A stretch of 64,000 nucleotides of DNA. Source: Nitrosopumilaceae archaeon. Lineage in GTDB: Archaea > Thermoproteota > Nitrososphaeria > Nitrososphaerales > Nitrosopumilaceae. Made by a program: the position numbers and the translations under genes. Positions 1 to 64,000 of the stretch are shown here, piece after piece (within the stretch, counting starts at the first letter, position 1; every line of letters starts with the position of its first letter). The stretch is taken from contig CBDBCR010000001.1 in NCBI GenBank assembly GCA_965203465.1, forward strand, positions 672,001 to 736,000, written 5' to 3'. Under the pieces are notes generated by a model, which searched no databases, was not told the origin of the DNA, and saw only the letters and a list, made by a program, of their open reading frames with translations.

Positions 1-74
1 CGGGGGCCGGTGCCCCGGCCGGGGCTGATCCGCGCCCGGCAGCGGCCTTTTATGCGGGCCGCCGCACCGGCCGC

Positions 75-197
75 ATGAAAGACTGCCCCTCCTGCTCGGA
101 GCCGTTCGCCGACCATTCGAACAAGCGGCTCGTCGCGTGCGCGCGGCGCCTCCTGAGGTCTGCCCCCGCCGGCCCGCGGCGCGGCGGCCCGGACTAG
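75..197 (+). CDS. Small (40 aa) CxxC/His-Cys putative zinc-binding protein
   Basis: Not in the ORF track (too short). Reads MKDCPSCSEPFADHSNKRLVACARRL...*; TTTTAT box at 48-53 lies ~22 nt upstream of the ATG; T-run follows the stop. Confidence 0.45.
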   Translation: MKDCPSCSEPFADHSNKRLVACARRLLRSAPAGPRRGGPD

Positions 198-277
198 GCC
201 CCCCGCCTTTTTTCCCGCCCGGCCCTGCCTTCCGGGATGTGCCGCTTAACGGGGCGCAAAGGGGCCCCGTTCAGGGT

Positions 278-606
278 CACATCGCGCGCTAAACCTGACC
301 ATTTTTTTCGCCCGGCAGACCTTGCCGGCCGCGCGCGGCCGTCCCTGGCAGCGGCCGGGCTGTAGGAGGCCATATACCCTTGAGCCGGGACGCTGGCGTC
401 CCGAGTAAAGGGCACATCGCCCCAGTCGCGGGCGCCTAGTGCGCCCGGCAGACCTCCCCGCCGCGCGCGATCTTTTTCGGGCGGCCGCCGGGCTGTAGTA
501 GGGCCCATACCCTTCATGGCGGCAGCTAGGCTGTAGGGGAGCATATACCCTTGAGCCGGGACGCTGGCGTCCCGAGTAAAGGGCACATCGCGGGAGAAAC
601 CTGACC
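278..606. repeat. Mosaic direct-repeat region with a duplicated 50-bp hairpin unit
   Basis: Exact 50-bp copies at 371-420 and 542-591 (CATATACCCTTGAGCCGGGACGCTGGCGTCCCGAGTAAAGGGCACATCGC) contain the inverted repeat CGGGACGC-TG-GCGTCCCG inside CCCTT/AAGGG arms. Further partial repeats: CACATCGCG...AAACCTGACC (278-300, 584-606), CCCGGCAGACCT x2, GGCTGTAG x3. Confidence 0.9.
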
Positions 607-636
607 CCCCTTTTATGCTCCCGGCCCACCGCGCGC

Positions 637-1467
637 ATGCTCAAGATGGGCCTGGATCTGGGCACCGGCTTCGTAAAGTGCGTCTCGGACCGCGGCTCGG
701 TCCGGTTCCCGTCCGTGTGCGTAAAACGCGTGCACGGGGCGTGGTCCGAAAGGGACGCCGAGGCCGTGGGTACGGGCGCGGCCGAGATGGCCGGCGCCTC
801 GGGCTCTTCTGTCGTGCGGCCCATATCGAGGGGCAGGCCCGAGCCGCGGTACGCAAAGCAGGCCGAGGCCCTGGTGCGCGAGGCGGTGAGGCTGTCGTGC
901 GCCGGGGGCGCCAAAAGCCGGGAGCCGGAAAAGATCAGCATGGTGGTGGGCCTGCCCTACCACGCCTTTGCCGACCGCGAGGCGCTCGTGCGGCTGGTCA
1001 AGCGCACGGCCGACGTCGAAAAGTGCCGGGTGGTGGCCCAGGCGTGCGGCACGCTGGTCTGCCTCGGAAAGCCGAGCGGGATATCGGTCTCGGTGGGGCA
1101 GGGCACCACCGAGATAGTTGTAGTCGAAGAGTACGAGGTCATAGACGGGGACAGTTCCAGGTGGGCATCGGACTTTGTGACCCGCAAGATAGGCAAGCTG
1201 GCCCACCTGGATTTGGGGTTGCTGGAGCGCAACAGGGAACTTTGCAAAAAGTACTCCAAGATACTGGCCGAGAACCTGGAATCGGAGGTGCTCGACATGG
1301 CCGACGGGTGCGGCAAAAAGCACGACATCGCGCTCTCGGGCGGCGGGCTGCTGCTGCCCGGCATGCTCGACGACCTGTCCGGCCGCCTCAAAAAGAGGTT
1401 CGGCGTTCTGGTCCCCGACGACCCCGTGATGAGCAACGCCCAGGGGCTGTACAGGCTGGCGCGATAG
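637..1467 (+). CDS. Actin-fold ATPase, ParM/StbA-like
   Basis: Actin-fold motifs: phosphate-1 GLDLGTGFVK, phosphate-2 VSVGQGTTE, adenosine LSGGG, C-terminal DDPVMSNAQG; TTTTAT box at ~611. Confidence 0.85.
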   Translation: MLKMGLDLGTGFVKCVSDRGSVRFPSVCVKRVHGAWSERDAEAVGTGAAEMAGASGSSVVRPISRGRPEPRYAKQAEALVREAVRLSCAGGAKSREPEKISMVVGLPYHAFADREALVRLVKRTADVEKCRVVAQACGTLVCLGKPSGISVSVGQGTTEIVVVEEYEVIDGDSSRWASDFVTRKIGKLAHLDLGLLERNRELCKKYSKILAENLESEVLDMADGCGKKHDIALSGGGLLLPGMLDDLSGRLKKRFGVLVPDDPVMSNAQGLYRLAR

Positions 1468-1468
1468 C

Positions 1469-4400
1469 ATGGGCTCCAAGCGCTGGCAGCTGTCCAACAG
1501 GAAGAAACCTGCGGGGCAGCTCGGCTCCGCCGACCGGTTCCTGCCCCCCGCCGGGGAGCTTGCCGCCTGCTCGGTCTCGGTCCCCATACGGATGGACGCA
1601 AAGGCGGCCGTGATGGCCGCCGGCGGACTGGCCAGCCAGAGCGCGCGCAGCTTTGAGATCTGGTGGGACGGGGGCGAAAAGCGCCTGGACATAGTGCTGG
1701 CCGCCGAAAAGCGCGACCTGCCCGCCTACCGGCAGGCGTTCCTCAACATGTACCCCAACGCGGCCTTTTCGGACATGGCCGCCACCGTCCCGTCCTGGTT
1801 CCCGCCGGGCCCCGAGTGCCGGTTCTTCGACGTCGGCACCTACCACGGCCACTACGCCTCGGTGCTCGACAAGGGCAGGGCCCACCAGCTGATGTCGCAG
1901 GTGGCCGCCACCGTCCAGCTCTCCGGCAGGGCTTGGATCCAGTTCGTCTTCAAGCTACACCCGTTCAACGGGTTTCTGAGGAGGCACGTGACGCGCCTCA
2001 ACGCCAAGAACCGCGAGATATCGCGCGGCAAGTACCTGTCCAACACGGAAATACTGATGCACCCCGACAAAAAGCCGCACGACCACCCGGAGCTGGGCTA
2101 CGACTATACGAACAACTACCCGGGCCTCCAAAAGCACGCCACGCTCAAGATGCAGGGGGCCCACGTGCTCATGTCCGCGCGCGGCGCCGTCTGCGGCGGC
2201 GACGACCTGGATCTCCACTTTGACGAGATCGAGGCCATGCCCGTCGAAAACATACACTCGGGCCACGAGCACCTGACCAAGTTCGGGTACAAGTACCAGG
2301 ACTTTGCCGACGAGAAAAAGGCGCGCGTGAAGATAGGCAGGGAAAAGGGGACGCGGATGGGCCTGTTCCCGGGCAGGCTGCTACCCGATCCGGCCAGGTT
2401 CACGGACAAGGCTACGGGCAAGTACTTCGACAAGGGGATATTCGGGTACGGCGAACGCAGGCCCCTGCCGTTCCTGCTGCTCAACTTGTCAGAGATCCCG
2501 CTGCTGGTCCACCTGCCGGCGCCGGCCACCCCCAACATCGAGACGACCCGCGGCGTCTCGATACCCTCAAAGCCGTCCGAAAAAGAGGGCGCCAACGTCG
2601 GCTTTTTCAGGCAGCCCTCGCCTTCCGGCTTCGACTGGTCCGGGGCGTGGGGGGTGTCGGCCAGGTCCAAGGACGCGGGCGCGGCCGTCGTCTCGGAGGC
2701 CGACTTTGCCACCCACCTGTACGCCGTGGGCGCGTCGGGCTCGGGCAAGACTTCCTTGATACGGCTGCTGGCCAAGCATTTGGAGGCGTGGAACGGTTCG
2801 GGCTTCCCCAACGCCTTCGTGTACGTGGACCCCAAGGGGGACGACTCCCACAAGTTCGTAAAGCAGTGCTCGCCCGAGGCGCTGGCCTCGGGCAGGGTCC
2901 ACTTTCTGGATCCGCAATCGACCAGGTTCTCGATAAACCCGCTCGAGCTGCCCGCCTACGCGCCCGAAGAGAGGGAGGAGACCGTATCGCGGTACGTCGG
3001 GTACTTCATGAAGACCATCGAAGAGTGGTACCAGCAGTCGGCCAGCTACGTGCAGATGGAGAGGATCTTCAGGGCCCTGCTGTTCTACCTGTACATGAGG
3101 CACGACGCCCCGACATTCCTGGACATACACGACACGATACTAAAGCTCCAGGACCGCAAGGGCGACGCTTTGCCGGAGATAATAGAGACGTTCGGCGAGC
3201 CGGACCCCGAGATGGAGCGGGCCCTCGAGAGCATAGCCACGCTAAAGGGCGAGGCGTTCACCCCTCTCCTGAACCGGGTGGAGCAGTTTGCCACCGACCC
3301 CGTGTTGAAGAGGATGTTCTCGGTCAGGCGCGGGACCGTCGATTTTGCAGATCTGATAAAGCCCGGCTCGTACACGGTGGTCAGGATATCGCCTTTGAAC
3401 ATGCCCCAGCACGTCCAGCCGCTGGCCATGCAGGCGTTCATACTAAAGCTGTGGTTCACCATACAGGAGAGGGCCAACCGGGTGCCCGACGAAAAAGACC
3501 GCACGCAGGTGGTCCTTGCTTTGGACGAGTTCCAGATAGTAAAGGACCTGCAGGTGCTCCAGCTGATGCTCGAGCAGGCCCGCTCGCTGGGCCTCGGGCT
3601 GGTGTTGTCCCACCAGACCACCGAGCAGATAAGCGACAAGCAGCTGGGCATCATTTCGGGCAACGCGGGCACCCAGCTGGTCGGCAAGGTCAACGGCAAG
3701 GACGCCTCGCGCATAGCCCAGATCTGGGATCCACAGTTCCAGACCGAACTCCAGCAGCAGCTGGCAAGCCAGGAATACTTTCACTGGACCGTGCGCGAAA
3801 AGGCCCCGCCCGGAAAGGAGCAGCCGCCCCCCATACAGTTCTGGCTGGGCGCCCCGCCCGAGCAGCTGGTGGGCGGGCAGGCGTACCAAGAGTTCGTCTC
3901 CGGCCAGCTGGAAAGGTACGGGCGCGGCGTGGTAGGCAGCGCAGAGTCGGCCGCCCGCGAGGCCAAGACTAGGTGGATGGAGCAGGTTACGGTAAAGCTG
4001 CCCTCCGCGCTGGAATGGAGGATAATGCTGGCCCTCAGGCAGGGGCAGAGCCTCCAGCAGGCGCAGATAGTCGATATTTTGCGCGTGGCCAACCGCACCG
4101 AGGTGATGCCCGTCCTAAAGGATATGGTCGGGCGCGGCCTGCTGGAGCGGCCCGGCGGGGGCCGGACCGCCCCGTACAGGCTCACGGACAAGGCCAAGGG
4201 CACCTACTTCGATCTGGACTTTGCCGGGGTCGGCACGGCCGGCGACGTCGAGTCTTTGTGCCGCAAGGCCGCCGAATCGTACATGGCCTGGGACATGTTC
4301 GTGGCCGTGGCCAGCCAGAGGATATCCAAGGGCAGGGACAGGACCGACCTGGTGGCCTACAACTACGAGACGGGCGTGCCGGTCAGCGTGGAGATAGAGT

Positions 4401-4570
4401 CGGCCAGCGAGGTGTCCAGCCACCGCGAGCACGTCCGGTACAACATGGTAAAGTGGAGGAAGATGGGCTTCGGCGCCTGCCACGTGTGGTCCACCAGCCC
4501 CAAGGTGCGCGAGATCTACGACACTTTGGACGAGCGCGACAAGAAGGTCGTAGAGCTCGTGGTCACCTGA
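1469..4570 (+). CDS. VirD4/TraD/HerA-like type IV coupling ATPase with C-terminal wHTH and PD-(D/E)xK-like domain
   Basis: Walker A GASGSGKT, YVDPKGD, INPLE, Walker B LALDEFQ, ARSLGLGLVLSHQ. C-terminus has a wHTH pattern (...MVGRGLLE...YRLTDKA) followed by TDLVAY...VEIES. Starts 1 nt after the ParM-like stop. Confidence 0.85.
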   Translation: MGSKRWQLSNRKKPAGQLGSADRFLPPAGELAACSVSVPIRMDAKAAVMAAGGLASQSARSFEIWWDGGEKRLDIVLAAEKRDLPAYRQAFLNMYPNAAFSDMAATVPSWFPPGPECRFFDVGTYHGHYASVLDKGRAHQLMSQVAATVQLSGRAWIQFVFKLHPFNGFLRRHVTRLNAKNREISRGKYLSNTEILMHPDKKPHDHPELGYDYTNNYPGLQKHATLKMQGAHVLMSARGAVCGGDDLDLHFDEIEAMPVENIHSGHEHLTKFGYKYQDFADEKKARVKIGREKGTRMGLFPGRLLPDPARFTDKATGKYFDKGIFGYGERRPLPFLLLNLSEIPLLVHLPAPATPNIETTRGVSIPSKPSEKEGANVGFFRQPSPSGFDWSGAWGVSARSKDAGAAVVSEADFATHLYAVGASGSGKTSLIRLLAKHLEAWNGSGFPNAFVYVDPKGDDSHKFVKQCSPEALASGRVHFLDPQSTRFSINPLELPAYAPEEREETVSRYVGYFMKTIEEWYQQSASYVQMERIFRALLFYLYMRHDAPTFLDIHDTILKLQDRKGDALPEIIETFGEPDPEMERALESIATLKGEAFTPLLNRVEQFATDPVLKRMFSVRRGTVDFADLIKPGSYTVVRISPLNMPQHVQPLAMQAFILKLWFTIQERANRVPDEKDRTQVVLALDEFQIVKDLQVLQLMLEQARSLGLGLVLSHQTTEQISDKQLGIISGNAGTQLVGKVNGKDASRIAQIWDPQFQTELQQQLASQEYFHWTVREKAPPGKEQPPPIQFWLGAPPEQLVGGQAYQEFVSGQLERYGRGVVGSAESAAREAKTRWMEQVTVKLPSALEWRIMLALRQGQSLQQAQIVDILRVANRTEVMPVLKDMVGRGLLERPGGGRTAPYRLTDKAKGTYFDLDFAGVGTAGDVESLCRKAAESYMAWDMFVAVASQRISKGRDRTDLVAYNYETGVPVSVEIESASEVSSHREHVRYNMVKWRKMGFGACHVWSTSPKVREIYDTLDERDKKVVELVVT

Positions 4571-4624
4571 TCACGCCCGAGAGCACGGCGGCCAGACCAC
4601 GCCCCGGGGGCTTTCGGAACGAGG

Positions 4625-4933
4625 TCACTTGATCTCCAGCCTGTCCAGCGGGTCAAAGTCGAGCTTGTCGACGGGCTCTGTCCTGCGCTCTTCGGCCGCG
4701 CCCTTCATGGTCTTTTCGATGGCCTTGCGCGCCTGGGAGACGTAGTCCTCGACGGCCTTGGCGTCCTTTTTGCCCAGGACGTCCTGCCGCTTGGCCACCA
4801 GCATTCCGGCCACCGTGTCCATGGATATTTCGTCGCCGGCCTCCCACCCCAGGTCCCTGACCAGGTGGGTGGGCACGCTCACCATGTACGCCCTGTCCTT
4901 TTTGCGCAGCGTCCGGCGCCACCTCTTGTCCAC
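4625..4933 (-). CDS. AbrB/MazE/SpoVT-family DNA-binding protein
   Basis: RTLRKKDRAYMVSVPTHLVRDLGWEAGDEI is a swapped-hairpin signature. Start reassigned to GTG 4933, ~21 nt below a TTAAAT box at 4954-4959; the upstream part of the track ORF is translated repeat. Confidence 0.8.
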   Translation of the reverse strand: MDKRWRRTLRKKDRAYMVSVPTHLVRDLGWEAGDEISMDTVAGMLVAKRQDVLGKKDAKAVEDYVSQARKAIEKTMKGAAEERRTEPVDKLDFDPLDRLEIK

Positions 4934-4953
4934 GACGCCAACGGGCGGGCCCG

Positions 4954-4959
4954 ATTTAA
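4954..4959 (-). promoter_or_regulatory. Archaeal TATA box of the AbrB-like gene, abutting the iteron array
   Basis: TTAAAT on the minus strand at the typical distance from the GTG start. Confidence 0.6.
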
Positions 4960-4961
4960 GG

Positions 4962-5139
4962 CAGAAAAGCGCCTCCAGGCGCCTTTTGCTGTACCTCCAG
5001 GCGCTTTTGCTACGACCTGCTGTGCTTGAAGGCGCCTTTTTGCTGTGCTTTGAGGCGCCTTTTCGAATTCCTGCTGTACCTCTAGGCGCTTTTCTGCTGT
5101 GCTTGAAGGCGCCTTTTTGCTGTACCTGAAGGCGCCTTT
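4962..5139. repeat. Iteron-like array: 7 direct and 1 inverted AGGCGC(C)TTTT-GCTGT units
   Basis: AGGCGC cores start at 4977, 4999, 5030, 5053, 5084, 5107 and 5130 (spacings 22, 31, 23, 31, 23, 23); inverted copy CAGAAAAGCGCCT at 4962-4974. Confidence 0.85.
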
Positions 5140-5922
5140 GGGCACGGCCGCGCCGCCCTCGCATTCACCCACGAAAACGAAAACAAAACGGGAGGAGCAC
5201 GGCTCCCCCGAATCCTCCCGACCTAAGCGGGCCGCCCGTCGGCGGCCCACGTCCCGGACCGTCTCGGCCGGCTGGACACCGGCCGGACCCAGGGATCGCG
5301 GCCATGGCCGGCCCCGCCCCCGGACGATCTTGGACGCACGCCCAGACCGGTTCGGCCCCGGCAGAGCCTAACCGGCTGGCAGGATCGGGCCTTCGGCGGT
5401 TCTTTCCAGATCCGGTTCTTTGCCCTACCGGGTTCGGCACCCCTCCGGAGGCCGGTTCTCCACATACGCGCAGTCGGACGAGCCGCCCCGTCCGGTACTT
5501 GTCTCCGGCCACCATGAGACTGTCGGTTGAACCGCGTCGGCCGGTACTCCGGCCAAGTCTTGCCCGTCTGAACGTCCGGCCTGACCGGCCGCCTTGTCTG
5601 TCCGTCCAACCTCGTTCTTTCGACACCGTTTAGATTCCGTACACAACCAGCAGTCAAAAACAGGTTCGCCACGGTTGGCAGCTGTCAGCTTCGTATGTCC
5701 GACGTGGTTCCTCCCGGACTTCAGGGCGCCTTTCTCCGCCGCCCGGACACCGGCCACAGGCGTGTGGGCGGGTTTGTCCTCTGGTCAGATCCGGCCAAGA
5801 TCGCCTCCAGATTGTATTAGCGTACGGCACGACGGCACGGCACGACGGCAGAAAATCCAAGTACGCGGCACTCGGCTTGTCTGCCCGATCTGGCACCTGT
5901 TCTGGCTTCGGATTTGCTCACG

Positions 5923-6417
5923 CCCGTGGCTCCATGGCCCGTGGCTCCATGGCCCGTGGCTCCATGGCCCGTGGCTCCATGGCCCGTGGCTCCATGGCCC
6001 GTGGCTCCATGGCCCGTGGCTCCATGGCCCGTGGCTCCATGGCCCGTGGCTCCATGGCCCGTGGCTCCATGGCCCGTGGCTCCATGGCCCGTGGCTCCAT
6101 GGCCCGTGGCTCCATGGCCCGTGGCTCCATGGCCCGTGGCTCCATGGCCCGTGGCTCCATGGCCCGTGGCTCCATGGCCCGTGGCTCCATGGCCCGTGGC
6201 TCCATGGCCCGTGGCTCCATGGCCCGTGGCTCCATGGCCCGTGGCTCCATGGCCCGTGGCTCCATGGCCCGTGGCTCCATGGCCCGTGGCTCCATGGCCC
6301 GTGGCTCCATGGCCCGTGGCTCCATGGCCCGTGGCTCCATGGCCCGTGGCTCCATGGCCCGTGGCTCCATGGCCCGTGGCTCCATGGCCCGTGGCTCCAT
6401 GGCCCGTGGCTCCATGG
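5923..6417. repeat. Perfect tandem repeat (CCCGTGGCTCCATGG) x33
   Basis: Directly visible 15-bp unit with no mismatches and no spacers; stop-free in all six frames. Confidence 0.97.
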
Positions 6418-6746
6418 CACAAATGAATCCGAATTGCCAGGAGGCACACGCTTCTTTGAACCCAGTCTTGTTGGTTCGTTAGATCATATTGTCCACTTGG
6501 GAGCACGAGATCGGCATCCCTTGGGGAGACCGAACAGGAACGGCGGATCCGGCCGTACTTTGCTAAGATGTTTTTCACATGAGCGGCAGATTCCCAGCCC
6601 GTCTTTGCAGTCGATCCAAAAGACGGGCGCACTCCCGTTCTGCACGCGGACAGAGCGGCGGCGTCCGTACCGCCGCCCGGATCCGGCTTGGGCTCGGCCC
6701 GAATTGCCGCAACGCACGCCGTACCCGTCTGTCGCCTTGCCTGTGA

Positions 6747-9386
6747 TCAGGCATCGCCGGAGGCGATCCTGGCTATGCCGCCGCCGTCCAGGATCCTGAC
6801 GGACAGCCGTATGTCGGAGGTCATCGGTACCGTTCCGGACTCTGCGTCTTGCACGTCCAACCGCATGCGGCCTGCCTCGTTTTCTGCCCCGTACGTGATC
6901 TCGAGGCAGTCTGGATCCAGTATCCACGTATCTTTTGGCATGTTCCACAGCATCTCGGCTATCGGGATTGGCTGGCCGCCTGCGTTTATCGAGTTCGTGG
7001 AGTAGGTTTCCGGCATCTGCTCTCTGTGATGGCTGGGCACTAGCGCGACGCGCGGATTGTGCCCGTCTTTCCGCATTTGTTCGACGCACGCCCTTACCGA
7101 ATCTTCCAGCCTGCCCGGATCCGCCCGTATACGCGCCGTGCCGTCGCCGGCCTTTTCCAGAATCCTCTCAAACTCGGCCTTGGCGACCGCGACACCGATC
7201 TGCCCGTCCAGGGCCGTGTACCCTTTTCTGCACAGCGCCCTGAGGGGCATGTCGTCGCGTGCCGCGACGATGCCACCGCGCAGTCCGGCGTCGTACTTGA
7301 CCCTGCCCATCGTACCAGCTTGGCTGTTTTCAGAATACGCCTCGCGCGCCATGCCTTTCCACTCGCTGATTCTCTGCCCGTCTGCTGGCATCTGGCCCAC
7401 GAGCTCGTCCATCAAGCGCCGGCGGTCGTCTTTGTACCGCCTCAGTTTTTCCCGGACGCTCTGAATTCGCGCCTGCACGTCCTGTCCGGGAAACATCTCG
7501 GCCGGCAGTTTCGATCCGGCAAGGGAACCCAGCGCCTCCAAAAACGGCTCTGCCTGCATTCTGTCCATGTTCTCGTAGTGGTATTCGAGGGCATAATGCT
7601 GGCCGCGGCTTGCCCACTTTGCGGCGTCTTTTTCCTCCGGCACGGTGAATATCCTGCCCTCCCGCAGCATGTGGAGCACCGCGTACTTGTGGTAGTGGGG
7701 CTCGTACGTGCCCGGATCGTCTGCGATCTCGATCTGGGCGAGACCGCCCTGCCCCCACCACACCGCGTACGCAGAGTTCCAGTCCACGTCCTTGGGGCAG
7801 GGCGGCGCGCCCGCGGACATGCTCAGTCGCTCGTCGGGGCCGGCACGGCTCCACAGTTCGCGCAGGTACGCAGCATACTCGTCGCCCTTGCCGATGATGT
7901 GGCATGCTATGCGGAAAAAAGTGCCGCAGAGCAGGCTGTACACGTAGAGCTTATCCATGCCCCGGGCCTTCTTGTCCGAGCCAGTATCCGGATCGGCTTG
8001 GGCCAGCAGATCCCGGATCCTCTTTTTGAGCTCCAGTATGGCGCCAAAGTCCTTTTTCGCGGCGTGCTCGAACTCAAAGAGGATCTCGTCGCGCCGGGCT
8101 GCCAGATCCCTCCCCGAACAGCTGCGGAAAACATAGTCCTTGATCGATTTTTTCATGCCGTCCATGTGGCCGAATGACCCCAAGCTGAACACGTCGATCA
8201 CTTCTTTGAACAGCTCCAAATCGTCCTTGTCTATTATCGCCGTGACGGCTCTGAATACGTGGTACATGACAAACTGCTCCACGTATGGCATGTGCCAGTC
8301 TGCCGTAGCGGCGGCGGAAGGCAGCGCCTCCAAGTGGCGTATGGCGTTGCTCTTGTCGTACCTGCCTCCCGCGCCGGCCAGATGCTCTACCGCCTGCCAG
8401 TTGAGAGATCCTTTGGTGAGATCCTTGTCGTACAGGACGCCGACGGCGATCTCGTTGCCTTTGTAGCGCATGGTCCACGCCGCCATTTCGCCGAGTTTTT
8501 TCAGAATTTCGTTAGTGACTGGGGAGTTTTCCGTTCTTGCAGACTCTCTGAATATCCTTGCGAGCACCCATGCCGCAAAGCACGCCCTCATTTTATCTGC
8601 CAGTTCATCTGGCGCCATTTCGGCGGCGCCTTTGTCGGCGCTACCCGTATCGGACAGGCCCGCTTTGCCCACGTCGCCGAGCGTCTCGACGCACGCAATG
8701 CAGATGTCCCCGTCGTTGGAGGCCAGGGACTTTACGGCCGCGTCGCCCAGCGACCGCGCCAGGCTCTCGAACTGCTCTTTGCTCAGGGGTTGGGCGGGGG
8801 CGCCTTTGGGGCCTTTCATGCCCGCCAGGATCTTCTTCTTTGCGTCCTCGATAAAGCTGTACGGCGATACGACCCTCACCATGCGCGTAAACTCCAGGGC
8901 AAAGAAGCACAGGGCCGTAAAGAAGCCCGCCGCGAGCGCCCAGACAAAGTAGGCGCCGATCCACGCGTGCGGCGAATTGTGGACCAGCAGCAGGGCCGCG
9001 GATCCGGCCACCGTCAGCACGAACGCCGCGAACGAGACGGCCGGCTTTTTCGCGTACGATTCGACCAGCCTGGAACTGTACCTCTGGGACACGCTGGAGA
9101 GCACCACCTGGTTTACGGTAAACGAGATGGCCAAGATGGCAGCCGACGCGGCGAGCGTGCCGGCCAGCAGCGCGGACGCGTCCTGCGCCTCGAAGGATTC
9201 CGAATCGAACGCGGCGGTGTACGCCCGCCCGTCGAAAGGCGACGTTACGCACAGCCCTTCCGCCTCTTGGGCGCCCGGGCAATCTGGGCCCGATTCTACC
9301 TCGACGTAGCCCGACGCCGCGAGCGCTAGCGCCGAGGCCGCGACGAACGCCACGGCCCCGGCCACCACCAAAAGCGTCCTTTCCAC
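6747..9386 (-). CDS. DUF2254-like multi-pass membrane protein with helical middle region and putative C-terminal HK97/encapsulin-like domain
   Basis: N-terminal hydrophobic segments including LAISFTVNQVVLSSVSQRYSSRLV (DUF2254-like) and SLGDAAVKSL; the C-terminal ~215 aa follow an HK97-fold pattern (see findings). Confidence 0.7.
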   Translation of the reverse strand: MERTLLVVAGAVAFVAASALALAASGYVEVESGPDCPGAQEAEGLCVTSPFDGRAYTAAFDSESFEAQDASALLAGTLAASAAILAISFTVNQVVLSSVSQRYSSRLVESYAKKPAVSFAAFVLTVAGSAALLLVHNSPHAWIGAYFVWALAAGFFTALCFFALEFTRMVRVVSPYSFIEDAKKKILAGMKGPKGAPAQPLSKEQFESLARSLGDAAVKSLASNDGDICIACVETLGDVGKAGLSDTGSADKGAAEMAPDELADKMRACFAAWVLARIFRESARTENSPVTNEILKKLGEMAAWTMRYKGNEIAVGVLYDKDLTKGSLNWQAVEHLAGAGGRYDKSNAIRHLEALPSAAATADWHMPYVEQFVMYHVFRAVTAIIDKDDLELFKEVIDVFSLGSFGHMDGMKKSIKDYVFRSCSGRDLAARRDEILFEFEHAAKKDFGAILELKKRIRDLLAQADPDTGSDKKARGMDKLYVYSLLCGTFFRIACHIIGKGDEYAAYLRELWSRAGPDERLSMSAGAPPCPKDVDWNSAYAVWWGQGGLAQIEIADDPGTYEPHYHKYAVLHMLREGRIFTVPEEKDAAKWASRGQHYALEYHYENMDRMQAEPFLEALGSLAGSKLPAEMFPGQDVQARIQSVREKLRRYKDDRRRLMDELVGQMPADGQRISEWKGMAREAYSENSQAGTMGRVKYDAGLRGGIVAARDDMPLRALCRKGYTALDGQIGVAVAKAEFERILEKAGDGTARIRADPGRLEDSVRACVEQMRKDGHNPRVALVPSHHREQMPETYSTNSINAGGQPIPIAEMLWNMPKDTWILDPDCLEITYGAENEAGRMRLDVQDAESGTVPMTSDIRLSVRILDGGGIARIASGDA

Positions 9387-9790
9387 CCCGCAGATCTAGG
9401 ATCGGGGCAAATAGCCGTTGCTGAAGGCGAACGCAAAGGCCGGCAGAGCCGGGCGACATACATGCCTAGGGGAAAGGCGGGCGCAGGGCGCAGTCGCCAA
9501 GGCCGGAGATCTTTGGCCCGGCGGCACTAGATCCGGCCAACAACGCAAATCTGCTGCCGGGCCGGGTTCGGCGTCCTGTTTTGGCATGGGGAAGCGGCCT
9601 TGGCTGGCAAGCCACCGGAAATGCCCGGCGTCCCGCCCCAGAACGGGCGAGTGGTGCCGTCGGCGCCGCGCCACCTGTCGGCCTTAGACTGCCCCCGGGC
9701 CGGCAGGGCCGTCCGGAGATGCATGGCGGGCGCCAGTTTCGGTCTCTATCCTGCCGCATCCCGCGGGGTTGGCACGCATCAAGCGTGGGT

Positions 9791-9803
9791 GGGGGGGGGG
9801 GGG
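9791..9803. repeat. G13 homopolymer upstream of the ParB-like operon promoter
   Basis: 13 consecutive G ending ~34 nt before the TATATA at 9837. Confidence 0.8.
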
Positions 9804-9867
9804 CAGGCTGGCGCGAAACCGCCGAAACGATCTATCTATATACGGGCTACGATCAATGCTTGGCAGG

Positions 9868-10860
9868 TTGGCAAGCACGCAGTCTACTTTGTCGGACATA
9901 GCTCCAAAGACAATAGCAAAGAACAGAGATAATCCGAGGCTACTTTTTGACGAAAGCGACTTGGAATACCTCCAACAGTCAATCAAAAAGTCCGGAATTC
10001 TCGTGCCGCTCATAGTTTACGAAAGCGGCAAAAACAAGTACACGTTGCTGGACGGGGAGCGGCGCCTGCGCTGCGCCAAAAACCTAAACATGGAAAAAGT
10101 CCCAGTGAACGTGATAGACAAACCCACCAAACTCCAAAACCTTCTGCTCATGTTCAACATCCACAACGTGCGCGAAGACTGGGAACTTGTCCCCACTGCG
10201 CTGAAATTGCAGACCATACTCAATCTTATCCCAGAATCTCCCACTATGAGCAACAAGGAACTGTCAAATCTCACCGGAATGTCGAACATAAGAATCACCG
10301 AATGCAAGCGAATACTGACCTTCGATCAAAAATACATAAACTTGGCTCTAGAACCGGAACCGAAGCGGCGCATAAGGGGCGACTTTTTCTCCCAACTGCA
10401 ACCGGTGCTGAAAAAACTGGACGACTACCCGTCAATCCTGTCCGAATACCCGAAAGAAAAGATAATCGACACTATGATAAAAAAATACCGCGACGGAACC
10501 ATCGCAAACCACATAAATGATTTCAGGCGGTTGCGCACGGTACTAAGAACCGCAAAAACCGACGCAGACAAGCAGGCAGTGTCGCGCGGGTTCAAAAAAT
10601 TCCTCCAATCAGAGCGACAACAAGACAAGTCGGGGAGACTCGGCGAGGCCATGACAATAGACGAGTTGTTCGAAGCATCCGCCCGCGGAACGTATGAAGA
10701 AAACGCGATACTGAGAAAATCTAGCAACCTGCAAGACGCGCTGTCAAACTTAAACACTGAGAAACTTGTCATGAAGAAAGAAATAGGTGATTCTCTGCGC
10801 GCTCTCCAAACACAGATAAGAGAAACGCTGAAAGGCGTGCAGGGTGGACACGGTGCGTGA
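9868..10860 (+). CDS. ParB/Sulfiredoxin (ParB-N) domain protein
   Basis: NPRLLFDESDLEYLQQSIKKSGILVPLIV...LLDGERRLRCA; HTH-like NKELSNLTGMS. Start set to TTG 9868, ~26 nt after TATATA (ATG 9856 is an alternative). Visibly lower GC than the flanks. Confidence 0.85.
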   Translation: MASTQSTLSDIAPKTIAKNRDNPRLLFDESDLEYLQQSIKKSGILVPLIVYESGKNKYTLLDGERRLRCAKNLNMEKVPVNVIDKPTKLQNLLLMFNIHNVREDWELVPTALKLQTILNLIPESPTMSNKELSNLTGMSNIRITECKRILTFDQKYINLALEPEPKRRIRGDFFSQLQPVLKKLDDYPSILSEYPKEKIIDTMIKKYRDGTIANHINDFRRLRTVLRTAKTDADKQAVSRGFKKFLQSERQQDKSGRLGEAMTIDELFEASARGTYEENAILRKSSNLQDALSNLNTEKLVMKKEIGDSLRALQTQIRETLKGVQGGHGA

Positions 10861-11668
10861 TGCAGATCGGTTTTTCCGAGAGAACAAGCCTCTCATAGCA
10901 AGATTGGCAAAAACGTTTGGCGATTACAGGGAAAAGGTCACCGAACGTCGGCTGAAAGATTACGTGAGCCAGTTTGGCGAGGATGCAGAAACCGGACTCA
11001 AAACACTGTCCTTGGTAGATTACTTTTCACACCAGCGGACCGTCTCCATGGTAAAGATATTGATAAAACAACTCCAAGATCGCTTGGAAATAAAAGACGA
11101 ACACGTTTATTTCAGTACTATGAGCTTGTATCCGGGCAGCAGCACGGATTACATGATCCGGATGTTCCGAAACACGTCAGAAATGGGGAGTAGTGAGTAC
11201 GATGGCAAGTTCCTCTATTTAGCAAATCTCAAAGACTTGGACAAAAAAAGGAGAAAACACATCGTGTTTTTTGACGACTTCGTGGGATCGGGGCGCACGA
11301 TAGAGCGCCTTTGGGACATTTCTGACATATGGTACAACAGTGCGCACAGATACTACCTGGGAATCATAGCCGGATACGCGTCCAAAATAAAACAGATCGA
11401 AGACACCACGCCCATGCGTGTTATCTGTGCGGAATCCATACCGGAAGAAAAGAGGGCTTTCCATCAAAACAACGCCGATTTCAGCTCGCAAGAAAAGAGA
11501 ATACTGAAAAAACACTGTAGGAGGGTGGATCCGAGACCCGACTACGTATACGGATACCGGAACACGCAGTCTCTGGTGGTGTTTTACGACAACGCCCCTA
11601 ACAACGCCATACCCATACTCCACCACACCACAGACGAATGGAAACCCATTTTCCCGCGGAGCGAATAG
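10844..11668 (+). CDS. Phosphoribosyltransferase-like protein (PRTase-CE-like)
   Basis: PRPP-binding loop IVFFDDFVGSGRT and C-terminal YGY...PNNAIPIL...WKPIFPR; overlaps the ParB-like gene by 17 nt. Confidence 0.8.
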   Translation: MDTVRDADRFFRENKPLIARLAKTFGDYREKVTERRLKDYVSQFGEDAETGLKTLSLVDYFSHQRTVSMVKILIKQLQDRLEIKDEHVYFSTMSLYPGSSTDYMIRMFRNTSEMGSSEYDGKFLYLANLKDLDKKRRKHIVFFDDFVGSGRTIERLWDISDIWYNSAHRYYLGIIAGYASKIKQIEDTTPMRVICAESIPEEKRAFHQNNADFSSQEKRILKKHCRRVDPRPDYVYGYRNTQSLVVFYDNAPNNAIPILHHTTDEWKPIFPRSE

Positions 11669-11890
11669 GCCCGAACTGAGGCAAACCGCGCAGTCGCCGC
11701 CCGCGGAGGTCGTTCACGTCTGCCCGCTTTGAGCCTCGACCGGAGGGCCTGGCACGGAGTCAGGCCCGTCTGCGCCGGCCGGCACGCGCTAGTCTGCCCC
11801 CGCGAATCCGGCTTTGCCGGGCGCGGGTTCGCGCGCGTACGCTGGTCGAGCGACTACACTCATATTTACGCCGCCCGCATCAAAGATGCG

Positions 11891-13579
11891 ATGGAGGCAG
11901 GATCGAGCGGGCGGGCGGATCGAATAGTGGGCGCGTTTGAAAAAAGCAGCGTCATATTGTTCAGGCTTCCCCCTGTACGCAAAAACGCGCTCAACCCGTC
12001 GCGCACCAACTCCGCATCCGGACAACTGCGCAGGTTCTCCAAGTTGGCCGAGTTTGTCGGAAACATCGGATCGCCCAAAAAAATACTGGCGTTCCTGGGA
12101 TCAATGCACGCGCTTCCCTACGTGTACAATTCCATCGGCGGCTACGAATTCCTCTCGCTGGTGTCTTTGGACACCAAGAAGCGCGGTTCGTCGGGGCTCT
12201 TTTCCGAACACGAAGGCTTGCTACTTTTGTCCTCTGGACGGGGACTGCTGGATGTAAAACAGCCGTATTCCTACTGCAAGGCGTGCGGAGACACGGTAAA
12301 AGACTACGGGGGGAAGAGGTACCTGATGAGCAGGGAGGGGACGCGCATGTCGGACGTATGGAAGGACTCGGTGGCGACTCCGTCCGGCGGATTGTGGAAA
12401 CTGCTGGACAGGCTGGCACTCATTACGGGCACGCGCCGCAGCGACATTTCCTTCCTGGATGTCGCAAACGACGGCCTGTGCCGCCGGTTGGACGCGTCCG
12501 GCGAGCTGAAGCCCGGCCGGGCCGCCTCCGCGGCCAGGCCGGTCAGGCGCAGAAAGCCCACCAACCGCATATTCTGCGGCGACGTGCTCGGCGAATTCGG
12601 CAAGATTCCCGACGGCTGCGTCGATCTGGTGCTGGTCGATCCGCCGTACAACCTCAACGTTCGATACGGACGCGTTAGGGACGATATGGAGGAGGAGAAA
12701 TACGTAGAATGGAGCAAGCTGTGGATTGACCAGGCGTGCAGGACGCTGAGGCCCGGCGGGACGCTGGCCATGGTCAACCTCCCAACGTGGTCCATGCGGC
12801 TCTTTCCGTACCTTGCGCGAATCATGCGGTTTCAGTGCTGGATCGTGTGGGACGCCTGGTCGGTGCCAAGGAAACACCTCATCTCGGCGCACTATCCCAT
12901 CCTCGTGTTCTCCAAGACCGGCGCGGCGCCTACCCGGAACGCAGTCAAAAGCCCGCGCGGGCTGGACGCGGAGACGACAGATCTGATGTTTCCGCTGGCG
13001 GAAGGCTACTGCATACGCGGAAAATGTAAAAGCCGGCGCCCGGCCAGGATGTTGCGCGATCGGGTGCCCTTGGGGCACGTGTGGTCCGACGCACACCGCA
13101 TCCGGCACAATTCGCTGCGCTACAACCACCCCACGCTGATGCCGCAAAAGCTGGCCCTGAGGGCGATATCGCTGTTTTCGAACCCCGGAGACACCGTGCT
13201 GGACTGCTTCAACGGAGTGGGGACGACCACCCTGACCGCCCAGATGGCCGGAAGGTCGTTCATAGGGATAGAAAAGAACAGATCGTACCACAGAACGTCC
13301 CTAGACAGGCACTCCGCGCTCTCGAGAAATCTAGATCCGTTCGCGCGCGGGAACGGAAGATCCACGAGCGCCGCAAAGGGGTACCGCCCCCCCAAGCCGC
13401 AGACGCACGTGCCAAAGAAGAACCTGCAGCTGGAAGTGAAGAGAGTCTGCCGAATGCTCGGGCGGTGCCCGTCCGATTCCGAGTTGGAATTGCACGGGGC
13501 GTACCCCCTGTCGTACTATTACGACAATTTCAGGGACAGGGCCGAAATCACCGTGGCCGCCCGAAGAACGGGCATATGA
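11891..13579 (+). CDS. Beta-class N4C/N6A DNA methyltransferase with degenerate N-terminal MTase-like region and C-terminal homing-endonuclease-associated repeat
   Basis: DPPY precedes HPTLMP and VLDCFNGVGTT. The N-terminal part has CxxC and MSDVWKD; the tail EVKRVCRMLGRCPSDSELELHGAYPLSYYYDNF resembles the HNH-associated repeat. Start ATG 11891 is inferred. Confidence 0.85.
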   Translation: MEAGSSGRADRIVGAFEKSSVILFRLPPVRKNALNPSRTNSASGQLRRFSKLAEFVGNIGSPKKILAFLGSMHALPYVYNSIGGYEFLSLVSLDTKKRGSSGLFSEHEGLLLLSSGRGLLDVKQPYSYCKACGDTVKDYGGKRYLMSREGTRMSDVWKDSVATPSGGLWKLLDRLALITGTRRSDISFLDVANDGLCRRLDASGELKPGRAASAARPVRRRKPTNRIFCGDVLGEFGKIPDGCVDLVLVDPPYNLNVRYGRVRDDMEEEKYVEWSKLWIDQACRTLRPGGTLAMVNLPTWSMRLFPYLARIMRFQCWIVWDAWSVPRKHLISAHYPILVFSKTGAAPTRNAVKSPRGLDAETTDLMFPLAEGYCIRGKCKSRRPARMLRDRVPLGHVWSDAHRIRHNSLRYNHPTLMPQKLALRAISLFSNPGDTVLDCFNGVGTTTLTAQMAGRSFIGIEKNRSYHRTSLDRHSALSRNLDPFARGNGRSTSAAKGYRPPKPQTHVPKKNLQLEVKRVCRMLGRCPSDSELELHGAYPLSYYYDNFRDRAEITVAARRTGI

Positions 13580-14727
13580 CGGCTTGGGAGTGCCCGAAAG
13601 CCCCGCCGGCGGCCAGTTCCCGATCGCCACGCGGCCAGACCGGGCAGAGCGGCATTATCCGACAGGCGCGCCCGCTCCGCGCAGCCGAGCACGCAGGCGC
13701 CCGAACCGTGGCTGCGGGGCAAGCGGCAGGGCCTGCGCAGCTTCCGAGCGTCCACTCGGTTCGAGGCCGCAGTATGGACGGCAGAGCCAGCTAACGCGGC
13801 GGATTGCAGGCTCTAGGCCCCGCGCGGAACTGGCGTGTTCTAGACTTGGATGTAGAGGCCGCGCTATCACGTCTCGAGGCCCAGATCTCCGGGCTTTACA
13901 AAGCCCGCTGTGTCGATCAAGGCACGCTCTATCTTCTCGAGGTCCGTGGCGCGCCCGCCCGCGAACCCTACGCAGAGATCGAACAAAAGATGCGCGGGCA
14001 CGATGCAGAATTTCCGAGCTTGTGCAAACTCCATCTGATCGGGTTCCAGACGGCTGCGTTCGTCTTTCGAGGTGCGGATGTCGGACAGCCGATGCATGTT
14101 TGCGACCAAAATTCCCTTTGACTTGATGCCTTTGGACCATCCGCCGTCGACCCATTCTGCAAGCTGCCTCAGGTCGTCCCGTTTGATCTTGTTCTCGACG
14201 CCCTTGACTTCTACATAGCAGGTGCAGCGCGCGTCGACGGACGGCGTTAGCACGAGGTCTTCCCTGCCGGGCTCTCCAGGCTTTGCGTCCAGGCTGAGCG
14301 TCTTGAAGGCCGCCAAGACCGCGCCTTCCAGCTCGCCGCCGGTCGCGTACAAAAGCTTGGCCAAAGATCGCCTGTCCGCAAAATCTTCTTCCAAGGCCCG
14401 GATCTGTTCTTTCTTTTCCGCGACCTGCTTTTTTAGCAAGCCTATCTTTCGCGCGATGGCGCGGGTCTCGGGAATGTCGACGAGCTTGGACCACTCGGGT
14501 TCTGGAGTGGAGTAGTCCAAGCCCAAAACCTCCAGAACCTTGCCGACGGATTCTTCGGGTGTACGCAGCGGCGGGAGCATGACCCTTAACGCGCTTGAAG
14601 AATGCAGGCGGTACATGCACGCGACCAGATCCCCGCTTTTGGTTTCTGCAACGTGCGCTCCTCTGTGAATGCGCATGGACATGCCGACGTTGCAGGACTT
14701 TAATTCTTTAAAGTATTTTTCAAACTT

Positions 14728-16053
14728 GGCTTTGTTCGGTAATTCCGCGCCTCCGCTGATACGGGTCGGCCGAGTCCCTCGTTTTCCGCTCCCGCCCTAG
14801 CCGTACCCCTCCCCGGCCCGCTCCCCGGACCCCGCCGGCGCCGTCCCGTGCAGGTAACCCCGCGCCTGCGCCATGTCGATCATCGTGTTGTAGATTGCGG
14901 CCTTTGTCATGACCTCGTTGACCACGTTCTGCCAGTTTCTGGACATGACAGACTCTCCGAATATCCTCTTGAACGTGGAAAACGACCCCTCTACGGACTG
15001 GCGCTGGTTGTAGCCGCTCTCCTGCATCCACACTCCCTGGTTGGCCGTCTTTTGCTCGTCTGTCATTTTGGCGAACTTTTGCTGCGCGTCGCGGTCGATC
15101 TTGTCGAACCCGCCCAGCTGCCGGAACCCGGCCTCCTTGCGGGCCGTGGATCCGTTGGCGTTGCCCGCAAAGTTGCGCCGCACGGGAACCAGCCCCTCGA
15201 CGCCGTGCTCGTCGAACAGCCGGTACGACTCTTTGGAATCGTAGGCCGCGTCAAGGCCGACCTTTACTTTGGGTTCGGCCGGCTTGTCCGCGGAAGGCGC
15301 GGCCGACTTTGCGTTGGACAGGGCCTGGCGGAGCAGTTCCTTGAGGTTGGGCATGTCGCCCTCCTTGTCCGTGGTTATCTTTATGGCGTAGATCCTCTTG
15401 GTTTTCGCGTCCACGATGACGTGCAGTTTGACGAAGCCCTTCCTGCCGCCCCATTTCTGATCCATCCAGTTGCCGCGGTTGGTCGATTTGAGGCCGGTCG
15501 AATCGCCCGCGAAAAACTCCACGCGGATCTTGTCGCCGTTGCCCAGGTACAGCGTGCCGCCCTCGCCGTCCTTTTCCGCTATGGCGTTTATCCGCTCGAA
15601 GATGACGGAGTGCGACGGGACGCCCCTGCCCACGAGCGCCTCGAATACGCCCTTGAGCTGCCTGTACGGCACGCGCGCCACGGCCCTGAAGATCTTGGCC
15701 GCCACGAACGCCTCGTCGGAGTACTTGAACGGGCGCCCCACCTTGCCATCGTTGATCTCCTTCACGTCGTACAGCATGTCCTCGTCGATGTCCAGCACGT
15801 AGAACTTGCCGCGCTCGATGTACTTGCGGTCGTCGTACTTGCGCGCCGCCTTCTTGTCACCGCCCCCGGCCGCCTTGCCGCGCCCCTTATAGCCCGGCTT
15901 GGCGATTGTCAGCTGGCGGTTCGATCCGTCGCCTTTCATCTACTCGGCGACGGATCGCCGTCTGACTATTTAACACCGGCAGATCTCCGGGCTGCTCCAT
16001 CATGTGGCGCCCCCCGGCGCAGGCACGGATCCGGGGAATTACCGAACAGAGCC
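14728..16053 (-). mobile_element. IS5-family insertion sequence (IS903-like ends), 1326 bp
   Basis: 19-bp TIRs GGCTTTGTTCGGTAATTCC (14728-14746) and GGAATTACCGAACAGAGCC (16035-16053), one mismatch; 8-bp TSD TCAAACTT at 14720-14727 and 16054-16061. Confidence 0.95.
14797..15939 (-). CDS. IS5-family DDE transposase
   Basis: AGDSTG...KLHVIVD...LDAAYDS...YNQRQSVEGSFSTFKRIFG catalytic motifs; lies inside the TIRs. Confidence 0.93.
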   Translation of the reverse strand: MKGDGSNRQLTIAKPGYKGRGKAAGGGDKKAARKYDDRKYIERGKFYVLDIDEDMLYDVKEINDGKVGRPFKYSDEAFVAAKIFRAVARVPYRQLKGVFEALVGRGVPSHSVIFERINAIAEKDGEGGTLYLGNGDKIRVEFFAGDSTGLKSTNRGNWMDQKWGGRKGFVKLHVIVDAKTKRIYAIKITTDKEGDMPNLKELLRQALSNAKSAAPSADKPAEPKVKVGLDAAYDSKESYRLFDEHGVEGLVPVRRNFAGNANGSTARKEAGFRQLGGFDKIDRDAQQKFAKMTDEQKTANQGVWMQESGYNQRQSVEGSFSTFKRIFGESVMSRNWQNVVNEVMTKAAIYNTMIDMAQARGYLHGTAPAGSGERAGEGYG

Positions 16054-16949
16054 TCAAACTTGGCAAGTTCGGTGGACTTCCAGCCGGCGTCCAGCCGCGT
16101 GGCACCGGGTTCGATCCTGTGCGTAGATATGTTGTCAGAATCCGGGTGCCAGAAATACTCGGAAACGTAAACCGGGGGCAGATTGCCGCGCCCACCCGTG
16201 CCGGGACCGTCCCCCTGATCAGGATTGTCTGATGCAAGAAACCGCTTATCGGAAACGACGCAGACGAGCATAAAGTCGCTCCTGCCGGATCTTTTGTCGA
16301 TCTCGTGCACGAGTGCCCTCATCTCGTCAGAGTTCGTAAAGAGTGGATCTTGCCGTAACAAAGAGCGCGCGTCGACTATGAGAACGTCGCAGTCTGCAAA
16401 GCTGACGCCTCTTTCCCACGGGACGTGCCTGCAGCCGTCAACCAGCGTCCCGAGGCACCAGACTCTGTCACGGGCCCAAGTCACGCCGGCGATCTCGGTT
16501 TGTCGGTCGGGCAATCTATCCTCCCTTTCCCGGAACTGGCCTACAGCGCGAAGCGCTCCGCCCGGGCGCGTTTCCCGCCTTGCAGGAATCCGGCCCCCCT
16601 CCGGATCCAAAAGCGTGCGTGCTGCGTGCCGGGCACGGAAGCGAACCGGGCCGGGCGCTTATAGAGTTGGCGGCAGGGCGGGTGCCCGTAGTTTGCGCCT
16701 GCGTAGAATCTCTTCATGGCACGAGGGCCGTAACCTGCCAGCGGAAACCGCCCCGCGCCGGGCTACACGCCATCGAGGGATCTGACCCCCCGCAGGCGCC
16801 ATCGCTTGCCGCCTAATCCGGAGCGCGCTTTCCGCCCGGAAATCGGGCACGGGGAATGTAAGGTGGCGTGCGATAACCCGTGCCGCGGGGAGGGTTAGGG
16901 CAACCCACTACGTTATGTTTAAATCACTCAAAATCGGCACGGGGCAGGA

Positions 16950-17192
16950 ATGAGTGTGTTTGACGTTGCGCAAATTTGCGTAAAAGGCCACGTTGTGAAC
17001 ATGGCGTCGAAAAAGAGCCCAGAGCGCAACAGCAAGTTTTGCCCAAAATGCGGAGCGGAAACGATAACGAGTTGTACGAAATGCGGCGAAGAAATTCGGG
17101 GGTTCGACCATGTAGAAATCGAAGCTATTTACAACTACGAACGCCCAGATTATTGTAGGGGATGCAGAGAGCCGTATCCTTGGACAAAATAA
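16950..17192 (+). CDS. DUF2321-like zinc-ribbon protein (short form)
   Basis: DVAQICVKGH...FCPKCG...CTKCG...YCRGCREPYPWT; TTTAAAT box at 16918-16924. Confidence 0.85.
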   Translation: MSVFDVAQICVKGHVVNMASKKSPERNSKFCPKCGAETITSCTKCGEEIRGFDHVEIEAIYNYERPDYCRGCREPYPWTK

Positions 17193-17436
17193 CCTTGCCG
17201 GCCAAGTAGCCGTGTTTAATCCCCTGTCGGATTCTGCCGGGATCCGTCTGCGCGGCATGTTCTGCGCTGTGCGGTACGGCACGGGGGGCAGGATGGGTTC
17301 GCCAGACACGGCCTGTATCGCGGATGCGAGGGCGCGACATAGCGGTGCTGGGCGCGCGCCGCGGCTGTAGGAGCCCGACCGCGGGTTCCCCTACCCCCGC
17401 AGTGCGTCAGACTGGGGCGTTTCGTGCCTACTGGCC

Positions 17437-17460
17437 GGGGGGGGGGGGGTGAGTGCATAC
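17437..17460. mobile_element. Solo end of the MITE family seen at 32947-33051, with G13 tract
   Basis: G13-TGAGTGCATAC is the reverse complement of the MITE left end GTATGCACTCACCCCCC; no partner end seen nearby. Confidence 0.6.
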
Positions 17461-17508
17461 CAAACTGGCCCGTCATACACTCTTATGTGCAAATAGGTCG
17501 ATCCGGGT

Positions 17509-20500
17509 GTGGCCGCCATACGCCGAGCAGGTGGCTCGGTGCCAGAATCCAGAGCCGAAATTCACGTACAAAGCGACGTCTTTGCGTCAGGCGACGAAAA
17601 ACTCTTGTTCGAAAGGCTCTACGAGCAGTCCCAAGATCTGGGATACATGTTTTATTCCGCCCTGTTCGTCCTGCGCCGTAACGCGCCGGGGCAATCTTCG
17701 AACCCGAGCGATCCGCCGGGGGGCGTAAACCCGGACAGGATGGCGCAGTCTGCACACTCTGTCCGTGAAACGCTAGTGCATGCAGAAGATAAACTGAAAC
17801 TCGATCTGTTTGCCTATTCCGCCTATGGAAAAGCAACACCGACGTCCGCAGACAAAACCGAGAAGAAATTCTTAAACAACCCTACACATGTAGAAAAAAT
17901 ACAGTCGATCAGCGATCCTGGCAGGTATCTCCCCAAACACCTGTCTCGCTTGTACAAGGACATCAACAAACTCCACCGGTGGTTTGTGAAGGTGTCCCAC
18001 CACGGCCCGCCCCCGTCCGAGCAAGAATATCGCAAGAAACTCGGCGCGTTTACCCGCCACATGAACCGGTTGCTGGAGCCTTATTTTCAGGTAACCCGCC
18101 AGATCGACGCCGCGCTAAAAGATCAGGGGGCGGATCTGGAAAAGATGGAGGCCCTGCTCTGCAAGAACTGGCAAGCCTACCACTATTTTTTTAAAAACGC
18201 GTCTGCCCGGTGGCTGGACGCGCTGATTCGAAGCGGAACCTACTTTGTCCATGTGCCAGGATCCGTGTCGGATACGGGCGAGTACATGCCAATAGTATGG
18301 CCCGAATCCAAGTATCTGGCGCGCATTGCAAAAGAAAGGCCGGAACTGGTCACGGACACGATTCTGAAGGTGCGCGTCACAGAGCGCAAAAACCCCACCG
18401 TGCTGGCAGACTTTGCCCAGGCCGCATCCGAAATGCCCGCAAAGTTCGGTAAAAAAATAGCAAACAAGGCACTCGAAGAACAGTGGCACCGCAATGCCGG
18501 CCAGCGCCTGCCTTGGATCGTGGCCGAACAGATCGGCGCGCTTGCCGCAAAGTTGGCTCCCAAGGAATTCGACACCGCCTTGAAACTGTGCGAGAACCTG
18601 CTACACCTGAACGACGGCGACGGATATGCGCGGGGGTATCTAAACGACTACGATTATCGGTGCGTGCTGGAAACAACCGTCACCGTTCTGGCAGAACGCG
18701 ACGCAAACAAGACGCTGGACATGTTGTGCAATATGCTGTCAAGGGCGGTCCGGACGATAAACGCGGGGCTCGGGAGCGGCCACATGCCCTCGAGCTCTTG
18801 GCACTGGGACGTCGGGTGCGACGAGCGGAACATGCACATGGGGGCAATATCGCTGCTGATAGTGGCGATACGCAAGGTTCTGGAGATGTCCGAAAGACAG
18901 ATCGACGATCTCGCCGGTTCGCTCGAGGTGCTCGACTCGTACAAGGATCCCGTATTCCTCAGAATCAAGATGCACTTTTACGCAAAGCATCCGGCCCGTT
19001 TCGTGAAAGAAATGCTCCCTTTGGCGTCTTCGCAGTTTGACGTAAAAGAGTGCGAGAGCGAGTATCGGCGCATGCTGCAGTTCGGCTATCTGTATTTCGA
19101 CGGCGATACGCGAAAAGATCTGCGCGCAAAGATCCTTGCCGGGCCCCGCCCCTACACCGGCGACCCCGCAGGTCACGAAAGACGCAAAGATTCCTGGACG
19201 CTGGAAAAACTGCACCCTCTCCGAAACGTGGAGGAATTCAACCCGGAATACACGTCTTTGAAGATCAAGTTGGGGGGGCCCATGGACTTCGGCGAACACA
19301 CGCCCGCGTATGCCACACCAAAACCGACCTTGGATCCGTGCATGTCGCCCGAAGAGGTGATCCAGTACTTGGAATCGCACAAAGACGAGTTCGACGACAA
19401 CTATCACGAATTCAGGCGCTCGGTGTCCAGAAACCCGTCCGAATACTGCAAGCTGGCGAGCCGCATGCGCGACATGCCGGTGCTGTTTCTCCGCGGGTTC
19501 TTTGACGAACTGTCTGACGCCGATGCGGCGCTTGACTGGGAACCTGTCTTGGATCTCTGCGGACTGATGATGGACGACGCCGACACTTCGCTCATTTCTG
19601 ATTCACTGTTGGACGACTGTGGAAACATGCTGCGGAAAAATCTCACGCCCGACAAGATCCCGTTCAGTCTGCGCGGCAAAGTATGGAACGTGCTGGATCG
19701 AGCGACGCGAATCGTGCTGTCCCGTTACGGCTCGCATCGCGAATATTCAAAGCCGGGCAACGCGTTCAATTCCTGCATAAACAGCGGAACGGGGCAGACG
19801 ACGCTTGCGATCGTACAATACGCCGCTTGGTGCCACCGTGGACTAGCACGGGGCGGCGAACCCGGCCGGCTCGTAGACGAGGCCAAGTCCGCGCTCGAGT
19901 CGTTGCTGGATCGGCACAAGTCCAATTCCGTTCACGCCGCGATGGGGATCAACTTCGCCAGACTGGCGGATCTGGACGAGGAATGGGCTTCAAGTCAGAC
20001 AAACTCGATATTCGACCACGGGCATTCCTCGGGGGCCGCCGCTTGGGAGGCGTACGTGCAAAGCTGCGTGCGCCAAACCAGCTTTGAGCTGCTTTATGCG
20101 GAATACTTGTACAGGTTTGATGCTGTCTCTGATCCCGGCACACTCAAAATGATGTCGGATCACGTGGCCGTGGCGCACTTGCACGGCCTTGAAAAAACCG
20201 ACGCGTTGATCGACTCGATCATGAAAAAAGACAGCCCGGGACTGCTGTCTTACCTGGTAGAGTGCATGGGCAAATCCGCCAGCAAACTGTCCGTCAAAGA
20301 TCTCAAGGCGGACATGGGCGCGTTTGCCTCGCGCGAGGAAGTGTCCAAGACTCCGAGCGCGGGGTGGCTGTTCCTGAACAGGCACGCGGACGACGGGGCC
20401 CGCTTGGCATTGCTGGATCGGGTATTGATCGCGACCGGGGGGAAGATAGAGCCGGCACACCTCGTCGTCGAGGATCTGCAGTCCACGTCGCGTTCGCACC

Positions 20501-20700
20501 CAGTCGCGACCGCGCGGTGCGTCAGGAAAATCGTGTCTGTGCTGAAAACCGGCGACGGGGTACATAGTATGCTAACGACCATCGACGAGACGCTCCAGGC
20601 AATACTTGAGGCAAAAGACGCAGATGCGGAAAGGATCGTCACGCAGGTGGCCAACGAACTGGGCGCCTACGGTTTTGAGCAGTTTAGAAAGTTTTCCTAA
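17509..20700 (+). CDS. Large alpha-helical (ARM/HEAT-like) protein with possible N-terminal HEPN-like domain; no NTPase motif
   Basis: 1063-aa ORF. N-terminal SVRETL...LHRWFVKVSHHG; YFF...WLDAL...WPESKYLARIA resembles the post-effector region of SIR2/STAND defence proteins. Start uncertain. Confidence 0.6.
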   Translation: MAAIRRAGGSVPESRAEIHVQSDVFASGDEKLLFERLYEQSQDLGYMFYSALFVLRRNAPGQSSNPSDPPGGVNPDRMAQSAHSVRETLVHAEDKLKLDLFAYSAYGKATPTSADKTEKKFLNNPTHVEKIQSISDPGRYLPKHLSRLYKDINKLHRWFVKVSHHGPPPSEQEYRKKLGAFTRHMNRLLEPYFQVTRQIDAALKDQGADLEKMEALLCKNWQAYHYFFKNASARWLDALIRSGTYFVHVPGSVSDTGEYMPIVWPESKYLARIAKERPELVTDTILKVRVTERKNPTVLADFAQAASEMPAKFGKKIANKALEEQWHRNAGQRLPWIVAEQIGALAAKLAPKEFDTALKLCENLLHLNDGDGYARGYLNDYDYRCVLETTVTVLAERDANKTLDMLCNMLSRAVRTINAGLGSGHMPSSSWHWDVGCDERNMHMGAISLLIVAIRKVLEMSERQIDDLAGSLEVLDSYKDPVFLRIKMHFYAKHPARFVKEMLPLASSQFDVKECESEYRRMLQFGYLYFDGDTRKDLRAKILAGPRPYTGDPAGHERRKDSWTLEKLHPLRNVEEFNPEYTSLKIKLGGPMDFGEHTPAYATPKPTLDPCMSPEEVIQYLESHKDEFDDNYHEFRRSVSRNPSEYCKLASRMRDMPVLFLRGFFDELSDADAALDWEPVLDLCGLMMDDADTSLISDSLLDDCGNMLRKNLTPDKIPFSLRGKVWNVLDRATRIVLSRYGSHREYSKPGNAFNSCINSGTGQTTLAIVQYAAWCHRGLARGGEPGRLVDEAKSALESLLDRHKSNSVHAAMGINFARLADLDEEWASSQTNSIFDHGHSSGAAAWEAYVQSCVRQTSFELLYAEYLYRFDAVSDPGTLKMMSDHVAVAHLHGLEKTDALIDSIMKKDSPGLLSYLVECMGKSASKLSVKDLKADMGAFASREEVSKTPSAGWLFLNRHADDGARLALLDRVLIATGGKIEPAHLVVEDLQSTSRSHPVATARCVRKIVSVLKTGDGVHSMLTTIDETLQAILEAKDADAERIVTQVANELGAYGFEQFRKFS

Positions 20701-21088
20701 ACGGCCGGCCCGAAAGTGCGGCCTACGGTCGGACAATTCGAGATCTCGGACCAGGCCAAAACTGGCAAACGATCGCATCCAAAAGACTGCCGCGTCCGCC
20801 TGCGCGCAGCCCGAAGCGTCCGCGCCGCCGCCAGATCCCTGCGCGCAGGCGGCGTCCGGCGCTGGTTTTTTTTTTGGCGCCGGTCGGGCGCCCGCCTGCA
20901 AAGCTCGGCCCCGTTCTCTGCGCCGCGCTAACGGCTTCGGCCCTCCCGGGCCGGCCTGTCGATGCGCGTCTCGCCCGCAGGCGTCTCTGACAGTTTGGCA
21001 TACGCGCAGCGGCAGCCAGCATCTGGCATCCGTGCATGTTGCGCGGGCCTCCCGCGGTGCCCGTGGCGCCCCATCTGCATTCGCCGAT

Positions 21089-21436
21089 CTAGCGCGCCCA
21101 CGTCGGATCGCGCATTCCGTGCCCGTCCCACGTTTCAAGAAAGGTGTCAGTCGATCTCAGAACCGTGCGTGGGGCAGCAGAATCGCCCAACGTCGGGCAG
21201 CCCGTTTCTTTGGCATACAAGTAGTTCAGGCGTTCCAGAAACTGCGCTTTGTTTTCGCCCCTGATCTCTGCCGCGTCCATGGTGGCAAGCGTCCTGTCCA
21301 TGAGAACTCTCACGATTTCGGGCAGGTCGCCAAACGGCTTGCCCGGCATCCCCGGATCGTCTTGGTGCACGGCCGTTAGAATCGCCTTGCGCAGATCAGT
21401 ACCCGCTTCGTCCCACGCCTTTTTTGCGTCCCTCAT
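21089..21436 (-). CDS. Hypothetical protein
   Basis: ATG 21436 lies ~23 nt below a TTATTA box; protein-like composition (MRDAKKAWDEAGTDLRKAIL...). Confidence 0.5.
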   Translation of the reverse strand: MRDAKKAWDEAGTDLRKAILTAVHQDDPGMPGKPFGDLPEIVRVLMDRTLATMDAAEIRGENKAQFLERLNYLYAKETGCPTLGDSAAPRTVLRSTDTFLETWDGHGMRDPTWAR

Positions 21437-21809
21437 GCCCCCGCCAAGACGGCGCCGGTAATAAGACTGCCTATTTTCCAAGTGCATATGCGCTTAGGAT
21501 ACCGAGATCGGCGGCTTTTGGGCCGCAAAAGGCGGCGCGCGGCACCCTCCTGCGCCGGCAGCGGGATCGGGCTCGGATGCCTGCGTTCTCTGGCGCCGAC
21601 GCGGCCGAGCGCCGATCTGTGTCTTTCAGCGCCCGCCTGCCCGCGCAGCACCTCCGCTTTGCGAGTCTACGATCCGGGCAGATTCTCGCCCCCGTCTTTG
21701 CATCTGGGGCGGATCCCGCGGCGGTACGTCGCGCCGGCTGCTCGAATAGCCGCATTTTGACAACAGACGGTTACACCGGTTCCTGCCGGATATTCTTATA
21801 TCAGGCACA

Positions 21810-24800
21810 ATGCCGAACTGGGCGTTGGAGCCGTTCAGCGTTACTGAAGACGACTTGGGCCGGCTAGATCCGAAAGACGCGGTAGATCTGATTAGAGACG
21901 TGATACACTTGGAGGCGTCCGGATCCGGCATCAAAGCTAGCACGATAGACGTATCTGCCAACATATACGCCAAAGACGGCGGTATAGACGGCGTGGTCAA
22001 AAACGCCCCGAACGACGGAATTTGTGGCATCATCAAAAAAGGGACCACGATGTACCAGGTAAAGTCGGGCAAATTCAGCCCGACAAAAACTAAAATACGG
22101 GAAATTTTGTTCAACGGATCCGAACTAAAAGCTGGAATACGGGACTGCTTTGAGATCGGCGCAACGTTGGTGGTGGCCTTTACCGGGTGGGATGCGCCCG
22201 CTGTGCCGCCCACGCGCGTAGAGCAAGACTTTCTTGCGCAGATAGAAAAAGAAGGATGCCCGAATGCGCGTATTGAAGTATGGCGCCAAAACACAATCAT
22301 CGGCCTTTTGAAAAAATTCCCGTCACTGCAACTGTCAGTCAAGGGCCTGTCTGGCAGCCCGTTGCACATACACGAAAAGTGGCGCGGCATGGCCGACATG
22401 AGGACGCAGGTTCATCTGGGCGAAAAGCAACACGGGTTCATACGCTCCATGAGGGCCGCGCTGCGCGGCCCCGACCGATCCCCGATACGAGTCTCGGGGG
22501 AGCCGGGCATCGGCAAGACCCGCCTGGTGCTCGAAGCCACCAAAGCGGACGACCTGCGCCCGGCCGTCGTATATTTTGAGAAACCGTCGGATCTGGAAGA
22601 GCGGGGCTTTATGAGCTACGTTTGCGGGGCCGACCGGCCGATCGAGGCGATCCTGGTCGTGGACGAATGCGAATTCTCCGATCACGCATCTATCTGGAAC
22701 AAACTGAAGCACAACGCGCCGGGCATCAGGCTGGTCACCATCTTCATCGAAGAGGGCCGATCCGCCCAAACCATGCCCGCCCCGCCGCTGGAGGACGAGG
22801 AACTCGAAAAAATCATCAAGGCGTACATAGGAGACGACCCCAACATACGGCGCTGGACAGAATGGTGCCGTCCGTCGCCTCGAGCCGCGCACATCATAGG
22901 CCACAATCTCAAAAACAACCCCGACGATCTGCTCCGCCCGCCGGACGAAGTGGACGTCTGGCGCAGATACGTCGCCGGCAAAGAGAGGTCAAAGGAAAAG
23001 ATCGACAAGCAGTACCAGATACTGCTCTGGCTCAGCCTGTTCAGGAAGTTCGGGTTCGAGAGCCCGCACGACGGCGAGGCGGACAGGATAGCTGAGATCG
23101 TGGGGCGCGAGGAGGGCATACCCAAGGGCGAGTTCGTGGGCACAGTCAGAGATCTGCGAAAGAGCAAGATACTGCAGGGCAGCACCACGCTGTACATCGC
23201 GCCAAAACTGCTCCATCTGTACTTGTGGCGCGAGTGGTGGAATACGTACAGCACAGACATGTTTCAAAAAGAGCAGGATCTTGTTCCGAGTGCATGCAGA
23301 GACTACGTAGACGGCAACTTGTCCACATGGTGCATGGACATGTTCGCATACGCTGGAACGAGTCCCGAGGCCGCCAAAATAGTGCGCAAATTCCTGTCCC
23401 CGGGCGGGTACATAGAATCGTACGCGACGATGGACTCTTTGTTGGGCGCAAGCCTTTTTTCGATCTGCGGCAGGGCCGATCCCGCCGGTGCGCTTGACTA
23501 CTTGAAAAGGACGCTCTGCAAAAGATCCAGGGGCGAACTTTCTAAATTCCGCGCGGGGCGGCGCGCCGCGGTGTCCTTCCTCGAGAGGATGGCCTCCAGG
23601 GGGGAGCGCGTGGACGACGTCGCGCACGTGCTGCTAAAGCTCGCGGAAGCGGAAAACGAAGCGTTCGCCAACAACGCGACGGGCGTGTTCCGGGGCATGT
23701 TCAAGCTGATCCGCCCGATGGCCAAGCCCGACTACATGATACGGCTGCTCAAGGGCGCCATGGAGTCGGATTCGGCCAGCGCTCGGAAAGTGGCGGTGGG
23801 CGCCTGCAGCGACGCGCTGGACGATGCCGGCTATGCCGTCCCGTACGAGGCCGACGGCATAGGGCCCGCGCCGCAGCCGTACGAGCCGACCCGGGACGAA
23901 AAGATCAGGTACCGGCTGCAGGTGCTGGGCATGCTAAGGGGCCGCGGCGGCGCCATGCCCGAAGGGGCCGCAGAGGCGGTGCTCTTACACGCCCACTCCC
24001 TGATCCTGGTGCCGGAGCTTGCAGACAGCGTTGCCGGAGCTTTGGAGGGGGTGCGGGCAGACGGAAAGAACGACGAAGAACTGGTCGAGTGCGTGTCCAG
24101 AATACTGTCGATCTGCGAGCTCGGCGAAAAAACGGCAGAGCGCCTGCAGGCGATCGCGGACGGCATATCCGGCGCCAGCTTCCATTCCAAGATGCGCAGG
24201 TACGTGGGCATGTCCGAGCACGTAGACACGGTCAGCGATTCCGCGCGCGAGAGCAGGAAAAAAGAGTTCGGCGTGCTAGCAGAGGCCGCCGCCGACCCGG
24301 ATGTCCTAAAGACCGAGCTGGACTGGCTCGTCACCGGCGAGGCCGCCCAGGGGTACCAGTTCGGCTACGAGCTGGCGGGCAGGGATCCGAAATGGCGGCT
24401 GCTGCCTGGGATCATGGGAGCCTTGAAAGGCGCGGGAGCCAAGGCCCAAAGCTCCTTCGCGGGCGGGTACCTGAGGCGCGTCCGGGAAAAAGACGCCGCC
24501 CGGTGGGGCGCCGAGCTGGACGCGGTATACGACGACGGAAAGACGTGCCGGCTGCTGCCCAGCCTGGTCCGGCTGTCGGGGGTCACGGACGAATCCGTCA
24601 GGAAAGTCATGCGCGGCGTAAGGAGCGGCAAGTTCGGGTGCAGCGCCATGGACTGCGTGGTCAATTCGGGCGGCGTTTCCGCCGAGACGTTTACAGAATG
24701 CGTAGAACTGCTCGCCGATAGCGAGGACGGCGACGCCGCGTTCGTGGCGCTGTCCATGATCCGTGCCCGCCTCGGCAGGAAGGACCTGCCAAAAGAGACC

Positions 24801-25487
24801 GTCCTGAAGATACTGCTCCACCGCAGCGTCTTGGACCGCACGGCGGAATCGGCCGGCATAGGCAGGGGCGAATGGGAGTGGAAGGACGTGGGGCTGGATT
24901 TCCTGAAACAGCACCCCGGCGACGGCGTCGGGGTGCTGGAGGCGGTGGTGGACCGCATGGACGCTCACATCCCCCTTATGCCGGAAATGGGCAAGGGGCC
25001 TGTCATGGCAGAGATCGTCAAAACGCACGGCGCAAAAGCGTGGCCCGCGCTGGCCAGGCACGTGGGCCCGCCGACGGACCGCAAGGCGCGCATGCTGCAG
25101 CTGTGGCTCGCAGGGCCCCTGTTCGACAGGGGCGACAGCGTCATGTCGTCCATCCCAATCTCGGCGATCAACGCCTGGGTCGGGGAGGACTGCGCGGCCA
25201 GGGCCGCCCACATAGCCTCTTTTCTTCCAGACAACTTTGTGTACATCTCGGAGTTTCTGTCGAAATACGGGGACAGGCAGGACGTGCAGGAAGCCTTGCG
25301 CAGAAACTTCGGCAGGGAAGGCTGGAGGGGATCGGGGGCGGCGCACTACCGGGAGAAGAAAAGGAAGGTGGACGGCCTGATGGCAGGCGAGTCGGATCCC
25401 AACATACTGTCGTGGCTCCGGTCTTACTCCGATCATTTGGACGAGACGGTAAAGCGCCACTCGGATTCCGAAGAGCGCGAATTGTGA
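21810..25487 (+). CDS. Avs-like STAND NTPase with N-terminal PD-(D/E)xK-type nuclease and C-terminal helical repeats
   Basis: DGGIDG...YQVKSG nuclease motif; Walker A GEPGIGKT; Walker B ILVVDEC; long helical C-terminus. Confidence 0.82.
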   Translation: MPNWALEPFSVTEDDLGRLDPKDAVDLIRDVIHLEASGSGIKASTIDVSANIYAKDGGIDGVVKNAPNDGICGIIKKGTTMYQVKSGKFSPTKTKIREILFNGSELKAGIRDCFEIGATLVVAFTGWDAPAVPPTRVEQDFLAQIEKEGCPNARIEVWRQNTIIGLLKKFPSLQLSVKGLSGSPLHIHEKWRGMADMRTQVHLGEKQHGFIRSMRAALRGPDRSPIRVSGEPGIGKTRLVLEATKADDLRPAVVYFEKPSDLEERGFMSYVCGADRPIEAILVVDECEFSDHASIWNKLKHNAPGIRLVTIFIEEGRSAQTMPAPPLEDEELEKIIKAYIGDDPNIRRWTEWCRPSPRAAHIIGHNLKNNPDDLLRPPDEVDVWRRYVAGKERSKEKIDKQYQILLWLSLFRKFGFESPHDGEADRIAEIVGREEGIPKGEFVGTVRDLRKSKILQGSTTLYIAPKLLHLYLWREWWNTYSTDMFQKEQDLVPSACRDYVDGNLSTWCMDMFAYAGTSPEAAKIVRKFLSPGGYIESYATMDSLLGASLFSICGRADPAGALDYLKRTLCKRSRGELSKFRAGRRAAVSFLERMASRGERVDDVAHVLLKLAEAENEAFANNATGVFRGMFKLIRPMAKPDYMIRLLKGAMESDSASARKVAVGACSDALDDAGYAVPYEADGIGPAPQPYEPTRDEKIRYRLQVLGMLRGRGGAMPEGAAEAVLLHAHSLILVPELADSVAGALEGVRADGKNDEELVECVSRILSICELGEKTAERLQAIADGISGASFHSKMRRYVGMSEHVDTVSDSARESRKKEFGVLAEAAADPDVLKTELDWLVTGEAAQGYQFGYELAGRDPKWRLLPGIMGALKGAGAKAQSSFAGGYLRRVREKDAARWGAELDAVYDDGKTCRLLPSLVRLSGVTDESVRKVMRGVRSGKFGCSAMDCVVNSGGVSAETFTECVELLADSEDGDAAFVALSMIRARLGRKDLPKETVLKILLHRSVLDRTAESAGIGRGEWEWKDVGLDFLKQHPGDGVGVLEAVVDRMDAHIPLMPEMGKGPVMAEIVKTHGAKAWPALARHVGPPTDRKARMLQLWLAGPLFDRGDSVMSSIPISAINAWVGEDCAARAAHIASFLPDNFVYISEFLSKYGDRQDVQEALRRNFGREGWRGSGAAHYREKKRKVDGLMAGESDPNILSWLRSYSDHLDETVKRHSDSEEREL

Positions 25488-25713
25488 CTCCCGGTTCTGC
25501 CGCGCGCGGACGCTCCGGAGGGGCCGGCGCCGCCGCCCCGGTCCGGCATGTGCGGCCTTGCCGCAAAGACGGAAAAACCGGCCCGGAAGTTCGGTTGTTC
25601 TGCCTCAAGTGCCCGGCCGCGTACGCGCTACTGGCGGATCGGGACCGCGCCCGAGAACGGCGCCCGAGGTCTCTGCCGGGACCTTTTTTTACTGGCGTGG
25701 TTCCTATCACGTC

Positions 25714-26064
25714 ATGGACGAGTCCATGGTATTGGCAGCGGTATTGGGACTGGACTTTCCCACGGTCGCGCACGCGTGGTTGTCCATATCCATGGCCTCG
25801 CTCCTGATCGCGCCCCGCCTCAACTCCAGGTACGTGCGCCGGATCAGAGACTCGGGCAGTTCCGGGCGCTGGATGCGTTGCGCCGTCTGGCTCACGGTCG
25901 CGCTGTCCTGCATGATTCTCATACTCGCGGTGCCAGCTTCCAACGGCCGGGAGGTTCCAGAGACGAGGAGGTATTTTGCGCCCTTTTCCAAAGGCTCCGT
26001 GTTCGCAGTCCGCCCCGCGGATGTCGGCGGGGCGCGCACGGCGCATCTCGGGCGCCGGCGTTGA
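25714..26064 (+). CDS. Possible small membrane protein
   Basis: T7-AC box at ~25684, then ATG 25714; two hydrophobic stretches. Could be spurious. Confidence 0.3.
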   Translation: MDESMVLAAVLGLDFPTVAHAWLSISMASLLIAPRLNSRYVRRIRDSGSSGRWMRCAVWLTVALSCMILILAVPASNGREVPETRRYFAPFSKGSVFAVRPADVGGARTAHLGRRR

Positions 26065-26200
26065 GTTTGTACTGCGGATGCGGTATCCTGCATCCGGGCG
26101 GGCTCGCGGCGGGCGATACCGCACGAAGATCGGACAAGACGGGGGTTTTCCGGCGAATCCCATCCTTTCCAGGCCGTGTAAAAAAAGAAAAGTATGCCTA

Positions 26201-26548
26201 CTACAAAACGCGGAAAAAGTTCAGGTAGGATGCCACGGCTCCCAAGAGCCGGGGCAGGTTCTCCAGCAGTTTTGATTTGTTGACTGACGTTTTTTGCGAC
26301 TTTGTCCAGGGGTGCGGCTCTCCGCACCCTCCGCAATGCGACGGAACTGCATATCCAGAATACGGCCCGTATTGTCCGTGGACGTATCCAGGGATTTTCT
26401 GGCCGCATTCTGTACAGCAGGTTATTGTTTTCTTACCACACTTTTCACAAAACGCGCTGTTGAGTTCGGGGTGTGATATCGTTGCGGTGTTTACTAGGTG
26501 CCCATTCAGGCAGATCTGCGCTACGTCAGTCCAGCGTCTCCCAAACAT
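26201..26548 (-). CDS. DUF2321-like zinc-ribbon protein (second paralog)
   Basis: DVAQICLNGH...FCEKCG...CTECG...HCGGCGEPHPWT; ATG 26548 lies below a TTAAAT box at ~26573-26578. Confidence 0.85.
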   Translation of the reverse strand: MFGRRWTDVAQICLNGHLVNTATISHPELNSAFCEKCGKKTITCCTECGQKIPGYVHGQYGPYSGYAVPSHCGGCGEPHPWTKSQKTSVNKSKLLENLPRLLGAVASYLNFFRVL

Positions 26549-26583
26549 TGCCCTACAATGCAGGTTGTTGTAATTTAAGTATT

Positions 26584-26613
26584 TTGAAGCGGCTTCAATT
26601 TTGTTTACAAACA
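26584..26613. promoter_or_regulatory. Operator-like palindromes next to the DUF2321 TATA box
   Basis: TTGAAGC-G-GCTTCAA (26584-26598) and TGTTT-AC-AAACA (26602-26613). Confidence 0.4.
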
Positions 26614-26630
26614 TACATGATGTAAGGTTA

Positions 26631-26698
26631 TCCGGAAAGAGGAAACGCTTGGTCCGCAGGCACGAATCGTGACATCTGCCCCGTGCAGATCGTGACAT
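26631..26698 (-). repeat. Dispersed ~60-bp repeat, copy 1 (partner at 41809-41865)
   Basis: Minus strand ATGTCACG...ATGTCACGATTCGTGCCTGCGGACCAAGCGTTTCCTCTTTCCGGA aligns to 41809-41865. Confidence 0.75.
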
Positions 26699-27040
26699 GT
26701 TGTTTTCTCGCCGCCTGGCAGGCAGCCGATCCGGGTTGCCGGATGCTCGGGGCACCGCGTATGGCGCAGGCGGTCTTTGGCCTGGTATGTGTAACGTGCT
26801 CCGGAAAAGGCCCGACGCTCGCCGTGGGCACCGAGGACGTTGTAGCATCCGCGCGGCCGGGCCGACTTTCGGTTTCCGGCTCCGTCGGCGCAAGGCCTGC
26901 GCATCCGGGCGGCCCGGCTCCCCGCAGGACGGTCGGGCGGCGGCTTGCACGAGGCGGCGCTCTGCTTCCGGCAGGCGCGCCCGCTCACGGCACGGCTAGG
27001 ACCTGCCAACTACGGGAGTATGCTTCCGCGGCGCGCCCCG

Positions 27041-28090
27041 CTATCCAAAGCGCGTTCCGAGATTCCAGAGGGAAGCGTGGCGTTCGGCGAGCTGGCCCAT
27101 CTTGGAGTTCCCACGGGCGGCGTTCGCGCCCGTCTTTCCCCCTCCGTACGGGGGCGTCGTGGCGGTTTTGGCCGCAAACCCGCATTCCAGCAAGAATGCC
27201 GACCGCATTCGGCGCAGTATAAGATCCTGCGACCAGCGTTCAAACCAAGTTCCGTCTTGGATGGATTCGAGATGCCGCGCATTGCGGGGGTTCAGTAGAT
27301 CAAATTTGTACGGCATAATCCCGGGCAGCGCCGGTTTGACGCATAAGGCGTTGCAAAAGTTGTATTCGTCGTACCTACTGTTCTTCCTCCAGTTCCGCGC
27401 GGCACTGAGCATTTCCGGGCTCGTCCTGAATTCGGACTTTGAATACGTAAATCTGCGCGCGTTGCACAGCTGTAGAAAGTTCTGGTATTCCACATGCCGA
27501 TCGTCGCTCAATTCCACGTACGCCATTTTTTTGAAAGCGCGGCCGTGCAGCAGCGCCAGGCTCAGCGTAGGCGTCAACGGCATGTAAGCCTCGATGAGAA
27601 AATCCACCATCGGGTTGTCCGACGTTATGAACGGCACGTCGGTTTTGTTTTCCATGACGACCACGTTCATCTGCCCAAACATGTCGACGTTGTGGATCAT
27701 GCCGTTTTGGGCATGCCTCGGATCCGGGAGCACGCTCGTGCCGAAGCATTTGTTCAATTGGCGCGTCCGAGGCAGGATGTCTTCCCGCGCCTGTTCGGTC
27801 CGTGCCTCCATGTGGTTGACAAACAGGCGCACGCCGTCTCGATCCGCTTTGCTTAGGGCATAGTAGTTTTTGCCTTCAATCAGCCTCGCTACGGACGGAG
27901 CGTACCAGTTCTCGAACGGCTCCAAGATCTCTTCCCAGTAAAACCGGTCGTGGGCGGTAGCGCTGTTGACGCTCGCCTTTGCCCATCTGTCTTTTACTTT
28001 GTCAAACTGCCAAAACCGGGTTTTGCCGCCGGCAACAAAACGCTTCAGGTGGAATTTGGGCACGGTGTGCTGGTGCCGGTTGTCAGTCAA
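27041..28090 (-). CDS. DUF4238 domain protein
   Basis: QHTVPKFHLKRF N-terminal motif and FITSDNP. Confidence 0.85.
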   Translation of the reverse strand: MTDNRHQHTVPKFHLKRFVAGGKTRFWQFDKVKDRWAKASVNSATAHDRFYWEEILEPFENWYAPSVARLIEGKNYYALSKADRDGVRLFVNHMEARTEQAREDILPRTRQLNKCFGTSVLPDPRHAQNGMIHNVDMFGQMNVVVMENKTDVPFITSDNPMVDFLIEAYMPLTPTLSLALLHGRAFKKMAYVELSDDRHVEYQNFLQLCNARRFTYSKSEFRTSPEMLSAARNWRKNSRYDEYNFCNALCVKPALPGIMPYKFDLLNPRNARHLESIQDGTWFERWSQDLILRRMRSAFLLECGFAAKTATTPPYGGGKTGANAARGNSKMGQLAERHASLWNLGTRFG

Positions 28091-28308
28091 CGTGGTACCG
28101 TCCGATACAGTCCCGTATTTGTGTCTTGAGAGGCCGTCCGGATGTGTTTAGGTACGGCAGACGTCTAGCCGCGAATATGCGCATTGGAGGCTCGCGGTCG
28201 TGCCTAGACGGGAGTGGCACGTAAACACGCACGGCCGTCCGGCGCCGTTTCGGATTTGGGCGCCAGGCATGCCCAGATGCGGGGCCGCAGAGGCCGGGGC
28301 CGCCCGAG

Positions 28309-29901
28309 TCACGCAGCGCCCGGCTCGAGCCCGGACCTCAGTTCCTCCCAGATGCGGGCAGAGCGCATCTTTAGGAACTTTTCATAGTCGTCGTCCCACA
28401 CGCCGTACCCTTCGAGGTCGTCTATCAGGTGAGTCTTCATGGTGCCGGCCAGGTCCGGGTTGCCTTCGGAGAACGAAGCCATGTATTCGGAAGGGGCCCG
28501 GGAGCCTATCTCGTTCTTGTTCAGATCCGCCCCTATGAACGTGATGTTGGCCGCCATGTTGATCATGCTCGGCCCAAAGCCCTGCCTTTTGAGGAACGCC
28601 CGGGGGAAAAAGTGGTGGTAGTTTCTGCTGTTGGACTTTGAGAGGTTGTCGTCGTCCAGTACCACGGGCGTCCCGCTCTTGAACGAGCGCGGGCCCGCCG
28701 ACGCCAGCGCGCACAGCACCGCCTTGTTCAGCGCGTCGCCCCCGAACCGCAGTGCCCGTATGTCCTCAGCGCCCAGGCTGACCTTGAACTCTTTTCCGTA
28801 TTCGGGCCTCTTTCCGTCCATCACGCAGTCCATGAGCCGGCAGTCCGCGGCGATCTTGGACTCTACGGAGCTGGTGAACCTCGAGGTGAGGGCGGCCCTC
28901 CAAAAGTACTCTTTCAGGTACTCGGCTTGGACGGCGGTGGGCTCTTTTCCGTTTCTGCGGAAAAAGTAGCCGAACGGGACCATGAGCGCGGGGTACGGGA
29001 GGAGGTGCCCGGACGGGATGGCGTGCGACCTGATGAAGTGGTCGGCGGCCTTTTCGACCGCCGACGAGGCCTCGTCCCATTCCGACTTTACGTCCCCCTT
29101 TGACAGATCTATGATGGTCTTGCGCTTGCAGTCCATCTTGAGGTTCATGGAGACGCACTGCAGCATCTGCGCCTCCGGTATGCTGTACCGTGCCTTTGAC
29201 AGGCGGTCTTGCAGCTGCGCGTATCTGTCCCTGAGATCGAAGGATCCGACCTCGTACGTCTTTGCGACCATGATGTCGAACAGGGTCAGGGGTTTTCCGG
29301 TCGTGTTTATGCGGCTGAACATCTCCACGGCCTTGTCTATCTGGTACCCGTTTATCGTGATCGTGGAAAACGTGTAGTTCCTGATCGAATTCTGGAACTT
29401 TGATATCTTTTCGGCGTGCTCCGAGTATTCCCTGGTCATCTGGGCAAAGTCCTTGTAAAGCAGGTCGTAGACGGTTATGGACCTTCCGGGTGGCTCGTCC
29501 ACGCTCACGATGTCGTCCGAGTCGCCGTCCAGATCCACGAAGATGTCTCGGTAAGAGACATCCTTGCCGTCCCTGTCCATCGTCACGCCCTCCATGATGG
29601 CAAACAGGGAAGAGAGGCGCTGCTGCCCGTCGAGGACGTACTGGACGAACCCGCCCTCGTGGTACTCGCGCAGCTCTATGCCGCCTATGCTCCTCTCTCC
29701 GGGCAGGTTTTCCTGCGTCCTCCAAAAGATCAGCGTGCCTATGGGGTACCCTTTCAGCATGCTGTCTATGAGGGCGGCCGACTTTTGGCGTCCCCACACA
29801 AAGTCGCGCTGGAACTTTGGGATCCTGATTATTCCGCTCTTGATGTCGCCGATCAGCTGGCCGCACGGGATGTGGCCCGGGATCTGCGATTCTGCGGACA
29901 C
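28309..29901 (-). CDS. GmrSD-like modification-dependent restriction protein (DUF262 + C-terminal HNH-like)
   Basis: IPKFQRDFVW, YPIGTLIFW, VLDGQQRL, FSRINTTG, HHFFP...AN...N; GTG 29901 lies below TATAAA at ~29924-29929. Confidence 0.9.
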   Translation of the reverse strand: MSAESQIPGHIPCGQLIGDIKSGIIRIPKFQRDFVWGRQKSAALIDSMLKGYPIGTLIFWRTQENLPGERSIGGIELREYHEGGFVQYVLDGQQRLSSLFAIMEGVTMDRDGKDVSYRDIFVDLDGDSDDIVSVDEPPGRSITVYDLLYKDFAQMTREYSEHAEKISKFQNSIRNYTFSTITINGYQIDKAVEMFSRINTTGKPLTLFDIMVAKTYEVGSFDLRDRYAQLQDRLSKARYSIPEAQMLQCVSMNLKMDCKRKTIIDLSKGDVKSEWDEASSAVEKAADHFIRSHAIPSGHLLPYPALMVPFGYFFRRNGKEPTAVQAEYLKEYFWRAALTSRFTSSVESKIAADCRLMDCVMDGKRPEYGKEFKVSLGAEDIRALRFGGDALNKAVLCALASAGPRSFKSGTPVVLDDDNLSKSNSRNYHHFFPRAFLKRQGFGPSMINMAANITFIGADLNKNEIGSRAPSEYMASFSEGNPDLAGTMKTHLIDDLEGYGVWDDDYEKFLKMRSARIWEELRSGLEPGAA

Positions 29902-30026
29902 GGGCAGTTCGGGATGGGGCTTGTTTATACCTCTTTGTCGGCGACGGCGCCGTCGGCCAAATCGGGGCGGCATGCGCCCGGGCGCGCCCCCCACACCGTT
30001 ATAGCCAAACGCCCGGCACCGCCTCC

Positions 30027-31871
30027 GTGCAGGGTTCGAGAGGCGCTCCGGACGGGGACGCGCTGATATCTGTTTTTGACAGGATTGAAGAGTCGATGGA
30101 AGAACACAGGCGCAAGTTCGTCCGGCAGAACGCCGGGCCGTACGATCTGTGCAGGCGCATGATCGGTTTTCAGCACGTCATGCACGACACGGCCTGGTCC
30201 AGGCACAAGGACGAATCCAAAGGCTACGTGGAGGGCGCGCCGGTAGCGGACGAGATCCGGGCAGAACTGGCCATCCTGGACACGCTCGGCCAGAACAAGC
30301 TGTCCCTGCTGTCCGCCCTGCATGCGCTAGCCGGGGGCTCCGTGCACGCCGCCGGGAGCCTGGTGCGCCCGGTATTCGAGTCGGTGCCCGAGTCTTTCTA
30401 CCTCATGGCGTGCCCTCAGACCGCCAAAATGTTCATGCTGCTCGAGGCGTACCGGATATGGAATGCGTCCAGTCCCTCCGCAAAGCTCCCCGGGCCGATC
30501 AAGTCTTTCATGGAATCTCCAGAGACGCAAGAGTTCCTCGGCGGAGACCGGGTTGCGGCCGGAGAGTTTAAAAAATTCCGCGACACCCACAAAATCGGGG
30601 ACATACGCGAGCGCGTCTACGACGGCGAGACGCTGGACCGCCAGAAACAGACGTATGCCGTGCTGAGTTTCAGCTCCCATGCAGGCGTGCTCCGGGGTTT
30701 TACGTCCTTCGAACCGGGGGTGTCCAAGCGCTTTATGGAAATAACCGCCGAGCTGTCTTTTGCCAACCTGTTTCTGACGGCCAACTCCCAGAGCAGGCTG
30801 CTGGAAAGCCGGGGGCTGTCAGAGTCTGCCGAGCTGATGCGCGGTGCCCTGCCGGACATGGCCCCGCAGTACAGGTTCGCCGACATGTACCCGAGCGACG
30901 ACCTGTACACGGGCGGCCTCCGTCACGCTCGGGTCCCTGTCGTGATTGCGCAGGGGGGGTCGGGTGGCCGCGCCCCCGACGGGCGATGTTTCCGCGCGCC
31001 TGCTGGAGGCCGCGCGGGCGGGCAGAGGCGCCGTGCCGCAACCGGGCCGCGATCGTCTCCACGATGCGAGCTCGGATCCGGCAAGAAACGCGGGATCCGA
31101 TTTTGTTTTCACAGTCAACCGAAAAGTCCCTCCGGCGGGCGGACGGTTTCCGATCGCAGACATGCCAAAACGGGCAGAACGGCGGCGTCCAAAAGGCGGG
31201 CTCGCCCGGTCCCGTTCCGGGCGCGGCCTCGGCCGGTCGCCCGCGCCGCCGCCCGGATCGGGCAGCCGCTACCGGCGCATTTCCAGCGTCTTTGTCATTT
31301 TGGAGTGGAATTCCGGCACGTTCTGAGACCATATCCGGATCCGCTCCTCTTCGTCGTAGTCGTAGCGGTAAAAATCGTTGACGGTCCATTCCAAAAACTC
31401 CCCGAACGCGTTCATTTTTTTGTCCCTTTTGTGCAAAACCCCGGTCCTGGCCTCGCGCAGCTTTTCCGCGACGCGCTGTATCTTTTGCCGGTTGTCGCCA
31501 AAGTAAGATCTCAGCGACAAGTCCACCTCGTAGCGCTCTTCCGAGCCGTCGCTCAGATTGACGTCGTTCAGTATGGCCTTGAGATCCTGGCAGATGTCGC
31601 GCGTCTCGTCCAGAACGTCCCCGTTGTTGACACCGGATCTCCAACGATCGTAGAATATCTTGCCCACGGCGACGCCCAAGGCGGCGACGCCCAAGGTTGG
31701 CCCCAAGGCGGCCCACAAGGCGGCCAGCAACGCTTCATCCATGCGCGACGTTCCCTCCTCGCCTTAAAATTTCTATCTCTCGCAGGCGCGCCCCCCGCAA
31801 GACCTGCCCGCGCGCCGCCCCCGGACCGCTTTGGCCCGATCCGGGCCCGCGGGCGGCCGCTACGTCCATGA
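30027..31871 (+). CDS. HEPN-like (DUF5677-like) protein; only the first ~305 codons look genuine
   Basis: TTATA box at ~29999; AAGSLVRPVFES and YAVLSFSSHAG motifs. After ~30945 the frame reads through GC-rich intergenic DNA and antisense to the next gene, so the stop may have been lost. Confidence 0.55.
   Translation: MQGSRGAPDGDALISVFDRIEESMEEHRRKFVRQNAGPYDLCRRMIGFQHVMHDTAWSRHKDESKGYVEGAPVADEIRAELAILDTLGQNKLSLLSALHALAGGSVHAAGSLVRPVFESVPESFYLMACPQTAKMFMLLEAYRIWNASSPSAKLPGPIKSFMESPETQEFLGGDRVAAGEFKKFRDTHKIGDIRERVYDGETLDRQKQTYAVLSFSSHAGVLRGFTSFEPGVSKRFMEITAELSFANLFLTANSQSRLLESRGLSESAELMRGALPDMAPQYRFADMYPSDDLYTGGLRHARVPVVIAQGGSGGRAPDGRCFRAPAGGRAGGQRRRAATGPRSSPRCELGSGKKRGIRFCFHSQPKSPSGGRTVSDRRHAKTGRTAASKRRARPVPFRARPRPVARAAARIGQPLPAHFQRLCHFGVEFRHVLRPYPDPLLFVVVVAVKIVDGPFQKLPERVHFFVPFVQNPGPGLAQLFRDALYLLPVVAKVRSQRQVHLVALFRAVAQIDVVQYGLEILADVARLVQNVPVVDTGSPTIVEYLAHGDAQGGDAQGWPQGGPQGGQQRFIHARRSLLALKFLSLAGAPPARPARAPPPDRFGPIRARGRPLRP
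31248..31860. repeat. Duplicated segment A1 (partner 55488-56089)
   Basis: Direct repeat of gene plus promoter; high but not perfect identity. Confidence 0.92.
31269..31742 (-). CDS. Small N-terminally membrane-anchored helical protein (paralog 1)
   Basis: Hydrophobic N-terminus; TTTTAA box ~23 nt upstream; conserved paralog at 55510-55971. Confidence 0.75.
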   Translation of the reverse strand: MDEALLAALWAALGPTLGVAALGVAVGKIFYDRWRSGVNNGDVLDETRDICQDLKAILNDVNLSDGSEERYEVDLSLRSYFGDNRQKIQRVAEKLREARTGVLHKRDKKMNAFGEFLEWTVNDFYRYDYDEEERIRIWSQNVPEFHSKMTKTLEMRR

Positions 31872-32177
31872 CTGCCCGGCCCGCCCGGGGTATGCTATAT
31901 ACCCATACTTTGGCCGGGCGGCCCGCGCCTTGGCCGTTTCCGGGACCCCGTCCGGCCTAGCCGCCCCGCCGCTTTTCTCACAACGCCCAGCATTCCGCGA
32001 TCGGCATAGTGCACCGGTGCGCATGGCCCCCGCTGGCACCTAGGGCACAATTCGCACTCCACGTACGCCGCGGCGCGCGTACTGCGGCTACGCGCGCCGC
32101 TTTCGAGCGGGCGTTGTCGCTCCCGCCTCCCACGAGAATCCCAAGCCCGGCAGTCTATCAGCCGGGCGCCGCGAGCC

Positions 32178-32897
32178 TCACAGGCACCACGGGGCGTATT
32201 CCTTGACGAACTTTATCCAGTCTCCAAAACTCATCCTCTGCGAGCTGTAAACCATCCCCGTGTGGTTTAGTTTCACGTCTGCGACGAAATCCCGACCGTT
32301 GATTCTTTGTGTTTTGAAGATCGGCTCGAAATACTGGCATTCTTGGAGCAGCTTGGGGTATTCGGGATCGTCCGTGGCGCACTCTGTCTGGGATACGTAA
32401 AAGTCGTTAAACTCTCTGCCCTCGAATTTTTGGAAAAAATGGAACCTTGGCCTGTAGATTTTGTTGGCGTCTTCCTCCAGTATGCCTTCCGTCATTTTTT
32501 CAATCTCCTGTTTGGTCAAATATCTCGGTTCGAAGGCGTACTGTTGCGGGTGTAGCAGGGACGCCAGGTATCGGAGCAGCGCGTCCCTGTCCGTCAGGCC
32601 AGCCATGATCAAGTACCCCTTCCTGCTGACGCACACGTCGTGGTACGTTATCCGGGGCACGTTCTCTGGCAACTCTCGCTCAGACAGTATTTCATACCAC
32701 AGAATGTCGGGGGTTTTGTCCATTTCCGTAAACTTGTACGTGACGTGCCTCTGAACCGGGTCGTCCTTGGACATCCGGATTTTCTGCTTGTGTTCCGGCA
32801 CGGCGCTTATCTTGCCGCGTATGGTCTCGAACGTGTGCTGAATTTCCTTCTTGTATTTGTAAATCCTAATGCCCGATTTCGGGCGGTTCTCTGCCAT
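32178..32897 (-). CDS. Hypothetical protein
   Basis: ATG 32897 lies 24 nt below TTAAAT; globular composition, lower GC; no family recognised. Confidence 0.75.
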   Translation of the reverse strand: MAENRPKSGIRIYKYKKEIQHTFETIRGKISAVPEHKQKIRMSKDDPVQRHVTYKFTEMDKTPDILWYEILSERELPENVPRITYHDVCVSRKGYLIMAGLTDRDALLRYLASLLHPQQYAFEPRYLTKQEIEKMTEGILEEDANKIYRPRFHFFQKFEGREFNDFYVSQTECATDDPEYPKLLQECQYFEPIFKTQRINGRDFVADVKLNHTGMVYSSQRMSFGDWIKFVKEYAPWCL

Positions 32898-32946
32898 GCC
32901 CGTGCGGACACCCAAGGCGGATTTAACCCTTTATGCGCGCCGGATC

Positions 32947-33051
32947 GTATGCACTCACCCCCCCTCCAGCTCGATCGTGCCTAGCGATTAGATCTCGTGT
33001 GTAAGCTCGTGCCTAGCAGAACGAGATTCGTGGGGGGAGCTGAGTGCATAC
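32947..33051. mobile_element. MITE, 105 bp
   Basis: 11-bp TIR GTATGCACTCA / TGAGTGCATAC with sub-terminal C/G runs; perfect 9-bp TSD CGCCGGATC at 32938-32946 and 33052-33060; internal TCGTGCCTAGC x2. Confidence 0.88.
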
Positions 33052-33097
33052 CGCCGGATCCTGCCTCGTGCAACAATAGACGCAACGGGCCGGGCGG

Positions 33098-34492
33098 CTA
33101 GCGCGCCACGGGCGCCTGCTCGAATTCCACCTCTCCCTGGACGATTCCGTATACCTTGCCGCTGATGCCGATCTCGGTCTTTCTGAGGCCCTCCACCAGA
33201 TTCTTCCTGGCGGTCCAGATGGCCCCGTGCTGTTTTTCCTCCCTCGTCTGGAGCGCTTCCAGCTCTTCCCTGGATGCCTGCAGTGAGGCGACGGTGTCTT
33301 GGAACTCCCTGCCCGTCACGTATTCGTACAGCCTGGCTTCCTTTGTGCTCCTGTCCAGCTGAGATTCGGACGCCTTGTGGATGGCTATGATGCCCCTGCG
33401 CAGGGTCGCTGCCACCTCCGTCACGATGGACGGGTGGACTAGCATCACGCCGTCGGCCGAGCCGAGCAGGCGGTTGGGGGACGATTTGGGGAGGGAAGAC
33501 GAGACGATCAGCGAGTATTCGGTGTCGTGCGTGTCCCTGTACTTTTTCGCCTTGGCGATGTCGCGCCGGGTGATCGCGGCCGACGCCTTGTTGTCGTACA
33601 CGATCGGGGTGCCCGGCCGGATGCCTCCTTCCCGTATCTGCTGTATCAGGTCGGAGCTCGACTCGCCGCGCTTTTGCGATCGGAACGTGTCGTCCGGGAA
33701 CGCCCGCCGTAGCGACTGGAGGAGGTTCTCCTCGCCGGCCTCGCCTGCAAGCTCGGGCTGGCGCTGTTCGAGTTGCCTGGACAGCTCTGTTATCTTGTCT
33801 TTGGCCCGCCGGATCTGTACGTCCTTTTCCCGTATCTGCTGGTTTTTGGAATCGAGTTCCACGCCGAGGGACTCGCGCGCGGACGCTTCGGCCGCCGCCC
33901 TGGAATCTGCGACCTGCTTTTTCAGTCCGCGCAGCTCCTTGTCCCGCTCCCGGATCTCGTCAGAGTGCCTCTTGGCGGCGTATTTTGCGTCCTGATCCAG
34001 GCGCTTTTTCAGGCCCGCGATCTCGCGCTCGTGCCGCTTTCTGGTCTTCCGCTCCGCGGATGACAGCGACGCCCTTTTCTCGCGCTCGAGTCTGCCGATC
34101 CGCAGTTTGAGCGACTTTGCTTCGGCCCCCGCGTCCCGCAGCGCCCTCGCCTCGGACTGCTTGTGCCGCTTTTGCTCCTCTCTGATCTCTTTTTTGTGCT
34201 CTGCCGTCAGCCTCTTCTGCCGCTCGGAAAGCATCTCGCTCATCTCCTTGCGGACGGATTCGACTTGATCCTCGTGCGCCGATTTGCGGCTTTCCGCCTC
34301 GCGCTCGTGCTGCGCGCGCATCTCGGACAACTCGCGCTCGTGCTTGGCGAGCGCGGCTTTGAGCTGGGCGTCCGCCCGCGTCCCGGCCTCCGCCGCCAGC
34401 CGGCTTCGCGCCCTCTCGTAGTCGCCGCGCGCCAGCGGGTTGTCGCACAGGGGACACTTCATCTTGGCTGCCTCGTCGGCTCCGATGGCCAC
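33098..34492 (-). CDS. DUF2130-like coiled-coil + nuclease-fold protein
   Basis: N-terminal CPLC, long coiled coil, GEAGEENLLQSLRRAFPDD...SDLIQQI...IVYDNK; TTTTATA box at ~34514-34520. Confidence 0.82.
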   Translation of the reverse strand: MAIGADEAAKMKCPLCDNPLARGDYERARSRLAAEAGTRADAQLKAALAKHERELSEMRAQHEREAESRKSAHEDQVESVRKEMSEMLSERQKRLTAEHKKEIREEQKRHKQSEARALRDAGAEAKSLKLRIGRLEREKRASLSSAERKTRKRHEREIAGLKKRLDQDAKYAAKRHSDEIRERDKELRGLKKQVADSRAAAEASARESLGVELDSKNQQIREKDVQIRRAKDKITELSRQLEQRQPELAGEAGEENLLQSLRRAFPDDTFRSQKRGESSSDLIQQIREGGIRPGTPIVYDNKASAAITRRDIAKAKKYRDTHDTEYSLIVSSSLPKSSPNRLLGSADGVMLVHPSIVTEVAATLRRGIIAIHKASESQLDRSTKEARLYEYVTGREFQDTVASLQASREELEALQTREEKQHGAIWTARKNLVEGLRKTEIGISGKVYGIVQGEVEFEQAPVAR

Positions 34493-35060
34493 GGAGCCCC
34501 GCTCCGGCGGGCGTATAAAAATATGGCTTCCTGTTCAGTCAACTCTGGGTTGGTATCCGCTAGCCCCCTCCGCCCCGCACCCGAGGAACTGCCCACAGCG
34601 CGCCAAGCGCGGCAGGGCAGGCGCTGCCGTGCCCCTCCGGCGGACCCCTTTTGTGCCACCTGCCGTCCGGCCACGCCGACCTGTCCGTCGTCCCACGCGC
34701 CGCGTTTTTTTGCGGCACTCGCGCCCTGCATCGAACGCCGATTTACGGGGCGCCGAAAGCTCCCGTACGGGCCGGCCCGGCCGCCACGCTCGCGATCTTG
34801 GCGTCTGCCGCCTAGCGCCCCTCCGTCCCGGAGTCGCGTCGGGACGCTTGTGCCACGGGCGCAGCGCGGCCCCGATCTTGGCCCTCCTCCGAGCCTGCCA
34901 GGCACCGGAACCAGGGAGGGCAGCTTTCGGCGCCTGCCAAGCCGAGCCTGGGCGCGTACCGCAAGCCCGCATAGCGCGCCAAGCTCGTACGTGCGCCCGG
35001 ATCCGCGGCGCTCTTGCGGCGGCGAGCCCGGCGTCTAGCGCAGGATCGATGCTAGGCAGC

Positions 35061-36011
35061 CTAGCGCTTACGCCGGTGCAGGTCGACGATGCACGCGAAG
35101 GGGCTGTCCGTCTGCAGGTCTTCGTACGCGCACTTGTGCTGGGAAAAGTCCGTCACGGCCAGGGCTCCGGGCTCGTGCCTTATGATCTTGGGGCCCTCGG
35201 CCCTTAGCAGGACGCGGCTCGGCTGCGACGTGACGTAAAGGACACAGTCCGGGCACGCGGGCGAAACTACCATCTTGGGCGTAAGCGGGCTTTGCCCGGA
35301 CAGGCCGGGGAAGGGAAATTCGCCTCCGCAGGTCCGGCAGGCTTCTTCAAAGCGCGGGTCGGCCCCCGTCTCGGTGTCCCGGCCTATCAGCGCCGCGGTG
35401 TTTGGCGAGCACGCGGCGTGTGTCGGGGGCAGTTTCAGGCACTTTGTGAATCGGCAGACAAATCTAAAGATCTCGTCCAGCATCCTAGAGTTGGAGCTCT
35501 CGCCGTCCGGGCAGCAGATCCGCTGCGCGTCGCCGTCCGGCGGCTCGGTTCTGGTGAACTTTAGATCGCCGCTAGCGTCCTTGTGGTAGTGGTACGGTAT
35601 GCGTTCTAGCGCGGCCGCGGCGCTCTGTTCCCGTCTGCGCAGGGCGCGCAGTACGTCTGTAGGGGTCTCGGCGTAGGGCGCGTTTTTGGCAAAGCCGATC
35701 GGCACCTTGTACGAGTTCGGGGCGTTTCGGAGGTCGAACCACAGCGTGCCGTATTTGTTGTTTGACTCGTACCGGCCGAGGCGCGGAACCGTCTGGGCCT
35801 CCGGGACGCTGGTGCAGATTTCTTCACTATGCGTCGTCCCGTTTAGATTCAAGGGGCAGAACATGCTATCCAGCGGCGACAGTTTTTGCTGGAGTTTCTG
35901 CACGCCGTCGTACGCCTGGGCGAGTTTCACAAGTGCTGGGCTGTCGCACCCTTGCCGTTCTCGTGGCACGGACGTGTGCTCTCCTGCAATGCACCCGCTT
36001 ATCGTCGGCAT
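35061..36011 (-). CDS. Putative orphan HK97-fold major-capsid-like protein
   Basis: ~316 aa from ATG 36011 (start uncertain). The motifs QTVPRL...YGTLWFDL, LDEIF...PPTHAACSPNT and GGEFPFPGL...VVSP.CPD..YV...LLRAEGPK...DFSQ resemble archaeal head-tail virus capsid proteins. Confidence 0.55.
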   Translation of the reverse strand: MPTISGCIAGEHTSVPRERQGCDSPALVKLAQAYDGVQKLQQKLSPLDSMFCPLNLNGTTHSEEICTSVPEAQTVPRLGRYESNNKYGTLWFDLRNAPNSYKVPIGFAKNAPYAETPTDVLRALRRREQSAAAALERIPYHYHKDASGDLKFTRTEPPDGDAQRICCPDGESSNSRMLDEIFRFVCRFTKCLKLPPTHAACSPNTAALIGRDTETGADPRFEEACRTCGGEFPFPGLSGQSPLTPKMVVSPACPDCVLYVTSQPSRVLLRAEGPKIIRHEPGALAVTDFSQHKCAYEDLQTDSPFACIVDLHRRKR

Positions 36012-36515
36012 GTACGTTACCGCAGTGTCCTCAGGCACCGCTAGATCCCTCCAAGACGGTGGCGCCCCTTGCCCGCAACTTGCCGGGTGCAGGGCCGAGC
36101 TTCCGTTTTCGGTCCCGCACGGGCGCCGATCGCCTGCCCAGCTGCGGGGTGCGTATTGAGCATGTTGCCCCCGCCGCCGTCTTGGATATATACCGTACTG
36201 TGCCGTACATGATGGGTCGGCTGGCGCGCCCGGCCGCCCGGACCGGGCCGCATTCGGCGCCGCCTGCGCGCGGGCCCGGCTCTGCTGAATGAAGCAACGG
36301 CGGCCCGAACCGCCACGCTGCGGACAGGCCCGACCGCGGGCGGAAAACGGCCCCTGCCCGAGGTGCGCCCTTGGACGTATGCGGATCAGGCGGCACCCTA
36401 ATGCCATCTATAGCAGGCGGGCCCCCGCGGCGATCGCTTGTCGGGCCCGATCGGGCTGCTTGTGTTAACGATGTTACTCATCTACAGTTTTATAGGCCAA
36501 TACGAATACAAGTGC

Positions 36516-37139
36516 ATGGCAACAATAGAAATTCCACAGCAATCCACGATTCAAAGCGACGTGGGTAAAAAAATACAATTCCGATGTGTAGATTGTGACG
36601 AGATAACAGATGGGACAATTGTTGCATCTTACATAGGCACTGCCAAAGATTCCGGTCCTGAACCCAAGTTCTTTCTCTATCCAAACGTGAGGTTGGTTCG
36701 ATGCAACGTATGCAAGATGAAACGGGCGCTACGGTGGAGCCGCCCCGAAAGCGACGATACGTATTGGGAAAAACCGGACGAGGACGACTATGTCGGTTTG
36801 GCATACAGGGAAGCCCGCTTATGCATATCGCACGATTTACACGCTGCAACAGTCATGGTTTGTAGGAGGCTCATCATGGCGCTTGCCGTAGACTTGGGGG
36901 CGGTGGAAGGGCTCAGCTACAAAAAATACATAGAGTATATTTTAGATACCGATCTTGCTACGTCTATTATCAGTGTTTTGGATCACATACGCGTCCACGG
37001 CAATCACACGAATCACTACCTTGAACCACCGTCTGAAGAAATCGCAGAGGACATATTCATGCTTACTACTGCCTTCCTGCACACAATACGCGAAGAAGCG
37101 ATGAATCGTGATGCCGATCTGTTTTGTTTTGGCGGATAA
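36516..37139 (+). CDS. Zn-ribbon + DUF4145 (HEPN-like) protein
   Basis: CVDC...CNVC; AYREARLC...ATVMVCRRLI...LDHIRVHGNHTNH; TTTTATA at 36488; low GC. Confidence 0.85.
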   Translation: MATIEIPQQSTIQSDVGKKIQFRCVDCDEITDGTIVASYIGTAKDSGPEPKFFLYPNVRLVRCNVCKMKRALRWSRPESDDTYWEKPDEDDYVGLAYREARLCISHDLHAATVMVCRRLIMALAVDLGAVEGLSYKKYIEYILDTDLATSIISVLDHIRVHGNHTNHYLEPPSEEIAEDIFMLTTAFLHTIREEAMNRDADLFCFGG

Positions 37140-37277
37140 ACTGTCAACATGCCCGCGTAAAACCTGGGGCCGAATTTCGGGCGGCTCGTCCGGCGGCGCT
37201 TCGATCCGCTCCTTTTCCGCCGATCAGAAGTTTTGCCCGGAAAGCGCCCGAGGCCGCCGCAACCGAGCGCGCGGCCC

Positions 37278-39077
37278 GCCTATTTTGCGGGCGCGCCGCC
37301 TGCGCCCGGATCGGGCTCGAATTCTTTGGGCAGCCGGCCGATTATGCGCTCGGACTCTAGCCCTGCGTGCACCGCCCGTTCGATGACGGCCACGATGTCG
37401 GCGCCCGCGCACGGGTCGTTGCGGATGCCGCTGTCCCTGTCGATCCTGGCCCTGTACCTGGCCACTACCCATTCGAGCGGCGTGCGGCCGTCGACGCGGT
37501 ACGTGGTCCGGGGGACGTTCTCGAACAGGACGGCGCCGTCTGCGCGCACCACGGATGCGTCCCGCCGGTAGCCGCCTTTGGTCCTGCGCCTGCCGAACGA
37601 GAGCTTTGCGAAACCGCGCGGCGGCGACTTTGGCGTTCCGAGATCGTGCCTCTTGCAGGCCTCGAAGTTCAGGTGCAGGCGCGCCAGCCTTTGGCCCGCG
37701 TCTCTGAACGCCTCAAAGTCGGGCGCCATCGGGATGCGGGGCAGCTCGCGCGACAGGCTGCCGGCGAACTTTTCCCTGTAGCCTGCGTGGTGCAGCATGC
37801 CGTAGACGTAATGGAACACGTCCTTTTTGGACAGTCGGCGGCCGTAAAAGCCCCGGTACTCGGACAGGATTCCGTCCGTCACGTTCTCTTTCCTGGATCC
37901 GCTCTCGTAGGCGTAGAGGGGGAAGCACAGGCCGTTGGAGACGAGCTGCATGTCCGGCGCGGCGCCCGTCGCGAGCGCCGAAAAGTCCCCGCCAATCCTG
38001 GAAACGCATATCGCGACGTTTTCCGAGCCGCCCCGCGGGAAGAACGACGGGATCTTCGACATGGCCGAAATAAAGACCCGGTCAAAGTAGGCGTACTGCC
38101 TGAAGAACGGCCGGTACTGCGCCGTCCTTATCTTCCCCCGATCGAGGCACTGCTTTCCCAGCCTCCTTGACGCGGCCGACAGGTCCTCCGACCACTTGCC
38201 CCGGCTCGGATCTGTCCCGGGCTCGCCGGGATCCTGTCCGTTGTAGTATTCTATGTGGCGCTCCATGTTTCTGGCGAGCTCTTTTCTGGAAGAGTTGTAC
38301 ACCCACGCGTCGCGGCGGGTCGCCATTCCGGGCGAATGCGCCTCGAAGATTCCGTCGCGCCGCCTTCCGGACTTTGCGTCGCTCCCCATGGGCGCGTATT
38401 TTCCGAATTCTTGGCCGCGCTGGTCCAGCCAGTCGTGGCGCGCGTCCGGCTTAATTATCCGCCAGCCTCCGATCCCGCCGACGGATCCTGCTTTCCCGAC
38501 AGCGCCCAGTTTTGTTTTGGCAGGCAGCGAGTCCCCGATGTCCTTGTAGCGTATGGCGCGCTCTTGCCTTTGCGGGTTCTTTACGAGCAGAACGACCGCG
38601 ACGGGGACGCGCGATCCGCTGCCGAACACGTTGCCGCCCTCCTTCTTTGAGGCCTCCCCGCGGGTTCTTCGGTTGCCCCGCAGATCGAGGCACCAGATCT
38701 CGTCGAATTCTTCTGCCAGGCAGGCCCTGATGCCCGAGCCCGTCTCGGACCTGATAAAGCTGGAGTTTGTGACGAACGCGACGATCCCGCGCTTTCCCAC
38801 GCGGTCGCTGGCCCATCTGAGGGCCCTTGCGTAAGAGTCGTACAGCCATCTTGAGCCGCGCGTCTTGGTCTTTGCCCCGTACGTGCCCCTGATCCTTTCG
38901 TCGATTTTCGGATATTCGGCGCCCGGGTTTCCGCCGCCACGGGCGCCCCGGCCGCCGTACGGCGGGTTTCCTACCGCGACGCAGATGCCGGATCGCGCCG
39001 CGCCTAATCGGTTGCCCATCTGGAGTTACTGCGCGCTCGCCTATTTTAGGCATGGCGGACAGATCCCGGCCGGTCGC
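37278..39077. repeat. Duplicated segment B1 (partner 60698-62498, offset 23421)
   Basis: Near-identical colinear 1.8-kb direct repeat running from promoter to stop codon. Confidence 0.95.
37280..39019 (-). CDS. N-terminally truncated Type ISP restriction-modification protein (MTase motif IV + C-terminal specificity domain), copy 1
   Basis: GNPPY, LYDSY.RALRWASDR, LDLRGN, RDAWVYN, YRPFFRQ, FHYVYGMLH...LPRIP (LlaGI/LlaBIII-like). Lacks nuclease, helicase and SAM-binding motif I. Confidence 0.85.
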   Translation of the reverse strand: MGNRLGAARSGICVAVGNPPYGGRGARGGGNPGAEYPKIDERIRGTYGAKTKTRGSRWLYDSYARALRWASDRVGKRGIVAFVTNSSFIRSETGSGIRACLAEEFDEIWCLDLRGNRRTRGEASKKEGGNVFGSGSRVPVAVVLLVKNPQRQERAIRYKDIGDSLPAKTKLGAVGKAGSVGGIGGWRIIKPDARHDWLDQRGQEFGKYAPMGSDAKSGRRRDGIFEAHSPGMATRRDAWVYNSSRKELARNMERHIEYYNGQDPGEPGTDPSRGKWSEDLSAASRRLGKQCLDRGKIRTAQYRPFFRQYAYFDRVFISAMSKIPSFFPRGGSENVAICVSRIGGDFSALATGAAPDMQLVSNGLCFPLYAYESGSRKENVTDGILSEYRGFYGRRLSKKDVFHYVYGMLHHAGYREKFAGSLSRELPRIPMAPDFEAFRDAGQRLARLHLNFEACKRHDLGTPKSPPRGFAKLSFGRRRTKGGYRRDASVVRADGAVLFENVPRTTYRVDGRTPLEWVVARYRARIDRDSGIRNDPCAGADIVAVIERAVHAGLESERIIGRLPKEFEPDPGAGGAPAK

Positions 39078-39249
39078 CCGGCGCCGGCAGCCCGGGGTTG
39101 GACACGCCCCGCCGCGGGTCGCGCGGCACCTCCGCCCTGCACGAAAGACGCGATTCGCGCGGCACGCCGCGGCAAAGGCCGACAGAGAACATATCGCGCC
39201 CCGCCGATCGCGAGGCAAGATTTTTAATCGGTCCTTCGAAAAGGCGGGC

Positions 39250-40026
39250 GTGCCCTATCCGACCAATTCCGCCGACGTCGCGAGGGGGCAGCGCGTCGAG
39301 ATCGAGTCGGGCGGGGGGCACTTTGTAGGAAAAGTCGAATCCGTGCTCACGCCGCACCAGAATTTCCTGGGCGTCAAGGTGCGGCTCGACAACGGCCTGG
39401 TGGGGCGGGTCCGGTCTTTCCCGCAGGCCCGAGACGCCCGCCTGGCGGAAAAGTTTCAAGACGACCGGCGGCGCCCCGAAGACCAAAAGCTGGAGTTCAA
39501 GTCTTCGTTCCTGTTCGATCTAAAGACGTACGAGCGAACGGGGGAGGCAAAGCCGCGCGCGGTGAACGCGCACAGCGTCGCAAAGACCGTCGCGGCCTTT
39601 GCCAATTCGGACGGCGGCACGCTGTACGTGGGAGTCGGCGACGACGGGCAGGTCCTGGGCCTGGAGCGCGACTACCAGATAATAAAGGCGCGCAGGGGCA
39701 AGACGGACATGAAATTCGACAACGGCGAGACCCTCACGCTGGACAGCAACGGCGAGTTCCAAACGACCCTGTACCGCGTCATGCTGCAGCTGTTCCTAGA
39801 CAGATACCACTACTCCGAGGCCGTCAAATTGGAAGTCTTTTCCGCAAGCGGCAGGGACGTGTGCGCCATCACGGTCAGGCCCAGCAAAAGGCCCCTGATA
39901 CTGCGCAGCGGCAAGAAGGGGGGGCCCGAGTTCTACGTCCGGCACACCGACCAGTCCGAACGGTACGACGACATCGCCAGATTCTGCGATTATTGGTGCG
40001 GCCACCTCTGCGGGCTGGCGCCCTAG
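39250..40026 (+). CDS. YwbE/DUF2196-like domain fused to Schlafen/AlbA_2 domain
   Basis: GKVESVLT...GVKVRLDNGLVGRV (YwbE-like), then LEFKSS...VAAFANSDGGTLYVGVGDDG; GTG 39250 lies below TTTTTAA at 39221. Confidence 0.8.
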   Translation: MPYPTNSADVARGQRVEIESGGGHFVGKVESVLTPHQNFLGVKVRLDNGLVGRVRSFPQARDARLAEKFQDDRRRPEDQKLEFKSSFLFDLKTYERTGEAKPRAVNAHSVAKTVAAFANSDGGTLYVGVGDDGQVLGLERDYQIIKARRGKTDMKFDNGETLTLDSNGEFQTTLYRVMLQLFLDRYHYSEAVKLEVFSASGRDVCAITVRPSKRPLILRSGKKGGPEFYVRHTDQSERYDDIARFCDYWCGHLCGLAP

Positions 40027-41726
40027 ATCCGGTCGTGCAGCAGCCCGACGATCCTCTCCGTCCTCTCCCCGCCGATGGGCGGCGCCGCCGACTCTGACAG
40101 GTGTTCCGCCGAATCCAGCGCGTAGCCGGCCGCGCCCGATCGCGCGTCCCTGTGCCTTTCGTAATGCGCGCCGAGCAGCCAGTCCAGGTACGGGTGCTCG
40201 CCTCTTGCGGCCTCCAGCGCCCCTCCGGGGCCGATCTTTTCCCTGCAGGTCTTGTTCTTCGCGAGCCTTTTCAGATCGGATCGTACCGGCACCCTGTTCG
40301 CGATGTGGTCCGTCCGCTCGCCCGCCGCGCTCCCTCCGGCCTTCGGCACCAGGTGGTCCAGCGCCCACCCCCCGCCCGGGCCGTAGCGCACCGGCTTGAA
40401 GTCGCCGCCGGCTCCCAGCTCTGGGAGCAGGCACGCGTTGAACATCCTCTTTGTCTTGCCGGCGCTGGATTTTCTGAGGCTGTCTTTGATCCACGCCCTG
40501 CCCACTTTTTCGTCCAGCCGCTCGTCGGTCGGGTTGATCCTGTCCGCGACTGCCTTCATGTCCCGGAGCATCTCCGGGTTCCTTCTGACTATGAGATCGC
40601 CGGCGGCCGCGTCCGCGCGGTTCATGCTGCTGTTGGCTATCCTGCGGTAGAACGCCCGGAGCAGCGCGCGCAAGTCGCCGTCCGTGCTCGCGCTCCCCCC
40701 CAGAAAGTCCGGCAGCTCCCCGCGCTCGCGGTACCTGCGGTAGTAAAACCACACTATTATGGCGAACGGGATGTCCCCGCACTGAAAGTTCTCGTACAGG
40801 TACGGCCACCGCCTGCCCCCGTCCGGCCTGTCCTCGTTGGACGCCTCGTACGCGCCGTCCACGAAGTCGAGGAGATCCGCGACGTCGCCCTTGCCCAGCT
40901 CGTCCCACTTTTCAAACACGGCGGCCCGCTCGCGCATCAGCGCGTCGTACAGGTGCCCCCCGAGGACCTTGGCGGCCCTTATTTTCTGCGACTGGAACAC
41001 CTCGGTGAACCGGTTCTCCGCCTCGCCCACGTCGGCCGGACTCCACCCCGTGGTCTCTGCCTGCTGTATGATCTCGGAGCGCAGCAGATCCACCTCGGTC
41101 AGGTCCATCCCGGTGGAGTTCATGTTGATAAAAGTCTGCGTGTATTCCAGGGGGTTCTTGAACCCGTGGTACGTGTCTATGGCGATCTGCTTTTTCAGGA
41201 ACGTCCGGATCAGCCTGTCGGCCATCGCCTCGGGATCTTCGATCCCCTTGTCGATGATCGACTTTACCGTCTCGCACAGCTGCTTGTAGCTTTCCCGTAT
41301 GCCGCTCCTCGCGCTGTTCCTCAACTCGCCGTCGTTGTGCCTAAAGATCGCCTGCTTGCTCTCGGTCTCTGCCGTCAGCCTCTTGAGGAGTTTTTTCGCG
41401 CCGCCGTCTTTTGGCAGTATCTCGGAGTGCAGGTAGTTGAGTATCGCCGTGGACGCGGCGAACCTCTGCAGCCCGTCCAGCAGGATCAGGGAATCTTCGG
41501 CGGGGGACTGCGCCAGTATGACGGTCCCGAAGAGCACGGCCTTTGATTCCAGAAAGCCCTCGATCGTTTTTTCGTCCCACACGATCCTCCTCTGGTACGG
41601 CGGTATCTTGATCGGGTTCGGATCAAAGTCGTCCACCTCGCCGGGCCATTCCCGCTCCGGCTTTAGGGCGTAGTTTGTGGCGTACTCTACGAATTTGGGG
41701 GTCTTGGTGGGCCTCTCTAGGTTCAC
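40023..41726 (-). CDS. DUF262 (GmrS-like) protein with divergent C-terminal HNH-like region
   Basis: IPPYQRRIVW, LLDGLQRF, FINMNSTG.DLT..DLLR, LDHLVP...ANRV; GTG 41726 lies 24 nt below TATAAG. Confidence 0.82.
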   Translation of the reverse strand: MNLERPTKTPKFVEYATNYALKPEREWPGEVDDFDPNPIKIPPYQRRIVWDEKTIEGFLESKAVLFGTVILAQSPAEDSLILLDGLQRFAASTAILNYLHSEILPKDGGAKKLLKRLTAETESKQAIFRHNDGELRNSARSGIRESYKQLCETVKSIIDKGIEDPEAMADRLIRTFLKKQIAIDTYHGFKNPLEYTQTFINMNSTGMDLTEVDLLRSEIIQQAETTGWSPADVGEAENRFTEVFQSQKIRAAKVLGGHLYDALMRERAAVFEKWDELGKGDVADLLDFVDGAYEASNEDRPDGGRRWPYLYENFQCGDIPFAIIVWFYYRRYRERGELPDFLGGSASTDGDLRALLRAFYRRIANSSMNRADAAAGDLIVRRNPEMLRDMKAVADRINPTDERLDEKVGRAWIKDSLRKSSAGKTKRMFNACLLPELGAGGDFKPVRYGPGGGWALDHLVPKAGGSAAGERTDHIANRVPVRSDLKRLAKNKTCREKIGPGGALEAARGEHPYLDWLLGAHYERHRDARSGAAGYALDSAEHLSESAAPPIGGERTERIVGLLHDRI

Positions 41727-41808
41727 GGCGCGGCCCCCGGCCGGCCCCACTTATACCTACGACGCGGCGCGCCGGGCCGCTTCCTGATCCTGCCCGGGCG
41801 CTTCGCCG

Positions 41809-41865
41809 ATGTCACGCTAAATGTCACGGTTCGTGCCTGCGAACCGGGCGTTTTCCCTTTCCGGA
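41809..41865 (+). repeat. Dispersed ~60-bp repeat, copy 2
   Basis: ATGTCACGCTAAATGTCACGGTTCGTGCCTGCGAACCGGGCGTTTTCCCTTTCCGGA; abuts the truncated IS66 fragment. Confidence 0.75.
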
Positions 41866-42224
41866 AAGCGGATGAAAAAGGCCAGGCGCGCCCGCGTCCG
41901 GGCGGCGCTGCTGGGCTGCGTGCGGCGCATCATTGACGACAACTGGGGCAGCGCGGTATCGCGGCCGTTCCTCACAAAGCTGGAAGGCGCGGCGGACGAC
42001 CTGTTCGCGTTCGTGCTGGACCCGCGCATACAGCCGACCAACAACGCGGCCTGCGCGAGATAGTCATACACCGCAAGATCCGCGGCAGCCTCAGGGCCGA
42101 GGAGAGCATGGAGATCTACGGCAACATCTTCACGCGCCTCGCCACCTGGAAGAACCAGGGCCTGGACTACGTAGAGGAGCTGCGGCAGTACGCGTAAACG
42201 GGCCTAAACTACGCGAACAGTTAC
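41866..42224 (+). pseudogene. IS66-family transposase C-terminal remnant with right end
   Basis: LFAFVLDPRIQPTNNAA, then after a frameshift VIHRKIRGSLR...LATWKNQGLD; ends GAACAGTTAC, consistent with an IS66 terminus (...TTAC). Confidence 0.8.
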
Positions 42225-42258
42225 AACCGGAGAAATGCCAAGCGGCGTGGACGCTTGC

Positions 42259-42705
42259 TCACCATACGCGCAGAATGGGGCTAGGAATACACGTATTGCC
42301 AACGACGTGGAAAGGCAATATGCGTATCTTCCCAAAAGTTCTGCGCTCCCGCACGATTCGCTGTATCATGTTTTTTGCATTGTGCCTGTACTCAAATGGT
42401 ACTGCCACATGCAGTGAAACGGAGGGATTGCGTATGACATAACGCACGAATATGCGCAGCTGGGCTTTGGTGTGTGGATCAGAGACTGATATGTCCGCCT
42501 CGCCTAGGTGGATCCGCCCGCGTCCGTCTTCGCCTTGCAGATCCGGAGTCTTTCCGTATATGGTGGGCGGTTTTGGAAGATTCTGGTACTGTACGTCGAA
42601 CGGTTCCTGCATGCCGTGCCTGGCAAGATGAGTCACGTCTATTTCTTTTTCTTCCAGTTCGTTTGCAAGCGCGTTGAGCAAAACCTGGTGCTTCTTAGAT
42701 ACCAC
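42259..42705 (-). CDS. Small PD-(D/E)xK-fold nuclease-like protein
   Basis: KHQVLL...TPDLQG...IHLGEAD...HTKAQL pattern; lower GC. Confidence 0.6.
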   Translation of the reverse strand: MVSKKHQVLLNALANELEEKEIDVTHLARHGMQEPFDVQYQNLPKPPTIYGKTPDLQGEDGRGRIHLGEADISVSDPHTKAQLRIFVRYVIRNPSVSLHVAVPFEYRHNAKNMIQRIVRERRTFGKIRILPFHVVGNTCIPSPILRVW

Positions 42706-43096
42706 GCCGTATTATCCAGCCCGGTGCGTAAATACGTTTGCTTTTTCAGCCTTCCCGGACGACGTGCCGCGTGAGAGGCGGCCGCGCCTGAAGACGCATC
42801 GCAAGACTGCGTAGCAGAAAGCCACAGTGATCGCGGAATTGGGCCAGAACTCCGTATCCCGCGCACCCTAGATTCAAACGGGCCGCGATCCGCGTGTCCG
42901 GTTGGTAGAGGATGGGCCGCCTCGTAGGCACCCGGATACCGGAAACGACGGACGGCTAGGCACGGATCGTAACACCTGCCACGGTTGATCGCGACGTGCT
43001 GTTTTCCCGCCGCCCAGCGGCCTTTGCCCAGCTTGGGCAGGTGCCCGAACCGGGCCCGTCCGGCCTGGCCTAATCAAACGGCCCGGGCGCGGAACG

Positions 43097-43201
43097 CGTA
43101 CAATGGGGCCGCAACTCAGGTTGAGGAAAACGCCCGTAGTGCACCTGCGCCCAACGCCCCGTACTAGCTTCAATGGGGCCGCGACGCGGGTTGCGGAATT
43201 T
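43097..43201 (-). CRISPR. Orphan degenerate CRISPR mini-array (2 repeats, 1 spacer), type I-G(I-U)-like repeat
   Basis: 35-bp repeats at 43097-43131 and 43167-43201 (consensus GCTTCAATGGGGCCGCAACnCnGGTTGCGGAA, stem CCGCAAC-n4-GTTGCGG; minus strand ends ATTGAAGC); 35-bp spacer at 43132-43166. Confidence 0.75.
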
Positions 43202-43814
43202 TGCGGGGGCTGGCGGCATGCCTGTGTATTGTGCTACGTGCCCCCAAAACCTCCCCCAAGTTTCCGTTCAGAGGCCTGTCGCTGGCTTTGATCGCGCCGA
43301 ACGCGCTTTTGCCCGCCGGCGGCGTCCCGCGGCTGGCAGCATCCGACGCCCGGCGCGGATTCTCCGAGATCGCACCCTGCACAAAGCGGGCGGATTTGGT
43401 CACAAGAAAGGCATGCCGGCGCGGTTCCGGAAGGACGCCGCGGCCTGGACGGGCGGCGGGCGCTGGCCGAGGCCCTATTCGATCGGGCGCGCTACGGGAA
43501 GCACAGATGGTCGAGGGCATATTCGGAGCAGAGACGCGCACCCGCCGGCCGCTCTGCCGGTACAGGAAGAGACGCAGGAGAGGTTCGGCATGCCGCTCGT
43601 GATAACGTGGAACGTGCGCGCCGAACCGGACCCGGCGCTACTCGGAACGGGTCGTCATGCCGGCCGCGGCGTAGGGCCTGGACGTGCCGGAAGCCGCCCT
43701 AGAATCATGCCTCGTAACTTGCCCCCAAACACCGGAATCCGTCATTCTGTGGAATTATGCGGCAACCCCGCCAAACACGCATGCTTTATTTAGAGAGGAG
43801 CTTGCCTGCACCCT

Positions 43815-44957
43815 GTGGGAAGGGAAGAACGGCAGAAGATCATCAAGAAAATCCAAGACCTGCGCCGATCCAAGGTTTTGGTGTATTTCGTGGGCGACAG
43901 GCCACTTTTGGGAGCGCAGATCTCCACCGATTCCATAAGATGGATGTACGATCACCTAAAGAGCATGAACGACAACAAAAAGGTGGAAACCATAGATTTT
44001 TACCTCTATTCGTTGGGAGGCGCACTGAACACCCCGTGGCCCGTCGTCAACATGCTGAGGGAATATTGCGACACGCTGAACGTGCTGGTGCCGTACAAGG
44101 CGTACAGCGCCGCCACGCTGACAGCGCTCGGAGCGGACAAGATAAGCATGGGCGGGAAGGGCGAGTTGGGCCCGATAGATCCGCAGATGACGCGGACTAG
44201 TCCCGGCCCCCTGCCAACAAACGAGACAATCAGCACGGAAGACGTGTCGTCATACGTGTCGTTCGTCAAGAACAGGGTGGGCGTCACTGATCAGAGCGCT
44301 CTGGCGGATCTGACCAAGGCGTTGGTGGACAAGACGGGCGCTTTGGGGCTGGGCGAGATAAACCGGGTGCATTCGCACGTGCGGGACGTGGCAAAAAAGC
44401 TGCTGTCGCAGGTCAAGCCCGCGCTGGACACGGCCGAAATCACAAAGATCATAGAGTCCCTCACCGAGAGAACGCACATGCACGGCCACTCGATTGGCAG
44501 GCAAGAGGCGCGGCAGATGGGCCTGCGCATAGACGACATGGATCGCGAACTGGAGCGGTTGTGCTGGAGCCTGTACCTGGAATACGAACAGCACCTCAAA
44601 CTCCATTCGTATACCGATCCCACCGACTTTCTTGACAGCGGCAAGGACGAGTATGTCGAAGACGGCGCGGTTATCGCATGCATAGAGTCGGAGAACCTTC
44701 ATCACGAATATTCCGGGACGCTGGTTTGCAGAAGAATAAGGCAGCCAGGCCCGCAACTAAACTTGACCGTCAGCATCCCGATCCAGCTGCCGGACGGCGA
44801 CCAGGATTCGGCGCAAAGCGGCAAGGCCGCGCTGGAGCAGATCCAGCAAGACGCGATCGACAAGATCGCCCGGCAGATAGCCCGGCAGGTCGAAGCTCAG
44901 ATGCCAACGATCGGGATAGAGCAGAGCCTGACCAAAAGGATGTGGCGGAAGATATAA
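43815..44957 (+). CDS. SDH-family ClpP/crotonase-fold serine protease
   Basis: LYSLGG...VLVPYKAYSAATLTALGADKISMG..GELGPIDPQ, HMHGHSIGR; TTTATTTA box at ~43785. Confidence 0.9.
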   Translation: MGREERQKIIKKIQDLRRSKVLVYFVGDRPLLGAQISTDSIRWMYDHLKSMNDNKKVETIDFYLYSLGGALNTPWPVVNMLREYCDTLNVLVPYKAYSAATLTALGADKISMGGKGELGPIDPQMTRTSPGPLPTNETISTEDVSSYVSFVKNRVGVTDQSALADLTKALVDKTGALGLGEINRVHSHVRDVAKKLLSQVKPALDTAEITKIIESLTERTHMHGHSIGRQEARQMGLRIDDMDRELERLCWSLYLEYEQHLKLHSYTDPTDFLDSGKDEYVEDGAVIACIESENLHHEYSGTLVCRRIRQPGPQLNLTVSIPIQLPDGDQDSAQSGKAALEQIQQDAIDKIARQIARQVEAQMPTIGIEQSLTKRMWRKI

Positions 44958-45577
44958 CCCGGTGCGTGCCGATGCGGCCAATCGCCAGGTTCTGCCACAC
45001 GTCTTGGCCGACGATGGGGGTTCCCGCCAGACGGCACGAAACCTTGCGCGGCCGGCAAGTCAGAGACGGACCCGCGCGCGGCTGCCCCCGATCTGCGCTG
45101 CCAGCCCTCGGCCGTCGGAATTCCGGCCGCCGTGCACGGGCAGAGCGCGGAACTGACCCGAGTTCGTGCGCGATCTTTGACGTCCTTTTATGCCGAGCCG
45201 TCCTCGGGCCTCCACCGCAGCGTCCGGCCGACCCGAATTGCCAAGTACGGTACGCCCCGGCCGCCGCTGCGCGCGGGGCCGGCGCCGTGCCTATCCGGGC
45301 GGGTTCCCGAGCAGAACTCGGAAATACATTTTTATGCCCTACCGCAGGCCGCGCACCTATGCGTAGCGCCACGTCGCGGCACGGCAACGTTACGGTGACG
45401 GTGACCACCTACGTGCACGAGCCCGGATCGTGCCGCATCTCGATTCCTCCCGCAGCACCGGTCAGGCGGCCAGAATCCAAACCGTTCCTGCACTTTCAAA
45501 AAGGCACGTGCCTGTCCCGGAATTTCTTTCGGTGATCCGGTAGCTGCGCGGCCGGCCGCAGGTCCGGCACGCCCAAG

Positions 45578-46273
45578 TTGAGCGGGCTCCGCCGGGCCCG
45601 CCGCCCCAGCACGGCGCCCGGTCCACGGATCCGCTGTTCGGCGCTGCGCGCGCCGTTCACCATATTCCCGCCCAAGCCCAGCGCCGCGTACTATGCGCTC
45701 TCGGCCAACGACTCGGGCGTGCAGCGGTCCATGCTGGTGGAGCCGGACGGGATGGCCGTGCCCAAGGCCGGCGCCGGCAGAAAGCGCGTCAGGGAAAAGG
45801 CCGCCACGCACGTCCACCTCAACATCATCGCCGACTACCGCAGCCAAAAGCTGCTGGTGCTCTACACGGATAGGAAGACGCTGCGCGGCGGCGCGCTCCC
45901 CAGCTTCACGGAGCACGGAAAGGCGCTGGCCGTCTGGGGCAACTCTTCGCTGGGCGTGCTCTGCTTTTGGGCCAACAGCGGCAAGCAAAAGTTCGGCAGG
46001 GGCATATCGTCAAAGACGGCCATGGCCAAGATGCCCGTGCTGGACTTTGAAAGGCTGGGCCCTGCCAAGCTCGGAAAGTTTGACAGGATATTCGACAAGT
46101 ACTCTGCCGAAGAACTCAGGCCCATAAAGCACCCGTACGACGATCCGGCCCGGATCGCCGTGGACGAGGCCGTGTGCGGGGCGCTCGGCATAAATGGCTC
46201 GCTTGACGACATCCGCAGGCGGCTGTGCCGCGAGCCGTCGATCAGCGGCGGCGCGCCGCCTCCGGGCCTGTAG
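45578..46273 (+). pseudogene. C-terminal fragment of a Type IIG-like restriction-modification enzyme
   Basis: ALAVWGNSSLG...KMPVLD...DPARIAVDEAV...IRRRLCREPSI resembles target-recognition/C-terminal regions of fused RM enzymes; no catalytic motifs and no convincing start. Confidence 0.6.
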
Positions 46274-46482
46274 CCGGGGCCGCTCCGCGCGGGCAGGACA
46301 GGATACGCCGCGCCCGCCTTTTGGACCCTGCCGCTGTTTGGACGCATTTGCGATCGTAAATCGGCCAAACCGGGCAAACGGTGGCGTCTAAAAGACTGGC
46401 GAACCCGATCCCGTTCTTGGCGCAACCTTGACCGGCCGGCGCGAGCCGCCGCCTATTCTTTCACACGCGTTTGCCGCCACGG

Positions 46483-49400
46483 CTAGTCGCGCTTTTCCAT
46501 CGCGGACAAAAGCCCCAGGGCGTCGGGCCAGCCGGCCATGGCGTACGTGTCCAGCACGTCCAGGCACCTCTGCGCTTGCCTTTCGGGCAGCGGCTGGTGC
46601 AGCAGGCCCGAGAGCACCTTTAGCGTCTCTTCTGCCAGGACTGGCTGTACTGGAGCGTACCCCTCCATGCCGGCTATTTTTTCCAGGTACTCTAGGGACT
46701 TGCCGGGCATACGTTCCCATTTTTTCGCCAAAAACTTGGCCAGCTCCTCCAAAAGCCGTGGATCACACGGACTGCGCTCCGTCTCCGAGGCGATGCGGTC
46801 CAAGTGCCGCTCGATTTTCGGCAGCAGCCCGCCGTCCGCGCTGTCTTCTGCCCAGCCCAGAAGGAAAAAGCACGCCTTTTCGCGGACTTGGTGGTCCGGA
46901 TCGTCCAGCAGGCGGTAGAATATGTCCAGAGCCTCGTCCCGGAACTCGTCTACGTAGCGTTTCAGGTAGAACGGCAGGTGCATGCAGATCTCGCTCTCCG
47001 CACCGTCGATTGCAGCGTCCAGCAGGCTCGCGGCGCGCGGCTCGCTTTTGGCCAGCGCCAGATAAAGCATGTAGGCGCCGACGTGCTCTGACTTGTTGCC
47101 CGCCCCCACCATGTTTTCCAGCATGCGCAGCGCGTGGGAGGCGTCCTTTCCGGCCGCGATTCGGAGCATGTCCTGCACGAAAAACTGCACGCGCCGGTCT
47201 CTGTCCCGGCTGTATTCCAGTCCGATCTCGTAGGCCAGGCCGTAGTCGTAGTTGGCAAGACGCGGGAGGCTCTTGCACACGTCGGCGCGCACCATGCTCG
47301 ACGGATCTTTTGACAGCTCCCGCACCAGCGGCACCAGCGAGGCGTCCTTGTACATGTCCGTCATAATGATGGCGCACTCGGCTACCAGTCCGCGGACGGT
47401 GAAAGAATACGCCAGAGAGCCGTCCTGTTCGTCTTCGGATTCTGCGGGGTCTGGATCGCCCTTGCAGTCTGACAGCAGCCTGCGCATGCCCGAAACCTCC
47501 ACTTCGTCCAGCTCGACTCCACCCTCTAGGCATTTCAGCAGTGCCATCAGAACATCCCTTCTGTCCAAGCCTTTGTCTCCGCCGCAATGCCGCTCCAGGA
47601 TCTTTCTGGGATCCGGCTCTGCGTCCTTGCGTACTTGGACCTTTGGCCCGGAAGACGGCACGCCTAGCTTGGGCGAATGCCTGTCCAGCACGTCGCGGTG
47701 GACCGGCCCGAGCAGATCCTGCGGGAACGCAGACAGGAACGCCGCCTTGCGCATGAGGGCCGCCGCGCCGCTGCCGCTTTTGCCGGGCTGGCGCGCGTCC
47801 ATGATCGTGTCCAGCAGGCTGGCGGCCTGTTCCTTTTCCAGCATGGCCGCGACGCCGCCGATCGCCGCGAGGACGCTGCCGCCCATGCCGCCCACCAGGT
47901 AGGCCTGCGGGTCGGACAGCTCGGCAAAGATCTCTTGCAGGAACCTTTCCTTCCTGGCCACCATGGCGTCCAAAAGCAGGGCGCGGAAAGTGGCCAGCCT
48001 CGTCTTGCGGATGATCGGGGCCAGCCTGCGCAGCTCTTCTTCGGCGCACCCGCCAACGTATTCCTTGACATCCTTTATGATTTTGTGCCTTGGATCCGCA
48101 ATGTCTGCATAGTACGTGCCGCTGTCTTCTATTATGTCTCCCTCTTGTCTCTTCCGCAGGGGGTGGAGGATCCTCTCGAACAGCTGTATGGCCGCGCGCA
48201 CCATCAGTTCGGGATTCTTTTTCAGCAACCCCGGGAACATCTCGCCCAGCTGCCAGACGACCATCATGTTGTCCTGCCGCAAGTTGCTCGTAAGGTTGAA
48301 CGTGCCGTACGACGCGGCGGTGGTTTTTTCCTTTGACTTTTCCTCGTACGTGAACAGGTCGCAGAATATGTCCGGGACTGCCCGGGGGCACGCATCCATC
48401 AGTTTCGGAAGAGATTCTGCCAGCCCAGCCCGCGCGTGCACGTGCTCGTTGGTGGCCATCTTGGACATCCATCCTTCATGCCCGTCCGTCTCGAGTTCGG
48501 CGGCCAGTTTTACGGCATTTCGCTGATCAAAGACATTGCCTGCGCGCTCTACGATCTTCCGAACTGCGCGGAATATGTCCGCGTGCCTTGCCTCGTGCTT
48601 GATCGAGCGCAGGTAGCTCGTTATCAAGTCCGGCTTCAACGCAGGATCTGAAATCCACTTTTCAAAGTACGCGTCTTTCCACAACTCGAACCAAATGGGA
48701 TTGGCTCGCTTGGCCAACTCTATGAAAAAGTGTCCCCGTAGGACTTTCTCTCTTGTGAGCAGATCGGCTATCGCGGAAAAGTCCTGTCCGCCCAGTTCGG
48801 TTATCTGCGACATGGCGGTAAGCGCGGAGATCTTCCAAAAGTACTTTAGGTCGGATTTCAGTATCCGCTCGACCGTGCAGGCAAACAGCGCGGGCTTGTC
48901 CCTGTGCAGCCAAGACAGTGCGAAAACGACCGTCGGGCGCAGAAACGTATTGTATCCGTCGTTCGAGATGAATTCTACCAAATCTTGGCGCTCGATGATG
49001 AACTTCGATATCACGTAGTCTAGATACGCGTGGTGGAAGAACCCGAGCGAATCTTTGTTTCTGACCAGCACGCCTTCCCCGCAGACCCCGTCCATCAGGC
49101 CTTGATCCCCAAAGTCGTCGTACGGGATGGCCGTCTGCTGCCGCTTGGCCATTTCCAGCGATACGCCATACAGCAGCTCTTTGGCCCTTGCGGGCGACTC
49201 CGTCTTTTCCACGTATTCGTGCCAGTGCTTGTAGTACAGATCGGTTTCGTGCCGCATGTCGCCAAAGTCGGCGTCCGGTGATTTTTCGAGTATGAGCGAC
49301 AGGAGTTTCAGGCGGAACGGGTTGTAGAACATGCCTTTCAGCCTGTCGGGGACGCCGGGGTTGCCCAGATGCTCGAGCATCTGCTCGAGTTCGGAATCGG

Positions 49401-50715
49401 CGATCGGTTTCAGGCGGTATTCCTCCCCCCAGTCCGTCCTGTTTATGTTCGACGAATATTCGTAGTCGTAGCTCCTGACAGAAATGACGGTCGAGATCCT
49501 GTCGTTTGCCCAGAGCTTTTGCAGCAGGTGCTTCAAGGCGTTCATTGGCTTTTTGCTCCTGCTGATGGCGTCTACGGAATCGAAAACGACCACCGGCTTT
49601 GCGCGCCGCGCCACCTCGTACAGCGCGTCTGCAAAATTGAGCCCCGGCACTATGTCCTTGTCCAAGTCTTCGAACGACTCCGCGCCGAGGTGATCGTCGC
49701 ACCTTACGAAGAACGCCGGCCGGCTCTCGGCGAGCCGCTCGTATGCCTTGCACAAGAGGACGCTCTTGCCCGACCCCTTTTCTCCGGTGACTGCCACCCT
49801 GCCGCGTTTTGCCAGGGCTTTCTCGATGTCCGAGACTCGGTCGTCCAGAGGTATCGTTCTGTTACGTATCGTGGTGGAAATGCCGCGGACGGCGCCTCTG
49901 CTGATCTCGTCCATCTTTTGTCTTGCGTCCGCCGAATCCTGCCCGACTCCGCCGGACGCGTAGGGCCTACCCGGTGCCGTTCGAGCTGCGGCCGAGCCGC
50001 CTTTGACGGCGATCTGGATCAGTTTGGACTTTGGGCCGAATCTGATCTCTACAAAGATCTTGTCTGTGCGGCTACCGACGACTTGGCCCGGCCTGAGTTT
50101 GAACCGGAAACGTCCGTGTGGGTCTGTCCTCAATCCCGTCACGTATATGGAATGAGGAGCCCCGTTGCCATCCACGGGGTGGTGCACGTACACTTCGCCG
50201 ACGGGCTCTTGCCCGGTGCCGGAAATGGCAACCTCGCCGTCGAGCGTGCACTCCGCCTTGTCCGCTTCGGCGTCTATCCTGATCCTGTTTCTTGCCAGTG
50301 CACGCTGTTCCAGCATTTCGCTGGATTTCGTAATTGCATCCCACACATCATCCGTTAAATCGTCGTCAATCCTGTTATTTTCTATATACTTGATAGAACT
50401 ATCAAACCACTTAATTTCAGACAGGTGGGGCTTTATCGTTCTGCTAACGACCGGGATTATTTTGATGTTGTGTTCTCTGCAAAAGCAATACTCCCAGCGC
50501 ACCCATTCGCGGTACCGAGATTGAGAATTCAGAATCAGGAAAAGAACATCCGTCTTTACTAGATTTTCCAGGATTGTCTCCATTATCTGATCTCCAGATT
50601 CAATATGATCGATGGAAAAAAACGTCTCCATATCCAGATCGTTTTCGAGCTGCTCCTTGATTGTTCTGCCAGCATGCGAGTGTCCTGCGTGGGAAATAAA
50701 TGCCCTCGATTGCAA
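46483..50715 (-). CDS. TIR - Ig-like - STAND NTPase - HEAT-repeat protein (Avs-like)
   Basis: AFISHA...WVRWE (TIR with catalytic Glu); beta-rich insert; Walker A GEKGSGKS; Walker B VVFDSVD; FFHHAYLDY; HEAT-like LSKDPSSMVRA and LLDDPDHQVRE. TTG 50715 lies 24 nt below ATTTAA. Confidence 0.87.
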   Translation of the reverse strand: MQSRAFISHAGHSHAGRTIKEQLENDLDMETFFSIDHIESGDQIMETILENLVKTDVLFLILNSQSRYREWVRWEYCFCREHNIKIIPVVSRTIKPHLSEIKWFDSSIKYIENNRIDDDLTDDVWDAITKSSEMLEQRALARNRIRIDAEADKAECTLDGEVAISGTGQEPVGEVYVHHPVDGNGAPHSIYVTGLRTDPHGRFRFKLRPGQVVGSRTDKIFVEIRFGPKSKLIQIAVKGGSAAARTAPGRPYASGGVGQDSADARQKMDEISRGAVRGISTTIRNRTIPLDDRVSDIEKALAKRGRVAVTGEKGSGKSVLLCKAYERLAESRPAFFVRCDDHLGAESFEDLDKDIVPGLNFADALYEVARRAKPVVVFDSVDAISRSKKPMNALKHLLQKLWANDRISTVISVRSYDYEYSSNINRTDWGEEYRLKPIADSELEQMLEHLGNPGVPDRLKGMFYNPFRLKLLSLILEKSPDADFGDMRHETDLYYKHWHEYVEKTESPARAKELLYGVSLEMAKRQQTAIPYDDFGDQGLMDGVCGEGVLVRNKDSLGFFHHAYLDYVISKFIIERQDLVEFISNDGYNTFLRPTVVFALSWLHRDKPALFACTVERILKSDLKYFWKISALTAMSQITELGGQDFSAIADLLTREKVLRGHFFIELAKRANPIWFELWKDAYFEKWISDPALKPDLITSYLRSIKHEARHADIFRAVRKIVERAGNVFDQRNAVKLAAELETDGHEGWMSKMATNEHVHARAGLAESLPKLMDACPRAVPDIFCDLFTYEEKSKEKTTAASYGTFNLTSNLRQDNMMVVWQLGEMFPGLLKKNPELMVRAAIQLFERILHPLRKRQEGDIIEDSGTYYADIADPRHKIIKDVKEYVGGCAEEELRRLAPIIRKTRLATFRALLLDAMVARKERFLQEIFAELSDPQAYLVGGMGGSVLAAIGGVAAMLEKEQAASLLDTIMDARQPGKSGSGAAALMRKAAFLSAFPQDLLGPVHRDVLDRHSPKLGVPSSGPKVQVRKDAEPDPRKILERHCGGDKGLDRRDVLMALLKCLEGGVELDEVEVSGMRRLLSDCKGDPDPAESEDEQDGSLAYSFTVRGLVAECAIIMTDMYKDASLVPLVRELSKDPSSMVRADVCKSLPRLANYDYGLAYEIGLEYSRDRDRRVQFFVQDMLRIAAGKDASHALRMLENMVGAGNKSEHVGAYMLYLALAKSEPRAASLLDAAIDGAESEICMHLPFYLKRYVDEFRDEALDIFYRLLDDPDHQVREKACFFLLGWAEDSADGGLLPKIERHLDRIASETERSPCDPRLLEELAKFLAKKWERMPGKSLEYLEKIAGMEGYAPVQPVLAEETLKVLSGLLHQPLPERQAQRCLDVLDTYAMAGWPDALGLLSAMEKRD

Positions 50716-51038
50716 GACACGCGACTTATCTCCTTTGCTTAAATACCTGCCGTCTATCCCCGGCCAATCTGTTCTCGACCGAATGGCGGTCCATTTCTGA
50801 CGCAGACGTGTCCGAGTCAGCACGGCTGTAAAGGCGGGCGGAGTCCGGTTCGGCGTTGCGTTGTACGGGCGTCAGAGCGGTCATCCGTCGGTGTGGACGC
50901 CATGCCGGAGGCGTCGGAACGGCGCCCCTGCCGTTCCGAGCAGTTTTGCGGTGGCCGCCGTCTTGGTGACATGGGCAGGCATTAACTCCGGGCGCGCCGG
51001 CATCGGAAGTTTTTATACGCGCGCAACCCGGGCGCAGA

Positions 51039-51878
51039 ATGTGCGAACGGGCAAAACCACCGCGATCGGGCCCCGGGCGGGATCCTGATTTGACGAACGT
51101 CCGAGGATCGGAGTGGTCTGGTTTTCTGGATCGCGGCAAGGCGGATCTCGAGGCATGCAAAATGGCCGACGCGCAACTCTCCGCGTACTTGGCGCAGCAG
51201 GCGGTCGAAAAGCACGCAAAGGCCCTGATCCTAAAGTGCGGGATCGGCAGCGGGCCAGGCCGGTTGGGGCACTTTGTGCTGAGAGGCATGATCGACGAGC
51301 TCGTAAACCAAGAGGGCACGGCGCGCAAGATTGCCACAGAAAAAGGATGGTCCATCCAGCAGCTAAAGATAAACTGGGGGCTTCTTGGCGGCAAGCTGCA
51401 AGAGATGGAAAGCGGATCCAAGTTGAAAGAGATGGTGTTCAAAGAATCACTCCAAATAGAGCACAACGACGCGGAGCAAGAGGCCGTCGGCGAGTACGGG
51501 GTAGGTCTCGACATCCCTCCCACCCAAGAGATCGTCGGCATGCTGGACACGTTCAGAGACGCCGTCTCGTCTCAGATCGATGCCTCAAAAGGACGCGCCT
51601 CGGCCGATCCAGACGAGGCAAAGTGCTTCGCCTTGGCTGCGCTCATGGCCGCGTCTGTCAGCATCGTGCGCCTGTTCCCGCACGAGACGTATGGCAGATA
51701 TCCCATCGCCGTGGGGGGCGAGCGGGCTGCCCAAGTCTATCAGAGCCGCCGCAAGGAGCTGGCAGATCTGATAGCCCAGGCCGAAAAAGACTGCGAATTG
51801 CTGGAAAAGGTCGCGCTGGCCGTGCCGGACATGTCGCAGCCGGGCGGTTCCGTACGGGCGGGCGGGAACGGCCCGTAG
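51039..51878 (+). CDS. HEPN domain protein
   Basis: ADLEAC...SAYLAQQAVEKHAKALI...LGH...GRYP; TTTTTATA at 51010. Confidence 0.8.
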   Translation: MCERAKPPRSGPGRDPDLTNVRGSEWSGFLDRGKADLEACKMADAQLSAYLAQQAVEKHAKALILKCGIGSGPGRLGHFVLRGMIDELVNQEGTARKIATEKGWSIQQLKINWGLLGGKLQEMESGSKLKEMVFKESLQIEHNDAEQEAVGEYGVGLDIPPTQEIVGMLDTFRDAVSSQIDASKGRASADPDEAKCFALAALMAASVSIVRLFPHETYGRYPIAVGGERAAQVYQSRRKELADLIAQAEKDCELLEKVALAVPDMSQPGGSVRAGGNGP

Positions 51879-52161
51879 GCGAGAAGACGGGCCTGCGACT
51901 TTTGCCCGTCAAGAAATGCAAGCCAGTCGGAGCGGAGCGACCGCCCCTCTCCTCCCCGGATCGCGCGCGGCGAAGTGCTGGTGCGGAACCAGAGCGGGCG
52001 CAGACGGGGCGACCGCGCCGCCACGGTCCGGCGCCCGATCTTAACGCCGCGCAGGAAGCAGCATCTTTGGCTCTATCGTGGCCCGCATATGGGCCAAGCC
52101 GCTCAGCAACGGATCGCCGCTCGCCCCGGATTTAATCACGGGCGGCGCGCTGCCAGGTCCG

Positions 52162-52428
52162 TCAAGAGCTGTCCAGGCGGTAAATGTAGACGTGCGTCGG
52201 GTTTTCGCTGCCGCCGCGGCCTCCTTCCATGTAGCGATCGGTGAAATATTTCTCGATTTCGTCTGCGTAGATCTTGCGCCCTACGTTCCACACGCGCCAA
52301 GTGTGAGGATCGCCGTGTTCGCCCTTGCGTCGGTCGGGATCGTTGGTGATTCCGATATACCATTCTTTGTAGTTCCCTTCAGTAATCTCGTGTATTTTCT
52401 CGATTAATTGGCGCGACAGTCCTTGCAC
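52162..52428 (-). CDS. Small GIY-YIG-like nuclease
   Basis: WYIGITNDPDRR..EH...ADEIEKYF...GGRGG...VYIY; GTG 52428 inferred from a TATA-like box at ~52450. Confidence 0.7.
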   Translation of the reverse strand: MQGLSRQLIEKIHEITEGNYKEWYIGITNDPDRRKGEHGDPHTWRVWNVGRKIYADEIEKYFTDRYMEGGRGGSENPTHVYIYRLDSS

Positions 52429-52770
52429 GGCGCAAGTGGCGATCACGCGTATATGAATCCAGCTGTGCGGCATCTGAGCTTTTCCGCGCCTGTCCACTGA
52501 GGATCGGGCGCCGGCGCTTGGCCGCGATCCTTGCTGTCTAGCAGACGGGACTGGCCGTAGGTGCGCCCTTGCACCCAGATCCGACCTTTGGCCGTGCCGC
52601 GAAGCGGGGCGTCTTTCGGCCCCGCCTTCAGTTTCCCGCAGTTTCTTCGTGCACGAGGCGGAGACGCCAGATTCCCATCCAAATGTTTCGGGCTCTAAAA
52701 TCGCTCGCCCCGCTTTGCTCCCGCGGCCCGGCCTGCCGCGCACGATGCAGATCTCGCATTGTCGGAGGTT

Positions 52771-53742
52771 CTAGAGGCGAGACCTCCACTTCCGCAATTC
52801 GGCAAACCCTGCATCGCGCGGTATCGGGTTCTCTTTTGCCGGCACTCCTGCGACGCTCTGTTCGTAGAACGCCTCGCCGGTCCTCCCGGGATATTTGGCC
52901 ATCGAAGACTCGTAGAAATCCCAGTGTACCCGGTAGTGGTTCGTGCCTATGATCGGCTCCCACGCCTCTTCTACCTCTTCGTGTTCCACGTCCGGGCCTA
53001 CTATGAACTCGATCTCTGCTATCTCGCGCAGGCTGTTGCTCTTCCACGCGTTCTGCACTAGTTCGAAAGCCGCGACGTCGGTTTTCGGGGCGCTGTACCC
53101 AAAGACGGTCAGCACGGGCGCCTGCCTCAGCCCCCGCCGCGCGGTCGCCCACTGGGCCCTTACGAACGGCTCCTTGTCGTAGTCTTTCTGCCTGATCGGG
53201 TAGAGCAGCGGGGTGTTTTTGTACGGCTCCCCGCACGTCGTGCACGCCCGCCCGGCGCTGTCGTACTTTTTGTCCCGCTCGCAGTACCCGATCCTCACGT
53301 TGCCGTGCGGATAGACCACTCGGGGCACGTCCAAGCCCGACAGCACGTTCCTTTCCATCGCCATGTGCAACAAGGGATCCCAGTTGAACGTCACGACGAT
53401 GTCGTTTTCTCCAAGCGACAAAACCAGGTGATCGTAGAGCGTGGGCTCGTCTGGAATCTCCAGCCCGCCAAAGTAAGATTCTACCCTGCGTTGGACCTCT
53501 TTTATCTTGTCCGCCTCGCCTTTTTCGTACAGCTCGCTGAAGATGTCTTCGAAGTTCCGCTCGTAGTCGATCCCCCACCCTCGGAGCATGTCCTTGACCC
53601 CTACAACCTTTGCAAAGTCTGCCATCAGGGGGAGTTTTTCCCCGTTCCTGTCGCCGTCCGGAAACGCCGCGCGGCTCGCCCCCGCGCCCAATATGACGAC
53701 GTGGGGGCGGCCTGCCAACGATCTTTTTACTTCGTGCTGCAC
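52771..53742 (-). CDS. SIR2-like (SIR2_2) domain protein, putative NADase
   Basis: VVILGAGAS, TFNWD, YPHGN, FGYS motifs. Confidence 0.88.
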   Translation of the reverse strand: MQHEVKRSLAGRPHVVILGAGASRAAFPDGDRNGEKLPLMADFAKVVGVKDMLRGWGIDYERNFEDIFSELYEKGEADKIKEVQRRVESYFGGLEIPDEPTLYDHLVLSLGENDIVVTFNWDPLLHMAMERNVLSGLDVPRVVYPHGNVRIGYCERDKKYDSAGRACTTCGEPYKNTPLLYPIRQKDYDKEPFVRAQWATARRGLRQAPVLTVFGYSAPKTDVAAFELVQNAWKSNSLREIAEIEFIVGPDVEHEEVEEAWEPIIGTNHYRVHWDFYESSMAKYPGRTGEAFYEQSVAGVPAKENPIPRDAGFAELRKWRSRL

Positions 53743-53976
53743 GCGCGCGCCTTTCGTCCGGGCGTAATGTGCCTTTGCGATCCAAGACTTGGCCGACCCG
53801 GCTGGCCCGCACTGCGTACAAGCGCCTCTGCGGGGCCGCGTGCGTCAACCGGTACCAGATCCGGGCTGCCCTGCTCGGTCTAGGCCCGGCCGCGTCTTTG
53901 GGCTGGCGAAGCCCGGCACGCGCACATCTTCGGGCGCCCGCGCAACGCACATTAGGCGGGGCCACGTCTTTGGCCC

Positions 53977-55410
53977 GTGAGAAGGTTCGATCTAAACATA
54001 GAGCGGGTGCTGGAAGACTGGGACATTCACCACGCCGTCAGGGAGATAATCGCCAACGCCGTCGACGAGCAGGCGCTTACGGGCACCAAAGACGTAGAGA
54101 TCTCGCAAAAGGGGAATCGGCGCTTTTCGATACGCGATTACGGGCGGGGGTTGAGGTACGAGCATCTTACGCAGAACGAGGACGAAGAAAAGGCGTCAGA
54201 GCCGGGGCGCGTGATCGGGAAGTTCGGCGTGGGGCTGAAGGACGCGCTAGCTACGTTCGACCGGCACCAAATAGGCGTGGCGATAAGAACCAGGCACGGG
54301 GACATCGCCATGGCCAAATCCCCCAAGCACGAGTTCGAAGACGTGATCACGCTGCACGCAACGGTCGCCCCGCCGGCAGATCCCCAGATGGACGGGACGG
54401 AAGTGGTTCTTGACGGATGCACGGGGGCAGAGATTGACAAGGCCAAGAGCCTCTTCCTCAGGTTCAGGGGCGACCGGGTGCTGGAAAAAACGCAATACGG
54501 GGAAATTCTAGAAGCAAAGGCCACGGTTGGCGGCAACCCCGTGGCGCGGCTCTCGGCCGCGTCGGGGCAGCCGGAAGGCGCGAGAATCTACGTAAACGGG
54601 GTCACAGTCGCCGAAGAGCCCAATTTCCTCTTTTCCTACAACATCACGTCCATGACCGGATCCATGAGAAAGGCGCTCAACCGCGAAAGGACGCACGTGG
54701 GACGCACCGCGTACGCAGACCGGGTGAAATCCATCCTGCTGGCCGGCCGGAGCCTGGAGGTCGCAAGGCTGCTGACGCAGGATCTCGGACGGTACCAGGC
54801 GGGGACGCAACACGACGAGACGAAATACGTGGAAGTCTCGACGCACGCGTCCAGGATCCTCAACGCGCACTCGTCGACGGTCTTTGTCACGCCGCGGCAA
54901 CTGGAAGCCAACGTTAACGCGATAGACCACGCCAGGCGCGACGGCCACTCCGTCACCGTCGTGCCCGAGAGCGTGAGCTACAAAATCAGGGGACTGCGGG
55001 ACATCGTGGGCGAGGTGATCAGAGATCTGCCGCAATACGCCCGAGAATTCGACGAAAGCTTTGAGTTTGAATTCGTAAGCCCGGAGGATCTGACCGCGGC
55101 AGAGCGCAGGATCTACGACAAGACGGAGCGGATCTTTAACCTCATCGGCGGCAGACCCAGGGAGATCAGGACGGTGCGGATCTCTGAGACCATGAGGCCT
55201 GACAGTCTCGGCGCCGACGCGCACGGCGCGTGGGACTCGGACGAAAGCTTGGTGGTGATCAAAAGATCGCAGTTGGCGGATCTCGAATCGTACGCCGGAA
55301 CCCTTCTCCACGAGGCCGCGCACGCCTTGAGCGGAGCGAGCGACGTGTCGCGCGATTTCGAATCCTCGCTCACCCGCATAATAGGCAAGATATGCGCAAG
55401 GCTTTCCTGA
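53977..55410 (+). CDS. GHKL (HSP90/MORC-like) ATPase with C-terminal zincin metallopeptidase motif
   Basis: REIIANAVDE, IRDYGRG, IGKFGVGLK, GTEV; C-terminal LLHEAAH (HExxH). Confidence 0.85.
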   Translation: MRRFDLNIERVLEDWDIHHAVREIIANAVDEQALTGTKDVEISQKGNRRFSIRDYGRGLRYEHLTQNEDEEKASEPGRVIGKFGVGLKDALATFDRHQIGVAIRTRHGDIAMAKSPKHEFEDVITLHATVAPPADPQMDGTEVVLDGCTGAEIDKAKSLFLRFRGDRVLEKTQYGEILEAKATVGGNPVARLSAASGQPEGARIYVNGVTVAEEPNFLFSYNITSMTGSMRKALNRERTHVGRTAYADRVKSILLAGRSLEVARLLTQDLGRYQAGTQHDETKYVEVSTHASRILNAHSSTVFVTPRQLEANVNAIDHARRDGHSVTVVPESVSYKIRGLRDIVGEVIRDLPQYAREFDESFEFEFVSPEDLTAAERRIYDKTERIFNLIGGRPREIRTVRISETMRPDSLGADAHGAWDSDESLVVIKRSQLADLESYAGTLLHEAAHALSGASDVSRDFESSLTRIIGKICARLS

Positions 55411-55487
55411 GGCCGACCGCAGTTCCGGGCGCCGCTGCAGGGCAGACAGGCGCGTTGTGCGCCCGCGCAAGACGGGCCGCCCGTGCG

Positions 55488-56089
55488 GCCGCCCGGATCG
55501 GGCAGCCGCCTACCGGCGCATTTCCAGCGTCTTTGTCATTTTGGAGTGGAATTCCGGCACGTTCTGAGACCATATCCGTATGCGCTCTTCCTCCTCGTAG
55601 TCGTAGCGGTAAAACTCGTTCACGGTCCATTCCAAAAACTCCCCAAACGCGTTCATTTTTTTGTCCCTTTTGTGGAGAAACCCGGTCCTGGCCTCGCGCA
55701 GCTTTTCCGCGACGCGCTGTATCTTTTGCCGGTTGTCGCCAAAGTAAGATCTCAGCGACAAGTCCACCTCGTAGCGCTCTTCCGAGCCGTCGCTCAGGTT
55801 GACGTCGTTCAACATGGCCTTGAGATCCCGGCAGATGTCGCGCGTCTCGTCCAGAACGTCCCCGTTGTTGACCCCGGATCTCCAACGATCGTAGAATATC
55901 TTGCCCACGGCGACGGCCAAGGCGGTTGCGCCCAAAGCGAACCCCAAGACGGCCAGCGACGCCTCATCCATGCGCGACGCTCCCTCCCTGCCTTAAAATT
56001 CCTATTTATCGCAGGCGCGCCCCCCGCAAGGCCTGCCCGCGCGCCTCCCTCGGGCAGCTTTGGCCCGATCCGGGTCCGCGGGCGGCCGC
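55488..56089. repeat. Duplicated segment A2 (partner 31248-31860)
   Basis: Direct repeat at an offset of ~24.2 kb. Confidence 0.92.
55510..55971 (-). CDS. Small N-terminally membrane-anchored helical protein (paralog 2)
   Basis: Soluble part nearly identical to 31269-31742; the hydrophobic N-terminus has diverged. Confidence 0.75.
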   Translation of the reverse strand: MDEASLAVLGFALGATALAVAVGKIFYDRWRSGVNNGDVLDETRDICRDLKAMLNDVNLSDGSEERYEVDLSLRSYFGDNRQKIQRVAEKLREARTGFLHKRDKKMNAFGEFLEWTVNEFYRYDYEEEERIRIWSQNVPEFHSKMTKTLEMRR

Positions 56090-56444
56090 CCCACCAGTGA
56101 CGGGCGGGCCGCGCGTTATGCCGGATGCTGAAAAACGCCCCCAGTTCAATGGAACGGCGCAGATCCGGCCGCACGGGCAGGCCCGGCGCCTTTGCGGCCG
56201 TCCCGTCCCTGCCGCCGGTTCCCCGTCCAGCCCGCGGTTTGTGCCAGCTGGCTCCGGCGGGACCCGTGCGGGACGAGCCTGCACGGCCCCTGGTTCCGGG
56301 AACCGTCCCGCCTGCCGTCATGCCGGGGGGCTTTTTCTGCACGACGTCCCTAAAGCCCGTGCCGCGCATCGGCGCGGCAGACTACGGGTTGGGGCGAAAA
56401 ATCGGCGTCTCGGGCGGCCGCCACGAACTAAAACGAAACATCGC

Positions 56445-57296
56445 TCAGATCCCGGCGTCTGGCGCGCTAGGCAGAATCTTGGCCCCGCCGGAGCCGCCGG
56501 GCGGTTTCCTGACGGCTTCGGCAAACCGCCCTTTTTCGAATCCGGGCATCTCTTGCATGCCCGTCTTGGGTGCCTTTGGGTATTCGCTGTACGTCCTGCC
56601 GTTGATGGTGCGCCCGCCCGACTTTGGCCTGGGCCCGCCCCACTGCTTGAAGAACACCTTTACTTTCTGCCTTTTGCACTGCCTGATGAGGCCCTCCACC
56701 CACTTTTTCTCCACCTTCCTGTGGCCGGGGCCGCTCTCGCCCCCGATTATGGCCCAGTCTATATCCGCCAGGTCCACCTCGTCTATGTTCTCCAAGAGGG
56801 GCTCAAAGCTGACGAACCGCACGCCGCACCTGACCTTCCTGAGCGCGTCTATCCTGCGCGCCGCCCTGTTGTCCTCGACGCTGACCCCCATCCATATGTG
56901 GCCCGGGATCGGACGCCCAAAGTACCGGCAGAACAGCTCCGCGAAGCGGGCCATCTTTTCGGGGCGCTTTGTGAGTATCTGGTAGGTGTGCCAGTCCGCC
57001 CTGACCATGGTCTCAAAGCAGCTTGCCACAAACTCCATCCTGGACTCCTTGTGGAACAGGTCGGACATGCTGTTGACGAATATCCTGCGCGGCTTTTTCC
57101 ACCTGAGCGGAAGCTCCGCCTCGCCGTCGTGCTCTGTGAACCCAAACTCGTTTTCGTACTTTGCTATACCCATGGCCCGGAGCCTCTTGGAGAGCTTTTC
57201 CGCGTAGCAGTTTTTGCACCCCGCCGAGATCTTCGTGCAGCCCGTGGTCGGGTTCCATGTGGCCTCCGTCCACTCTATAGCCGAGCCTTCCGCCAT
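56445..57296 (-). CDS. Phage Gp37/Gp68 (DUF5131) three-Cys radical-SAM-like protein
   Basis: IEWT..TWNPTTGCTKISAGCKNCYA, FVNSMSDLFH, LTKRP, GGESG, FFKQWGG. Confidence 0.95.
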   Translation of the reverse strand: MAEGSAIEWTEATWNPTTGCTKISAGCKNCYAEKLSKRLRAMGIAKYENEFGFTEHDGEAELPLRWKKPRRIFVNSMSDLFHKESRMEFVASCFETMVRADWHTYQILTKRPEKMARFAELFCRYFGRPIPGHIWMGVSVEDNRAARRIDALRKVRCGVRFVSFEPLLENIDEVDLADIDWAIIGGESGPGHRKVEKKWVEGLIRQCKRQKVKVFFKQWGGPRPKSGGRTINGRTYSEYPKAPKTGMQEMPGFEKGRFAEAVRKPPGGSGGAKILPSAPDAGI

Positions 57297-57464
57297 CACA
57301 CACGCCTCCGGCCGCATTGCGGGCCGGGTATATTTCGGCTTTTCGCAGACTTTCTTTGTACCCTATAAAAAGAAAATTTTCTATTGCGAGGCACCAATTA
57401 CGCAAAACCGCGCCGTGTTTTATATCCGTAAACTTAATATTAAGCGGAGCGGGCACCAAGTTCG

Positions 57465-58550
57465 TTGCCCGACACAGACAAGACCGTATGGCCCATAAAG
57501 CTGCACACTAAGGCAAAGCACCAGATTTTGGAAGGGTACCTGAATAGGTGGATGCCCATCTTGGCCGGCACGGTTCCAAAACTGGTGTACCTTGACGGAT
57601 TTGCGGGCCCGGGGGTTTACTCCGACGACGAACCGGGATCTCCGGTCATCGCGCTCACAGCTGCCAAGGAACACAGCCTGGCACACAGATTCAAGAAAAT
57701 CGTTTTTTGGTTCATAGAAGACGATCCGGCGCGGGCCAAGATGCTCGAAAAAACACTGCGGGACAAGTTTCCAGATCTCCCGGAAAAATTTCCGTATACC
57801 GTAGAGACGTCGGAGTTCTCCATAGGCCTGAAGAAGACTCTGGACAAGATTGAAGCCGACGGCGAAAACCTGGCTCCGACGCTTGCATTCATAGACCCGT
57901 TCGGTTTTTCTAAAATTCCGATGGATCTCATTAAACGAATGCTGAGATACGACAAGTGCGAGGTCTTGATAACCTTCATGTCTTCGTACATACTGCGATT
58001 CCATGATGAAAAGAAGGAAAGCGCACTGGACGAACTTTACGGAACGCCAGAATGGCGCAAGATCCTGGACATGGACAACCCGGAAGAGAAAGAGAAATTC
58101 GTGGTCGATCTGTACGTGCGACAGCTCGAGCAGGCCGGTACCAAATTTCATAGGACATTCAAAATGATCGGGAAAAACAACCAGCCGTTGTACTACCTTG
58201 TCTTTGCCACGACGCACATAGCCGGCCTAGAGTCCATGAAGGAAGCCATGATGAAAGTAGATCAGCGAGGCACTTTTAAAATATCAGACAGAACCGATCC
58301 ACAACAAACCTTCCTTTTCGACTATTCGACCAAGGCGTGGATACCTGCCGCAGCCAAAGCGATCCACGAAGAATTTGCGGGACAACAGAAACACATCACT
58401 GCTGTCAAAAAATTCGTCTTGGTAGAAACGCCGTTCCTGTTCAAGAAAGAGATCCTGAAGCACATGGAAAAAGAAGGCAAGATTACGGAAGTCACTGGAA
58501 GAACCAAGAATCTCACGTACCCGGATTTCTGCACCATCACTTTTTCGTAG
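57465..58550 (+). CDS. tcmP: Three-Cys-motif partner protein (SAM-dependent methyltransferase-like)
   Basis: HTKAKHQIL..YL..W, YLDGFAGPG...GSP, FIDPFG, YYLVFAT; divergent from DUF5131; palindromic TATA CTTAATATTAAG at 57433-57444. Confidence 0.9.
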   Translation: MPDTDKTVWPIKLHTKAKHQILEGYLNRWMPILAGTVPKLVYLDGFAGPGVYSDDEPGSPVIALTAAKEHSLAHRFKKIVFWFIEDDPARAKMLEKTLRDKFPDLPEKFPYTVETSEFSIGLKKTLDKIEADGENLAPTLAFIDPFGFSKIPMDLIKRMLRYDKCEVLITFMSSYILRFHDEKKESALDELYGTPEWRKILDMDNPEEKEKFVVDLYVRQLEQAGTKFHRTFKMIGKNNQPLYYLVFATTHIAGLESMKEAMMKVDQRGTFKISDRTDPQQTFLFDYSTKAWIPAAAKAIHEEFAGQQKHITAVKKFVLVETPFLFKKEILKHMEKEGKITEVTGRTKNLTYPDFCTITFS

Positions 58551-58725
58551 GCGGTTACGGCGTCCGGGCGCGAGACGGAGGCGCGCGTGGGTTCGTCACG
58601 TGGCCGATTGTGCCGGTCGGCGGCGCCTGCCCTCCGCCGAATCCATGCCTTTCCACACAGTTGGCAGGAGCGTCCGGGCAGCCGCCCGCTTCCGTGCCTG
58701 CCTTCGTGCCAGCGGAGCCTGGGTC

Positions 58726-59127
58726 TCAACGCAGACCGCGGCGACAAACGGCGCATTCACGCGCGCCTGAATACGCCGCCCCACCGCCCAAAGCGGCCTT
58801 CGGCTCTCCGCGGCGCTTTTCCCTTGCGCGCAGCTCTGTTTTCCGGCCCTGCCTGGCCCAGACGATCCTGCCCGTTTTGACGAAATAATGCGACCCGCAC
58901 GGCAGGGACCAGTTCCCGATGGACGGATCCAGTGTTACGGACCGGCCTTCCCACAGTAGCGTCCAGCCCACCGGCCTGATCGGCGTCACGACTCTTTGGC
59001 CGCACCCGCAGGCGCACTTGTGCATGGCCGTGGCGTATGCGATCGATACGTACAGGACGCCGTGCTCCAGCTCGTCCGGTATAACGTCAACAAACCGATG
59101 CTCGATTGTCCCGAGTTTTTCCATCAT
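58726..59127 (-). CDS. DUF6527 family protein
   Basis: FVDVIPDELEHGVLYVS...HKCACGCG.RVVTP...TLDPSIGNWSLPCGSHY. Confidence 0.88.
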   Translation of the reverse strand: MMEKLGTIEHRFVDVIPDELEHGVLYVSIAYATAMHKCACGCGQRVVTPIRPVGWTLLWEGRSVTLDPSIGNWSLPCGSHYFVKTGRIVWARQGRKTELRAREKRRGEPKAALGGGAAYSGARECAVCRRGLR

Positions 59128-60274
59128 CTGCCAGGGAGTTCGTGGTGATAGAGTAGACTGCGTGGTGCTCGTTTTTAAAGTCGTGGTAGAACCCGCACAT
59201 GCGCTTCCATTTGATCACGGCCAGCGCCGCGTTGAGCGCGTTCAGGTCGGCCACCTGGATGTTGCTGGAATACTCGTCCCGCACGTCCTCTCCGAGCGGT
59301 ATTCTGTCCAGCGCGCGCGGGTTGTCCGGGGTGCAGGCGGTCACCCTACACGAGCCGGTAAGCGAACCGTCTACGTTTTCAATCCCCATCCCGACGTCGA
59401 TGAAACGCGCGCCGTTTTCCGCCAGGTGCGCGATTATTGTCTTGCGCGATCTGGCGTTGTCGACGCACAAAAACACAATGTCCATCGCGTCCAGATCCCC
59501 GACGTTGGACTCGTCTATGTGCTGCACGTGCTTGACGATGTTGCCGTGCATGCGGGAATAGACGGCGGCGAACCTGTCAGCCTTGGTCACCTCCTTGGAC
59601 AGCTCTTCTCCCGACGGCGCCCCCGGCGAGCGGAAGGCGTTGTGGTTGGAAAACACGTCTTGGTCGAAGATGTGGATCTCCTTGGCAGGCGTCTTGGCCA
59701 CCAGATCCAGAACGTACGAACCGGTGCCCCCGAGCCCCACGATGGCGACGCGCCACTCCCGGAGCTTGTCGTTGACCGACGCTATGCCGGCCCTGCCCGA
59801 GGCGGTGTCCGCGTAGCGGAAAATCTGCCTTTCCGGAGTAACGGCGCGGCCGTGCGCCGTGGCGCTTGCCCCCGGATCGACCGCCCTTGCCTCGTTTGAA
59901 ACAATGCCGACGTATTGCGTCATTTTGTGGTGGTGATCGCTGTAGCCCTCCGGTGGCTTCTGGGAGAACATGTAGCTGGCCCGCAGCCCCTCCCGGATCT
60001 GCTCGTCGCTGGCGCCGCCGCCTAGTCCGGACAGCTGGGAGCCGTGCGAATCGCACGGATGACCTCCCGCCCACAGCACGGTGTGATCGTTGGGCTCTAC
60101 GGCAGTACCCGTGATTTTTATAGACGATGCCAGCGTCCCGTACGCCACTTGCCCGCAGTCGTCGACGTACGGAACGCGCTCGATCACGAGGTGGGTACCT
60201 GAAAGATGCACGGCGTAGCCCTCGTCGCGGAGCCTTTGTAGATCCGAGTTAAGATTTATCAGCTCTGGTGACAT
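59087..60274 (-). CDS. DUF6791-like (E2-fold) + ThiF/E1 adenylyltransferase
   Basis: MSPELINLNSDLQRLRDEGY N-terminus; IVGLGGTGSY, HNAFRSPG, FLCVD, IQVADLNALNA. Start ATG 60274. Confidence 0.9.
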   Translation of the reverse strand: MSPELINLNSDLQRLRDEGYAVHLSGTHLVIERVPYVDDCGQVAYGTLASSIKITGTAVEPNDHTVLWAGGHPCDSHGSQLSGLGGGASDEQIREGLRASYMFSQKPPEGYSDHHHKMTQYVGIVSNEARAVDPGASATAHGRAVTPERQIFRYADTASGRAGIASVNDKLREWRVAIVGLGGTGSYVLDLVAKTPAKEIHIFDQDVFSNHNAFRSPGAPSGEELSKEVTKADRFAAVYSRMHGNIVKHVQHIDESNVGDLDAMDIVFLCVDNARSRKTIIAHLAENGARFIDVGMGIENVDGSLTGSCRVTACTPDNPRALDRIPLGEDVRDEYSSNIQVADLNALNAALAVIKWKRMCGFYHDFKNEHHAVYSITTNSLADDGKTRDNRASVC

Positions 60275-60494
60275 CGAATACCATCCCATTGCCGCAGGTA
60301 ACGCTCTGGTCGGCCACGAGAATCCCCTCCCGGCATCCCTCCGGGCCGCAGCTGTACGTGACGGTAAACATTTCGTCCGGGCCGTGCGGGGACGGAAAGG
60401 CCAATTCCACCACTTCTTCGTACTCGATCGCCCGGGTATGCAGAGTCTTCTTCTGCGCGTTGACGATTATCTCCAGATCGCATGATTCTGCCAT
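60249..60494 (-). CDS. Multi-ubiquitin-domain (Ubl) protein
   Basis: IIVNAQ...YEEVVELAF...FTVTY...GMVFDVTRADKS; AT-rich TATA region at ~60517-60527; overlaps the E1 gene. Confidence 0.88.
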   Translation of the reverse strand: MAESCDLEIIVNAQKKTLHTRAIEYEEVVELAFPSPHGPDEMFTVTYSCGPEGCREGILVADQSVTCGNGMVFDVTRADKS

Positions 60495-60697
60495 GGGGTA
60501 CAGTAAACGTCCGTGTTTATAATATTTGCGAGGCCGCTTTCCGCAAACCCGCCCGTCCTAGGCACGGCTCAGGCACGCGCCGCCCGCAGCTGGAGACGGG
60601 GGCGCGCCGGACTCCGGGCGGCCCGGCGCCGGCCGGGCCTGCGATCGGGCGCCGCCCTTTCGAGCGCCGGCAGATACCCGCCAGCCCCTTCGGGGCC

Positions 60698-62498
60698 AGC
60701 CTATTTTTCATGCGCGCCGCCTGCGCCCGGATCGGGCTCGAATTCTTTGGGCAGCCGGCCGATTATGCGCTCGGACTCTAGCCCTGCGTGCACCGCCCGT
60801 TCGATGACGGCCACGATGTCGGCGCCCGCGCACGGGTCGTTGCGGATGCCGCTGTCCCTGTCGATCCTGGCCCCGTACCTGGCCACTACCCATTCGAGCG
60901 GCGTGCGGCCGTCGACGCGGTACGTGGTCCGGGGGACGTTCTCGAACAGGACGGCGCCGTCTGCGCGCACCACGGAGGCGTCCCGCCGGTAGCCGCCTTT
61001 GGTCCTGCGCCTGCCGAACGAGAGCTTTGCGAAACCGCGCGGCGGCGACTTTGGCGTTCCGAGATCGTGCCTCTTGCAGGCCTCGAAGTTCAGGTGCAGG
61101 CGCGCCAGCCTTTGGCCCGCGTCTCTGAACGCCTCAAAGTCGGGCGCCATCGGGATGCGGGGCAGCTCGCGCGACAGGCTGCCGGCGAACTTTTCCCTGT
61201 AGCCTGCGTGGTGCAGCATGCCGTAGACGTAATGGAACACGTCCTTTTTGGACATCCGGCGGCCGTAAAAGCCCCGGTACTCGGACAGGATTCCGTCCGT
61301 CACGTTCTCTTTCCTGGATCCGCTCTCGTAGGCGTAGAGGGGGAAGCACAGGCCGTTGGAGACTAGCTGCATGTCCGGCGCGGCGCCCGTCGCGAGCGCC
61401 GAAAAGTCCCCGCCAATCCTGGAAACGCATATCGCGACGTTTTCCGAGCCGCCCCGCGGGAAGAACGACGGGATCTTCGACATGGCCGAAATAAAGACCC
61501 GGTCAAAGTAGGCGTACTGCCTGAAGAACGGCCGGTACTGCGCCGGCCTTATCTTCCCCCGATCGAGGCTCTGCTTTCCCAGCCTTCTTGACGCGGCCGA
61601 CAGGTCTTCCGACCACTTGCCCCGGCTCGGATCCGCTCCGGGCCCGCCGGGATCCCGCCCGTTGTAGTATTCTATGTGGCGCTCCATGTTTCTGGCGAGC
61701 TCTTTTCTGGAAGAGTTGTACACCCACGCGTCGCGGCGTGTCGCCATTCCGGGCGAATGCGCCTCGAAGATTCCGTCGCGCCGCCTTCCGGACTTTGCGT
61801 CGCTCCCCATGGGCGCGTATTTTCCGAATTCTTGGCCGCGCTGGTCCAGCCAGTCGTGGCGCGCGTCCGGCTTAATTATCCGCCAGCGTCCGATCCCGCC
61901 GACGGATCCTGCTTTCCCGACAGCGCCCAGTTTTGTTTTGGCAGGCAGCGAGTCCCCGATGTCCTTGTAGCGTATGGCGCGCTCTTGCCTTTGCGGGTTC
62001 TTTACGAGCAGAACGACCGCGACGGGGACGCGCGATCCGCTGCCGAACACGTTGCCGCCCTCCTTCTTTGAGGCCTCCCCGCGGGTTCTTCGGTTGCCCC
62101 GCAGATCGAGGCACCAGATCTCGTCGAATTCTTCTGCCAGGCAGGCCCTGATGCCCGAGCCCGTCTCGGACCTGATAAAGCTGGAGTTTGTGATGAACGC
62201 GACGATCCCGCGCTTTCCCACGCGGTCGCTGGCCCATCTGAGGGCCCTTGCGTAAGAGTCGTACAGCCATCTTGAGCCGCGCGTCTTGGTCTTTGCCCCG
62301 TACGTGCCCCTGATCCTTTCGTCGATTTTCGGATATTCGGCGCCCGGGTTTCCGCCGCCACGGGCGCCCCGGCCGCCGTACGGCGGGTTTCCTACCGCGA
62401 CGCAGATGCCGGATCGCGCCGCCCCTAATCGGGGGCCCATCTGGAGCTACTGCGCGCTCGCCTATTTTAGGCATGGCGGACAGATCCCGGCCGGTCGC
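60698..62498. repeat. Duplicated segment B2 (partner 37278-39077)
   Basis: Near-identical direct repeat. Confidence 0.95.
60701..62440 (-). CDS. N-terminally truncated Type ISP MTase-TRD protein, copy 2
   Basis: 579 aa; differs from 37280-39019 at roughly a dozen residues; same truncation point. Confidence 0.85.
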   Translation of the reverse strand: MGPRLGAARSGICVAVGNPPYGGRGARGGGNPGAEYPKIDERIRGTYGAKTKTRGSRWLYDSYARALRWASDRVGKRGIVAFITNSSFIRSETGSGIRACLAEEFDEIWCLDLRGNRRTRGEASKKEGGNVFGSGSRVPVAVVLLVKNPQRQERAIRYKDIGDSLPAKTKLGAVGKAGSVGGIGRWRIIKPDARHDWLDQRGQEFGKYAPMGSDAKSGRRRDGIFEAHSPGMATRRDAWVYNSSRKELARNMERHIEYYNGRDPGGPGADPSRGKWSEDLSAASRRLGKQSLDRGKIRPAQYRPFFRQYAYFDRVFISAMSKIPSFFPRGGSENVAICVSRIGGDFSALATGAAPDMQLVSNGLCFPLYAYESGSRKENVTDGILSEYRGFYGRRMSKKDVFHYVYGMLHHAGYREKFAGSLSRELPRIPMAPDFEAFRDAGQRLARLHLNFEACKRHDLGTPKSPPRGFAKLSFGRRRTKGGYRRDASVVRADGAVLFENVPRTTYRVDGRTPLEWVVARYGARIDRDSGIRNDPCAGADIVAVIERAVHAGLESERIIGRLPKEFEPDPGAGGAHEK

Positions 62499-62590
62499 GC
62501 GGCGCCCGAACCCGTGCAAGAGATCGAAGTCAAGACACAAACTCCGACGTGCCGTGCAGAACCTCGATTGGCGCACTTTACGCACGACTT

Positions 62591-63058
62591 CTAAAACCCT
62601 CTTCGGCGCCTTTCGTGTTCTCGGTGCATTTCATTCACTTTTTCTTCTAGCCTGCCGATTTTTTGTTTTAGTTCGTCAACGTCACCCTCTAAAGGCCGTG
62701 CCCAATTACTCTTCGCAAAAGTGCTCCCTCCTACCCCGAACAACCTTTCTTCGGTCTGTTTTAATTTTGCAAGCGTCTCTTGCACCTCGCGTCTAGTCCG
62801 CTCCACTTTTCGCTTAGTCCGCTCCAAATTATTCCTGTCTCTGCCGATCTGCACTTTCAGATCTTTCAAGTCGGAAGAAAACGTCCACAATAATCTAAGA
62901 CCCAAAAACAGGCCTAAGACCACCAACGGCGCACCTAGAATACTGCCATACAGGTCTAGCAGATCAGAACCAAGCAAAAACCCACCGCCTGCCAAAAAAA
63001 CATCCGCGGCCACAAATTCAGCAGTTTCGTGTTTTGTCTTGAGTATTCTTGCCTTCAA
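62591..63058 (-). CDS. Two-TM + coiled-coil protein
   Basis: Two hydrophobic segments followed by heptad-rich tail; TTTTTAAA box ~24 nt upstream; low GC. Confidence 0.7.
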   Translation of the reverse strand: MKARILKTKHETAEFVAADVFLAGGGFLLGSDLLDLYGSILGAPLVVLGLFLGLRLLWTFSSDLKDLKVQIGRDRNNLERTKRKVERTRREVQETLAKLKQTEERLFGVGGSTFAKSNWARPLEGDVDELKQKIGRLEEKVNEMHREHERRRRGF

Positions 63059-63588
63059 CTATTCAGAAAATAACGCCTTTGTTTAAAAAGCTTGTTTTTG
63101 AGTGGCTTTGACAATTCGTATTTTCGTGCATGCGCAGTTGGATCGGCCAAAAAACGGCTCTACCCAAGCACGGAGTGTAGAATTGACTAACAACGCCCCT
63201 TTGATCGGCTCTCCTACAACCCTTCCGCTCTAGGCCGACCTCCAGATCCGGTCTTTTTTTGAGCCCCGTGCAATGCGCCTTTCGCAGCAGCTACGGCGTG
63301 TGTAATATGGGATGCCTAGCGGAGCGGCGCCAAACTATATTGGGATGCGCGCAGTTTGTGGACCGGGAGGATTCTATGACGGGCAGATGCGGATTGCCAA
63401 ACTCTGCTTGCGCCGCAGCATGCACTAGCAAGACTCGGGGCATCGAACGGCGCCAGTCTTCTATAACACCACGCCAAAGCAATTTCCCTCTCGTACTTCG
63501 GGCGTAGGCTAGGGTGGAGGGAAATACATCTGAGTGGTGTTATAGATCTGCCCCACACATCACCAAAGTACCACGCTTGTCGCTTTTG

Positions 63589-63958
63589 CTAAAGATTCCA
63601 ACGTGGCTGAACTGTGGATAATTTTTCTCCCAACTTGTCCAGTATTTTTAGGATGCTGTCGTCTTCAATCCCGGCTTTGACGTCCGGTTTCAGATCGTCC
63701 AGCAAACCTCTGACTGTCTCTTCGACTTGGTCCATGCCATCAGCAGTAATGTCGGCAGGAAAAACATTGACGGATCCGTCGCCCACGTACTGCTTAGTTC
63801 CATTGATTAGGCCCTTGTCAACCAAATACTCTATATTCACATTCCTGTTTATCTCGTCCACACCGTCAAGTTTCTAGATTGTATGGTGGGTGTTTTCCGC
63901 TGAATTTGGCCCTGTAATATTGACACAAGATAGAAAACCGGATCCTGTCGTTGTTCAC
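63589..63958 (-). pseudogene. Winged-helix-like protein with a frameshift near 63870
   Basis: GTG 63958 below TATAAC reads MNNDRIRFSILCQYYRAKFSG... and stops; a second frame continues KLDGVDEINRNVNIEYLVDKGLI...ITADGMDQVE. Total 370 nt (3n+1). Confidence 0.6.
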
Positions 63959-64000
63959 GCCGTTTCTCCGCTACATGATGTTATATGCGTTACTGTAGGT

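Follow-up and report, generated by a model that had tools for sequence, protein, structure and literature searches.

The window, a 64,000-nucleotide stretch of the genome of a thaumarchaeon of the family Nitrosopumilaceae, holds one integrated copy of an element that is present in five copies in this genome (A, the window copy, and B to E). The element is laid out as a tyrosine integrase, an actin, a VirD4-like ATPase, an AbrB-type protein and a repeat array (Table 1). The integrase matched the PHROG family phrog_1 'integrase' (7.4e-6), and searches with Pfam and NCBIfam profiles returned no match; by eye, we read the motif HGFRKYF...MGH...SHYERY. Its identity is 81–82% in copies B, D and E. 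A tRNA gene adjoins the integrase in copies C and D, and the end of a tRNA-Lys gene recurs as a 21-nt repeat 57 kb away, where copy E starts. The preliminary description had spoken of a conjugative element. The window shows an integrated element with an integrase and a VirD4-like ATPase; the term is too strong, as there are no mating-pore genes near this copy. There is likewise no relaxase gene beside it. A separate ICE-like cluster is present elsewhere in the same genome. No replication gene or initiator was recognized in the module or among the larger open reading frames of the window, so that an extrachromosomal phase of the element is an assumption.

Table 1. Features of the element copy in the window (positions count from the first letter of the window).
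Feature	Position	Strand	Remarks
Tyrosine-integrase gene, final 28 nt	1–28	+	432 aa; full gene at contig 670731–672029
82-nt unit with GC hairpin, two copies	339–420 and 510–591 (339–591)		Period 171; just upstream of the actin promoter
TATA-like CTTTTATG box	610–617	+	20–27 nt ahead of the actin ATG; putative promoter
Actin-like ATPase	637–1467	+	276 aa; actin fold
VirD4/TraD-like ATPase	1469–4570	+	1033 aa; C-terminal MarR-like winged helix and conserved nuclease-like end domain
AbrB/MazE-fold protein	4625–4933	-	About 102 aa; linker and conserved tail ...DPLDRLEIK; proposed adaptor
TATA-like TTAAAT box of the AbrB gene	4954–4959	-	21–26 nt ahead of the GTG
Repeat array, seven direct 15-nt units	4962–5139		Core AGGCGCCTTT; plus one inverted copy by the TATA box
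Conserved motif TCGCATTCACCCAC, then A-rich run	5159–5195	+	Just past the array
Remnant of a degraded third AbrB paralogue	5654–5896	-	Recognized from similarity between copies
Perfect tandem repeat, 15 bp x 33.1 (GCCCGTGGCTCCATG)	5922–6418		

Several of the flanking features are shared among copies. Within this genome, the 82-nt hairpin unit is confined to the element copies (two in the window copy, four in tandem in C, one in D). The third AbrB paralogue is intact in copies D and E, where it ends in ...PWWTYF, and in copy D the tandem repeat lies upstream of it. A related genome has two element copies with a 19-bp tandem repeat in the equivalent place.

The first gene of the module encodes an actin-fold NTPase with intact nucleotide-binding motifs, as had been described; the phosphate-2 motif has a serine in place of the aspartate seen in actins. 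It belongs to a separate clade, found only in Thaumarchaeota, and a search of IMG/VR viral contigs revealed no relatives. The name ParM-like is supported as regards the actin fold and is not supported as regards a specific tie to ParM. The best PHROG match is 'partition protein'; among the best 50 fold matches listed, however, MamK and MreB are nearest and lie nearer than ParM. By fold, the protein is not specifically a ParM. Its TATA-like box is of the same kind as the boxes that precede the AbrB genes.

The VirD4-like ATPase matched PF10412 with 24.8 bits (cut-off 20.5) over residues 657–741 (P-loop ATPase, TrwB-type all-alpha/DNA-binding domain). The NCBIfam profiles VirD4-like CD1115 and SXT_TraD matched it only far below their cut-offs. 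The actin had been thought to be co-transcribed with this coupling protein. The spacing of 1 nt in the window agrees with this, and gaps of 10–60 nt are frequent elsewhere, but in several other copies the two genes are 0.2–2.2 kb apart.

The AbrB gene is convergent with the actin operon, lies downstream of the VirD4-like gene and has its own promoter. A 179-aa open reading frame (4625–5164, minus strand) extends through the repeat array; the true gene is most likely the shorter one, with a GTG start at 4933–4931. The window protein scored 21.6 bits against PF04014, below the cut-off of 24.7. At the family level, 19 of the 23 members matched PF04014 at E ≤ 0.01 (best 2e-9), and the family profile found solved AbrB/MazE/SpoVT proteins (7d2n at 7e-5, MazE at 2e-4). 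The fold is therefore that of AbrB/MazE/SpoVT and not the ribbon-helix-helix of ParR. The charged C-terminal tail is as first described (...DKLDFDPLDRLEIK). In the family alignment, the tails are kept and the linkers are variable. Close relatives end in ...LEKLRMK, ...LERLRLK, ...LDRLEIK, ...LEKLKMK or ...RLKRLSI, and the distant ones in ...ISLADLQY. The genome has six family members, all within copies A, B, D and E.

The array consists of seven direct units abutting the AbrB promoter, in agreement with the preliminary description. The 15-nt unit CCTCCAGGCGCCTTT starts at 4972, 4994, 5025, 5048, 5079, 5102 and 5125, with spacings of 22, 31, 23, 31, 23 and 23 bp and a super-period of 54 bp. The inverted copy (4965–4979) adjoins the TATA-like box, and the array reaches up to this box. 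The sequence AGGCGCCTTTT (at most one mismatch) occurs seven times in the 64 kb, five of them within the array; the expected number of occurrences is 1.98, and a count of seven was reached in none of 100 shuffles. Genome-wide, the unit clusters at four element copies only: the window copy, B (seven units), and D and E (five each). To compare relatives, we counted 9-mers with at most one mismatch in the 420 bp upstream of each AbrB gene. At least five copies were present for 20 of the 26 close-group genes and in 11 of 130 control windows chosen at random. In close relatives, units are usually spaced by 22/32 bp, the phasing is kept and the arrays always abut the AbrB promoter. In 22/22 of their upstream regions, a TATA-like box (TTTA/TTAA/TATA) stands beside the innermost repeat, 22–27 nt before the start codon. 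The array sequence itself changes with the AbrB variant (AAAGGCGCC, ACGCTTTCG, GCGGATCAT, ATGCATATT, AGCGCGCTT, GTCAAAAGT and others). Both the arrays and the N-terminus of AbrB vary, but the winged-helix recognition region of the ATPase, NRxEVxPVLKxM, is near-invariant; AbrB is therefore the more likely reader of the array. Copies D and E retain an AGGCGCC array next to a broken AbrB gene; this fits action in trans or recent gene conversion rather than the simple picture.

We examined 78 related loci in public genomes, 53 of them distant. A small tailed DNA-binding gene is found beside the actin in 62 of them; 38 of these genes are of the AbrB type, and the other 24 encode a 94-aa protein of a different type. 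The proposed role of AbrB as the adaptor thus needs qualifying, with a different small protein taking the place in a third of the loci. Among the 16 loci with no detected adaptor gene, the contig stops less than 2.7 kb downstream in 11, and sub-threshold AbrB matches were obtained in two. The pairing of actin and adaptor persists down to 31% actin identity, and also where there is no VirD4-like gene, which was found once among the 53 distant loci. A search of gene neighborhoods for the three parts had been suggested, and in close relatives they recur together.

Prediction of a complex between the actin and AbrB residues 58–105, run with controls, placed the tail in a cleft of the actin. The scores were 0.69, 0.70 and 0.80 (median 0.70; best control 0.00), the runs share at least 86% of contacts, and the partner pLDDT is at least 58. 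Of 157 solved complexes, 116 attained the mark set for the tool, as did 2 of 215 mismatched pairs; these counts are only a rough guide here because we used our own alignments. The score carries no information on affinity. In the model, L99, L102 and E103 of the tail contact actin residues 103, 131–134, 163–168 and 273–276. The tail is predicted to dock between subdomains IA and IIA, the site used by ParR-type peptides. Solved structures often show an amphipathic helix in this cleft of an actin, and the prediction may lean on that likeness. Actin residue 131 is an arginine in only three close loci, which fall in two separate actin clades and are those with the tail ...LEIK (glutamate at position -3). 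In the other 20 close loci, residue 131 is D, S, T, I, V or E and the tail has arginine or lysine at -3. The sequences thus hint at a charge swap between Arg131 and the tail glutamate.

We put the chances at about even that actin, AbrB and array work as one actin-based module, similar to ParMRC (type II) and with an AbrB-fold adaptor, that positions the DNA of an integrated mobile element. AbrB dimers would bind the phased repeats, and spacings of 22–23 and 31 bp would bring all of the sites to about the same side of the helix. Binding would also repress the AbrB gene, as the array runs into its TATA box. The flexible C-terminus, ending in a short amphipathic peptide (L-D/E-x-L-x-hydrophobic), would enter the hydrophobic IA/IIA cleft of the actin-like ATPase and so couple element DNA to actin filaments. 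Filaments, if formed, could then move or separate copies of the element after excision, and partition would be the biological function. The earlier proposal of an AbrB-adaptor analogue of ParMRC agrees with the co-occurrence, the phased arrays that track the AbrB variant and the predicted docking of the tail; the position of AbrB outside the operon, the link of long arrays to the VirD4-like gene, the array kept next to a broken AbrB gene in copies D and E, the assumed extrachromosomal phase and an actin that is not specifically ParM-like count against it. Actin, AbrB adaptor and phased array, as carried by integrated mobile elements of ammonia-oxidizing archaea, together look like an actin-driven DNA-moving device so far undescribed in archaea.

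The array could instead serve DNA transfer. AbrB on its array would mark element DNA for the VirD4-like translocase, like the accessory proteins of an oriT or a clt site, and the actin would help to bring this complex to the transfer machinery rather than segregate copies at division. We regard this as unlikely, yet it is a live rival, since long arrays occur only in elements with the VirD4-like gene and their expansion may serve transfer rather than partition. The four close loci that lack this gene and the Nitrosotalea group have 2–3 operator-like sites, and distant relatives likewise have no more than 2–3. The order of actin, VirD4-like gene, convergent AbrB and array is kept in the close group, where 15 of the 19 AbrB-bearing loci have the ATPase, and the short distance between the actin and ATPase genes would suit such a role. 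So would the ATPase's own winged helix and conserved nuclease-like domain. In the more distant, ICE-like relatives, the actin is clustered with two membrane proteins, one prepilin-peptidase-like and one large, and the separate ICE-like cluster of this genome could supply a pore. Against transfer, 23 loci (4 close, 19 distant) pair actin with AbrB and have no ATPase gene between -7 and +9 kb, the tail is predicted to dock on the actin (the partner that was modelled), and relaxase and pore genes are missing beside the window copy. The near-constant winged helix against variable arrays also speaks for AbrB as the reader.

AbrB might also be simply the transcriptional regulator of the element, with the array as an extended operator and its nearness to the actin mechanically meaningless; we hold this to be distinctly improbable. 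AbrB/MazE/SpoVT proteins are typically regulators, and the array overlaps the AbrB promoter in all 22 loci. Distant relatives have just two palindromic operators, and a single element can hold several AbrB paralogues that have repeats of their own. A plain repressor, however, has no obvious need for 5–18 phased sites over 150–400 bp, and for it a conserved peptide at the extreme C-terminus of a variable linker would be superfluous. The pairing with the actin gene also holds across 31–100% actin identity, and the predicted tail–actin interface passes its controls and is joined by the hint of a charge swap.

A reading of the repeats as replication-origin iterons, with the motif and hairpins beyond them as the origin core, seems to us highly improbable. 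Direct repeats of about 22 bp do lie beside a conserved A-rich motif (TCGCATTTAC...AAAACGAAC), which takes the equivalent position in 15 of 22 close-relative loci regardless of the array sequence, and GC hairpins and the tandem repeat come next; but no initiator gene was recognized in the window, the repeat sequence tracks the neighboring AbrB variant and the repeats abut the AbrB promoter. A role of AbrB as a MazE-type antitoxin, with its C-terminal tail wrapped around a toxin, is barely credible. The family profile does hit MazE structures (2e-4), NCBIfam profiles for MazE and 'addiction module antidote' match weakly, and the layout of an N-terminal DNA-binding domain and a disordered partner-binding tail is shared, but there is no adjacent toxin gene or co-directional neighbor, and in 38 loci AbrB stands alone between the array and the 3' end of the convergent ATPase or actin gene.

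On the favored reading of a DNA-positioning module, a close parallel is ParMRC of plasmid R1 (treated in PMC6669507). Both have an ATPase of the actin fold, a small adaptor that is dimeric and binds DNA, direct repeats in phase that take in the adaptor promoter, and a C-terminal adaptor peptide that enters the IA/IIA cleft, an entry that is predicted here. Our adaptor has an AbrB/MazE fold, whereas that of R1 is ribbon-helix-helix. ParMRC is one autoregulated operon of parC, parM and parR, but the array and adaptor here lie about 3.5 kb downstream, convergent and outside the actin operon. Further differences are the archaeal host, the integrated state of the element and an actin from a clade of its own, to which MamK and MreB come nearest in fold among the matches listed.

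AlfA of the Bacillus plasmid pLS32 has approximately 275 aa, close to the 276 aa of the actin here. The AlfA/AlfB/parN system is similar in its small 'simplified' actin, its adaptor and its repeat centromere (10.1101/190744); no specific sequence relation is detectable, the adaptor fold differs and AlfA is not among the best 50 fold matches listed. SrpMRC of the SXT/R391 ICEs is an actin-type partition system on a normally integrated element, needed only in the excised plasmid-like phase (PMC4489591); it is bacterial with a ParM-type actin, and for the element described here neither a replication nor a relaxase function was identified. In AlpC/AlpA/alpS of the Corynebacterium prophage CGP3 (PMC5539076, PMC4446434), the actin of an integrated element is linked through a DNA-binding adaptor to specific sites, and the system moves element DNA rather than performing classical plasmid partition. 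The adaptor and actin families are unrelated to ours, and CGP3 is a prophage.

MazE/AbrB antitoxins and regulators share the swapped-hairpin N-terminal DNA-binding domain, repeated operators by which they regulate themselves, and a disordered C-terminal tail for gripping a partner protein; here there is no toxin gene and the predicted partner is an actin. Two transfer systems are also similar. The gene for the Streptomyces DNA translocase TraB has short direct clt repeats just downstream, and TraM of the F plasmid, an autoregulated accessory protein, binds at repeated sites and connects DNA with the coupling protein TraD. The element has the same features of a translocase gene with repeats downstream and a putative autoregulated, repeat-bound accessory protein, but its translocase winged helix is near-constant and its repeats vary and track the AbrB gene.

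The three parts of the module named in the preliminary description, an actin-fold ATPase, an AbrB-type gene and seven direct units spaced 22–23 or 31 bp, were all borne out by the ORF listing, Pfam, the repeat search and shuffled sequences. The coordinates are collected in the table. Family alignment and promoter layout indicate that the true AbrB gene is most likely the shorter of two minus-strand reading frames, with a GTG start at 4933–4931. The units of the array are 15 nt long and are spaced by 22, 31, 23, 31, 23 and 23 bp, and TRF gives a super-period of 54 bp. An inverted copy of the unit adjoins the TATA-like box of the AbrB gene. With at most one mismatch allowed, the window contains 7 occurrences of the unit core, 5 of them within the array, against about 2 expected, and 0/100 shuffles reach 7. 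Within the window, Rfam at its gathering thresholds gave no match and ARAGORN found no tRNA.

Features of the module, its flanks and the cargo (window positions)
Feature	Position	Strand	Remarks
82-nt unit with GC hairpin	339–591		171-bp period; between integrase and actin promoter
Actin-like protein, 276 aa	637–1467	+	ORF listing, Pfam
VirD4/TrwB-like ATPase, 1033 aa	1469–4570	+	starts one base past actin gene; ORF listing, Pfam
C-terminal part of ATPase	3863–4567	+	MarR-like winged helix, then strongly conserved domain (DRTDL...SVEIES...SHxEH...CHVWSKS)
AbrB/MazE-like gene	4625–4933	-	convergent with ATPase gene; ORF listing, Pfam
Long ORF	4625–5164	-	extends across repeats
TTAAAT box of AbrB gene	4959–4954	-	
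Array of seven units	4972–5139		repeat search
Motif TCGCATT(T/C)AC..CAC, then A-rich run	5159–5195		immediately past array
Third AbrB paralogue	5654–5896		remnant alone
Perfect tandem repeat, 15 bp x 33.1 (GCCCGTGGCTCCATG)	5922–6418		immediately past module
Defence-type cargo	9769–62440		GmrSD x2, Type ISP C-terminal domain x2, Schlafen/AlbA_2, ThiF/DUF6791; ParB_N with PRTase-CE and N6/N4 methylase; TIR-NTPase-HEAT protein, 1446 aa; DUF4238, DUF2130, SDH-type protease, HATPase_c
Large ORF	17509–20700		no Pfam match
Large ORF	21810–25487		no Pfam match

The module is flanked by further repeats. The motif next to the array is present in 15 of 22 close-relative loci despite differing arrays, and GC hairpins come after it in the copies of the host genome. 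Its candidate roles are divergent promoter, recombination site, and origin or nick site. A 19-bp tandem repeat stands at the place matching that of the 15-bp tandem repeat in two element copies of a related genome. Genome-wide, the 82-nt hairpin unit is confined to element copies (A, two; C, four in tandem; D, one). The rest of the window is densely occupied by cargo, and the window holds no mating-pore genes.

The host genome (2.26 Mb) is archaeal (1442 bits with the archaeal SSU model), and the source names of homologues point to the Nitrosopumilaceae, among Cenarchaeum/Nitrosopumilus-like genomes. It carries the actin and ATPase pair in five copies of an integrated element (A–E, with A the window copy). 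Copies A and B share 96% identity, against about 59% between A and each of C, D and E. All five open with a gene of 398–432 aa, a candidate tyrosine integrase by its PHROG integrase match (7.4e-6); a phmmer search against PDB sequences gave a XerC-like protein at 0.88 as its sole match. The integrases of B, D and E are 81–82% identical to that of A, and a tRNA gene adjoins the integrase in C and D. Copies D and E (loci L010 and L011) span G000:C3:930887-988246 of the host genome. At a distance of 57 kb, a 21-nt repeat of the tRNA-Lys end marks the very start of E, at its integrase, which makes D and E tandem insertions at tRNA-Lys. Copy C is decayed, with a broken ATPase gene, an IS transposase, and neither AbrB gene nor array. 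A low-GC insert (GC3 0.31–0.37) lies between actin and ATPase in copy D.

The array has 7 units in copy B and 5 each in D and E. The window-type array is accompanied in D and E by a broken AbrB gene, and an intact AbrB gene of another type, with the tail ...NAERLKRLSI and its own upstream repeats, directly follows the ATPase gene. A third AbrB paralogue adjoins the 15-bp tandem repeat, which in copy D lies upstream of it. This paralogue is intact in D and E and ends in ...PWWTYF or ...PWWAFF, unlike the actin-linked type. In the whole genome, the six members of the AbrB family and the four clusters of the repeat unit are all within elements. The public sequencing runs listed as holding matching sequence are mostly sponge and marine metagenomes, with no RNA datasets among them. 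Contigs from four of these runs were short fragments in many variants and without informative joints, which is in keeping with the disruption of short-read assembly by a multi-copy element. A provirus reading was rejected: IMG/VR viral contigs gave 15 pattern matches, with no actin relative among them.

The distribution of the actin family is patchy and narrow. In an order-level sample, 6 of the 40 other genomes from the same family had it, against 0 of 160 genomes belonging to the order's other families. A phylum-level sample searched with the family profile gave matches in 9 of 400 further genomes, 8 belonging to the same family. Scanning one genome per species yielded 78 loci, all in Nitrososphaerota. 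The ORFs around the actin gene were clustered, and the loci were searched with an AbrB profile derived from them. Three contexts emerged. In the close group (25 loci, actin identity of 47% or more), the genes run integrase ... actin, ATPase and convergent AbrB; AbrB is present in 19 of the 25 loci, 15 of which also have the ATPase. In the ICE-like group (36–38% identity), actin is clustered with TFIIB-like, ParB-like, prepilin-peptidase-like membrane and large membrane proteins, and a gene for a 94-aa protein lies downstream of actin on the same strand in 24 loci. In the Nitrosotalea group (31–35%), a convergent AbrB-type gene directly follows actin in 19 loci. Neither small gene was detected in 16 loci, of which 11 end less than 2.7 kb past actin and 2 have sub-threshold AbrB matches. 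The expected co-occurrence of actin with an AbrB-type gene thus recurs in the close and Nitrosotalea groups, but 24 loci have the 94-aa protein instead. Just upstream of actin in the Nitrosotalea group (L075:8840-9748 and relatives) there is a protein of about 310 aa. Its N-terminal part gives weak AbrB-like matches, and the three 11-residue repeats at its end (…KLDDPDSY…) are reminiscent of the …KLDFDPLDRL tail in the window.

An alignment of 33 actins shows conserved DxGTGFVK and LSGGG motifs and a conserved Gln in AQAxGT. We take this Gln to be at the position of the catalytic Gln of actin, where MreB and ParM presumably have Glu. The phosphate-2 motif (S-I-G-Q-G-T-T-E) begins with Ser rather than Asp in 33/33 sequences. 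A phmmer search against PDB sequences returned weak MreB and actin matches alone (best 0.009). In a fold comparison, neither PilM nor FtsA, which a scaffold reading of the actin would bring to mind, was among the 50 matches listed.

The AbrB proteins share a swapped-hairpin core, a short helix (TKKDLxEADK-like), a variable linker and a short conserved end peptide. The tails read ...LEKLRMK, ...LERLRLK, ...LDRLEIK, ...LEKLKMK or ...RLKRLSI in the close group and ...ISLADLQY or ...LESQFEV in the Nitrosotalea group. Those of the 94-aa protein (...SILDMNKMA or ...SLSKFENW) can be read as similar, although the motif is very short.

The complex of actin and the AbrB tail, whose prediction had been proposed in the preliminary description, was modeled from a 33-row actin alignment and a 23-row alignment of AbrB residues 58–105. 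The scores were 0.69, 0.70 and 0.80, and all three controls gave 0.00. The runs share at least 86% of contacts, with a partner pLDDT of at least 58. The mark of the tool is reached by 116/157 solved complexes and 2/215 mismatched pairs, a calibration that is rough here since custom alignments were used, and its verdict is that the prediction supports binding and does not show it. In the model, tail residues L99, L102 and E103 contact actin residues 103, 131–134, 163–168 and 273–276, which, by the secondary structure of the model, border the cleft that separates subdomains IA and IIA. We take this cleft to be the site of the ParR peptide on ParM and of WH2-type helices on actin. The score may be helped by this likeness, because such cleft complexes are common among solved structures.

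A separate hint of tail–actin contact comes from sequence covariation. At actin position 131, Arg is confined to the 3 close loci with Glu at -3 of the tail (...LEIK); the 20 others, with Arg or Lys at -3, have neither Arg nor Lys at position 131. The three Arg131 loci lie in two separate actin clades, with one of them (L028) sister to L030 (support 99/97). The other groove residues track phylogeny, and the claim of co-evolution is therefore restricted to position 131. Of the mechanisms considered, a ParMRC-like device with an AbrB-fold adaptor has the best support, and we give it an even chance.

In the main rival, the AbrB–array complex has its role in DNA transfer through the VirD4-like ATPase, and actin helps with delivery. 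The last domain of the ATPase may be a PD-(D/E)xK-type nuclease, by its motif and by weak fold matches: Foldseek returned VC1899, BstEII, NucS and FokI, all with E of at least 1.1e-3. The wide VIA list for the C-terminal part was taken up by winged-helix matches, and phmmer against PDB sequences gave no match for the ATPase. Its first ~400 residues are a separate gene in several relatives and hit unnamed or DUF8128 clusters alone in the Atlas (0.91–0.92). The ATPase was found in only 1 of 53 distant loci. What is conserved as a pair is therefore actin and a small tailed DNA-binding protein, to which the close group has added the ATPase. We consider this rival somewhat unlikely. We are doubtful, too, that the module is a cytoskeleton-assisted device in which the AbrB–array complex is a combined centromere and transfer handle, and actin filaments bring the excised element to the translocase (itself equipped with a winged helix and a nuclease-like domain), which exports it via the pore of a resident conjugative element. 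Such a pore could be supplied to the five elements by a separate ICE-like cluster at C1:526416-532972 of the host genome, which encodes large membrane, TFIIB-like, ParB-like, winged-helix and prepilin-peptidase-like proteins and has no adjoining actin gene. If true, this would be an actin-dependent step in archaeal conjugation, without a bacterial counterpart.

In the close group, 20 of 26 AbrB genes have at least five copies of a 9-mer (at most one mismatch) in the upstream 420 bp, a count reached by 11 of 130 random windows of the same loci. Units are usually 22 and 32 bp apart, or 33 bp. The array sequence varies with the AbrB variant; two element copies of one related genome carry CCGAAAGCG-type and ATGCAT-type arrays, both in a 22/54/22/31 pattern. 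The four close loci that lack the ATPase form one actin clade and have only 2–3 sites beside the box. The Nitrosotalea loci inspected have two palindromes 23–32 bp apart. In the ICE-like group, three 23-nt repeats follow the 94-aa gene at one locus, and such repeats are absent from three others. Regular long arrays were not found in the Nitrosotalea group or the 94-aa-protein group. Long arrays were seen only in elements with the ATPase, and the few sites at the other loci count against a simple centromere reading. In 22/22 loci a TATA-like box stands 22–27 nt ahead of the AbrB start codon and the innermost repeat abuts it, a layout that fits leaderless transcripts and autorepression. A purely regulatory AbrB protein is in keeping with this layout and leaves aside the predicted contact of its tail with actin; we regard it as rather unlikely. 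That the array represents origin iterons agrees with its repeated units and is improbable beside a unit sequence that changes with the AbrB variant. The AbrB/MazE-like assignment could also be read as a MazE-type antitoxin, which is hardly credible for a gene with no toxin gene beside it.

We know of no actin-driven DNA segregation or positioning system demonstrated in archaea. In the literature search, supplements aside, neither this actin family nor an actin adaptor of AbrB fold turned up. According to the Salactin paper, little is yet understood of what archaeal actins do (PMC10746226). A survey of thaumarchaeal mobile elements describes ICEs with VirD4, VirB4 and TFIIB homologues, and its main text has no mention of actin, ParM, AbrB or MreB (PMC6563490). 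If the ParMRC-like device with an AbrB-fold adaptor is real, the design of motor, adaptor tail and repeat array arose independently with a different DNA-binding fold. It would be a compact and testable archaeal system made up of 180 bp of DNA and two proteins, an actin of 276 aa and one of about 100 aa, and would help to explain the persistence of large, defence-gene-laden elements in sponge-associated and free-living ammonia oxidisers. Its nearest functional precedent, from the accessible part of the source, is SrpMRC of the SXT/R391 ICEs (PMC4489591). The preliminary description had called the module type II-like. It would indeed work as type II partition systems do, with an actin that may or may not be of the ParM family, but it lacks two features of such systems: the adaptor has an AbrB fold and not a ribbon-helix-helix fold, and the parts do not form a single operon.

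What the first reader, a model, noticed from the sequence alone, without database searches (positions are those of the whole stretch)
35061..36011. Orphan viral major-capsid-like gene inside a defence island, with no portal, terminase or tail genes
Seen: an intact ~316-codon frame whose motif order resembles archaeal head-tail virus HK97 MCPs: E-loop (QTVPRL...YGTLWFDL), spine helix, A-domain (LDEIF...PPTHAACSPNT) and G.FP.PGL...VVSP..PD..YV...LLRAEGPK. Its neighbours are DUF2130 and DUF4145. Known: satellite capsid homologs (PICI Ccm) and retroviral Gag-derived Fv1 interfere with virus capsids. Inference: a domesticated dominant-negative capsid decoy or a novel nanocompartment. Together with the fusion at 6747-7390, this suggests capsid mimicry as a theme of this island.
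Basis: inference. Interest (0 to 1): 0.8.

Follow-up and report, generated by a model that had tools for sequence, protein, structure and literature searches.

The report
Orphan virus-capsid gene family in an archaeon
An archaeal chromosome keeps an intact gene for a virus-shell (HK97-fold capsid) protein, one of four copies, although the genome shows none of the other genes needed to build a virus, so the host or a hidden mobile element may have taken it over.

Summary

- **Family:** no Pfam, PHROG, NCBIfam, PADLOC or PDB-sequence match. It belongs to a tiny family of 25 representatives among 1.84 billion proteins.
- **Fold:** AlphaFold2 on 35 relatives gives pLDDT 91.6. Foldseek and VIA-align return only HK97-fold capsid proteins and encapsulins (Z up to 14.9).
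- **Viral relatives:** longer relatives (375-422 aa) lie on ~50-kb contigs. In four related archaeal genomes the homolog sits in a shared head-gene module, once 6 kb downstream of a terminase.
- **Chromosomal clade:** the short forms make one well-supported clade holding all four paralogs of this genome.
- **Orphan status:** the genome (97% complete) shows no terminase, portal, prohead protease or other partner of that module.
- **Setting:** all four copies lie among restriction, HNH, OLD, GmrSD and transposase genes.
- **Selection:** paralog omega is 0.3-0.7, and about 1 in the N-terminal third of one strain pair.

The function is untested. A virus-derived capsid protein kept for interference with capsid assembly is my leading reading (~0.35). 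Rivals are a satellite capsid, a nanocompartment or a slowly decaying remnant.

The parts
35061..36038 (-).
   Evidence: ORF and translation. Start inferred from relatives' N-termini and P0002. Coding GC3 pattern. AF2 pLDDT 91.6. HK97-fold matches only.
36039..36407 (-). Upstream part of the longest ORF; not coding-like, probably 5' untranslated or promoter region shared with the divergent DUF4145 gene
   Evidence: GC by codon position 0.71/0.71/0.68. Strain variants carry single-base insertions and deletions here (36065, 36073, 36102, 36105, 36284, 36286, 36327). None is listed inside 35076-36038 (4 further indels were not shown).
36186..36192 (-). TATATAT, a possible archaeal TATA box 148 nt upstream of the GTG (inference only)
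   Evidence: Read from the sequence. No transcript data.
33098..34492 (-). Downstream neighbour: coiled-coil + DUF2130 protein, with its own TATA-like box (TTTTTATA, 34514-34521) 22-29 nt before its GTG, so probably a separate transcription unit
   Evidence: Pfam PF09903 E 1.8e-18. Sequence read.
36438..37139 (+). Divergent upstream neighbour: DUF4145 protein resembling the single-gene defence system PD-T7-4
   Evidence: Pfam PF13643 E 1.8e-6. PADLOC PDLC04109 E 3.5e-8.

Best explanation
SHOWN: the gene encodes a full-length HK97-fold major capsid protein of a previously unmodelled family. Its viral members are the capsid proteins of head-tailed viruses and proviruses of the same archaeal family. 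The window's copy belongs to a distinct, shorter, chromosomal clade with four diverged paralogs in this 2.26-Mb genome. The genome shows no detectable terminase, portal, prohead protease or other partner of the viral head module. INFERRED: the capsid gene was captured from such a virus once, duplicated, and kept as a standalone gene in variable, defence-rich islands. MOST LIKELY MECHANISM (inferred, untested): the protein still makes capsomer-type contacts. When a related virus infects, it co-assembles with or caps the incoming capsid protein and spoils head assembly. That is a capsid-derived interference factor locked in an arms race.
For: Fold: AF2 pLDDT 91.6, pTM 0.89. Foldseek PDB gives 214 matches at E<=1e-3, and every listed row is a phage capsid or encapsulin entry. 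BFVD gives 180 matches, nearly all named ones capsid proteins, two named prohead protease. VIA-align gives Z 14.9 for T4 gp24, 13-14 for encapsulins and 12.7 for HK97 prohead, with 422 of 994 chains at Z>=8. Language-model neighbours of two family members are viral capsid clusters.

Viral kin: in G734 the homolog lies 6 kb downstream, on the same strand, of a Terminase_6N match over the cut-off. G734, G698, G448 and G367 share a syntenic module around it. Long forms lie on contigs of 49-57 kb.

One chromosomal clade: 19 rows, support 100/99, holding all four own paralogs, each with a closer ortholog in another assembly. Contigs reach 1.08 Mb.

Orphan status: no Terminase_6N, Terminase_6C, TerL_ATPase, Phage_portal, SPP1_portal, Phage_capsid, Linocin_M18 or Peptidase_S78 in the own genome. 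Profiles of six partner genes of the viral module give no hit at E<=0.01.

Constraint: all copies are intact. Omega between paralogs is 0.29-0.69. The C-terminal 63 residues are 80% identical within the window's subclade against 60-66% elsewhere. The indels listed in strain variants lie outside the coding body.

Conflict-type signs: the paralogs lie next to HNH, MmeI/Eco57I-type, OLD-type and IS genes, and in the window next to GmrSD, Schlafen/AlbA_2, DUF4238 and PD-T7-4-like genes. Distribution is patchy: 0 of 4 same-genus genomes and 6 of 401 family genomes. Divergence is fast: 33 differences in codons 4-92 against run X5, spread 11/12/10 over codon positions, with 23 of 30 changed codons altering the residue. 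The capsid-like pair has dS 0.83 and dN 0.47, against dS 0.29 and dN 0.08 for the adjacent HNH pair.
Against: There is no functional, expression or assembly evidence of any kind. No neighbour is conserved across all four paralogs. Defence islands also collect junk DNA, so location proves little. A ratio of about 1 in the N-terminal third fits relaxed constraint as well as an arms race, and it rests on one contig pair and 33 of the listed differences. The NG86 omegas are rough because dS is 0.8-2.1, near saturation. The cognate virus of this host is unknown. Absence of terminase and portal rests on Pfam and home-made profiles, which can miss divergent archaeal versions. Large unannotated neighbours (710, 750, 1726 and 1884 aa) were not modelled.
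Confidence: 0.35

Rival explanations
1. Capsid gene of an unrecognised satellite or other mobile element. Each paralog belongs to a small integrated element that builds or resizes capsids with the help of a virus supplying terminase, portal and tail, as capsid-forming PICIs and Ccm-type proteins do in bacteria (recalled knowledge).
For: The distribution is patchy and island-bound, with IS110, IS66 and DDE transposases nearby. The PDB matches include a capsid-forming PICI (9gyi) and the capsid hijacked by the Vibrio satellite (8g1r). Two paralogs share a diverged capsid-like + HNH segment. Conjugation-type genes lie at the window start.
Against: No Phage_integrase match over the cut-off exists anywhere in the genome, and none lies near a paralog. 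No gene is shared by all four loci. The HNH family has about 8 genomic copies, and only 2 are adjacent to a paralog. No element borders were found.
Confidence: 0.2
2. Slowly decaying remnants of four old proviruses, still open by chance or recency and without present function.
For: The islands hold gene fragments: truncated Type ISP and MmeI pieces, and a 62-residue capsid-like fragment at C3:667652-667825. Change in codons 4-92 is near-neutral against X5. The family is absent from 4 of 4 same-genus genomes.
Against: At 65% GC a 325-codon frame stays open by chance about 2 times in 10,000 (my estimate from base composition). Yet four paralogs at 34-45% identity are all intact, and so are 14 of the 15 relatives in the clade. 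Each paralog has an ortholog in another assembly. Omega is below 1. Co-variation in the family was strong enough for a pLDDT 91.6 model. No other remnant of the head module is left anywhere in the genome, which is odd for plain decay.
Confidence: 0.2
3. A new encapsulin-like nanocompartment shell that encloses a cargo enzyme.
For: It is a standalone HK97-fold gene without packaging genes, and encapsulins are among the very best structural matches: 9fy6 at E 4.9e-7 and Z 13-14 for several. Its length of 325 aa lies within the range of its matches, which run from about 265-280 aa (encapsulins) to about 300-420 aa (phage capsid proteins).
Against: It has no match to Linocin_M18 or any other Pfam model. 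No known cargo type lies adjacent, and no partner is conserved among the four loci. Four fast-diverging paralogs in variable islands, and absence from same-genus genomes, are unlike a housekeeping compartment. The nearest sequence relatives are viral capsid proteins inside head modules.
Confidence: 0.15

Closest known systems
HK97-fold major capsid proteins of head-tailed viruses (Caudoviricetes), including archaeal ones such as Haloferax tailed virus 1
   Same: Same fold over nearly the whole length (model residues 1-324 aligned; Z 11-15). Sequence-detectable relatives sit in terminase-linked head modules of related archaeal genomes.
   Different: It matches no existing capsid sequence model (Pfam, PHROGs, NCBIfam). 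The window's clade is shorter by roughly 50-100 residues after the conserved N-terminal hairpin. It also stands alone in a genome without detectable packaging genes.
Encapsulins (family 1, e.g. Bacillus methanolicus 9fy6, Myxococcus xanthus EncA, Thermotoga maritima 3dkt)
   Same: A standalone HK97-fold gene in a cellular chromosome, with top-ranking structural similarity.
   Different: No sequence-family match, no cargo gene, multiple fast-evolving paralogs, a defence-island setting and a patchy distribution.
Satellite capsid proteins (capsid-forming PICIs, PDB 9gyi; Ccm-type size-redirecting capsid homologs, the latter recalled)
   Same: A capsid-protein homolog encoded outside a complete virus that could act on a helper's capsid assembly. 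9gyi is among the matches.
   Different: No integrase, replication or packaging-redirection genes were found around the paralogs. The host is an archaeon.
Capsid-derived restriction factors of animals (Fv1, enJS56A1; recalled, not tested here)
   Same: The proposed logic is the same: a captured capsid gene, kept by the host, evolving fast, interfering with related viruses.
   Different: Unrelated fold and domain of life. For the present gene the interference is only inferred.

Membership tests
HK97-fold major capsid proteins (Duplodnaviria) | HK97 fold (N-arm, E-loop hairpin, spine helix with P-domain sheet, A-domain) | tested here: met
   AF2 pLDDT 91.6. 214 PDB and 180 BFVD Foldseek matches at E<=1e-3; every listed PDB row is a capsid or encapsulin entry, and nearly all named BFVD rows are capsid proteins. 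VIA Z up to 14.9 over residues 1-324.
HK97-fold major capsid proteins (Duplodnaviria) | Match to an existing capsid sequence family (e.g. PF05065, PF17236, PHROG capsid families) | tested here: not met
   0 families for the protein, and 0 Pfam / 1 stray PHROG match for 31 relatives. PDB sequence search with protein and profile gave 0.
HK97-fold major capsid proteins (Duplodnaviria) | Encoded in a head module with terminase and portal | tested here: not met
   Not met for the window and its genome. Met for the relative in G734, and a syntenic module is present in G698, G448 and G367.
HK97-fold major capsid proteins (Duplodnaviria) | Assembles into icosahedral capsids | not testable with these tools
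   Needs expression and electron microscopy.
Encapsulins | Match to an encapsulin sequence family (Linocin_M18 and others in Pfam) | tested here: not met
   No Pfam match at E<=0.1. No PF04454 match in the genome.
Encapsulins | Adjacent or fused cargo protein | tested here: inconclusive
   The neighbours are DUF2130 and DUF4145. The other paralogs have HNH, unknown 710/750/1726-aa proteins and IS genes as neighbours. No neighbour is shared by all four. No longer fused forms were found, which is weak evidence. Targeting peptides were not examined.
Satellite (PICI-like) capsid or capsid-redirecting genes | Lies in an integrated element with integrase and replication genes | tested here: not met
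   Only one sub-cut-off Phage_integrase match in the genome, far from all paralogs. None appeared among the Pfam-scanned neighbours.
Gene transfer agents | Capsid gene together with terminase, portal and tail genes | tested here: not met
   No terminase or portal models match the genome.

The most novel reading that the evidence does not exclude
Sponge-associated ammonia-oxidising archaea have turned the capsid protein of their own head-tailed viruses into a multi-copy, fast-evolving restriction factor that poisons capsid assembly. This would be a prokaryotic counterpart of Fv1-type capsid-derived immunity and a new class of archaeal defence gene.
Probability: 0.3. Interest if true: 0.85.

Novelty: new variant of a known kind. 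Interest (0 to 1): 0.62.

Why it matters
Standalone HK97-fold genes in cells are so far explained as encapsulins. The review PMC8987985, read in passages, names only that route. Here a different route is visible with its starting point still in view: viral capsid genes in head modules of related genomes, and a derived, shortened, duplicated chromosomal clade in a genome without packaging genes.

If the clade acts against viruses, it adds a defence principle (capsid mimicry) to archaea. If it builds shells, it is a new encapsulin family. Either way the work also defines a capsid family that current profile libraries miss. That should help annotate viruses of ammonia-oxidising archaea.

Four comparative-genomics papers on sponge Thaumarchaeota hold the word 'capsid' zero times by the search listing. 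The AOA virome preprint holds no 'sponge', 'remnant' or 'domesticat'.

Tried and rejected
- **First structure model.** AF2 on 13 close relatives gave pLDDT 44.2 and was unusable. It was replaced by the 35-row alignment.
- **Complex prediction.** Three copies gave 'no answer' (score 0.00). This is evidence neither way.
- **Pattern scans for related loci, all without confirmed relatives:**
  - Viral contigs with A1, P0022 and A3
  - Genome contigs with A1 and A3
  - Metagenome contigs with A3
- **tblastn of P0022 against 50,697 phage records:** no match.
- **Longer or fused forms:** none found, which is weak evidence.
- **Expression:** no RNA holder was listed among the sequencing runs, so expression is untested.
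- **Laid contigs:** they are short and low-depth. No single contig spans DUF2130 to DUF4145, and parts without cover say nothing.
- **PHROG scans of provirus neighbours:** only weak hints (portal 0.0043, PmgS-like 4e-4, terminase 0.0035). I rely instead on the Pfam terminase match and on synteny.
- **Rejected idea 1:** the 448-aa ORF is the gene. Its N-terminal extension is not coding-like.
- **Rejected idea 2:** the 879-aa protein at 6747-9386 shares this family.
- **Rejected idea 3:** the HNH gene is a fixed partner. Only 2 of about 8 HNH copies are adjacent to a paralog.

Full report
**1. The gene.** On the minus strand an open frame ends at 35061.
- Relatives begin nine residues earlier with M-P-E-D-T-A-V-T-Y-M-P. 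This fits the GTG at 36038 and the 325-aa database protein P0002.
- GC at codon positions 1/2/3 is 0.60/0.50/0.79 in the gene, like its neighbours. The further upstream part of the 448-codon ORF reads 0.71/0.71/0.68 and is not coding-like.
- The downstream DUF2130 gene has its own TATA-like box 22-29 nt before its start. The capsid-like gene has a TATATAT 148 nt upstream. The gene therefore looks monocistronic, but this is inference.

**2. No known sequence family, but a real family.**
- Pfam, PHROGs, NCBIfam, PADLOC and the PDB sequences gave nothing for the protein.
- They also gave nothing for 31 relatives or their profile.
- The word-indexed search found 13 proteins at 34-100% identity.
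- The exhaustive HMMER search found 25 representatives among 1.84 billion proteins, 17 of them at E<=1e-10.
- Only one carries a name: a hypothetical protein, CENSYa_0227 of Cenarchaeum symbiosum A (P0033).

**3. Fold.**
- AF2 with 13 close relatives failed (pLDDT 44). With 35 more diverse rows it gave pLDDT 91.6 and pTM 0.89.
- Foldseek against the PDB returned 214 matches at E<=1e-3. Every listed row is an entry of an HK97-fold particle: encapsulins, HK97, D3, T4-type, mycobacteriophage capsids, a capsid-forming PICI and the Pyrococcus virus-like particle.
- BFVD returned 180 matches, and nearly all named rows are major capsid proteins (two are named prohead protease).
- VIA-align gave Z 14.9 (T4 gp24, 250 residues, rmsd 4.2), 13-14 (encapsulins) and 12.7 (HK97 prohead I). 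422 of 994 chains reached Z>=8.
- Language-model neighbours of the protein and of a 76%-identical relative were viral capsid clusters. This is a lead only, and it agrees.

**4. Where the family lives.** It is rare in sampled genomes:

| Sample | Genomes with a match (window's genome included) |
|---|---|
| Relatives | 2 of 61 |
| Same genus (other genomes) | 0 of 4 |
| Phylum sample | 2 of 401 |
| Family sample | 6 of 401 |

- In G734 the homolog (426 aa) lies 6 kb downstream, on the same strand, of a Terminase_6N match over the cut-off.
- BLAST shows that G734, G698, G448 and G367 share a syntenic set around the homolog. The set comprises a terminase-like gene, a large portal-sized protein, a 211-452-aa protein, the capsid homolog, and two to three small downstream genes.
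- hhalign links the most distant of these (G367) to the family at 95.4% probability.
- Long forms (375-422 aa) come from contigs that cluster at 49-57 kb, as complete viral genomes would.
- Short forms (313-376 aa) include contigs of 232 kb, 593 kb and 1.08 Mb, plus the window's own 1.03- and 0.99-Mb contigs.

**5. A derived chromosomal clade.**
- The own genome (2.26 Mb, 96.9% complete) holds four full-length paralogs: the window's copy, C3:732796-733815, C1:351273-352289 and C1:~807735-808670. It also holds one 62-residue fragment.
- In a maximum-likelihood tree of 37 rows, all short forms make one clade (19 rows, support 100/99) nested among the long forms. Each own paralog has a closer ortholog in another assembly.
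- The duplications therefore predate the split of these organisms. P0033 sits on a long, unresolved branch.

**6. Orphan status.**
- These models have no match in the own genome, while the controls rang: Terminase_6N, Terminase_6C, TerL_ATPase, Phage_portal, SPP1_portal, Phage_capsid, Linocin_M18 and Peptidase_S78.
- Profiles built from six partner genes of the viral module found nothing at E<=0.01 in the six-frame ORFs. The viral capsid profile found two paralogs.
- No Phage_integrase match reaches the cut-off.

**7. Surroundings.**
- **Window:** DUF2130, DUF4145/PD-T7-4-like, a truncated Type ISP piece, Schlafen/AlbA_2, two GmrSD genes, DUF4238, ParB + PRTase-CE, a DNA methylase and a DDE transposase.
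- **Other paralogs:** HNH_4 genes convergent with two of them, IS110 and IS66 transposases, MmeI/Eco57I-type pieces, an OLD-type ATPase, and large proteins without family.
- Nothing is shared by all four loci.
- The HNH family has about eight copies in the genome.

**8. Selection.**
- Nei-Gojobori estimates between paralogs give omega 0.29-0.69 at dS 0.76-2.1, which is rough and near saturation.
- In the segment shared by two loci, the HNH pair has dS 0.29 and dN 0.08. The adjacent capsid-like pair has dS 0.83 and dN 0.47.
- Within the window's subclade, identity is 60-66% over the first 262 residues and 80% over the last 63.
- Contigs of four runs from three other studies, three of the runs labelled sponge or marine metagenome, carry pieces of the locus at 85-100% identity.
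  - The listed indels fall in the upstream spacer or at the stop codon.
  - In run X5 the 5' piece of the gene differs at 51 of 482 bases. The flanking pieces differ at 18/553, 9/418 and 7/514, although metagenome contigs may stem from different strains.
  - 33 listed differences in codons 4-92 spread 11/12/10 over the codon positions, and 23 of 30 changed codons alter the residue, so the ratio is about 1 there.
- Together this gives a maintained frame and fold, a conserved C-terminal core and a rapidly changing N-terminal third.

**9. Reading.**
- **Shown:** a virus-derived HK97-fold capsid gene family, duplicated and kept as orphans in variable, defence-rich islands.
- **Inferred:** exaptation.
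- The conflict-type signature is multi-copy, fast, patchy and island-bound, with viral relatives in the same host family. It favours a role in virus-host or element-host conflict over a housekeeping compartment.
- I rank the readings as follows: capsid-assembly interference 0.35, satellite-type capsid 0.2, functionless remnants 0.2, nanocompartment 0.15.
- The self-association job gave no answer.

**10. Literature.**
- PMC6563490 (abstract and passages) lists thaumarchaeal proviruses found through terminase searches. Its text does not mention CENSYa genes, and its supplements were closed.
- PMC8987985 (passages) names encapsulins as the known fate of standalone HK97-fold genes.
- The AOA virome preprint 10.1101/2025.08.23.671958 (passages) holds no 'sponge', 'remnant' or 'domesticat'.
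- Four sponge-Thaumarchaeota genomics papers hold 'capsid' zero times by the listing.
- I found no description of this family in searches. This does not prove that there is none.
- Comparisons with Fv1, enJS56A1 and Ccm are recalled knowledge.

Noticed in passing
window 31235-31860 / 55475-56089 and 37270-39085 / 60691-62506: Two pairs of direct repeats (91% and 98.5% identical) frame two stretches with different gene content. The first holds the 245-aa ORF, DUF2130, the capsid-like gene and DUF4145. The second holds three other ORFs. The 1.8-kb repeat is a truncated Type ISP methylase/specificity piece. It looks like one cassette site used twice.
   Followed up: partly
G000 C3:731235-733815 and C1:351204-353763 (loci L008, L009): A diverged two-gene segment, capsid-like gene convergent with an HNH_4 gene, occurs at two loci. 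The HNH part is 87% identical in DNA and the capsid-like part only 66%. The C3 HNH copy seems split over two frames. The HNH family has about 8 copies in the genome.
   Followed up: partly
all family members, N-terminus (window 36003-36029, minus strand): A conserved N-terminal motif A-V-T-Y-(M/F)-P followed by A-G-E-H is kept in both viral long forms and chromosomal short forms, and it forms a beta-hairpin in the model. In the C1:808k paralog there is no start codon between a far upstream TTG and the ATG inside the motif, so its true start is unclear.
   Followed up: no
window 637-4570: An actin-like ALP/MreB-type protein (276 aa) is followed by a 1033-aa protein with TrwB/TraG-type coupling-ATPase matches. 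A MazE-like gene lies at 4625-5164. This may be the edge of a conjugative or plasmid-derived integrated element.
   Followed up: no
window 9769-13579: A ParB_N protein, a PRTase-CE protein and an N6_N4 DNA methylase lie in a row with lower GC (0.51 at 10-12 kb). It looks like a separately acquired conflict-system cassette.
   Followed up: no
window 17509-20700, 21810-25487, 46483-50823: Three very large ORFs (1063, 1225 and 1446 aa) have a coding GC3 pattern. The first two have no Pfam match. The third was not scanned.
   Followed up: no
L021 (G734:C7) 5327-17799: A co-directional cluster of about 15 genes begins with a Terminase_6N-type gene and holds the 426-aa capsid homolog. It is probably a provirus or viral contig of a related archaeon. 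The 887-aa protein in portal position carries a stretch resembling thymidylate synthase PHROG 85, E 9.5e-10.
   Followed up: partly
protein P0029 (6712 aa, contig of 90,852 bases): A giant predicted protein matches the family in nine separate stretches. It may be a mis-joined gene call or a tandem array of capsid-like genes read through. Unexplained.
   Followed up: no
window 43815-44957: A ClpP-like SDH-type serine protease (PF01972, E 2.1e-12) lies 8 kb from the capsid-like gene. Proteases of this superfamily serve as prohead proteases in some viruses (recalled). No link was tested.
   Followed up: no
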